DNA from: Carcharhinus longimanus
Taxonomy: Eukaryota
DNA: 64,000 nt
Assembly (NCBI GenBank): GCA_030264375.1
Contig: JASCQW010000146.1
Span: forward strand, 26,407,544-26,471,543
Direction of reading: 5' to 3'
The notes beneath the pieces were generated by a model. That model was given only the letters and a program-made list of their open reading frames with translations. It did no database searches and had not been told where the DNA came from. The first letter of the stretch is position 1, and every line of letters starts with the position of its first letter. Positions 1 through 64,000 of this stretch are shown piece after piece. The translations under genes and the position numbers were made by a program.

Positions 1-12023: not shown

Positions 12024-13282
12024 CTAAATTATTACAAGTTGGGAAAAAAAAGCTAGACTATTTAAAACGGTCATTATATGGTAATATAATGATTGAATGC
12101 TGCTAGAAATGAGGCCACAGCATACAATAAAGCATGTTAGACTCTGCAAAATCTGACTATTCGGAGCTGTTTGATGAGGTTCACTGTATAGAACCCTTTC
12201 CAAATTGGATCAAATACCCAAATGTACAAGAACACTTGGCAAGAGCTTTGAGAATTTGTGTTTGTCTAAAACGGTATTAAATGGACTGCATTAGTTTTTT
12301 GCAACAAATTCTAATAATCCACATACTTGATGTCCCCATTTCAGAGTTGGGGATAAAATGATTACAGCCTTTGATAAATATAGAATACAACTGAATGCAC
12401 CATACTCAAGGTCTCTCCCAGCTGAGAGAATTGGAACAAAATGCAAACACAAAGGGATGCTTTGCTTTCCGTCACTGAACGCAACATGAATTAACAGCCA
12501 TTTTATTCAGCCAAATAAAGATACAGGACACAGGCACTAAAAGGCAAAGAGATCTTTATCTTTTGTTAACCTTCCAACTCACTAAAATGTGACAGAACTT
12601 ATCACAAGCAGAAAGAACACATTCCACTGTGAAACTCTGATAAATTGAATAGGTCAGTTATACCTGTGATTAACTTGATCGGTAGGTCGCCACTATTTTC
12701 CTTTGTAAAACACCTATCACTTGTTTGCAAAACACCTAGTGGAAGTAAGTTTGGTTTGCCATTCATTTTACTGTTGTCTGTAGGAGCTTGTACTGCACAA
12801 AGCCGCTGCATCATGTGTGTAATTTAGAACAGTGGCTAATCTTCAATAATAATCACTGGTTGCGCGGAATTTCATTATGTGCTAAAGTGAAAATCTTCTC
12901 ATTCAGTTATGTTCCTTGTATTTGGTAAAACACAAATTTAAGGAAAAACAGATACAGTATCATGTTACCATCAAGCTTTTAAAAGTCGAAATTAGAAAAC
13001 ACATTGTCTTCCCAGAATACCAATTTTATTGCTTCCGGATAATGTTCAAAACTTCTGATTTCTGAATACATCCTTCTAATGGGTCTGAAAATATTTTAGA
13101 GGGCTGGATCTCGAATTTGGTTTATCATCTGAAGAACAGATTCAGGAATTCAGACAGAATTTTAATGAAGAAACTATTAGCTTCTAATTTGAATTGTTAG
13201 ATTGTATATCATCAGTGGGCTTTATAGTGGCGAATAGACTTGTGGTTATGTACAAATTTAAAAAAAACTTAATATTCAGTAC

Positions 13283-13514
13283 CTTTAGCTGCAGGATCCT
13301 CATCTGCTCCAGTTGACCGTCCAATTAGCTCTTCACCACGACGTTTAAGAGCTTCAAAAGATGGCTGAAGCTTTTCTAGCTCCATTGCAATATTTTTGTT
13401 CTCATTGATGTGCTCTTTAATCTTCTCAACCTCGGCAGGTATCGATGGGGGCATCCGCATTCGATCAGCGATGTGTTCCAGAGACTCTAACATCGGATCA
13501 ATCTTATCATGGAA
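13283..13514 (-). CDS. MACF1: MACF1 exon, 232 nt ([13 protein letters not shown]...ADEDPAAK)
   Basis: tttag|TTC ... AAA G|gtactg; phase 0/1. Confidence 0.95.
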
Positions 13515-14238
13515 CTAAACAGACCATAAGAGGAATTGGCATTGACTGAAAATTTTCTCAGAATTATTCTTCATCTGAAATTGTCTGTGTAGCAGGAACT
13601 CTCTCAGTACAAACTCAAGAAAAGCAATGAGCAGCAACATTTTAATAGACATTTTGCAGTAAAAACATGCATAGCATTTAAGTAAAATCTGTTCTTGTAT
13701 CAATGTTTATAAAAAACGCCTAACTTATTGAGGGATCGAATAATCCACTTAATTGAAGGCGGCCGATTCACCTAGATTTCCATGTGATGTTGAGAAATGT
13801 TTTTATAAATCTTCTAAAAAACACATGAAACTAGTGGAAAGAAAACAGAAATATTGACACTCTTGCATCAAATGTAATTCCATTTTTGTAGTTGGAGAAA
13901 GGGGAATTTATTCTGCGTAAGCTAAACACAGATATTTTATTTTTCATTTCTGTTCCAACTTGGGACTACTGAAAGATTTGACCTGAGTGTTATAAAACTG
14001 TGTTACAATTATGACTAACAGTTGGGATTGGCATCTTGCTGTAAACAATCAACAAGCAAATTAGAATTCATTATGGCAAGTTATATTTTTATGCAACTGT
14101 ATAAAATGAAGACCAAAATGAGCAATTTTTAAAAATAAATATATAATGAAACAATTTTGAGATTACATAATTTATTTCATTTAGCATTTGGAATTGTTTG
14201 TTTATAATTTTGCATTTATCAAACATTTATTTAGCAAA

Positions 14239-14581
14239 GGGCAGCACAGTGGTTAGCACTGCTGCCTCACAGCATCAGGGCCTGGGTTTGATTCTGGCCT
14301 TGTGTGACTGTGCGCAGTTTGCATGTTCTCCTTGTGTCTGCACTGGTTTCCTCCAGTTTCCTCCCACAGTCCAAAGACGTGCAGGTTAGGTAGACTGATC
14401 ATGCAAAATTGCCCCTTAGTCTCCAAAGATGTTAGGTTAGGTGGATTAGCCATGGTAAATGGCAGGATTGCGAAGATCAGGCAGGGGGGGTTGGTATGGG
14501 TGAAATGTTCTTTCCACGAGTTGGTGCAAACTTGAAGGGCCAAATGGCCTCCTCCTGCACTATAGGGATTCTATGGTTCTA
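14239..14581 (+). mobile_element. tRNA-derived SINE, HE1/V-SINE-like, near full length
   Basis: Head gggcagcacagtggttagcactgctgcctcacag, core gtttcctcc..cccacagtccaaagacgtgcaggttagg, tail ctgcactatagggattctatg. Confidence 0.85.
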
Positions 14582-15634
14582 CGCTGGTGAAGTGGAAGAT
14601 TACCAATAATTATTTTATATATTAAGTTCAATTTGCAAATTAAAGTTTTTACTCACCTACAAAGATTAAAACAAGTGTTTTTGACTTGTCACAATCATAG
14701 TTAAACAAATCCCCTCTGTGTAGCCAATCTTTTTGATTCCATGATAAATGATAGATATTTTACTCAAAACCAAACATTCCAAAGGTTGATTATGCTCAAC
14801 CTTGCCTATCAATTTAGGAGACCTATTTCATTGGTTGATATCAAAAGAACAGAACAATCAATACAACAGGGACTCAAGTCAGTGACAAAGAGTAAGGGAT
14901 CCATGAACAAAAATATACGATTCTGAATATTATAATTCCATCAAATCATACGCCAGAACTGGGTCTTTACAATGACTTATCAACGTACTAGCTGTGAAAA
15001 TTTCCCTTTGACTCGGGAACCAGGATTCAAATTGAGCCCAGATGGTTGGGAGGAAATTTTATTTTCCATATAGTTGTGGAGGTCCAAACTTAAATCAATT
15101 TGAGATCTCAATCATGTTAGAAGTGGAAGGTACCCACAATTCAGAACTAAAGACAATGACACTCAGGCAGAAGCGGAATGGAATGATTGCTCTGGTGGAA
15201 TAGTGGTTTTTGAGGTTGAACTCAAGGCAATGATTAGAATAATTAAGTGAGGGACACATCAATCTAGTCTAGACACAGCAATAGAATTTAGGAGGAAAAA
15301 AACCACTCTTAATAATGACATAAAAACAGACTGAGCATCAGAAATGCTGGAAATTCATTTTAACGAAAACGTCTGCTCTTAATTACTGTGCTACAGAGGA
15401 AACAGATCAATTCACAAAGTTCAAATCAATGTATTTAAAATTTCGCAAAGTTGAATGTACAACTATCCATTAAGTAATACATGGCCTTTCAGAACAGCTG
15501 TAAATTGTGCAGGGACTGTTCTTTACTTGTCAAAGTTTCAGGTAACTATTAACAACAGACTTATCCAAAGAAAATAAAACAGAAAAGCAACCCTAAAGTG
15601 TAGCAGCATCGATTGTCCAAGGAGCTCTGCTTAC

Positions 15635-15643
15635 CTCGGCATT
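15635..15643 (-). CDS. MACF1: MACF1 9-nt microexon encoding N-A-E
   Basis: ctcattag|AAT GCC GAG|gtaagc; phase 0/0; preceded by about 118 nt with no AG; lies where I recall mammalian MACF1 having an optional ITE/IAE tripeptide (SQSTQ-ITE-FHDKI). Confidence 0.8.
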
Positions 15644-16526
15644 CTAATGAGATGTGATGAACACAACAATTAAACACAACGTAGCAGGAGATGTCGGCAA
15701 ACAAACATTTAATTCCACGAGGTGAGCGGAATGGAAAACAAATGACATGTTAATATGAGAACACTATGATGGAGTAACATGAGGGAATGCATTGAACAAG
15801 ACAAATATGGAAGGGAAACACTTCACAAACATTACTTTGTTTTGCCATAGTGTTTTTGTATCATTGGAAAGAACTCTGTGTGTGCCATAATATTCTTTTA
15901 ATTCTGTTGCACTGGTCTCTTCCTCCATTTTGCTTCAATTGCTCCTAATTCTGGCTAGAATACCATGTCAAACAGAACTATTGTTAATTTTTATCACCAA
16001 CAATGATTAATTGACTAGCTAGCAAGCATGCATCAATAGCCACTACATAAAGAAATGTGCCAATCTAAAGGAGCAAATGGACAATTCAATCCAACTGACA
16101 GTCATTTCATTATAGCGAAGCAAAACATCATGTGCCTTGCAAAAGTAGTGAAATCCATCACATATATAGTAGACAACTTGAAAAACTTAAAGCAAGCACT
16201 CATCAAAAAAAAATCACCGTTTTATTTGCTGGTCAATTATTCAGTGCAAATTATTGTCCCCATCTTATTTTGTTACTTCCTTTAATGTTTCTGAAACTAA
16301 ACACAGAAGTACAATAGCTCTAGCATAGAGTGTGCCTCTCATTTTCAAAAAACATTACTGATGTTGATCAAGGAGATGTCTGTAACCTAGACTTGTCAGC
16401 ACTCTGCAGAAGCAAGAAGTGATAGCTGTGGGGAGCTAAAAGGATAAAAAGTTTCCCTTTTAATAAACAAATAATTAGCCTTAAACAAAACCTATGCAAA
16501 CATATACAGCTACAATCAAAGAGTAC

Positions 16527-16730
16527 CTGAGCAGACTGTGAAATGGCTTCATCCAATGCCAAAGCCCGCTGTCTTGCATCCTGTTTTATTTTAGCATAAA
16601 GTGCTTCAGCTGTGGTATATTTCTCATGAACCATTTTACCCTCATCAGGATTCAATACCATCAACTGAGGACCAATCTTCATCAATTTATCAATATGGGG
16701 CTTGTGTTCCGAGATTGATTCACGAAGTTG
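16527..16730 (-). CDS. MACF1: MACF1 exon, 204 nt ([15 protein letters not shown]...EAISQSAQ)
   Basis: aacag|CAA ... CAG|gtactc; phase 0/0. Confidence 0.95.
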
Positions 16731-17910
16731 CTGTTATAAAACGATATACAGATTTCACAGTTAGAAAGAATGTCTAAATACATTCTGGCGTAAGACAACA
16801 TCATTTATATTAGATGAAACAACATCACTCGGGCAAGCTCAACACTCCTGTGCCCAGTGAGCCACACTCAAAGGGAGTCTGGGTTAGAACAAGGCTATAA
16901 TACTTAATAAATCGCAGGAGGTTACTTGGCGCTTTGAATCTGCTTCACTTTCAATAAGATCATGACTGCATCTACTTCAGCTGCACATACCCAAATTGAG
17001 AGATATGGGGACAATTCCCTTAATATCCAAGAAACTGCCAAACTTTACCTGGCCTGGAATTTACTGATGAACGTAAAGTTTCCTGAGGCAGAGAATTCCT
17101 AATGTTCACAGCATTTTTAGAGCTGAAGAAGCTCTGGGGATCATTTAGACTCAAAACATTGGCACTATTCTCAATATATCCACTATGGGGATATGTATAC
17201 ATATAGATTTTACATATATTAATTGGGCTGTAAACTGGCTGGGTTGCCCAGGTTTTGGCAGCTACAGTGAGACGAGGTCAGCCTCATAGGCACTTCTTAC
17301 AGATCATACAAAGAAAAAGTGCTTGCTCTTGCAAGCTCACCCTCTCAACCTTATAAACCCATCACAGACACAGACATCCTATCAACCATTCCCAACCTCT
17401 ATGCTTTGAGATTGGGCCAATCCACTCTATCCCACTTCAGGGTCAGCGATTGAAACAACCGGATTCTGCAGCCTTTTGTTCAGTGTTCTTCACCTGACTG
17501 GAAGCTAAATCTGTCAGTTCAGCCAACTTCTGGGCAAGGAACCTGTCAGTGACGCAAGGCACATCATGGAGTTAAAACATAATAGCATGCAGCACAACAC
17601 AAGCTCCAGGGTTTCCAATGTGCTGCCAGACCACATGCTTCAAATGCCTCAGTTAAAATTCCTCCCTTTATGGCTGGTCTGATGTAATACAGTCTCCTCT
17701 CCCCTTCATTGATGCATGGAAATACCATGCACAGTAGAACTCCACAGACAACATACACAATTTCCTCATCCCCTGCTGATTATTTCAATCCCAATATCAT
17801 TTACTGGTGCCAATTGAGAATCTGGTTACCTGAAGTATACTGGAGGTATGTAAACACAAATGGTACTTAAAAGAAACAGGCCAAACTACACATTGTCCTT
17901 TTATCCTTAC

Positions 17911-18129
17911 CCTCATTTCTTCCTGTTGTAGTTTCAGCATCTCATGGTCAACAGCTGGTGGTGGGAGCTGTGTTATCAGAGTTCTGGTCTCGTCAAGCCA
18001 TGGACATAGCTCCTCATATGTTTCCCAAAACTGGTTAATCAGGACTTGAGCCCGCTCTAATTGGGAGTACCTTTCAGTGTTCATCTGACTGACTGTCTCG
18101 TACTGCTGCTGCAACAAGTCCATCTTCTC
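17911..18129 (-). CDS. MACF1: MACF1 exon, 219 nt (EKMDLLQQQYE...QQEEMR)
   Basis: catag|GAG ... AGG|gtaagg; phase 0/0. Confidence 0.95.
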
Positions 18130-18483
18130 CTATGTGGATTGTATACATATAGATGTACATATTTAAGATTGCAGCACAATAATTAAAATCTCACTATTAT
18201 TAAAAGAAGTTAACTGCAGGCAAATGGTTTGTTATTGGTGAGCTAGAACACATCAGCGTTATGATAGGACCGTCTTTAAAATATTTAAAGTCTAGACTGA
18301 CAAATTTACATGAAATTTCTCTGAAATTGCAAGATTTCTGTATTACGGTCTGCAAGTAATGATTCATTTTGTGTCAGAAGGATAAACATATAAATTCACA
18401 CCTTAATGTTATGAAATGGTACAATATGTAAACATGTATTCTGTTATAGTGGCTGGCCTTCTACAGAATTAAAGAAATAATAC

Positions 18484-18591
18484 CTGCAACATAGTCTTCT
18501 GTTCATCACCACAATTACTCAAGATTTCTTCTTGAGTGTTGCTCAATTCATCTATGGAATCCTTGTGCCTTATGATGTCTATTGAAAAGGC
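18484..18591 (-). CDS. MACF1: MACF1 exon, 108 nt (AFSIDIIRHKDSIDEL...QKTMLQ)
   Basis: tttag|GCC ... CAG|gtatta; phase 0/0. Confidence 0.94.
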
Positions 18592-19450
18592 CTAAAAACA
18601 TTAAAGAAAAATTTGTAAAACATGAAATAAATTAACACTACTGTAAGTTCGCTAGTACACTTACTGTACATAGTGTGTAATAATCTCCAATTTCTGGCCT
18701 CGACAGATTAAAATTAACTTTTATTTTATGTTAACGTGATGGGCACAAAGTCATGGATGAATGAACCCTAGTTATATTAATAGAAATAAATCAGAAGTTT
18801 TAGATAATCAGAAAATTGTACATTCTTTTTGCATGGTAAATTATGTGAATTTCAACATGAATCAGTCTATTTTGGGTCTACCGTACATAAACTGGTTTGT
18901 AAATGATATTTAAAATAAATTTCAGACTTTGTATAAGAGCTACTAAGATGCAGACGTAAGCACCCAAAATAGGATTGAATTGTTACTTAAAAAGCTCAAA
19001 CTCCCACTGGACATATGCAAGATTGGGATGAGCTCATTTGGTTCAAACGATAAAAAAATTGTAAGTTTACACCCATCACCTATCATATAACACATCAACT
19101 ACCCCGTATGCATTATTAATATACTTGTACTCTATGGAGGGATAGAGGGAAGAAATAAATTGTTCATAGTCTGCCAACTAACCTATCTGCAAATAGTAAA
19201 TGCACATAATTATATTAGCTTAAATTCCGCCTGCAGAATCTGACTTTATGTTGAATCCTAATCTTTTATTCACCACTGAAGTAGGCACTGAGATTAACTA
19301 ATGCAAGGTAGCCTCGCTATTCTTTACAGATTTCAGACTAACCCTTAATTGGGGGATAATCTCCAATCGTTGGAGTCCTTCCCCCCACCACTCACTTGTG
19401 TTGTGTATTGAGCCAAGTCTCAAAAGCGAGGAAGGAAAGAAAAACTACAA

Positions 19451-19645
19451 TAGAATCATAGAATTCCTCCAGTGCAGAGAGAGGCTATTTAGCCCATCAA
19501 GTCTCTACAGACTCGCCGACACAGCATCACACCCAGGCTCTATCCCTGTAACTCCATGCATTTACCTCACTAATCCCACTAACCTACACATCTTGGGACA
19601 CTAAGGCAATTTAGCATGTGCACTTAACCTGCACATCTTTGGACT
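19451..19645 (-). mobile_element. HE1/V-SINE-like SINE, 3' half
   Basis: tagaatcatagaattcctccagtgcag..cctgcacatctttggact. Confidence 0.7.
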
Positions 19646-20064
19646 TCTCTGTGAGTTATGAACAAAACATAAGGAATTAAACTATATTAACAGAGGTGAT
19701 TTGCCACACAATTTTTTTTCCCTATAACTTCTATTAATGTTTCCTGAATGTTTCTTTTTGACTTGGTCAAGACACTATGATTGCCCATTGTTGCCATGGC
19801 CTTTGCACACGCTCTCAAGCCTCTCACACGCTATGTGCTGACTGGAAGGGAAAACAGTTGAGAGAAAACTAATTAAAAAACAAGAAAGCAATCAAATCTT
19901 TTCAGAAGATTTAATATAGGATATGCAATAAACAAAATTGCACTGAGAAATGCATGCAGCACATGTTACAAATATTTTGTGCACAATGAAGTGCAGCATT
20001 TGTTTAAAGGCTACCTAGGTAAATGGATATGAGTACTGCACCATATCATACACATCATTCCTAC

Positions 20065-20184
20065 CTTCTGCACCTGTAGTTGAGCTGTTGTCTGATCTTG
20101 TTCCAGCCTTATTGGGCCCAAGGCTGTCAACTTTCGCATGGTTTCTGCTACCCAGGTAAGTTCGGAGTCAGCAGCCTGCTCATA
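20065..20184 (-). CDS. MACF1: MACF1 exon, 120 nt ([15 protein letters not shown]...AQLQVQK)
   Basis: gctag|TAT ... AAG|gtagga; phase 0/0. Confidence 0.94.
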
Positions 20185-21094
20185 CTAGCAGAAAGGAGAA
20201 GCAGCAAGGAGCATTAAGGAAACAAAGCAGACACACAGCTGCGACAAAAACACATGGACAGAAATGAAACAGAACTGCAATTTGGAACACAGGTAGTGCC
20301 AGAAAAATTGAGTAAAACCACTTTGACTCTCAGTTAAAAAGTGTAGTAGGTCATTGCTTAGAGTCGTTTCACAACTTTTTAGAACAGTACACAAGGTCCA
20401 CAGCTGCAGTGTGTTAAATCATGGCCTTGTTTTGTTGCAATGCACAGTAATACAGTGCTAAATTTAGTTTCATTTATTTTAATACAAGATGCTGGGAAGG
20501 ATAATTACATTTAGCAATTTTTAAAAAATTTTGATTTAGTAAAAATAATGCAAATTAATTCTAAATTAAAACGAAATCTGGAAATTCAAAATGTATCTTG
20601 TATACTGACACTGACTGTTTTGAATTGCAGATCAAAGGAATATACTTACTAGCACTCAAAACAGATTTGAATCACGTTTTACTGTATCAACCGTGGATGC
20701 TGCCAACAGGGTTAGATTTTGATTCCCAGTGAGGACAAGCAGGATAGGATAGAATAACGAATATGCAGCAATACTAAACATTATCCAAGAATTTAACCAT
20801 CTCCTATGTAGCAACGTTTTAAACAAAATATACTGAACTCAGCAAACAGTGTGAGCAGTAATTATCTTAAGATTTTGATCTGTCTCAATTACCTGTATTT
20901 CATTTTGCAAGCATTTCAAACCCTGACAGCTGTGTAAAGTCATACCTCCTACATATGCTCCTCAACTTTACTGACGGTTTTACCTATTTATCCTATCAAA
21001 ATATTCACAACTTGAAAAAGCTTTATGTCACCTCTTCCTTGCCCTTTCTTCTTCAACATGCCTTAGCATAGCACACCTTACCAAGGATATACTG

Positions 21095-21550
21095 ATCCAG
21101 GAAGGAGTGGAGCATAGATTTTCCAGAATGATACCTGGACTCGAGGGCTAAATCAAAGGGAGATTACACAAGCTAGGGTTGTATTCCTTAACATTTAGGA
21201 AATTAAAAAAGTTAGTTGATATACTTTGTCAAGAACTTAAAAGGGAATTGATAAAGAGACTACTGTTGTTTGGGAAATATAGGGCTCAGACAAAGCATAA
21301 AGGTTAGAGCCAGGCTTTTCAGGGATGAAGTTAGGAAACAATTCTAAACGTCCGGTGTGACAGAAATTCTGAACTTTTCTGCAAGCTGGGTCAGTTAATT
21401 TTAACTAGGAGACAAACAGATTTTTGCTAGTCGTAAATATTAAGGGAAATGAAGCACTGACAGGTACAGCAAACTAGATCACAGGTCAGCAGGCTCTCAC
21501 TGAATGGTGGAATAGGCTTGAGGAGTTAAATGATCTGCTTGTGCTCCTAT
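21095..21550 (+). mobile_element. CR1-like LINE 3' fragment (old)
   Basis: Degenerate RT C-terminus and tail (tgaatggtggaataggcttgaggagttaaatg..tgctccta). Confidence 0.55.
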
Positions 21551-22869
21551 AACCTCAGAGCTCTAGTGACTTATTTGAAATTTTCATGCCTTTTAGTACA
21601 ATGCTTGTCACTTATATTAAATAGCCTGCTCTGATCTGAATATGAGTGTACTTTCTTGTGAATCCTAATGAAGAAACAGGAGTTGGAAAAGGAAGCAGTT
21701 TTTCTTTGTCAGCTGTCCACACTGGTTCATGTTTATCCATATTGAATTTGAGAGGATTAAAGTTTTGAGGATACATTTGACATTGCAAAATCAAACAGTT
21801 AACACAATACAGGGTCAGGGTTATTTAACATTTCTTGTAAGATGTCAAAAGTAGCAATCAGAATACATCAGATGTTGAGCATTTAGAATGGACTTTAATA
21901 GTTGCAAACTAGCCCAGGCCCTGCTGCAGAATGAAAAAAGAGTTGTTTCGTTCGTACCATTAAAAATGTGACAGTGTACATTACCTTCCATTACTGAGGG
22001 CCATTGCATGGCAAATTCATAATAAAACACTGCAAAAATGTTAATTTTGGAACCCATATTTCATTCATCAGCAGCTTCAGAATGTTTCTATTTCAATCCT
22101 GTTAACATTTTCAAGCATACAGAGGAAAGCGGAATAGGTGAATTTTGTTTGATGTGGCTCTTCAGAAGGTGAAAAACCATGAAGTTTGATAGTGGAGGAG
22201 TTAGCTACTGAAGAATCAAAGCTCTTGAAAGTGATGACAACACATAATACATAAAACATAGCTAAGTTTAACCCTTTTAGTGTTGCATATCGTTAACAGC
22301 ATTCTACTAGCCAAGTTTCCCATTTATATTTATTTTTCAGCCTTAATCTGCAAAATTGTATTTGAAAAAGAAAGAAAAATTGAAGAGTTATCAACACTCT
22401 CCAATGGAAAACTTGTATCAAAAATGTTTCTTTGCATCTCAAAAATGATATCCTTAAAGGGTTAAACATTAAAGAACTTCAAACAAATAAGTTAGGCAAA
22501 GCACACTTTATAGCAACTAGGTACAGCAACAGTTTGACCCTGTTTCCTCAGGGCAGTGCCTTCACCGAAGAGTCAGTGAATAGCTGTCACTTATTTTGAC
22601 TGAAACAGGCACAATATGCATACCTGTTCTTTCTGTCTGCAAATAACAAGGCACTGTGTAATAATATGTAGTTTCCAGTAGATGCAAATATGTCACACTG
22701 TGAGCCTGACTGATGATCTTATATTGGCTATTAGCATAATTCTTTGCACACTGAGGACCATTGTTTACAAATGAAGTACAGATGAAAAGCTTCAACATGT
22801 CCCTTTTTTCAGCAATACTCAAGTTCTGTACTACCAAATAATTATCTCAAACTAAACCATGTGGAGTTA

Positions 22870-23590
22870 AACTGTGATATGGACTTTTAAAAAGAAGTTC
22901 AGCATAATCTCTTGCTCTTTTAATAATAAAGCTCTGAATATGATATGCTCTGTTAATTGGTGTCTCAACTTGTCCTGCCATCCTCAATGATCTATGCACA
23001 CATACATTCAGATCCCTCTGCCGATGCATCTCTTTAAGAATGATAGCCCTCATTTTATACTGCCTGTCCATGCTCTTCCTTCTAAAATGCATCACCTTAC
23101 ACTTCTCATTAAACTTCATACTTGCAAGTTTTATATCATCTGCAAACTTTGAAATTATCCCCTGCATATTAAGGTGTAGATCATTAACATATGTCAGAAG
23201 AAGCAAGGGTCCCAATATCAATCCTAGAGAACACTATTACAAACCTTCCTCCAACCTGAAAAATATCCATTGACCATTCTTGGTTTTCTATTATTCAGCC
23301 AGTTTTGTATCCACATTGTCCCTTTTATTCCATCAGCTTTAATTTCTCACAGGTCTGTTGTGTGGTATCGTATCAAATGTCTTTTTGAAAGTCTACGTGC
23401 ACCACATTAGCAGCATTGCCCTCACTGATCCTTTCCGTTTCCTCTTCAAAAAACTCCAGCAAGTTGATAAAATATGATTTTAACTTCTGGAAATTTATGC
23501 TGGTTCTTCCTAATCAATCCACGTTTTTCCATGTGAACTGCTAATTCTATCCCAAATGATTGTTTTAGAAGCTTGCCCACCCTGATTGCA
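22870..23590 (-). mobile_element. CR1-like LINE reverse-transcriptase fragment (decayed)
   Basis: ILGPLLLLTYVNDL..ISKFADDIKL..MKFNEKCKVMHF matches the CR1 RT signature LGPLLFLIYINDL..SKFADDTK. Confidence 0.85.
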
Positions 23591-24661
23591 AAGTAAGAAG
23601 TTGTCAGTATTTGAGACCAATAGAATATGGAGTCAAAATATCTGTTCAGGATCAAACATATTCTTTTTGAATGCATAATTGTCATTATACATGATAATAT
23701 TTTCCCTTTGGATGTTCACAATTATCTTAGAAAACTGATACAATTGACAGGTTATATTGGCATTTATCATACTAAAAAGTATAGAATGGTTTTTAGATAA
23801 GTTTTCTCCTCTTTCTTGGATGTCTTTACATAATAATTAAATTTTGGCTCAGAGTATACAGTCCATTCTCTTATCCACACCAAAGCTAATCTGATATTAG
23901 TGATTTGATGCAAAAAGAGTATTCTCCTACTCACTTTCCTTTATTTCTATAGAAAAGTGCCTAGTATAACTATTGTCCTTCCCTCTTTATTGTTTCTGAG
24001 AATCTTCATCCCAGGGTTCCATTACAAGCGTGTTCTAAGAATTAGGATACAACTAATTTAATTTGATCACAAGTTTATAGTGGAGATTCTAAGATACAAA
24101 ACATTATCCAATGTCTGGCCTGTCCAATATGTGCCTATTGCAACTGGTTAATGCACACCTTCTATAAAAGTGTTCAAATATTTCATCTTTGTGGGCTAAT
24201 TAGGTGTATATAATGTTCCATGTGTCATATATAAATTTTAAATCAGTGTTCTCATTAATCTGCAGATATTTCAAGTTGCTGATATTTGGAGGTGTGACTT
24301 AGGATTTATCCACTCATGAGGTAACCAATACAGATCTACAAACTTTCAACACAATAAACAAATGAGCAAGTAGTACAGGACCAAATGGAAAGGAATTGCC
24401 TCAACTTCTTCAGCCAGATCTCCAGGGTTCATGGGCCAGGCTTCTTGGAGTTCACTGGTCAGGCAGGTTATAATTTGGACAACCCTGCTCTTTAAACGTT
24501 ATTGTTATAAACATTAGTTTGCAATCCTTGCTCTTGCTTGTTTCCGTAACTGGCGTTTGTATTATGGCAACATCACATACATTTCAGAACAGCTGGATAT
24601 GCTTTGTTAATAGGCTAAAACCATTACACAAACACATCTACATGTGTTTGAGAAAATCTAC

Positions 24662-24868
24662 CTGTTGTGATCTCTGAATGGCAGCATCTATTGCTTCAAC
24701 TTTCTGCGTTACAGTGTCGCTGACAGTTTTGTATCGCTCGTTGGCTTCTGCCACCTGCCGATCCAGACCTTCTCGTGCTCTCCATGGCACTAATTCCAGC
24801 AGTGCATTGCTCACTTCATTAATTGTGTCCAGAACTAGCCGGTATTCCATCACTTCCTTCTTCAATTC
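24662..24868 (-). CDS. MACF1: MACF1 exon, 207 nt ([14 protein letters not shown]...AAIQRSQQ)
   Basis: tccag|GAA ... CAG|gtagat; phase 0/0. Confidence 0.95.
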
Positions 24869-25032
24869 CTGGATGTTAAGATTAGGAGCTTAATATTCAG
24901 TCAACCATACATGTCTGCAGTAATTTACCAAACATATCAGATGATAAGAACAATAAAATGTGAATGTTATTCCATTTTCTTCCTTTCCTAGCTTATTTTT
25001 GCCGACTCTAGATGCCTGACCTCTCTGCTTAC

Positions 25033-25274
25033 CTTTTGTCTTTCATGCACCTGTGGAATCTGTTCTCCAATTGGTGACTGTGGAGTGCTTGCAGCAAGTT
25101 CAGCCTCCACAAAATCAAGCCAGCCACACAGTTCCTCATTAAAGGCCTGGAATTTTGTTGCAAGCTGCAGAACCTGCTCTAAGGTTTTCAGCGCCCTGGA
25201 ACTGGAAGAAGTAATTTCCGCATAACGACTCTTAATACCATCCAATTTCTCCTGAATTATTATTACTTCTTCAC
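25033..25274 (-). CDS. MACF1: MACF1 exon, 242 nt (GEEVIIIQEKLDGIKSRY...VHERQK)
   Basis: ctcag|GT GAA ... AAG|gtaagc; phase 1/0. Confidence 0.95.
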
Positions 25275-25869
25275 CTGAGGAAATGAAATATCAGTGAAGG
25301 AAATATTGGATAGGTATGCACAATAAAATAGGAATATCTTAACATTTAAACAAGAACACATCAAGAACTACAAAAGTCTTAGTTTTTTATTGGAACTTGA
25401 TTGGGCATTCCATTCAAAAAAGGACGAAAATCTCCAGTTTGAAGAACTGTAAAATTACGACTGTAAATACCTGTGAAAGGATTTTGCTTCACCTGTGGGG
25501 CTAATTTGCAAACCATCCATTCAAACTTGTTCAAACATCCATTCATCTAACTTAGTGAATCCAAAATTCTGAAATCTACCTTTTTTTTTAAATTAATTGA
25601 ATGTTTCAAAAGAAGTCTGCTGGTACAATACATTTAAAAACCACGAATGGTAAATACACATCAAGTTCCATAAATAGTGTTTAAATAAACATCAATGAAT
25701 GTTAACGGTGATATTTTGCTTTACTTCTCCATTAAACCACACTTGCTCAGAAATGTTGGTGGAAACACAAAAATAATTGCTAACGCTATGACAATGACCT
25801 AGTCAGATTATAGTATGATTTCAACATATTTTGTGTTATATGAAGGATACAAATAACAAGGATTAAAAA

Positions 25870-28800
25870 AAATTATCCTGGCAATAAGCCCTCAACATTG
25901 TATTTAGGGTCTGTTGCCAACTTTCCAGTGCTGTCTGGGATTCAAGATGGTACACACTCTATGTAAAGTGTCTGATGCTTAAACTATCCATGACCTCCTT
26001 AAAAAATTTAGCAGTAAAATTGGACCCTTGGTCTGACTGAATCTCCCTGGGTAATCCATAATGGGTAAAGAAAGCGAGCAACTTCTCCATAACCTTTTTT
26101 ATCTTGACATTCTGTAATGGAGTTGCCTCTGTAAATCTGATAGACACATCCATCACGGTTATCAAATACTGGTTCCCACTTTTGGTTTTAGGGAGGGGAC
26201 CTATGCAATCAATTATAACCCGTGTAAAAAGGTTCTTCAAACGTGGGAACTGACATCAAAGATGCTGGTTTATCACTGCTTGTGGCTTTTCTACCATCTA
26301 ACATGTATGACAGATATGACAAAATTCAACCACATCGTTATGTAATCCAGCTGAATAAAAATACTTCCGTGTCTTAGCCTGAGTTTTCCTCACTCCTAGA
26401 TGAGGTCCTATAGGTTATGTGTGTGCCACTCGCAATACTTCCAGTCTGTGTTGCTGGTAGAATACAATCTGGTGAACTTGTGCCCATTTTTCATCTGTGC
26501 TAACTGCCAAGGTCTCCAGATCCTTAAGACTTTATCCTTAAGATAATAGCATTCTGGGATACACTCTGATTCCTTTTCCGAGTAGGCTTTATGATACAAA
26601 TCCTTTATCGTCTGATCTTGCTACTGTAGCTCCATTAATTTTTCAGAACCACATACCTCTGCTTGTTCCTAACAGCAAAATAGACTATTATTTAAATGGT
26701 AAAAAAATTGCAGCATGCTGCTGTGTAGAGGGATTTGGGTGTCCTTGTGCATGAATCACAAAAAGTTGGTTTGCAGGTGTATAAGAAGGTAAATGGAGTT
26801 TTGTCCTTCATTGCTAGAGGGATGGAGTTTAAAAACAGAGAAGTTAAGTTGCAGCTGTATAAGGTGCTGGTGGGGCCACACCTGGAGTAAGTGTACAGTT
26901 TTGGTCTCCTTACTTGAGAAAGGATATACTGGCACTGGAGGGGGTGCAGAGGAGATTCACTAGGTTNNNNNNNNNNNNNNNNNNNNNNNNNNNNNNNNNN
27001 NNNNNNNNNNNNNNNNNNNNNNNNNNNNNNNNNNNNNNNNNNNNNNNNNNNNNNNNNNNNNNNNNNNNNNNNNNNNNNNNNNNNNNNNNNNNNNNNNNNN
27101 NNNNNNNNNNNNNNNNNNNNNNNNNNNNNNNNNNNNNNNNNNNNNNNNNNNNNNNNNNNNNNNNNNNNNNNNNNNNNNNNNNNNNNNNNNNNNNNNNNNN
27201 NNNNNNNNNNNNNNNNNNNNNNNNNNNNNNNNNNNNNNNNNNNNNNNNNNNNNNNNNNNNNNNNNNNNNNNNNNNNNNNNNNNNNNNNNNNNNNNNNNNN
27301 NNNNNNNNNNNNNNNNNNNNNNNNNNNNNNNNNNNNNNNNNNNNNNNNNNNNNNNNNNNNNNNNNNNNNNNNNNNNNNNNNNNNNNNNNNNNNNNNNNNN
27401 NNNNNNNNNNNNNNNNNNNNNNNNNNNNNNNNNNNNNNNNNNNNNNNNNNNNNNNNNNNNNNNNNNNNNNNNNNNNNNNNNNNNNNNNNNNNNNNNNNNN
27501 NNNNNNNNNNNNNNNNNNNNNNNNNNNNNNNNNNNNNNNNNNNNNNNNNNNNNNNNNNNNNNNNNNNNNNNNNNNNNNNNNNNNNNNNNNNNNNNNNNNN
27601 NNNNNNNNNNNNNNNNNNNNNNNNNNNNNNNNNNNNNNNNNNNNNTTCTGTGAATAAACTATATTCCTGGAATACCCAAGTTTTCTATTATTTTCACTAT
27701 CACTCCCTAGTCTTAATTTGACTTTCTAGCGATAGCTTACACAGGGGAACATTACTACTGTCTTGGGCAATATTTCAGAAAGAGTGCAAATATTTTCATC
27801 TCTATTAGAGACAGACTAGTTCCCATGTCTCTCAATATTTTAACTTCTTTACCTACTTCCTCTGTTCTACCTGAGTAAATCTTATCCACACAGGTCAAGT
27901 CTTTGAAAAGGTCAGGCACTATTTTACAATCCAGCATGTGCCTAGGCTATGCACTCTCCTTCAGTTCCTCAACTTCTCTCTGGATTTCCTTCACTCCTTC
28001 AACTAATCCCACTGGTTGAGCCTCTTTTACCACATCCTTTATCCCAATGCCTTTCTTAAGCCACTAAAGTACTGTGACTTTATGTGTCCCACCTTATTAC
28101 AGTGAAAACACCTGAGCTCTTTCACCTCTTTTCCACTCTTTTAAGTTTCTTTTTACACGTGATAAACTGTTCCCAATGTGATCTACTTTGTTCTTCATTG
28201 GAGGATCTCCTTCTTTTCCAATTTCTATCCCTCACAGAATGAAATTGCTGTCGGAAGCTAGATTTTCATTTATGCACTAACGTCTATTCATCTGCCACCT
28301 CTGCAGCTCTTTTCACTGTTTCTGCTCCTCAACATGAGTTCTTATTACTTCTGGAAGTGAGTTTTTAAACTCTCCCAGCAGAATAATATCTCTAAGAACC
28401 TCATATGCCCTATCTTTAATGCTCTCATCTATCTATTGAAGTTACTCTGTTTAATTCTTTCAAAATCAAAACAAGTCTGACCTGGTTCCTTTCTTACATT
28501 TCTGTACCGTTGTCTGTATGCTTCTGGTATCAATTTGTAGGTACTTCATGTTCTCTGGAAGCCTCCTCTGACAGTGCTGCAAACACCTCGGTAGCCTTGT
28601 CTACCAACTTGGTCTGAATTAACCCACACCTCCTCTTGCCAGTTCATCTGTGTAGCCAATTTCTCGAAGGAAATGAAAAAGGCTTCTGCACTTATCCAAA
28701 CATTATCATAATTTGATGAAATGTTTATATATATCCCTAGCAGGCAGTTGGCTACGATAAGCTTGCTCATCATCACTTCCATCTTGCACTTTCACTTGTT

Positions 28801-29620
28801 ATTTGAAGTCTTTTTGCTTCAAGTTCCAATTTCATCTTTTCAAATTGGACAATCTTTTCCTTTCTTTATTTTCTCTCTTTTTCCCTTTCTTTTGCTAGGG
28901 CCTTCCTCTCTTTTTTTCTTGCTTCTCTTTTTCCCTTTCTTGTGTTAGGGTCTTCCTCTCTCTTTCTTCTACCTCCAGCCTTTAAGTTCACTTTCCAATT
29001 CCAATTGTTTCATTTACAATTTAATTTTTTTTCTAACTCCACTGTTTGATGGTTTCTCTGATATACCTAAATGCTTGGCTAACTCTGCTATAGTTTCAAC
29101 TTTATCATCATCTCTGGTTAAATCCAATTTTAGCCTGTTTGCTAATTCGATAAGTGTCATCTTTTTCTGTCTTTTTAAACTTTCTTGGCAAATTTGGGAA
29201 GTATGTTCGATCCTCAGAACCTCTTTAACAATGCTAAGAGCCATTTCGTCACTTCTGATTTAACTGACTAGAAGTCACCCAAATTGAACAGATTTTCCAC
29301 TTCTCACTTAAGATTAATTTAAAGATCTAGGATTGTTCAAATTCCTGACCTGAGCCCCCAATCTGCTTTTAAGCGGAGGTTGATCACCCCGCCCCCCCCA
29401 CCCCCGACGTGAACTAACACTGAAACACTCAGAAATATCACGCCTTTTAGTCTGTAAAAAGTGAGAGAAGCAGTGTGACCTGCCCTTCAGCAACCCCGAG
29501 TAGTTAAATGCAAAATAAATCCCTGACACTCACTCTAAAATCAACACGTAACAATTCATTTATCTAACCAGTGAACAAATTAACTAAAATATTAATTCAA
29601 ATTGATTGGCTAAATTCAAA
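25870..29620 (-). mobile_element. Decayed Gypsy-superfamily LTR retrotransposon, Gmr1-like (5' LTR remnant, PBS, gag, protease, integrase; 3' truncated)
   Basis: Integrase core IIDCIGPLPKTKSGNQYLITVMD..GLPREIQSDQGSNFT (25959-26240); protease-like ILRDMGTSLSL (~27810-27843); zinc knuckle CFHCNKVGHIKSQY (~28070-28110); gag YKLIPEAYRQRYRN (~28500-28540); gag start MALSIVKEVL (29244); PBS-like TGGGGGCTC at 29360-29352; many stops and frameshifts. Confidence 0.85.
26670..26966 (+). mobile_element. CR1-like LINE fragment nested in the Gypsy element, running into a 679-N gap
   Basis: RT C-terminal motifs LQLYKVLVGPHLE*..QFWSPYLRKDILALEGVQRRFTR. Confidence 0.85.
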
Positions 29621-29850
29621 AGCCTGCTGTCTTGGTAAAAACTACTGCTTGGCCTTTTGATACAAGTGTTTCATTTTGGGCTCCCTATGTACTTGTATTT
29701 TTAAAAACAAAAAAGCATCACCTTTTAAAGGAACCATGCAATGCTTTTTCCCCCTGACATTTTACAATTTTACCATTTTTACAAACACCAAATTCTAACT
29801 TTCTACCTCCCAATCTACAGTTATTCTTCCCGACCTCGGCAAGATAGCAA

Positions 29851-30104
29851 CCACTGCTGCCTCACAGCGCCAGGGGCCCGGGTTCGATTTCTGGCTTGGG
29901 TTACTGTCTGTGCGGACTTTGCACGTTCTCCCTATGTATGCATGGGTTTCTTCCAGGTGCTCTGGTTCCCCCCACAGTCTGAAAGATGTGCTGGTCAAAT
30001 GCACTGATCCAAACAGACGCTGGAATGTGGCGACCAGGGGAATTTCATAGTAACTTAATTGCAGTGTTAATGTAAGCCTTACTTGTGATTAATAAATCAA
30101 CTTT
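29851..30104 (+). mobile_element. V-SINE-like SINE, second tail type
   Basis: Same head and core, but tail is taacttaattgcagtgttaatgtaagccttacttgtgattaataaa. Confidence 0.8.
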
Positions 30105-30451
30105 AACAAAGGTTATATGGAAGAATCACAGCTTTGCTTTCAGCATGTGCTTGCCACTGAACTGGACTGATTAATTTTGTTTATTTTTCTTGTCATGAAT
30201 TTATCAGTTGGGTTCCTGCTTTCACCACTCAAGCACATTTAAGGCTGGCAGACAGGAAAATACTGATTCCCCCTGTGCAAACCTTTATTGATAGGATATT
30301 AGCATAGATTAAAGTTAGGGAAAGCTTACATTTTTTGCTGCAGTAATATATAGCAGTAATGATGAAACAGAATTATAAATTAGTTAAGACAAAATATAGT
30401 CTTGGCTTGCACTGAGAAACAGGCAAATACCAGAGCAGTGAAATGAAAGTA

Positions 30452-30788
30452 TCATAGAAACCTATAGTGCAGGGAGGCGCCATGTGGCCCATTGAGTCTG
30501 CACCAACCACAATCCCGAGGCCCTACCCCCCTTAACACTACATATTTACCTGCTAATCCCTCTAACCTACGCATCTCAGGACACTAAGGGACAATTTTTA
30601 AGCATGGCCAATCAACCTAACCCACACATCTTCGGACTGTGGGAGAAAACTGAAGCATCGGAGGAAACCCACGCAGACACAAAGAGAATGTGCAAACTCC
30701 ACACAGACAGTGACCCATGCTGGGAATCAAACCCAGGTCCCTGGAGCTGTGAAGCAGCACTGCTAACCACTGTGCTACCGTGCCGCCC
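30452..30788 (-). mobile_element. HE1/V-SINE-like SINE, near full length
   Basis: Reverse complement of the same head, core and tail as 14239-14581. Confidence 0.85.
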
Positions 30789-31876
30789 TAAGTACTGTAT
30801 ATAGAAAGCTGCAGCTCTATGATAAACACCACAGGATGGCAAGTGGCTTGAAAAACTGATGCATTTGAAAAGCTGACTCGAACACTGACTGTTCTAAGCA
30901 GCATCTGGAAGAACTATTCTTCTATCACGTTTGGACACATTTCACAAATCAACACCATCTATTTTCTTCAGTAAACTAAGTACAGAAATGTTTCTTGTCG
31001 CTTATGATTAGCTGAAAAATTCTTGTGACTAAAACAGAAGATTGCTGTAAACTGGAAAGGCCCATGTTTAAAAATGTTTTAGATATTTTCTGATCTGTTT
31101 TTCATAAGATGATTTTAAGAACGTCAACCAATTTGAAGCAAAAGGATGGCATGGTGCAACTGTGTACTAAAATGGAAGTACACAACATCATGCCTACAAT
31201 TATCCTAATTCCTCAAATTCAGTTTTGTCATTAGAGGAGCTCTCAGTGGAAGAGAATAAAATATACAAGCAATCACTTCTATCACAGTTAAACATTACCT
31301 AGCAGCCAGTTCAAGAGAAAGACTGGAAGAAGGCTGATGCTTGCACTCTTGGATGGAGATCATCAAGCAATCAATAACGAAATAGAAGTTTTCTAAAATA
31401 GAAGTTTATATTCTGCAGCAATAAAAGTCTTAGAATTTCAGTCTCCAATGTGGCAGAGAAGGCTCAATTTAAAAAAAGAATACTAAACTTAGGTGCAATT
31501 AAAAAAAAAATCTCACTCTTGCAGAATATTAAGCAACACTTTTTAAAATGCGTACTTTTTAACTCATTCACTACTAAGGGTAGGATTGGGCTTTGTTCCA
31601 ACTCCATTTCTTGACGCTAGGAAGCTGGCAGATGGTGTCTTTATGCACTGTGCACAATGGGTGCCGGGCTTTAATAATTGACAACACAATGGCAACAGAA
31701 TAAATGAATTAAAAGGCGTGATTAAAGTTTGCATCTTTGAACTGAAAAAGCCTTTGGCCACTTATTGTGTAATTTTCCTCATTTGAATTCAATAACTAGT
31801 TTTATTAAAACATTCCAAGCAGTTCAATACCAAAAACAGAAAATAAAAAAGCTTTGAGTGTTTCTTAATTGTTTAC

Positions 31877-31961
31877 CTGTAGTTTGTTTCAGTAAAGCCT
31901 GTCCATTTTTAATGGCTTGATCGACATTCTTCTTCCGGGATATAATGTCATCATTCAAAGC
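31877..31961 (-). CDS. MACF1: MACF1 exon, 85 nt (ALNDDIISRKKNVDQAIKNGQALLKQTT)
   Basis: tgtag|GCT ... ACA G|gtaaac; phase 0/1. Confidence 0.94.
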
Positions 31962-33122
31962 CTACAAAAGAGATCATAGCAGCTGCTTAATAAAAGGATG
32001 GTGAGGTTTCTACGGAAACATCATTCTTGCTTCTCATGACTCTAATGCAAAGGGGTCCAAAAAGGACTGAATCTGAATCGTAGCCAAATGCAAGTAAAAT
32101 TACAGAGCAGCTGCCTTGATCAATGCTGGGAATTGCTGTGAAATGAGCAGCAATTCCTCAGAATCCATGCTTACAACTTTTCATCACAAAATTATTTTAA
32201 GTCAGCATTAGATTATGTTGGTAACAGCATAGTCGTTTTATGAATTAAGTTGTTTTACAAGCCACATGTACATGACTTTAAAGCTATGAATCAAATAGTT
32301 CAAAATGAAAAGATTAAAATGGAATGATCAAAAAAGTGCAATTAGCAGATAAGCCAATAATTTTTTTTAATAGAAAAATTGATTTGCCTATAGAGAGTTA
32401 CACCAAAATACTGATTGTCTGATGATTAACTTCTCAAATATTGGTCTATGCAGCCTTCTGGCTTATCAGTTGAACAACTCAATGTTGGTATTCATGGATA
32501 TCATGAACTAAATGCTTATGCCAAATGTGTTTACATCCATACCTCAGATTAGTAAATATTTTTATTCTGTTCTTTAGAATGCAACAATTAAATAGTCTAA
32601 GTATAATCAAAACAGAACTAACTTCTAACTGTAATATTCCTGCGCAAATCAGATAAAACAGATTGATAAGATGGACAAAGAGGCACCATTGTCGTTTCAC
32701 TTTAGTCTCCATCTTATACGCATATACTTTAGGCTACATGAATTTGATTTCATATTTGTGTACATTATTTTAAAACATTTACGAGCAATGCAACATGAAG
32801 ACAAACCGTGAAATCTAAAAGTGTAGAGTAAGAGGAATAACAAATGCAACAGTAGGAAGATATTCAGGATTTTAATGTGAGGTGTAATTTCTTAGGATTT
32901 AAAAAATAGCAAGATAGATTGAGGCAAGTTACTTTAATTGCAACCTTTATGAAGATAATTTAGAAACAAATGCTAAAATTGAACCAAAGAAACAAAAAAA
33001 AATGAAGTAATTAAAATCAAAATGATATAAAAAATTAACTATCAACAGAAAATTGGTGAAGCGTGGATTAAGTTAACTAAGTTAATGCAACAGAAGAAAA
33101 ACTTTAAAATAAAATGAAATAC

Positions 33123-33449
33123 CAGCTGCTCTGTGTGTTGTTTGTGCAGGATGTCAGATTTGTAATCTTTGATGGTCACCAGACTGAGCTTGTCCTGAAC
33201 ATAAGCCAGCCAGTTCAACACCTCCACTTCTTCCTCTCCAAAGATCTTGGCATTAGCAAGGGCTTGTTGGAGCAAAGCTGCCTTTCGGCTGCACCTGTCC
33301 CCAATCTCCCTATACTGAGTCTGGATAGACTCCAATTTGTCCTCTACCATCTCCTGGTCTGCTTTTGCGCTCAACGTCATGAGAAACTGGCCGACACTGA
33401 CTGCCTGTTGGATGTTCTGACTTTGATTTGTGATGTCGTCCTCTAAGGC
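33123..33449 (-). CDS. MACF1: MACF1 exon, 327 nt (ALEDDITNQ...HKQHTEQL), one spectrin-repeat length, symmetric
   Basis: ttcag|GCC ... CTG|gtattt; phase 0/0; 109 aa. Confidence 0.94.
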
Positions 33450-35856
33450 CTGAACCAAGGATAAAATTATAGCATAAAGAAAACATGATTATGAATTGAA
33501 AATTTTTAACAAAAAAAGCTGATGCATCAAAATAAATTTCAACAAAAAAGACACATATTGCACCTTTAACATGGCAAAACTTTCCATGGTGTCACAAAAA
33601 GAGAAAAAGGAACTGGGAACATCTTTAATTTAATCTAGATCAAATACCATTTATACAGGATTTAGCAGAGGAAACATTAGGCCTTAAATCTGCAATGGAC
33701 AGTTTAATCCAAAAATAAAATTAGTTATTTTCTTAGCTGATAACAACTTTGACAAAAGATTGCAGTTAGTGTAGCTGAGAGAGAAAGTCTGGACCAAAAT
33801 TATGTTAAACTGGCCAGGGCAAAAAAAATCTTGATGCAACTTCAAAAACGTTTTCAAATTTGGTTTGAAGCCAAAAATGAACTTAATAACAAATGACCTG
33901 TCTGAATACAAGAAAGCAAACATCTGCAAAGCTAATTCTTCCCAATCTATAATGCAGGAAACATCTTAATACTTTATTACTGTTTTTTGTATGCAACATT
34001 TCTACATTAGTAATATATAAATAAAAACATGCCCATAATATATAAACGCTCAGCCAATTCCGCAATCACTAGGAACAGAGTTGAGATTGGCGAACAGGTT
34101 ATTTTTAACTTTATTTTTAAAGTCAGGCACTTTCGTTCCATTAATTTGGGCGTTTGGATTTTCACCTATGTTCTAAAGGTGACAACTGGATGCTACTAGT
34201 TCATACTATTCATACCTTTACGTCTCTTTCTAATGCCTTCAACCATTATCATTTATGCTTAATGTGGCAGACACAGTGAAGAGTGGAGTTACTCTAACGT
34301 TCTCATGAATACTGTTCATTAATAACCAAAGTGGCAAGAAAACATAGATGACTGATCTTAAAAGTATTTCACTGTTTGCAAAATAAAGCTCACCACAGAT
34401 GCAGGACAGCACACTCTGAGTGCAATCAATTAGCACAGCAAAGTTACAATAATTAAGAATTTAATATAGTCTCAAAGGTTCTCCAATAGGTTGGCCATCT
34501 AGTGACTGACTGAGCCAAAGAAATCAGCAAGTTTTAGGTCTTATGCTAGGAGTTAGTTAGCCTCAGCTAGGACAGGAATAGGACTCTTGGCTCAGGCAGA
34601 CAGTAATCAAGCAGGGTTCCATTCCTTGATGGTGAATCTAGTTTGACGCTCACATTTGTGGGTGTTGAGCAAAGACAGCACTGGCTTGATTGTGAAGTCC
34701 CCTGGTAATGCAGCCTGCTGAAAATTACTTCCATCAATTCTAACAGAGGAATAAAAGTCACTTGAGTGGGGCATTAAAATATGCCTGTGGAACCTTATCG
34801 CAGCAAAAATTCAATGCATTTAGAAGAAAAGAAAACTAGCAACATGAAAAAGGGAATAATCTCAAGAGCCACTGAGTGGAGTCCAATATTCATTGAAAAT
34901 GGGGATGGGGCAGGGTTGAAAGAGTTTCATTAAAGTTACAGTTGAGAATTATTTTTAACAGATACATTGAACATAAAAGTAATGATTTTTTGCAATAAAA
35001 TGTTAGAAACCCCTATTATTAAGTTCTTTGCAATAGCAGGCAAAGCTACATTACTTTCATTTAGGGAGTTAACAGGCAATGTATTGAGACACAACAGGTG
35101 GTTTTGTGAAAATGAAAGATAGTTTGGATAAGAATGAATGAGAGATACATGTACATGTATACAGAAAAAGTTCTTGCTAAGGATAAATCCAATTGGATCT
35201 GATTTTAGTTCAAATCAATAAACCAGATTCTGGCGTGTCGCCAACAAAAGTAGTAATTCTTCCTTCAGTTGAATGGCATTGTGAAAACTTGGCTTACTCC
35301 CAGCTTATTTTCTCTTTCTAGTGTTTCCTTGTCATCCATTAAAAACAAAACAGAAAAGAAAAAGTTTGAACTCTTCTCAGTCCAAACAAAAGGAAGCTTG
35401 TTTTTCTTTCTCATACCATCACAGCATTTGACAAGTGTTGTTACGGTGAGGGAGGGGGACAAAAAGGTGATTGTGTTGGATTTTCATTTCAACATTTTAT
35501 TTACTTAAAACCAAAAAGGACTCCTGTGCATTTTTGCAAATCATTGCAAATATATATATTTACACACAAGGTTTATGGTGCATTATTTCCTTTCCAGGAT
35601 GATTGTTGTTTTTTTAAAATGGTGAAGGAACTGCAGAGTGAGGATATTTTGCAATTATAAAGTCCATACGTGACTTCAGTAGAACAAAGTTAGAGCTGAT
35701 TCTGATGCATTGTGAATAAAAGAATACACAAAACTTGCATGTTTTATTTACTATAACAAGAAAATAAAGTCTGAAAATGTAATAATTTTACATTGTTTAA
35801 AGCTAAACCAGTAAAATGCCACAAATGAAGTTATACCATGGAATGATGCCACTCAC

Positions 35857-36016
35857 CTTATGGCGGGTAATTTGCTGCTGGATTTTAGCAGTTTGAGTTC
35901 CTACAGGTTCAGAGTTGGCCAATTTCTTCTCCTTGCTGGTTAGCCACTCATTCAAGGGCTCCACTGTCTCGTGGAACTGCTTTGCAATGACTAATATATC
36001 CTCTAACTGCCTCTGC
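35857..36016 (-). CDS. MACF1: MACF1 exon, 160 nt ([17 protein letters not shown]...QQQITRHK)
   Basis: tgcag|G CAG ... AAG|gtgagt; phase 2/0; translated by hand (absent from ORF track). Confidence 0.94.
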
Positions 36017-37796
36017 CTGCATTAACACAAAGCACATAGTCTCCAACTGCTTAAATATTATTGTGGTGCAAACATTTACACAAACAGCATGAGAAATCAT
36101 TCATGGTGACTGCATTCAATTAAACAAAATCTTAATAGCCTCATTCTTACACACAGTTTAAAATCTGTGGGCATATAAGCTGGAGGAGTAGACAATGTGC
36201 ACAAATACATTACATGTGGTGTAAAGACAGGTGCGAGCGTAAGAAGCGGTCGGTGTGAATATTTGACTGGGGCAAATTGACAAACAACAGAATAAATGAC
36301 TGTTCAAATGATTATGTGCACAGACTATTGAATTATGGTTACATTTAGTGATTTTCTTCCCCCCTCAGAGCTGAAATATGTTCATGCAACAGCAGAGTAC
36401 ATTTTTGTAAATGGATGTAGAATATTTTTCTAATGAGGGCCTCTGATTTATTTTAATGAGTAAAGACAATATTTATTAAATGTTATAGCTGCTGTTGTTT
36501 TGTTCTTTGGGGAACATGTTATATGGTTAACACATGTTAAGTTTTCTTCTAAGCCGACTCTTTGGATAAATATAGGTTTTGGATTTGTAAGGTCTATAAT
36601 CAGATGTTCAAATTTGACAGCTTTAGTTATTAAGTAGAATGAAGATTCCATTATAGCATTCAGAAGGCACTTTCTCTTACAAAGCTACCAGTGATTCAGA
36701 TACACATCTAGTATTACTGCAGCCAGGGATCAAATATACAACACCCCTCACTACACAACTGTGGATTTAGAAGAATTCACTCAACTATAGGGAAAAGGAA
36801 GTAATAAATCACATAAAATGACAACTACTGAAATTGACCTTCTTTGCATCTGTGCAGATATCCCTTTGCAAATGGCAATATAGCTGTTTGATTTTTTAAA
36901 AATGGATTTGTTTGTACCAAATATGATGCTCATCCCTAGTATTTTATAGGATTTCGGAATAGGAGTGAGAAAATGGTTTTGTGCCAATGTGTTTTTTTTT
37001 AGTAGAAACAGTTGACCAATTGTCTTCCACCCAATGCCCAAACAGCTAACAGATAGTGCAATGATACGAATGGATCTACAGATTTTAAATGGAGTAAAGC
37101 TATTAAGTTGGGTTTGCTTTAAGTTGTTGTAATCCAGTTGACAGTGACCCGTCTGCACAGCTGTGCATGCACATATGCAGTCAAGTGTTTACAAGTCCAA
37201 TAGTCATCACAATAAAAGCTTTCCTCCACATTTGACGAGGTGTGGTAAAATCTCACCATTGATTCATACAAGCTGTTCATGCAAATGTTTGCAAAATAAA
37301 CATATCTCAAGGTTTTGTTGAACTCAGATGGAACAAGTGTCTGCTTTGCTTTTTATGCATTTTCTGTATTCTTTACATGTATGTAATTAACCAAACGAAC
37401 AATTTGGAAATCTTTTCTGCTTCCAATCTTTTCCCTTTAATATTTCATTGGTACAATGGAACCCAAAAATTTAAAAATATTAAAATTCTAGTTTTGCTCA
37501 ACTGACTTTAATGTTGTTTGTTCAATCTTTCTATGGTACTGATAAGAAAGTTTGGCATTCACAACATATTTATATTAAAAGTTAAGGAAACACAACTCAT
37601 CAAAACTAGAATGTGTAATATGTCTCAATTTTGACTTCAAACTCTCCACGACTGACTAAGAATGACTATGGTGGGAACTTTTAATTTTGGAAAACTGAAA
37701 TGTTTCCACAAAGCTGTTTAAAAAACATCTTGATTTACACACACAGCAAATATAATGGTTTTGTCTCTCCCATATGAACATGAAAAGATCTTGTAC

Positions 37797-37963
37797 CTTG
37801 CTGCGGCCTTGCTGAGCAAACCATCCCATCTCTCTCCCAGACTCTGTAGTTGTTTCTGAATCTTTTCTTTTTCAGCTGTTTCTGCTGACTCTGCTATTCT
37901 CTCCCCTTCTGCCTTGATAATCTCCACTGTGGATTTGCGATCATCCAGTAGTCTTTGCAAGAG
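37797..37963 (-). CDS. MACF1: MACF1 exon, 167 nt ([12 protein letters not shown]...LLSKAAAR)
   Basis: cccag|CTC ... AG|gtacaa; phase 0/2. Confidence 0.95.
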
Positions 37964-38539
37964 CTGGGCAAAAGAAAAGCAAAAGTGACAACAGTTGCCA
38001 AGAGGCTTTACATTTAAATCTCACATTTTTGTGGAACACTGCTAAAGCAACTGCCCTGGGAGGCTGCTCCATGTATAAGCCTTTCTGAACTTCTTTATGC
38101 TTTCCACATTCTTTGTAAGATACTGCAAAAATATTTTCCATCTTTTCAGCTCTTATTCTTGAGTTTTATAGAATGCTGAGCATTTTAAGAAAAAAAAAGT
38201 CCTTGGTCAATAACAGATTTTCAATCCCATATGATGCAACAATAAACCAAAATAAAAATAGTTACTTCTTCCTCTCACTATACAACACAGCTGCTTGACC
38301 TATGTGCTTGTCTATGCACAGGGAGGGAATGGACGAAAAATAAATATTCCCCCCCAGAAGAGACAAAGTAGTTTGAAGTCTTGCCAACACTTAACAGCTT
38401 GAAAAGAGATCTGTTCCTTGTTGAAGATTCCAGAGTTGGTTCGCCCTTCAGTCCAGTCTGATGCAACAGCAAGTTCCCAGTCATGCTTACCACAGACAGA
38501 TTAGATCCTGCTACAGGGTATTCCAGTTTTTTCGAATGT

Positions 38540-39290
38540 ACAAGATGCGAACAAAGAGCATTAGTCCATTTGGCCCCTCAAGCCTGCTCCACCATTCCAT
38601 AAGATCATGGCTGATCCGATTGTGGCCTCAACTTCACAATCTGTCTCCTCCAGATACCTTTCAATTCCACTGTTCAAGAACTTATCTGCCTCTGCCTTAA
38701 AAACATTCAATGATCCTGTCTTCGCTGTTTTCTGGGGAGAAGAATTTCATAGATTCACGACCCCCAAAGAAAAAAATTCTTCTCATTTCTGTCTTAAATG
38801 GGAGACCCCTTATTTTTAAATTATGCCCCCCAGTTCTCCTCTCTACCACAAGGAGAGCATCCTTTCAGAATTCACCTTGTGAAGTCCCCTCAGGATCTGA
38901 CATGTTTCAATAAAATCACCTCTCATTTTTCTTAACTCCCATGGATATAGGCTCTACCTGTCCATTCTCATACCCCTACCACAGCAATCATTCAAGTGAA
39001 CCTTTTCTGAACTGCTCCTCACAGATTTATTTATATCCTTTCTTAAATGAGGCCAAAAATGTACACAGCACTCTGGATGTGGTCTCACCAACACCCTCTA
39101 CAACATCCCCACTTTTATATTTTATTCCCTTGCAATAAACAACATTGCATCTGCATTCATAATAACTCGTTGCACCTGCATAATGTTTTGCGATTTGAGA
39201 CAGGACACCCAGACCCCTCTGTCTGCAATCTCTCTCCATTTAAATAACATGCTATTAAGTTCACGTTTCCCATCTTATATTCCATATGCT
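38540..39290 (-). mobile_element. CR1-like LINE 3' region (decayed)
   Basis: Remnants of the RDLGV..YCVQFW..EMRRNFF..VVNLWN region and a CR1-type 3' tail. Confidence 0.7.
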
Positions 39291-39508
39291 AACTTCCCTA
39301 CAGCTGCACTGCCTTAACTCCAAAAACATACATCAACAAACATTTGCACTCTCATCAAGTTCAATGCAGATCAAATATTTTCTTTACACAAAAAAATTTT
39401 ATAGAATTTTCAAAATCACTTCAGAAATGATTAAATATAAGGAAACTATCTAAATTGGATCAACAATATTTCAAGCCCCTTTAAAAACCACACACTACTA
39501 CGTGCATG

Positions 39509-39630
39509 AGGCAGGATTTTATGGCCTCGCTCGTCCCAAAACCATAAAATCCTGCCTGAGGTCAGCTGATCTTCCCATGGTCCATCCCTCGCCCGCTCTA
39601 ATTCTGGTGGCAGGTGGGGTGGTTCTGGTC
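39509..39630. mobile_element. Short MITE-like element with a perfect 16-bp inverted repeat
   Basis: aggcaggattttatgg (39509-39524) and ccataaaatcctgcct (39542-39557), 17-nt spacer. Confidence 0.65.
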
Positions 39631-41002
39631 ATTATGTTCTGAGTGTTTTGTTAATACATGTAGTTAAGTATTCAGTACTGAATGGGTTCAAGAGTCCATT
39701 GTATATTTCACTGTTTTACAAGCAGATTAGCTAACTTGATAAATGGAAAAATATGTCTTATAAATGTCCAAAATTCCTGAACCACTGAAGGGAAAAATAA
39801 ACCATCAATCCGAATCCTTCTATTAGCAGCAAAGAACAGTGGTTCGAAATAGTGGAACCAGAAGTGCTGCCTGACCAATATAAACTCAGTAATCAAGAAC
39901 AAATTCAGTTAAGTATTAAACTTCCATTAATGTCAGCACAAAACAGATCATCCTGAGAAACCTCCATGTGTCAATTTACTGCTTTTGCAAGCACCAATAT
40001 ATCAAAATTGCTTCAAACAATACACGTGACTTCATATTCTTGGAACTACAATAAAACACAATAGCCCATGTTATCCAGAATGTGCAACAGACAAAAGTTA
40101 CAATAAGTAAGAAAGCAAGTAGAAAAATGTCACTGCTATTCACCAACACAGGAGATGATTCAACAGAAACCGCTTGAGATTCACAGTTGTTGCTACAACA
40201 GCAACATCAAGGCTAGAATTCAGTAATAAGAAAATGCAGTACACAGTCCAAAATGCAAACATTTTACCAACAGTTCCTGGAACTGCAAGGGGATTGAGAT
40301 TTTGTTGAAGGCAAATCATGTCAGTAAACAAATTATACTCATCAGCTAACTAAATTACTCAATTTCAATTTAAAACTCCCCTGTCCCATTTGCACAGCTT
40401 TTTTTCTTGCACTACTCAGATAATGAAAACTTTGAAGCTGGAACAAATTTTAGGGCAAGAAAACTGATGTGGTCTATTAAAAAAAAAGAGCAATTGCTTT
40501 CATGAAAAGTTGTTTCACAAAAAACTTCCTTTTGTTTTAAGGCAGGTGAAGCATAAGAATAATGTGCCACTTTCTCATGGTTATATTATATACAAGTAAC
40601 ATGACAGGCATTTCAAACCTTCACACTGTACATCAGCAAAACAAAAAACTCTGACAAACGCCATATCGAAGGCAGTGCCCTTTAAGAAGTTATAGAAATG
40701 TGGCAACGAGATAAGTTTTATTTTACCAATGAACTGGAGAGAAGAATAGTGATTTTTGCTATTCAGATTTGGCACAGATTCAGTGGATGGCCACTTGTTC
40801 ATCTCTGATTACGGAACAAATGTCTCTTTGTAGTCTATACTCTAAAAATAAAAAATGCAGCAGGGTTTTCTAAAAGTTTGTTCCATGCTTCAAATTTCAC
40901 CCCCATTAAAAATGCAGTTATTAAAACATAAACCACCAATGTTTGAGCTTATTTACTCAAAATAATTCATATCAACTGACTCATTCCTACAATGTAAAAT
41001 AC

Positions 41003-41173
41003 CTTCTGTTCTTGAATTTGTGCCTTCACCACTTTGTATTCTGCTGATGGAGGTTTCTGATTGGCAATCAGTTCTTCAGTATCTGTAAGCCAGCTCAACA
41101 AAGGTTCCAAAGCATCCTGGAACTTTCCACGGTGCAACAGTGCTTCTTGTAACTGGGATATACGTTCTGCCAC
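41003..41173 (-). CDS. MACF1: MACF1 exon, 171 nt ([13 protein letters not shown]...AQIQEQK)
   Basis: cccag|GTG ... AAG|gtattt; phase 0/0. Confidence 0.95.
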
Positions 41174-41369
41174 CTGGGAAAAAAACATTTCTTATTACCC
41201 AATATGGTCTTAACAACTCTACTTTAGAGTTCCCCTGCAGAGATCCAAGCGTCTTAGAGGAAAAATTAAAAGAACACAATTAAGCCAAAGGGAAGGGGGA
41301 AGTAGTGATAAAGAAAGAAGAGCAATGTGGGCAGAGGAGCCCTGGGGGAAGAATGAGTGGAATTGCGGG

Positions 41370-41532
41370 GGTGGGGGGGGTTGCCTGCAGTTTTCATTCA
41401 ANNNNNNNNNNNNNNNNNNNNNNNNNNNNNNNNNNNNNNNNNNNNNNNNNNNNNNNNNNNNNNNNNNNNNNNNNNNNNNNNNNNNNNNNNNNNNNNNNNN
41501 NGGGGGCGGTGGCCTGCAGGTTTCATTCAAAA
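41370..41532. repeat. Collapsed G-rich minisatellite flanking a 100-N gap
   Basis: ggggttgcctgcagttttcattcaa before and ggggcggtggcctgcaggtttcattcaa after the gap. Confidence 0.7.
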
Positions 41533-41842
41533 GCAATTGTGATTGCACTCCAAAGTAATTAGTTTTTCTTTGAGAAACATAAGGTGCCATATAAGAGCAG
41601 TATTTTTGAAGACATTTATTTGACTACTCATTGGACAAAAATATTGAGCTAACCAGGGCACTCAGTATACCAATTCTAAAGGCCAAATCTTTTATTCTTT
41701 CAACTGATCATTGTTTAAACAAAATCTGAATACAAAACATATTATTAAAGTTATAATTTTAAATTGGTCTTCCTTTAACTTCAATAATTCTTTTATAACT
41801 CTAAAGAGAACATGTTCTTTTCTATACTTGGAAAGAACTGAC

Positions 41843-42004
41843 CTTTTTATTGAGTGTGTTCCATCTGGTGTTCATCTCATCCAGATCATGTTCAAGTCCT
41901 TGGGTGTTGGCATTCTTCGCAGCACTCTGAATAAGACCCTGTCCCACCCCATTAGCCTGCTGAAGTTTGTACTGGATGGGGTCCACCTGAACTTTCTGGA
42001 ATAT
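41843..42004 (-). CDS. MACF1: MACF1 exon, 162 nt ([16 protein letters not shown]...TRWNTLNKK)
   Basis: ttttag|ATA ... AAG|gtcagt; phase 0/0; 54 aa spectrin-repeat segment. Confidence 0.93.
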
Positions 42005-43059
42005 CTAAAACAGAAGAATAATGAGAAACAAATCAGTCTACAATACTGTCATAATAGCTCACCTTGAAATATTATGAAATAATACAATTTTGCACAGAAA
42101 TGGGAGGATTGTGATGTGTATCTGCATTGAGTCAATAAAAAATTAAAATCACTTATTAAATATGCAAAAACACATCTGGAATGCAGTACCGACAAAAGCT
42201 AAGGTCTAAGGCACAAAATATAAAAAGTGCATGAAGGTACAAAACTGGGTAATGTTTGTTTTGAAAGGTCTGTATTTTACCAGAATTGTTATCAAAGATC
42301 AAAGCAAGCCAAAGATTGAATCATAGTTTATACAAAAACAAAACCACCTCTCAAGTCCTCAGATCACACTCCCACAAAAAAAAGTCAGTAAACTCACAAT
42401 CAATAGATGGAAACAATTAAAAGAACACTACTGAATCCTAATAACGAACAATCTTCCTTAACCCTATGATGTCTAACAATCAAATACTTTCTAGCATTTT
42501 CTTCAACTTTGAGTTATGCTATTCTTTACACATTACAGGTTCAGTAGTCAGAGAATCAAAGGAGCTTAGCCAATTTATATTTTATGTTTCATTTTTTAAG
42601 AATGAAAATCTAAATAGTCATATTTGGTAAAATTATGAAGATTGTCTTAGGAAGTTATTTATAGACACTGCTAAAAGTAATTCTCTGTTTAATGCTCAAG
42701 AGTCTAACTGAACTAATTTCAACTCTCCTAGTAGAATCTTTGCTTTTTTTGCAGCACAGATAAATTCTACTACTCATTTAGTAAGGAAAATTAAGCCATT
42801 TGTTCCCCTAAAAGCTGCAAGAGTTAAAAAGTTGGATTAATTTCTTGACTTGGCCCAATTCTCTCAAGTTGGGTACAAACATTTTCCAAGCACAGAATTT
42901 ATTTACATGGACCTGGGAAGGGGAAGTAGAAATACATACCTAATTGTTTCAAGTGGGCTCTCACTGATGTAGTGGGTTTTGAGCCAAGTGTGCTTGTTTT
43001 TATTGGAAAAAAAAAACTAGTAGTTTAAAAATTAAGGACACCACACACCCCAAACACAC

Positions 43060-43330
43060 ACACTTCCATCTTCTTCCATTGGGAAAAAGAGTCTGAGGTC
43101 ACGTACAACCGACTCAAGAACAGCTCCTTCCCTGCTGCCATCAAACTTTGGAATGGACCTATCTTGCAATAGGCTGATCTTTCTCTACACCCTGGCTATG
43201 AATGTAACATTACATTCTGCACTCTCTCCTTTCCCTCTCTAGGAACGGTATGCTTCATCTGTAAAGTGTGCACGAAACAATATTTTTCATTGCATACTAA
43301 TACATGTGATAATTCAAAATCAAATCAAAC
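43060..43330 (+). mobile_element. Rex1/Babar-like LINE 3' end
   Basis: NRLKNSSFPAAIK motif and the same 3' UTR and (tcaaa)n tail as 62135-62524. Confidence 0.7.
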
Positions 43331-44672
43331 ACTCATCAGGTTGTTCACACTTCAGGTACCATGGAACAGAGGAAATGTGTAAAAAAAATGACTACCCCAT
43401 GGGACAGATTGTTTGACAATGTATTGTACAATTCTAGGCCCAGAGGCAAAATGGTGCATAATACAAGTTGAAAAATTATGAACTGTTCAAATTTTAGGTA
43501 TTCCCACTGCTAAGATAAACAATTTGTAAACATTAATTGGATAGTCTATTTGATTGAATATACAGTGATTGTGAATCTTCCCTGATTGTTGTGTAGTGTG
43601 TGTTATCTGGAGCCACACACTGATTTGCAAAGCACAAGAGAAATAAAGTACCCAAGAATGAACATCATCAGCTTTAAAAATCAAAACATTTTTCTTTTAT
43701 TTTACTTTTCACCATTGTCCAAAGTTTAGAAAAACTTGTTAATGACTTCAAATATTTGTGCCAAGAAACAATATTTAATTTTAGCTGTTTGATGCGGTAA
43801 GCCAACTCCCAGAAAACTCTGAAGCCAGTCATTTTAATTGATTTCCCCACCCTATACTGAGGAAATGGGCAGCAGTGGACAAGTTATCAACAAATTACTT
43901 TCAAAATTCATCTTGGACAGTGGAGTAAAATAGCAGCAATGGACTGCCAACCCATCTTCAATAGTCAACTGAAAAACCAATTTGGACAGAACGCAAAACG
44001 ATTTGCTAATATGCTGTTGCCAATTTTGTGCTACAGTCCTTGACATATTTGTATGCCATTGTTTTTAGATATCCAGGAAAGAATCCTGACCAAGAACATT
44101 TGTGCAAAACTGTACTTGATCAAATAAATGACCAATGCTGGAAAATGTTCCAGCAGCTTTCACAATAGTAAATGTAGAATATTTTGAATGTAAAAAAGAG
44201 AGGAACTGATGCCCAAGGGCTTTGCTAACAATGCCCTTACTTATCTACAACAGGCAAAAGTAAAATCACAGTTAATAAGTGCAATTTTCTCATGCCAGGA
44301 GATCTGATTTCAAGCATATGCTTCCCATGCAGCGCAGACAGTCTAATATACAGAATGCAGCTGATGATAGGAAAAAAAACTCAACCACGTAGTAATTCTA
44401 TGGCAATGGGTGATAATTGAGTTAAGCAGAATTAGCTTTTGAAGAATGAAGGGCAAGGAATAATTTCACAGACGACACCATTTTAAATGATCTAACGTAT
44501 TAGCAAAGGAAAAGCTATAGAAACTGGAAAGATGGTGAGGAGAAAGAAAATATATTGAAGACTCAAATGTGTGACTATTAAGAATTGATTTTCCTCTCAA
44601 ACATTAAAAAGCATGAGCCATTGGGAACTTCTTGATTGACCTTCACTCAGTCTGCAGTAGTTCACGAAATGT

Positions 44673-44782
44673 AAGTAGTCTCACAACACCAGATTAAAGT
44701 CAAGGAGGTTTATTTGGAATCACAAGCTTTTGGAGCTCTGCTCCTTCATCAGGTGAGTGGCTTGGTGTTGTGCAACTTCTTA
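44673..44782 (-). mobile_element. Penelope-like terminal-repeat fragment with inverted ends and degenerate hammerhead core
   Basis: aagtagtctcacaacacca ... tggtgttgtgcaacttctt; minus strand reads CTGATGA-A-GGAGC-AGA-GCTCC-AAAA-GCTT. Confidence 0.55.
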
Positions 44783-45892
44783 NNNNNNNNNNNNNNNNNN
44801 NNNNNNNNNNNNNNNNNNNNNNNNNNNNNNNNNNNNNNNNNNNNNNNNNNNNNNNNNNNNNNNNNNNNNNNNNNNNNNNNNNNNNNNNNNNNNNNNNNNN
44901 NNNNNNNNNNNNNNNNNNNNNNNNNNNNNNNNNNNNNNNNNNNNNNNNNNNNNNNNNNNNNNNNNNNNNNNNNNNNNNNNNNNNNNNNNNNNNNNNNNNN
45001 NNNNNNNNNNNNNNNNNNNAAGATTTCTTTGGCCCTCAAACTCTGCTCAAATGATCGTCTGCCTGCATGCATATATTGAAGTTCAAGCAATTAAATCAGA
45101 TAACCAGATTCCGGTTTCAATATCATCAGGCTAAACTATCACAGAAGATAATTCAGAGATGTGGGTCATGTGACTGTATTAAATTAGCTCAGATTATTCA
45201 AAACAAATTGAGTTGGCTGCAGTTTCAAATGACATCCTTTTAACCAAGGTCAGTGAAGGAGGATCTGGCTTGTGCTATGCTTTGTCTATTACAAGGAACA
45301 TGCGGCTGTATTCTTAGATTTAAAAACTATAGATTCCACTAGCAGTCAGCAAGAGGTTTTGGGAGCTGATCAAGGTAAGGGTTTCCTGACTAATTTGGAA
45401 CTCAATGGGTTGCAGACAAAAAAAAACTAGTACTGTAGCTATGTTTTTAAAGCAATAAGGTTAGTAAACATGAGATATAATTTTCAGTGGTTTCTATGCT
45501 CAGCTGGGTAACCATTTTCATAAAATCAAACAATGATATCACTAACTTCCATCTGTATCTGTTGCTAAGCATAATCCCATTTGTATAAACACATAGCAGA
45601 ACAATACATAACTGAAAAGTTGTGGAATAATTACTGCACAAGAATGTAAAAATATCAAAACTTTCCAAACTTATGAACTGTCACATAGTTTGAATATTTG
45701 AGTAACAAAGTTCAATGCAACTATATAATTATACAACCTTTCTAGCAATTGGCCCTAACAACGCAATTTCTAGAAAGATTAGAATAATCACCCCTTACTT
45801 TTCACTGCACTCAACTACCCTCAGGCAACTAAGGGTGGCAATAAATGCTGGCCAGCCAGCACTGCCCATGATTTAAGTGAATAAAAGAAACA

Positions 45893-46169
45893 AGAACCAA
45901 AAAATCCCTCCAGTGCAGAAGGAAACCATTCGGCTCATTGAGTCTGTGCCGATTCTCTGAAACAGCATTCCTCCTAGGCCAAGCATATCTGCTGTAAATC
46001 TGTACATTTACCAAGGCCAGCACATCTTTGGACTGTGGGAAGAAACTGGAACACCAGGAGGAATCTCACACAGATACAGGGAGAATGTCCAAACTCCACA
46101 CAATCAAGGCCAGAATCTAACCTGGGTCCCTGGCGCTGTGAGGCAGCATTGCTAACCATTGTGTTGCCC
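45893..46169 (-). mobile_element. HE1/V-SINE-like SINE
   Basis: Same head and core on the reverse strand. Confidence 0.8.
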
Positions 46170-47569
46170 CAAATTGAGAGTGTCCAATTCATGTACAACA
46201 CAAAAATCCTGAACATATTTAAATACATACGTGAACAAATAGAAAAATCTTAACATCCAATGAAGGAACAATGATGCAGACTCAAGAAAAAACATAAAAG
46301 TCAGTTTCCTAGATAGGGGTTCCAGATATTCAGCTGGGCCATTAATGGCGTTAAGAAGAATCGTCTGCCACACTGCTTTTTCTACTCAACCCTGCCAAAC
46401 ATTTTATAGTCCACGTAAATGACAATATTGATACACAATGGAGAATGACCCATTTCCTACACTCTCAGGGAATATGCATTGTGTGATAAGGAAGGTAATC
46501 CTAACATAGAAAAAGGTATCATATCCCCAAATGAACAAACTTGCTCATTCAGGTGTTACATAGCTATGGTGAAGTTATCCAGTATATGCTGTTCTGAGGA
46601 AGGTAACTCGCGTGCAAGCATTTTGCGTTCAAGCATTATTTCATCAATGATACTCGGTGAGGCTGGTTTCAAATTTGCATGTAAGCAACATTTTATGTCA
46701 AGTAACAGACCACAACAATATCTACGGTTCTGCATATTTTTGACCATGTGTAATACATGCACACTTTGATGTTTCCTCGGTTGATGCTTTTGGTGCGCAC
46801 GCATTGCTTATAGTAAATCTGATATTACCAAAGTTCCTCTTTTTACAATTTAGCCAAAATATGAATTTAAGTATTAACCAAGATATCATTTTTACAGTCA
46901 CCATTTTTATATTTTTTTTGTTGGAATTTTAAAACTTCTGCTCTATGATAGTGAAATGGTTTTGGCCAGACTTTTGAACTGTTGCCAACAATGCTACTCC
47001 AACAGCCAGTTATACTCATATCTATTTAACATCCTTAGAATCAACCAGACTTATTCAATAAAGGTGGCAAAGTTTGAAAGTCAGCTGATTTACAGGTTCT
47101 AACTGAAGCAATTTGCCTGGGAATCTGATACTTGAACTTGTAGGTTATCCAGTTGCGAATTCAACAAACATGTTCATTTTAGTTCTCCAGCAATGCGAAA
47201 TAAATCAGTGTTAGTCAATACTGAATTTTTATGCATATTTTAATTGTTATATGTCTAAAATTTTGTATACAATGTTTTGCTTCGATAGTCAAATTTTTGA
47301 TCTGGGCAAGTTAAATGAGCACCAGGTCACAGTGAGAACATTACAGCTGTTGGAGCCTGACGACTTGAAGCAAGCTTTTGTTTCAATCACATTATAATAA
47401 CAGCATTTCGCAAACACTGCATTTAACTGACTTTGGTGGGGGGGAGGTCAGGATATGACTCAAGTTGTATTCACTGATGACTTATCACGGTTTAGTTGAA
47501 TCTCTGTTAGAGACTGCTGGATGCATTTGTATATGCATCAAAAAAGATCATTTTAAATTTATTGTACAA

Positions 47570-50500
47570 TTAAATTGTTTCATATGCTTTCATGTCACAC
47601 TCTTCATTAATTTGGTCAGGAAAATTAGTGATTTTAAACATAAATACCTCAATATCTGCATCCAGTTCTTCACTTAAAACAGAAAAATCAACTTCATTTG
47701 GCTCCACAGTGGATTCCTCTGCTTCAGTGTCTAAAATTATATTGAGTGAACCTGGCTCCAAGGTCAACACCCTTGGGTTAGTGTCATTGGAATCTTCCGG
47801 TGATTCTACCTCAAATAAATATTCTAGCGTTCCTTCTTCAATAAAGTCATCCTCAAGGCATGAACCAGAAACATTTTCCCACACATCTGCTTTCAGGTTT
47901 GTTTTCCTACTTTCAGCTGCAGTTGCTTGTGTTGTCACAGTTGCTTCACTTACGTCCATTTCTTCATCAGATTGGAAAAGAAACTTAATTGCCTCAAGTG
48001 GCTGCTCAATATCCATGTCAAACAACAATACTCCACCGGAACCTTTACTGTTTTGAACAAACATATCAGACTCAAAATCTATTTTGGGGGGATCACTTTC
48101 AAATTGCTGTTCTGAGCCATGTATGTACACTGTAGCAACAGCATCTAAACTTTCTGACCATTTTACTTCACCCATATCTATCAAATCTTTCTGCTCATTG
48201 AACTGAACATCAGTGCAACCCTCAGTGTGAAGTGGAATCTCAATCGCTTCAGGTTTCATTTTCAAGTCTGATGACTCTATTTGAATGTCAATTTCCTGTA
48301 CTTCAAATCCAATACATTTCTTCCCTTCTTTCTCTAAATTAAGGCCCTGCTCCTCCTCTTCACAGCCACCAGGGAATTTCTCCACATCAGAGCCTACATC
48401 AGGCACACAAGAAATTACTGATACTTCCTGACTATAATTTGACTGATAGTCACTAGATTCCGAAAGAGAATTTGTAGTTCGGGTCTCAACAGCCATTTCA
48501 CATTCTTCTATTTGTATGTAAGTGGCCTCCGTATCCTTGGTCTCCCCGTCATTGGGCAACATCGCCATGTCCAAAGCACAGTATGAGGGATCAAGATGTG
48601 ATGTTACAGTGGAGTCTGTTGAAGGATATTCAATTATATCATGTTTATTTAATTGCATAGAGTTTTCCCACAATTCCTTGGTGTTCTGCACACTGGACAA
48701 ATTTATTAGTTCCTGAGGACAGCAATCAAAATGCGTTCTTAATGGTATGGATGGATCTTTAGGACATTGAACAGTTGTTTCATGTTCTTCTAACCGAACA
48801 GACTTTTGTCCATCTTTTTTTATGCCAGCATTATGGATTCCACATTCCTTGATTAAAGTTTCAGGTTCAGTACCTGTAGTTCTTACTTCAAACACAACTT
48901 CTTTATCACAATTAGAGTTTTCCTCTGAATTCACTTGCACCTCTTTGGAAGGAAATTTTGGTCGATTCAAAAGATCATGACAGAATGTTATATTATAGTC
49001 CTCCCCAGACATCGCTGTAATATCTTTCTGATAGATGTCACCCTCCTCTGATCCAGCTGTGCTAAAATATGCATCTGACTGCTGTACTTTGGATTTGAGG
49101 GTGCACTCAGACTCCTCTTTCTGATGAATATTATTTTTCCAATCTGTGCAAGTTGATTTTTGCTCAGTTGCAGTTATTCCCTCAATCGCTTTTTTATTGC
49201 TTTGTGATTTACAACCTAATCCTTCAGAACATTCTCCAACTGCAGAATTTGATTTTGGGATAGCCATAAAGTTTTCTTCTGCTTCTACTGACACATCATA
49301 TTTCATTATTTTGTCAACCAACAATTGGTTCTCTTTTGCTTCAAATCTCAACAAAGAATTTGCGTCACCTTCTGTGCTTTCCAAGATTACAATTTCTAAC
49401 TGTTGGAGTACTGATTCTTCATCAAGGACTTCGCTGTCTTCAATCAAACATCGTTGTTCTTCTTCTTCAAATTGTTGTAGGGAGTCTGTATCACCCTCCA
49501 TGTGTTCCAAGATTTCTGAATCCAACTGAAGGGTTGGCTGCTTATTAAAAGCTTCTCGGCCTTCAAACAAGCTTTGCTCTACTTCTTCAAATTGTAACAG
49601 GAATTCTGTATCTGCCTCTGTACTTGTAAAAATTTCAGCATCTAACTGAAGTGCTGACTGTTCATTAAAAACATCTCGGTCTTCAAATAGTTTTCTCTCT
49701 TCTTCAAATTGTAGCAGAGAGTCCATATCACCCTCTCTGGTTTCCATTACAGCATCTAGTTGTTGAAATGCTGATTTTTGACCAAATTCTTTGTCATTAA
49801 TCAGCATTTGCTCTTCTCCAAATCTCGAGAGAGTGTCTGCATCTTCCTCTGTGACTTCCATGATTGCAGCATCCAGCTGTTGAAGAACTGATTCCTCATT
49901 TTCAATTAATTTCTGCTCCTCTTGTTCAAATTGCAACAGTGAGTCCATATCTTCCTCTCTGACTTTCATGATTGCAGCATCCAGCTGTTGAAGAACTGAT
50001 TCCTCATTTTCAATTAATTTCTGCTCCTCTTGTTCAAATTGCAACAGTGAGTCCATATCTTCCTCTCTGACTTTCATGATTGCAGCATCCAGCTGTTGAA
50101 GAACTGATTCCTCATTTTCAATTAATTTCTGCTCCTCTTGTTCAAATTGCANNNNNNNNNNNNNNNNNNNNNNNNNNNNNNNNNNNNNNNNNNNNNNNNN
50201 NNNNNNNNNNNNNNNNNNNNNNNNNNNNNNNNNNNNNNNNNNNNNNNNNNNGTGAGTCCATATCTTCCTCTCTGACTTCCATGATTGCAGCATCCAGCTG
50301 TTGAAGAACTGATTCTTCACTGTTTTCAGTTAATCGCTGCTCCTCTTGTTCAAATTGCAACAGTGAGTCCATATCTTCCTCTCTGACTTCCATGATTGCA
50401 GCATCCAGCTGTTGAAGAACTGATTCTTCACTGTTTTCAGTTAATCGCTGCTCCTCTTGTTCAAATTGCAACAGTGAGTCCATATCTTCCTCTCTGACTT

Positions 50501-51812
50501 CCATGATTGCAGCATCCAGCTGTTGAAGAACTGATTCTTCACTGTTTTCACTTAATCTCTGCTCCTCTTGTTCAAATTGCAACAGTGAGTCCATATCTCC
50601 CTCTGTGACTTCAATGATTGCAGCATCTAGCTGTTGTAGAACTAATCCTTCAGCATTTTCAATTAATCTCTGCTCCTCTTTTTCAAATTGCAACAGCGAG
50701 TCCAAATCTCCCTGTGTACTTTCCCGGATTATAGCATCTAGCTGATGAAACACTGATTCTTCATTCAGAAATTCTGAATCAAACAACATTTTTTCATCTT
50801 TACATTGCTCCTCAACTTCAGAATGAACACAGCCTTTTAATTCCATGCCATAATCCTGTTCTTCAAATTCAGCCATAACCTCCTGCACGTTATATATGTC
50901 AGTATCTAGTTTGGTTGCACGCAAATCCAAAATACCTCTACACTCTATTGATGTTGCATAGGCAGTTTTCCTTTCTTGTGCTATTTCATAAGCTCTTCTA
51001 TGCATAAATGAAGCATCTTCTAATGTTCCTTTAGCTCGGAAGGCTCTTGGCCATGTTGCAGATACACATGCCTGATTTTCTGGTAAATGTCTCATCATCA
51101 TTGATGCATCCTTGTATTCCAGTAATGGAGCACATCCACTTGCTGAACTTTGAGATAATAGTGCAGCATCTTTCAAGTTATTTTCTGCTCCTTGCTGAAG
51201 TGCGGAATCTTTTTCATTTTCGGACGTATGCGTGGTCAATTCTTTTTCAGGAAAGAGATTAGGAATTTCAACAGGGAAGTGGCTTGAATGTCTTTTCTCT
51301 TTATTTAAATCTGCACTGCCTGCAGGCTCATTTGCTGGCATTTCAGTTCTTTCTGTGAACTCTGGAAAGTTTGGTGGCAGGAAAGCTTTCCATGACCTCC
51401 TGTTAATATTCTCCTTCCTCTCCACATGAGGTCTCCTTTTTGGTGGGCCAGAGGACCGAATCACATCACTGCTCAGTTTTAATGCATCAAATATAACTCT
51501 TTCATCTAATTTTTTACTTTCAGAACTAGTTCTGGTTTCAAATACACTGGACGTGGTAGGAGTTCCATTACTTGATAAAGTGCTAGACTCGACAGCCCTC
51601 TGGTTTACTGAGTGTGTATGATCAGCAAAACTTCTTGATGGCTGGTTAGTCTTTGATCCTAAGTCTATCTGTTCATTAATTCTCATAGTGTCATATATGG
51701 ATCTTTGTGGAATGTAACAATCTTCAATGTACATATCATCCTCTTCATTTTTTCCTAAACAGGTGGGATTATTGCGTCGTAAACAGTCTGGCCTGCTAAG
51801 CGGTTTCCCCAT
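47570..51812 (-). CDS. KIAA0754: KIAA0754-like giant single-exon ORF / alternative first coding exon of MACF1 (>=1381 aa, acidic, likely largely disordered)
   Basis: Starts MGKPLSRPDCLRRNNPTCLGK..IEDCYIPQRSIYDTMRINEQID..KKLDERVIFDALKLSSDV..NRRSWKAFLPPNFPEF, matching the human KIAA0754 N-terminus as I recall it. ORF-track pieces 50142..51812 and 47570..50320 are separated only by the N run at 50152-50251. TAA at 47570-47572; in-frame donor GAG|GTATTT at 47648/47647. Confidence 0.88.
49325..50765 (-). repeat. Coding tandem repeat, >=12 units of 36-41 aa (core 108/111 nt; EESVLQQLDAAIMEVREEDMDSLLQFEQEEQRLTENS)
   Basis: Visible in DNA and translation; central units identical, outer units progressively diverged; N gap sits in the homogeneous centre. 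Confidence 0.95.
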
Positions 51813-52699
51813 AATTCAAAAGTGATTTAAATAATCCACAAGAAAAAAAAAGGTCAAATTTTCAGCACCGAGTGACTTGCACTTCAATTCCAACAGAGAA
51901 ATGTATTTGTGAATTGTAATTTAATCAGCAGTCTCTAATATGCAGATGCTCCAACAGCATATTACTCACTTGTCACATATAAATGAGGCACATCCGATCA
52001 GTAAAAGCATCTCTACAGAAAACTACATTTGTGCATTCAATTCAGATCCTCTCTGGTCTTCTGTTCATATGCATCATGGTTGATAAGAATAAAGCCTTTT
52101 GTATGTTGTAGTCCAACTCTGTAAATTCCTTTCATTTTAACCACAATCTACAATGCCCAAGTACCCGGCTGCTGCAGAAGGGGCAGTCCTTGAAAACTAG
52201 CATGTTTTCTTTTGAAAAGTGATTCTTAGCGGATATTCCGGCAGATTCAAAGACAGGAAGTTCTTCAATCAGTGGAGCTTCAGCTGCTTCCTTTCTTAGC
52301 AACATCATGGCATTTTTTAAAACTGTACAACTTCAGTACAACATGACCAAAGGTTTCCAGATGATTTTTAAAGGAATGATATCAGGTCATTACCTAAATA
52401 ACAATTATTTGCAGTTTGCTGTTATTAAACCATTCTGTCATTTGATGCTGAATTCTAGTTAGTGTCTAGTTTACACTGTTTATCCAGTGGAGAGCACAGA
52501 GCAAAAATAACTCCAATATGAAACACTCTGGTGCCAAGAGTTGTCAGCTCCTAATTCAGCAAGGCTTGGCTATTTATCTATTCCTATTTTAGTCCAGGTG
52601 TTTTCCCCCATATCAGTTGGCAAAAAGTTGTCTTTTTCCTCTTGGTTTATGAACTGAAACAAACAGACTATGAGATACATCCAAACAAAGTTAATTTTC

Positions 52700-53420
52700 T
52701 TCCCAGTTCTTGAAAGCGTTGTATCCAGCTGTCACATACTGCAAGACAAACTTTCACTCTTGAACAAAAAAGGTTTTGTGAGCTTCCGCGTTCTGTCCAG
52801 CCTTCCAAAAATCAGCTTCTCCCAAGCCAGCTCTTCCTTAGCATGTGCTGTTTAAAGAAAGTTAGCAGGGCTGGTTTGCTCATGGGCATTGTGAAGCGGC
52901 TGTGATTAATCCCATAGCCTACGTCAGCTTCTGTAGTTAATTAGATGCAGTTACGTTTTCACAGCTAAAAAGAATCCCGTAGCAGGCTTGTCAAGTTCCC
53001 AGAACTTAGGAGGTTGAAAGATAATTTTAAACACTTACTTTTAAAAATTCTGATTGTTAAACTGCCACCTGATCTTAAAGAGTCGAGGACACAACCAGTA
53101 TCCAGTGCATTATTTTCTATCAACTGATTTCAGTGTCTCCCTGCTGTACAGACAAAGAAACGCCCTTTTTTTGCTCGCTCATTTTCTCTCACACACGTAC
53201 TCTGAGTAGCATCTGCTGTGATCCTATTTTCACCGCCAGTCCACCAACATTGTGAGTACTGCCGAAGTTTCGACCTTGTGCACTTTCCCCTTCCCCTCCT
53301 ACGTTTCAGCCCATGTGGTCAAGCTGCAACTTCTGAAGAAGTTGACTCTTTAGTGGCTGTTTGTCTGCTGCTTATGCAGTTTGCATACCAGGCACGGATG
53401 CAATGTAAAACGTGGTGCAG
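52700..53420 (-). promoter_or_regulatory. Candidate internal promoter / 5' leader for the KIAA0754-like transcript
   Basis: No recognisable repeat, locally more CpG than background, TGACGT (CRE-like, 52921-52926) and TAATCC motifs, about 1 kb upstream of the ATG; no transcript data. Confidence 0.35.
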
Positions 53421-55188
53421 CAGAAAACTAGGCTTTCAAACCTCCCAATTAATAATCTGACCTTGTTGGACTTTTCTACAGTTTTCTCAACAAAAAGGTA
53501 TTTATCAGAAACAGCAAATTCTGTCACCTCTATGCAGCCAGTCTGTTACGTCAAAATAATGTTAATCCAGGATCACAATTGTTACAAAGCAGCCGGGTAT
53601 TCGGCCAAAGTGTATGCAACAGTTCTCGGAAATGTGTAAGAATTAAAAATTAATTTAATTTAGCAGTTAAGAGAGTTGTTTTTACTTCAGAACCAGGACT
53701 AAAATCAAAGTTAATATTTTAGACCAGACAACGTCACCAATTTTCCAACTTTGTAGATAAGAGCTTTATAATTTATAAAATTCTACACTTTACAGCTGTA
53801 TAATCTCACTTAAAGCATAGTAGTTTATTTATGTAGGATTCTTTAGCATTAATAACATTTGATTTGACAAGATGACTCTTGAATTTAACAACAGTCTCTA
53901 TAATTAAAAACTAAAATAAACCCCGTGTGCAATGCAAAACATTTCGACTCAACATCAGATCAGCCAATGGACTGCAAGACCTTGGGGGGGGGGGGGCCCC
54001 TTTTTCAGCACAATCTTGATACGGAAATACTACAGACTCAAAATTCCTTTTCTGTTTTGTCATGTATTGGTAGTCTCTCCAATCCCTGCCCCCTTAGTTT
54101 CCTTGTTTTGCTGCTTTTATCCAGTCACAATGATACAACCACAGTAATGGAAAGAGTAAACGGCCATCAGCAACTAGTTTAAGAAAACATTCCCTAGTGT
54201 ATTTTGCAACACGGTCAAAAAGCTTGTGAAAGTACAGTGGAAACTCAGTTTACTATAATAACTTGTACTCAGCGGAGTTCCCGAAATAGCATTATTATAA
54301 TTAATATATTTTATTCTTCAAAAACTGATTTGGTATTAAGCATTTTTTTCAAAGCAGAACTTTGGAAGAGAAGGAATGCAAATATTCAGTGCTCAAAGTT
54401 AAAGGAGCTAAAACATGTAACAGTAGATTAACACAATGCTTTCAATTCACTATACACATTAACGTTTCTTCAGTGAATTTACACGACAATCAATCATTTA
54501 CAAGTAGGACAGCACCACTGAAGTCAGTCTTTAGGTGAAAATGTTTTCCGCATAGTCTCTTACAGGCACTTTCAGATTCATCTATGTTAACATCGTCCAA
54601 CCTTTTCGTATCAGGGGTCAAAATTCACACCCCAAGGTTCAACGAGTACATTTCAGACATAAGGTTTGGCACAATATTAAACAAAATTTTTAAACATCAA
54701 TGTCAAAGCAATAAATTGATTTTTTTTTAATGAGGTAATTAACAAAAATGACCGCTAAAAGACGCCAAGCAGCAGAGCTAAAAAATGAAAGGGAATAGAG
54801 GGATACAGACGGAGTAGGGGCAGAAGTTCTTTTTATTTGTTAGGGCATCATGATCAGCATGGCTTGGAGGGCTGAAGGGCCTGTTCAGTGCTTTTCTTTG
54901 TTCTCTTTGTTTGAAATCTTTTCTGATTTTTCATTTAAGAAGCCAAGCTACTGACAAATTGAGCCCCAAGGCACGGCCACCAGGGAAGGGGTGAGGACAG
55001 GGCTGAGCTAAGGAGTTGGCTTTAACAAACACTGACCTTGCATTTATCTTTGGTGGTGCATTCTAAAATGGCCTTCGTACAATTCATACAAAAGCAGGGT
55101 TGAGTGGGATCCCTCTTGGCCTGGGTTTTCCTCTTCTCCTAGCCTGCCTTTGAGATAGGATGGGGGAGGGGGGGGGGTGGGTGGAAGG

Positions 55189-55385
55189 AGTGTGTGTGTG
55201 TGTGTGTGTGTGTGTATCACAGGGTTCTCAGAGCCACAAGTGCACATGGGGTCTCACCCAGACCCCTTCACGTGTGGACTCTCACCCAGATCCCCTTCAC
55301 ACGTGGTCTCCCACTTAGATGCATTCACACGAGTGCTCTCACCCAGACCCACTCATGCACAGGTTCCCACTCAGGCCTGCAGGTG
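55189..55385. repeat. (TG)n microsatellite followed by about 5 degenerate ~29-bp units
   Basis: Recurring tctcacccagacccc-ttcacacgtgg motif. Confidence 0.75.
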
Positions 55386-55924
55386 TGGGCTTGGACATTT
55401 TAAGCTCAAAGAGGATTTTGAGATGGCTGTGGTGGTGCCAAGACTCTACCCTGTCCCAGACTCCATTTGCCCTGGGGCAGGTGGGCTACATTGCTATGCC
55501 TGCTGTTCCTTGTGACTTGTGGACTCACTGTTCAAAATACATACAAGTGGAAGTGACTAATCTGTTAAGAGCTGCTCCTCTAATCACAGACTATTTTCTC
55601 CCTTGTTGGCTGCTGCTAGGCTCATCACTGTGGGAAAGAAACAATGTGATTGGAGCAGTAGCATGAAAGTGAGTGACCATGGTATATTCTCTCACCCTCC
55701 TGCACAGGCACAGGAGCATGGAGTCAAGATGGTACAGTAGGCCAACACATGCTGTATATTAGACAACCCTGATCTATACCAGAGGAGTAAAAAGGAATTA
55801 CAATGCAACTCTCAAATTGTTATGGCTAAGTTCTCTCAGCAAGCATGCTTCCACTGCAGTTTGTTTTTTTACAACTTTTGTGATAGGATCAAAATATGGT
55901 GAATAAATCATTAAAAGCAGCAAT

Positions 55925-56230
55925 GATCTTAACAAAGCACTGGGATTTATTTCTGGGGATGCAAAATTCAGCATTGTGGCATTATGTCAAATGTGTTTAG
56001 GATCTTGAGCAGGCTGCACTCAAAGTACAGGACTTTCTTCTGGTCTTCATACTGCAAAGAGGACATGGCGAAAACAGAGAAAGTGCAAGGTTTACAAAGA
56101 CTCTACCAGAACAGAGATTATAGATATTGGGAAAGATCAAAAAGGTTGTTTCTTAGGAAAGAGGAGAGACTTAGAAGTGCCTTGCTAGAGGTCGTTAAAA
56201 TTCTGACTGAGCTGGACATGGTAGATTAGG
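55925..56230 (+). mobile_element. CR1-like LINE fragment (old)
   Basis: FWSSYCKEDMAKTEKVQ..EERLRSALLEVVKIL resembles the CR1 ORF2 C-terminus. Confidence 0.55.
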
Positions 56231-58495
56231 AAAGTCAGATCTTAAGGGTCATCAACCTGAAACGTACATGTTTTTCGGTAGATTTTACCTAACCTGACAT
56301 TCACAGCGTTTTCTGTTTAGTTTCCAGATTTCCAGCATCTTGCTTGTAAGAATGTTTTCTTGTGGGGGAAAAAAAAGAGTAAATTTCCAATGAAGCTTGT
56401 TGAGGTAAAAGGCTCAGATGCTTTCAAAAAGAAAACTAAATAAGCATACAAGAAAAAGGGGAATAGAAAAATAGGCTGAAAGACTTGAAATGAAGTAGAT
56501 ATAATGGGAGATGTCTTGTGTGGAATATATACAGTATATGGGACAAATGATATATTCAATACACCGTATTCTATGCAATTCTATATCTTGTACTTGTAAG
56601 TCTCCACTTGTACCCAAGAAGTCCTTCCCATCCAGACCACAAAGACACAATTGGTACTGTGATGTCCTAGTTATATTACAAATTAGACAATACAATAGTC
56701 AAAAATTATTTTAGTGTGTTCCTGGTTCAGAACAAGCATGCATGGAAATTAGTCCCCATTTCAGTCAACTGTCCATTCAGTTCAATTACAAGAAAATGCT
56801 AATTTTTTTAAAACTATCAAAATAATTTTTCAAATTTTTTTTGTTGCACTTTAAATCTTTGCTTTTCTTTTATGTCATTTCAATTTTGGTTCACATCAGA
56901 TCACTAATAATTAAATTTGGCCAAGAGGATAAAAAAAAGAACAACAGCTTACCTTTTGCAGAATATGTCTTACTGATGGCCTAATAAAAGATTATCACTT
57001 CAAAACTCAAAATCCTTTATCTCAATTTTCTTACATTCTACTTGTGGTGTAAACTGGATAAAATCAGAAATATAGGGAACTAGAAGACAAAGTGGATTAC
57101 CACCACACTGTCCCTTCATGTTTGGGATTTAGTTTGAATATATCCAAGTTAGTCACGGTTTCCGTTCAGATCCTTGTAGCATCAGGTTATAGAACAAAGC
57201 ACAATCTGGCAATCTCACACAAAGACTATAGGATGGCTAATGTCGAAAAAGCAAGCATTTACAGTGATGCAGTAAATGGGCTCAAAGTCAAATGTTTAGG
57301 CAAAATTGTTGGCGGCAGAGTGGACGCAGCTTTCTATGCTTGATTGCATTGTACCTGAACTAGGTTCATGAGACATGGGAACTAGTGCCTACACTGGAAA
57401 AATGTTAAAAAAGCAAAATACTATGCATGCTGGAAATTGAAAATAAAAATGTGCTGGAAATACTCAGCACAACTCACAGCATCTGTGGAGAGGAGAACAG
57501 TTAACGTTGAGAAGAATATGACTTTTTCAGAACTAGAAAAGTGTTAAGTTCTTCCACCGTTGCATTGCAACTCAAATTATTTTAAATACATGAAAAACCA
57601 CATAATTGCCTCCAGAAGTACCAGTGTAAACTACAATACTTATTAAATGTAAAGAATTCCACACCCACTCAAAAATAATGTACTGTCTTACTCATAAATC
57701 AGGAACAGCAAGTGATATAAAATAATATTGATTAGCTATTCTATTAATCTGACTGTGCTAAAACACTGACTTACTTTTCCCCCCATCTCTCTCTCCAGCT
57801 ATCACTGATGACTTACTTTCACAAAACTGGAAATTGGTTTGATTGGTCAGTGTAGATTTTGACTTCTCTACAGGTGTGAGAAAACTTGAAGGCATCAATT
57901 TTGTCTTCCAGTAATGTGGACAAGTTCCATATTACCAGGTGCTTTTACTTAATAGCCCTCGCCAAGATTTCACAAAAAGAATCAAAGCTGGCAGCTGGTC
58001 ATTTAACTAGAAGATCCTTACCAGGTACATTCAGCCAAAAGGCAAGTATATCGCGTTCAAATTTTTGAGGCACCATGCTCAGTAAAGTTACAATATTACA
58101 TACTTGGAGAAATTAATATATAAAAAGGTAAATAAATCTGCTACTTCAAATACGAAGATTTTTCAGAAATTATATTGCACAAGCTTGTATTTTTATTCTG
58201 TTGATTGGATCGCTGCCTAAAACTAGATTTGGTTTGTTCAATTTAAAACATAAACCAAATACTTTGATGTATTCTAATTTCCCATCATATTTCCCTTTTC
58301 TTCTGGTGTTTTGCAGCTCCACATATCAGCCATTTATCACTATACACCTAACCATCATTGGTCACTAGTGATTGGTACAGTAGTGAGAAGCTTGGTAAAC
58401 ATTTACCTTCTGAAGGTATGAGGGCCAAATGCACTGTTAATTGCTGCCCTGCTAAAATGAATTAATTGAGTACAGAATGGGACTGATCTAGTTTT

Positions 58496-58770
58496 AAAGT
58501 TATTTATTAGTGTCACAAGTAGGCTTAAATTAACACTGCAATTAAGTTACTGTGAAAATCCCCTAATTGCCACACTCTGGTGCCTGTTCGATACACTGAG
58601 GGAGAATTCAGCATGGCCAATGCATCTAACCAGTACAGATTGTGGGAGGAAACCAGAGGAAACCCACGCAGGCATGGGAAGAATGTTCAGACTCCACACT
58701 GACCCAAGCCAGGAATCGAACCCAAGTCCCTGGCGCTGTGAAGCAGCATTGCTAACCACTGTGCTGCCCT
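58496..58770 (-). mobile_element. V-SINE-like SINE, second tail type
   Basis: Reverse complement matches 29851-30104 including the tail. Confidence 0.8.
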
Positions 58771-61744
58771 AGGCACAGTGGCACAATGGTTTGCATTGTT
58801 ACTTCATTTAGGCACTTTCTGATCAGCATGGTTTATAGGCTGAATGATGAGCTGCAGCTAAACCTTTGATAGTAGCTTACTCTACAAGATTTTATATAGG
58901 AACTTCTAAATTAAAGATACCATAATATCTACCAGGCCTTATGGAAGTAAAGACAACAGAGGAAAAAAAAATCTTCAATAAGTCCGTCCAAGGTTACCAT
59001 TTAATGGGACATATTATTGCTGTGAGTAAGGTTTCTATCCTTCCAACTAGGGAAATAATGCATTTTTAACTTAATTTTCTTTTAGACCTGCTTCTATGCT
59101 TAATACTGGCTTTATGTGAAAAAAATGAAATCTCTGCAACGTAACAGCTATTGTATTCCTAAGTGGTTATCTCCTTAGTTTGTGCTCATAAGCACTGCAT
59201 GTCAACCACGTCCGAGTTCAAGAATTTTGAACATTTCCATGGAGATCAGAATACCACAGCACTGCTTCTTCGTCTGCCAGTTAGTAATTTAATCAGGAGG
59301 GGGTGGGGAGATTGGATTTGTAAGAGAGTAGAGTCTGTCATGCAGAAGAAAACATTAATACTAAGACACTAGGAAAGGTCAACAAGAGTACACCTTGCAT
59401 CAGAACATCTGGAGTTAGCATACATAGCACTATAATTGGTTAGTAACTGGCCCCAAATTTCAAAGGGACAGACTGCCTCAAAACTTAAGTTTACTGATTT
59501 GAGTTTTAGACTTTTATGTAATTTTCTATCAGGGATACAAGAAGCTAAGTAGTCTTTAAAAAATCAATGCTTCAAATCCATGTATTTCAATAGGAGGAAA
59601 GTCTTATTTTAAGACTTTAAAGCAACTATGGAAAAAGTCATTAGTTTGTGTGCACCACTTAATGTGGAACAACTTAACACCAGGTGCAGAAGCAATGAGG
59701 TCAGAACTAGCATTGCTTCCCCCACATTCCACGACCAGACAGACAGTTCTCTTGTGTGTTCAGGGGAACCCAAAATACAGAATTTCTATCACCATCGTAT
59801 CTATAATGCATTTCATGACATGACTTCATATTCACAATTGGAGATTATGGATATAAAAAATGGACTGCAAAAGTTATATGTGCCAGATGTATGGAAAGCA
59901 GGGACCTGCAGCTGGTTCATTTTTAATACTGGTTTCAATTTTGTCAAGTGGGCTTGCATTATAACCTTGGCACTGAAATAGCAACAGTCGCTTGCATATT
60001 CTAATTGATAGAGCAAGCAACACTCTTTGATCTAAATTGCTCTTAGGTCTTGTATACATTTTACCTATATTAGTCTCCATAAACAGTTGATCTGTTTTGC
60101 ACATCAGCAAAATAATCTTTAAAAGTAACATTTCAAAGTGATTTGCCATAAGGTGCAGATGTATAGGCACAGCATTTTAATATAAATATTACNNNNNNNN
60201 NNNNNNNNNNNNNNNNNNNAAGTATTATTAGGATAGTCAAAATGAGGAAAGGTTCTGTTTGACCAATATTTTTTCATCTATAAATCTTACTGTATGCAGG
60301 GGAAATGAGCTGGACTGAGAGGAAGAATAAAATTGGTCACCCTGATTCTGGGAAATGTTTATCAGAAATTATAAAAAAAACTAAAGCCTTTCCACAGTTG
60401 TTGCATTTGATGTCCAATTGTGCAGTGTGTACTGCAAATAAATTCATGATATTTTAAGCAGTGGCAGACAGTTGCAGTATAATATTTTAGGCTGCTCTTT
60501 AAGAATCGGATGGCTAGATATTTTCTGATTCATGATGTAAAAAAAATTCTTTGCATTGCTGTTTCTAACCACAGCATGCAATCTATAAAAAGTTTGGTAT
60601 CAGATACTTAAAGGCTGAATGAGATTCTGTACAATGCCCCTAAAGAGTGTTTAAAAGATGGCCAGTTAATCCTTCACTGAACTACTCTTCGGTTCAGAAG
60701 CATAAGCTGTAAACCCCTTCAACAATAAATGTTCATTTTCACATATGCTTTCAATGTTAGTATTAGGTGCTTATCCCTGTTGTATCATCTCGAGGTTCCT
60801 TTCAGAACAGTAGAACCCATGAGGCATTAGCACAACAGTTCCACAGTGATGAGAAGAATCTGAAGGGAACATTTAAATACAACTTGCGTATTTGTGCTTG
60901 CACAGATCTCCTGATTGCTCAAATACCACATTCTTATTGTAATATTCAGTTTATTGCACAGTTGAAAATAGTCTTCCTTCATTACAATGCTATAATATAT
61001 TTGAATAAATTTAATATATTATGCAGGACCATCATTGCACCTTTGTAGTACACAAGAACCTCAATGTCCCTATTTAGTACACAAAAAACTTTGTTCAGAG
61101 AAATCTAAGAATGGCTGAGAGGGGGATAAAGTGAATCACAAACTGCATTTTGAATTCATTTTACTATATGTAATGTCAGTTGATAATGTTATTCAAAAGA
61201 ACAAAATGAAAGCAGTTAAATTATGTTAAAACTTCCACCTATCACACTGAACATAAATTTAGACATATCATCTGGCTTTTCACACTTTGAAAACGCCAGT
61301 CGCGGTGAAGGTTATCTATCAGCATCTTCGTTTGAAACTGGAATACATTACATTGTTTATCAGCAATCAAAAGTAAGAATTCTTTACCCTTCATATATCA
61401 CGCAGACCGCTTTTTTAAACTAAAATGTACTTTTGCCCCCCCATCACTTACAGCTATCAAAATCACAGATATTGATAGACATAGAAACTAGAAGCAGATG
61501 TAGGCTATTTGGCCTTTTGAGCCTGCTCCTCATTCATTTTGATCATGGCTGATCAAATTCAATATCCTAATCCCCCCTTTTCCCCATATCTCTTGATCTT
61601 TCAGCCCCTAGAGTTACAAATAATTTCTTCTTGAAATCACACAATGTTTTGGCTTCAATCATTTGTTACGCCAATAGAATTATGATAGATGAAGATAGTG
61701 GGATAGGATTTCAAAACAATTACTTTGTACTCTTGTATCTTCAC

Positions 61745-63200
61745 AAGTTTAAATAGAAAAGTGTCCCAAGGTGGGTTCTTTGATTGGGAGGCAAGAATGG
61801 CTGGTCAGATGTAGGCTTTGAAGGTAGGGAGGGTGATGGGGAAACAGAGGGAATTCCAAAGTTTGGAGCCAATGTAGCAGAAGATATGACTGCAAATGGT
61901 GGGGTCACATGGAGTGTGTGCATGTGTGAAGGAGGAGGGGTCATGGGCAGTTTGAGAGTAAGAGGAACTGAGAGTTGGGTGAGTGGTCATAGGGAGGTGG
62001 TGTAGGGCTAAGGGAGGTTGTGGAGATAGGGAAAAATTTAAACAGGAGGTTATAATTTTAATTTGAAACACTGGGGGACCAGAAGCCAATGTAGTCAACA
62101 AGGTCAGGGATCGGAATAGCATAACATACAGGCAATGTATGTAGCCCAATCCATCATGCAAACCAGTCTCCCATCCGTTGATTGTCTACACTTCCCACTG
62201 CCTCGGTAAAGCAGCCAGCATAATTAAGGACCCCATGCACCACGGACATTCTGTCTTCCACCTTCTTTCTTTGGGATAAAGATACAAAAGTCTGAGGTCA
62301 CATACCAACCAACTCAAGAACAGCTTCTTCCCCACTGCCGTCGGACTTTTGAATGGACTTATCTTGCTTTAAGTTGATCTTTACACCCTAGCTACGACTG
62401 TAACGCTACATTTTGCACTCTCTTGTTTCCTTCTCAATGATCGGTATGTTTTGTCTGTATAATGCGCAAGAAACAATACTTTTCAATATATGCTAACACA
62501 TGTGACAATAATAAATCAAATCAATGAGTGGAAAATGCAAGAGCAGCCAGGACATCACTACAGGAAGTAAATTTGAAGCAAACAAAGGAACGATTGAGAA
62601 CATCAGTCAGAGATGAATGTTAGGAAGAGGTAACTGCAACCTTCCATTTTATAATTTGTATGTTAGTTGTTTAATAGTACTTACTGGGCTAAATAAAGGG
62701 GTTACAGGTGGCACTGGGTATTGGGATATGCATGTAGAATTGTAAAAATGAGTTTGTGAAGAAGCTAGACTTGCTTCACTTTTTATTACTGAATTGCAAC
62801 TGAAAGGCGAAACAATGGATTGAAGTAAATGCAGAGATAGTGAAAGATGTCAAAAAAGGTTTATAAATCAGAAAGAAATATGGGATTGGAACCTCAGCTC
62901 AGATAGGGCATCGAGGTTCAGCCTGAAACAGCAATAATACAGGGGAAATAAGTCGACAGTTAGGGTATGGAGTTTATGCCAGAGGCTGAAATCAATGACT
63001 TCAGTCTTTCAAATGTTTTAGTTTGATGAAATTACAACTGGCCCAAGACTGAATTGTAACCAAGTTGTCTGATAGCACAGTGGTAATGGGGAGCTTGACA
63101 GAGGTATTCAAGAGATATAGCTGGTTTCATCAGTGACATGTGGAAGTCAATCCCGCAAATGATGTTGCCAAGAGCCAGTATATAGATAAGGAAATGACAA
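61745..63200 (-). mobile_element. L2-like LINE fragment interrupted by a Rex-Babar insertion
   Basis: Same motifs as 1310-2040 on the opposite strand (ggaattccaaagttt, tttaatttgaaac..ggagccaatgtag-like), resuming after 62525. Confidence 0.5.
62135..62524 (+). mobile_element. Rex1/Babar-like LINE 3' end
   Basis: Encodes a TNQLKNSFFPTAVGLLN motif; ends tgtgacaataataaatcaaatcaa. Confidence 0.7.
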
Positions 63201-64000
63201 TGTCATTTGGAAGATACTGCACTAATTACAATTTGATAGGTAGCTGCATTGAGTTGGACAATAGAAAATTGGAATTAAAGAAGAAAGGCTATCTTAAACA
63301 GATAAAGGATATTGAGGGGAGATAACACAGCACTGTTGTCACAGAGCATGTTATTCCTTGCTTTGGAAGAACTGGTTTGTTTCCAGAGAGGGAAAATTGA
63401 ATGAAAAGTTTCAAAATGGATGTTGATGCATCTGTCCATCATAGTATTGGTAGGAATGACCACCGCACAGTTCATATAGATGAAGTCCAGCACTTATACT
63501 GAAAACACCATCCATTCAGTTGTGTGGCACTATCACTGTACTAAACCAGACAGATTCAGAACAGATATAATAGTTCGAAAACCAGCATATGTGAAGTGCT
63601 ATAGGCAATCATGGGAGTAGAATTATATCCAAACACAATCTGTAATGTCAGGGCCTGACATACCCCTCACTCTTTCATAACCATCAAGTTAGCGGGAGAC
63701 CAACATTAGTTCAATGAAGAGTGTAGGAGAGCATGCCTGGAAAAGTATTAAGCATATCTAAAAGCCAGCAGCCAATCTGAAACTACAACATAGGACATGA
63801 AGCAAAAACCTGAAAGAATGCAATAGACAGAGCTGTGCAATCTGAAAATCAACAGATAAAATCAAAGTTCTATAGACCCTCCACACCTAGTCATGAATGG
63901 TGGTAGAAATTGAGATTCTCCAAACATTCCCATCCTGACTGATAGTTGAGCCCATCATTTCAGTGTAAAGGACAGGCTGAAAAATTTGTAACCATCTTCA

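Follow-up and report, generated by a model that had tools for sequence, protein, structure and literature searches.

The giant open reading frame (ORF) in the window, the analysed 64,000-nt stretch of Carcharhinus longimanus DNA, is the shark orthologue of KIAA0754, sited in an intron of MACF1. We consider it likely that this exon is an internal first exon, which swaps actin binding for a predicted lipid anchor on the microtubule-binding half of the protein. The KIAA0754 exon, probably with its own promoter, would be transcribed as an internal first exon of MACF1, and its phase-0 donor would splice the encoded head onto the distal spectrin rod. The product would be an isoform of ~3,600 residues without the actin-binding and plakin domains, made from one transcript running from the head through to GAR. 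Through its start, which is predicted to be myristoylated, the microtubule-binding end would likely be held at membranes rather than on actin. The features of the window are as follows.

2273..41176, minus strand: further MACF1 distal spectrin-rod exons
41843..42004, minus strand: shared rod exon of MACF1 (IFQKVQVDP...NTLNKK), both boundaries in phase 0
42005..47647, minus strand: GT..AG intron removed by the junction, 5643 nt (contigs of related organisms)
47558..47563, minus strand: AATAAA, candidate intronic poly(A) signal, TGTAC immediately before it
47570..47647, minus strand: read-through tail, 25 codons + TAA; without cover in four runs, not conserved among homologues
47642..47650, minus strand: phase-0 splice donor GAG/GTATTT (cut 47648/47647), used in related organisms
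47648..51812, minus strand: coding portion of the KIAA0754-orthologous head exon, about 1355 codons or more up to the donor
49461..50763, minus strand: tandem array, in frame, with repeat periods of 108, 111 and 120 bp
50152..50251, no strand: gap of 100 N within the tandem array, probably a placeholder
51333..51812, minus strand: conserved N-terminal 160 aa of the head (sequence comparison; AlphaFold model)
51777..51812, minus strand: MGKPLSRPDCLR, where G2-K3-x-x-S6 is a predicted site of myristoylation (L5 hydrophobic, R7 basic); C10
51813..52600, minus strand: sequence upstream of the ATG, likely 5' untranslated region (unspliced contig cover, related organisms)

The head ORF runs on the minus strand from an ATG at 51812 to a TAA at 47572-47570. 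The original prediction had described at least 1381 codons without stops; both parts of the ORF are indeed stop-free, but the N gap interrupts it and leaves 520 + 859 codons. When the gap is taken as 100 bases the two parts are out of frame, and when it is deleted or filled with whole repeat units they are in frame. We infer that the ORF is continuous because the head is uninterrupted in two close homologues, with 1208 aa in P0001 and 1138 aa ahead of the junction in the Scyliorhinus torazame model P0002. The tandem array is longer here than in S. torazame. Past the conserved start the composition is acidic (D+E make up 21% of the first 520 aa and 24% of the last 859). A Pfam search of the head gave no significant domain and an ESM Atlas search no usable match. 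The acidic middle of ~1,200 residues may act as a flexible spacer.

The junction 47648>42004 is, with near certainty, used in related organisms. The donor GAG/GTATTT sits 25 codons ahead of the ORF stop, and the acceptor TTTTAG/ATATTC at 42005/42004 starts the exon IFQKVQVDP. Both sites were checked in the sequence and are in phase 0 and in frame, as originally predicted. The prediction had also proposed a search for reads spanning 47648>42004, and contigs across this exact junction were found in all four RNA-like runs (four studies, four related organisms; CT..AC ends on the plus strand). That the four runs are RNA is a guess, and their sources are relatives, i.e. species other than this shark. 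Run X1 yielded a 6318-nt contig with 54 letters of the head exon and the entire rod exon. In runs X2, X3 and X5 the rod side of the junction was 28 (+2 ambiguous) letters long, and a bridging rule of 31 letters on both sides of the junction was satisfied by one run of the four. Unique intron bins were empty in each run, the pattern expected of RNA. Contig depth was 5-24 for the head and 21-145 for the shared downstream contig, and no isoform ranking was drawn from it. A search of runs listed no RNA run holding the search words, and six more runs of the same studies or species contained next to none of them; neither result has a bearing on expression. Of the 107 homologue records that stand free, 92 had a donor-compatible E/V close to the ORF end, counted with a motif pattern composed after the sequences had been inspected. 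Junction contigs and homologue records both bear out the predicted splicing of the head onto the MACF1 rod.

The shared rod exon matches the phase of the canonical preceding exon as well, which ends LADFK/GTAAGG and is located beyond the window, ~23.4 kb 5' of the head ATG. Further along the shark's own genome, downstream and past the window, come EF-hand, GAR and tail exons (L019-L023), in line with the EF-hand/GAR end that had been presumed for the spliced isoform. The flanking exons resemble chimpanzee MACF1 more closely than lizard DST (for example 88 versus 75%, 85 versus 64%, 81 versus 59%). Dystonin as the identity of the locus was rejected on the basis of these exon identities, the place of the head on the MACF1 side of the tree and the presence of a separate DST locus. 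With neither calponin-homology nor plakin domains (Pfam), the head does not make a canonical spectraplakin, and a comparable wombat model has spectrin, EF-hand and GAS2 domains only. Mammals, birds, frog and teleosts supplied full-length models with head, spectrin, EF-hand and GAS2 for MACF1 as well as DST, most head-plus-rod proteins being automatic gene models.

Probably, the head is an internal first exon with a putative promoter of its own. An in-frame TGA at 51818-51816 stands directly ahead of the head ATG, which is therefore the N-terminus; the ATG has A at -3 and G at +4. Contigs of relatives continue unspliced for ~790 nt upstream of the ATG, to the limit of the compared stretch, and a transcription start was not found. 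The 1.6 kb upstream contain 31 ATGs, which could dampen translation of the head. CpG observed/expected is at most 0.71 in 200-nt steps across 3.6 kb upstream, and no sequence similarity was found between the upstream regions of the MACF1 and DST heads. Phase 0 on both flanking exons would also suit a cassette within full-length MACF1 that brings no new start, and several automatic models begin downstream at MRINEQ or take other acceptors. However, no AG lies between the TGA and the ATG, the contigs upstream are unspliced and the first twelve residues are the most conserved, which makes a cassette highly improbable.

According to the original prediction, read-through with intronic polyadenylation gives a free protein. 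The AATAAA is present and begins 6 nt past the TAA, but in sharks 47430-47647 was covered by contigs in none of the four runs, contigs being prone to omit rare variants. On present evidence the read-through product to the AATAAA is minor or absent in sharks. We regard it as unlikely that sharks operate a regulated two-way switch, in which this route would yield a functional free head besides the spliced isoform. Among the features of the read-through arm, only the AATAAA is mildly unusual. Of 22 control donors, none has such a signal within 30 nt past the read-through stop (Poisson chance 0.02) and one has it no more than 100 nt from the donor (Poisson chance 0.08), both windows being picked post hoc, and TGTA directly precedes the AATAAA that follows the head ORF. 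The shark's own dystonin head has an ATTAAA ~120 nt past its read-through stop, some teleost second copies are on record without the rod, and a free form is annotated in mouse (NP_001161390.1; UniRef 'Isoform 7') and rat (RefSeq NP record). Voelzmann et al. (bioRxiv 10.1101/122010) leave both readings open. The head donor has neither +4A nor +5G, but both are absent at 7/22 ordinary donors as well, and 3/22 start with GTATT. Against a switch, contigs cross the intron in every run, and tails past the donor vary from 1 to 62 aa (median 22) in 92 of 107 records, where even mammals differ among themselves by apparent frameshifts; the tail of the closest homologue has 8 aa versus 25 in this shark. 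Moreover, any phase-0 exon becomes a 'free protein' under any ORF caller. The 25-codon tail was rejected as a sign of a switch, since tail lengths vary and ordinary donors read through as far (at least 25 codons at 6 of 22 other MACF1 donors, median 14). The equal 25-aa length in mouse was likewise rejected as meaningful because of this scatter.

The predicted lipid anchor of the spliced isoform lies at the conserved N-terminus. Over aa 1-160 the head matches two close homologues at 90-94%, tetrapod MACF1 heads at ~70% and the shark's own dystonin head at 57%. The 12-mer MGKPLSRPDCLR was found in 298 of 307 stored homologue heads, a count biased by homologue searches that select for shared words. 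All of 20 aligned heads have G2, K3, L5, S6 and C10, and the hagfish head, altered at positions 7 and 12 of the start, keeps the first four. The near-invariant start, in two paralogues and, with changes, in hagfish, points to a selected role. In a study of K3 substrates of NMT (bioRxiv 10.1101/2021.06.22.449375, section 5), these follow GKXXSX and have either K7 or a residue 5 that is hydrophobic. G-K-P-L-S-R matches GKXXSX with hydrophobic L5; K7 is absent. According to the same study, K3 is unfavourable for NMT and K7 favoured, whereas the head has R7, and K3 substrates without K7 are myristoylated if residue 5 is hydrophobic (bioRxiv 10.1101/2021.06.22.449375). KIAA0754, O94854 and MACF1 are unmentioned in the main text of that study. 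A literature search returned no paper pairing KIAA0754 with myristoyl; myristoylome tables in supplements or subscription papers may list the protein. On balance, the sequence leans towards a predicted lipid (myristate) on G2 of the head, and palmitoylation at C10 or C18 is possible. Somewhat doubtful is an isoform that is real and has no lipid anchor, where the invariant start together with YIEDCYxPQRSIYDT, LDERxIFDALKL and RRSW would form protein-binding or phosphorylation motifs recruiting the rod to a partner. The conserved separate blocks do span 140 residues, beyond the needs of a lipid signal, K3 and R7 are suboptimal for NMT, and AlphaFold predicts a low-confidence chain, mostly coil with short helices (mean pLDDT 53, pTM 0.20), typical of linear motifs. 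The residue invariance that reaches hagfish and the tolerance for K3 together with a hydrophobic residue 5 speak against this reading. Both roles of the head start, lipid anchor and protein motif, are compatible with each other.

The human/mouse MACF1 'isoforms 6/7' (KIAA0754) share with the shark the same head (69% over aa 1-160), the same intron and the same junction onto the xFQKxQVDP exon. Their records, including mouse NP_001161390.1 and the human partial model KAI2516368.1, comprise spliced and free forms. In contrast, the middle is an acidic array of 36-37 aa in the shark and a PEEP repeat in primate KIAA0754, and the shark tail is unrelated in sequence to that of the human/mouse free form. 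NM_001167918.1 is presumably the mouse KIAA0754 mRNA. This accession appears in the supplement of Voelzmann et al. 2017 (bioRxiv 10.1101/122010), whose examined passages give the spliced and free readings, likely of the same exon, and state no function, lipid motif, shark or hagfish dating for it. The two-isoform layout already has an annotation, and this 2017 review likely mentions it. The earlier description of human KIAA0754 as poorly characterised holds for function in the literature searched, but not for this layout. No functional study of the head isoform was found in the papers searched; by their listings, publications naming KIAA0754 and MACF1 are association or expression studies. A review passage describes N-terminal leads of dystonin with potential myristoylation/palmitoylation sites, likewise alternative first exons with a would-be lipid anchor. 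These dystonin leads are placed 5' in the gene, before its actin-binding domain, and retain the entire rod as well as the plakin domain, whereas the MACF1 head enters mid-rod and drops the actin-binding and plakin domains. New here are the head in the dystonin intron of this genome, the join in a hagfish model and the predicted myristoylation motif. Given the annotated layout, its occurrence in a shark is unsurprising, and the value lies in a testable function.

In the shark's own dystonin locus, the homologous intron contains a head of 431 aa that ends VFTDK at a phase-0 donor, GATAAG/GTAACT, and the whale-shark model P0314 exits the dystonin head after VFTDK too. In general, the dystonin (DST/BPAG1) head has the same first 12 residues and a phase-0 donor a few codons before its stop, and models ranging from mammals to teleosts join it to a VFQKEEIEP exon. 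It is shorter, with ~430 aa versus 1,000-1,400 for the MACF1 head. The head tree splits MACF1 from DST with 100/100 and places one head of this genome on either side. In the hagfish model P0349 a head of ~606 aa is joined to the same exon. Because the dystonin paralogue and the hagfish gene model carry the head, it is likely older than the jawed vertebrates and likely goes back to the first vertebrates. The layout is thus ancient as predicted, but the proposed jawed-vertebrate ancestor is too young. A profile search for the head gave 53 representatives, of which 20 were looked up and 16 were named, all of them vertebrate; the weakest match was a low-complexity repeat. This hints, weakly, that the head may be absent outside vertebrates.

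We tentatively propose that, already before the split from hagfish, internal promoters in MACF1 and dystonin put an acylated head on the distal rod, which would form an actin-independent tether between membranes and microtubules. With such a lipid anchor, spectraplakins could join microtubules to membranes without actin, and the reading of MACF1/dystonin knockouts and disease variants would be affected. Lesions upstream of the head exon would leave the isoform intact, which bears on how knockouts and variants are read. If the tether is true, the isoform would escape knockouts and patient variants located in the 5' half of MACF1 or dystonin and would be hit by GAR-end variants, and a free head, wherever made, would compete for the same membrane sites. 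CAMSAP3 binds residues 4023-4134 of ACF7, as stated in a review (bioRxiv 10.1101/122010). Residue 3144 of NM_012090 is located upstream of KIAA0754. If ACF7 numbering follows NM_012090, the isoform would retain the CAMSAP3 site and could serve to anchor the minus ends of microtubules.

Contigs of four public runs (X1, X2, X3 and X5; four studies, four coded organisms) were placed on 41510-52600, the region of the giant KIAA0754-type exon of MACF1. The runs come from relatives, species other than Carcharhinus longimanus, and that they are RNA is a guess (for X5, no kind is on record). The coding part of the giant exon is termed the head, and the shared MACF1 exon downstream of it the rod exon. 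The relevant features are:

51818-51816, - strand: in-frame TGA upstream of the head ATG
51812 (ATG) to 47572-47570 (TAA), - strand: head reading frame, by sequence reading
50251-50152: gap of 100 N within a tandem array, interrupting the head ORF
47648/47647, - strand: donor GAG/GTATTT, phase 0
6 nt past the TAA of the head ORF, - strand: AATAAA, by sequence reading
42005/42004, - strand: acceptor of the rod exon, phase 0
L019-L023, loci of the same genome beyond the window: EF-hand, GAR and tail exons
G000:C27:114191407-114192702 (L013:1407-2702): dystonin head, 431-aa ORF in the homologous dystonin intron, donor layout as in MACF1

All four runs contain the joint 42004/47648, which skips 5643 nt and on the + strand has CT..AC at the ends of the skipped stretch. 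In X1, a 6318-nt contig spans the rod exon in full and takes in 54 letters from the head exon; the rod side is shorter in X2, X3 and X5, at 28 letters plus 2 ambiguous ones, slightly below the 31-letter rule. No contig fell in the unique intron bins (12 of 30 bins in X2, 9 of 30 in each of the other three runs), and intron bins with cover behave as high-copy repeats. The splice from 47648 to 42004 is used in these relatives, as far as the runs are RNA, and the original prediction was right about the spliced isoform; its donor, phase-0 acceptor and AATAAA are all present as described. High-copy SINE-like repeats with summed depths in the thousands lie in the skipped intron at about 43100-43310, 44660-44760 and 45830-46165.

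With head residues 1-160 as query, 232 proteins matched among 383 candidates of 911-2600 aa. Among the 120 matches listed, identity was 94% for the Scyliorhinus model, about 70% for tetrapods and about 60% for teleosts, and many carry the names 'KIAA0754 homolog' or 'MACF1, isoforms 6/7-like'. Dystonin was ruled out as the identity of the surrounding exons, which match MACF1 instead. The canonical upstream exon ends LADFK/GTAAGG in phase 0 about 23.4 kb upstream of the head ATG, so that the head sits in a 33-kb intron. In a human MACF1 model, head and rod are joined as NSDE-MFQKEQVDP. The spliced protein would total about 3,600 aa (about 1,355 head residues plus the 2,258-aa downstream part of a wombat model).

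A continuous head ORF had been claimed. Its ATG and TAA ends stand, but the stretch is broken by the 100 N, with 520 stop-free codons ahead of the gap and 859 beyond it. The array has units of 108-120 bp; taking the gap as 100 bases shifts the frame, whereas deleting it or filling it with whole repeat units keeps it. Because two close homologues (P0001 and the Scyliorhinus torazame model P0002) have unbroken heads, the reading frame probably forms a single ORF of at least about 1,380 codons. Contigs run unspliced from the head ORF to 52600, the end of the aligned stretch, and three reach beyond it by about 320, 320 and 410 letters, judged from record lengths. The in-frame TGA makes ATG 51812 a genuine start and thereby speaks for an internal first exon. 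On the - strand, 51813-53400 contains 31 ATGs, and upstream ORFs could limit head translation if the 5' untranslated region exceeds 1 kb, as contig cover suggests. An in-frame extension precedes MGKPLS in 37 of 307 collected heads (P0238-P0333, dystonin-type); many of these share a hydrophobic stretch ending IFVLTIYK. The extension is possibly an artefact of ORF calling, or else a non-lipidated alternative start.

The prediction had further proposed a two-way switch, with read-through past the donor yielding a free head protein besides the spliced isoform. Such a form has a RefSeq entry in mouse ('Isoform 7 of MACF1, isoforms 6/7', NP_001161390.1; 1115 aa), and it may yet be important, given that the head would carry its function. 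However, depth in bin 47430-47799 is wholly explained by pieces ending at 47648 (2.81, 2.13 and 9.82 exact, 9.57 vs 9.59; hand arithmetic) and the next bin is empty; the tail past the donor is therefore covered by no contig in any of the four runs, contigs being prone to drop rare forms. Among 22 other MACF1 donors, 6 allow read-through of 25 codons or more, 3 start GTATT and 1 has AATAAA within 100 nt. At none of the 22 does AATAAA follow the read-through stop within 30 nt. By a Poisson estimate the AATAAA placement has a chance of 0.02-0.08, the windows having been chosen post hoc. A donor-compatible E/V (or K/V) lies near the end of 92 of 107 free-standing homologue records (pattern written after inspection); past the donor their tails measure 1 to 62 aa and seem frameshifted. 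By these records the end of the head exon is conserved and the read-through tail is not. The switch is unproven, and we consider it rather unlikely to be functional in sharks. Divergent teleost heads (P0356, P0357, P0359, P0361, P0365, P0367-P0371; salmonid name si:ch73-305o9.3) keep MGKPLSRP and are recorded without the rod (Pfam checked for two), and some end in donor-like E/V or K/V; if their rod exons are truly lost, they would be a natural free-standing head.

A paralogous head is also present in dystonin. A second match (58%) lies on another contig of the same genome, at G000:C27:114191407; this head has a putative phase-0 donor, GATAAG/GTAACT, six codons ahead of its stop and ATTAAA about 120 nt further. 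Its last residues before the donor are VFTDK, and a whale-shark model exits its own head at the same point. Models that join head and rod and carry EF-hand and GAS2 domains occur for both MACF1 and DST across bony vertebrates (60 matches among 123 candidates). In a tree of 24 heads (midpoint root, hagfish left out), MACF1 and DST split at 100/100 with one head of this genome per side. Among 1.84 billion representatives searched with a profile, 53 matched; 20 were looked up and 16 of these were named, all vertebrate, including hagfish P0349, one automatic model in which a head of about 606 aa is joined to the same exon, followed by spectrin repeats. Given the paralogous dystonin head and the hagfish model, the layout is older than the MACF1/DST duplication and probably also older than the cyclostome split, so the proposed jawed-vertebrate dating is too late. 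P0241 (human cDNA FLJ26213) encodes a dystonin head, departs from other mammalian heads after about residue 310 and looks chimeric.

An alignment of 20 sequences shows no variation in the first 12 head residues, which occur in 298 of 307 collected heads, in searches that favour conserved words; the rest of the head is acidic and repetitive, and AlphaFold (10-sequence alignment) gave a low-confidence chain with short helices. The start G-K-P-L-S-R matches GKXXSX, deduced as a myristoylation motif of K3 proteins, in which a hydrophobic residue 5 compensates a missing K7 (bioRxiv 10.1101/2021.06.22.449375); the main text of that preprint makes no mention of this protein. K3 itself is unfavourable for predicted myristoylation. 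Palmitate could be added at the invariant C10 and C18. In the simplest model, a lipid anchor would be followed by short binding motifs, a long acidic spacer, the distal rod, and EF-hand and GAR, and the head would swap actin binding for membrane binding.

The exon treated in the review by Voelzmann et al. (2017; bioRxiv 10.1101/122010) is likely the present one, and the review leaves room for both of its readings, spliced isoform and free protein. Passages of two further papers list a variant as KIAA0754/MACF1, exon 1 of NM_015038 (PMC4450850), and O94854 merely under MACF1 (PMC11940482). Subscription papers and preprint supplements aside, literature searches turned up neither functional work on the exon nor any claim that it is lipidated or older than tetrapods. 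It is a real, expressed and already annotated alternative MACF1 head, demonstrated here for sharks through presumed RNA of relatives; its significance rests on vertebrate-wide conservation in two paralogues and on a predicted lipid anchor that would be cheap to test.

Elsewhere in the window, an intact-looking tRNA-Pro(AGG) gene followed by a T run lies at 10486-10557 (+ strand), antisense in a MACF1 intron (ARAGORN; Rfam 53.9 bits). Degenerate reading frames at about 22850-23270 resemble a LINE reverse transcriptase fragment.
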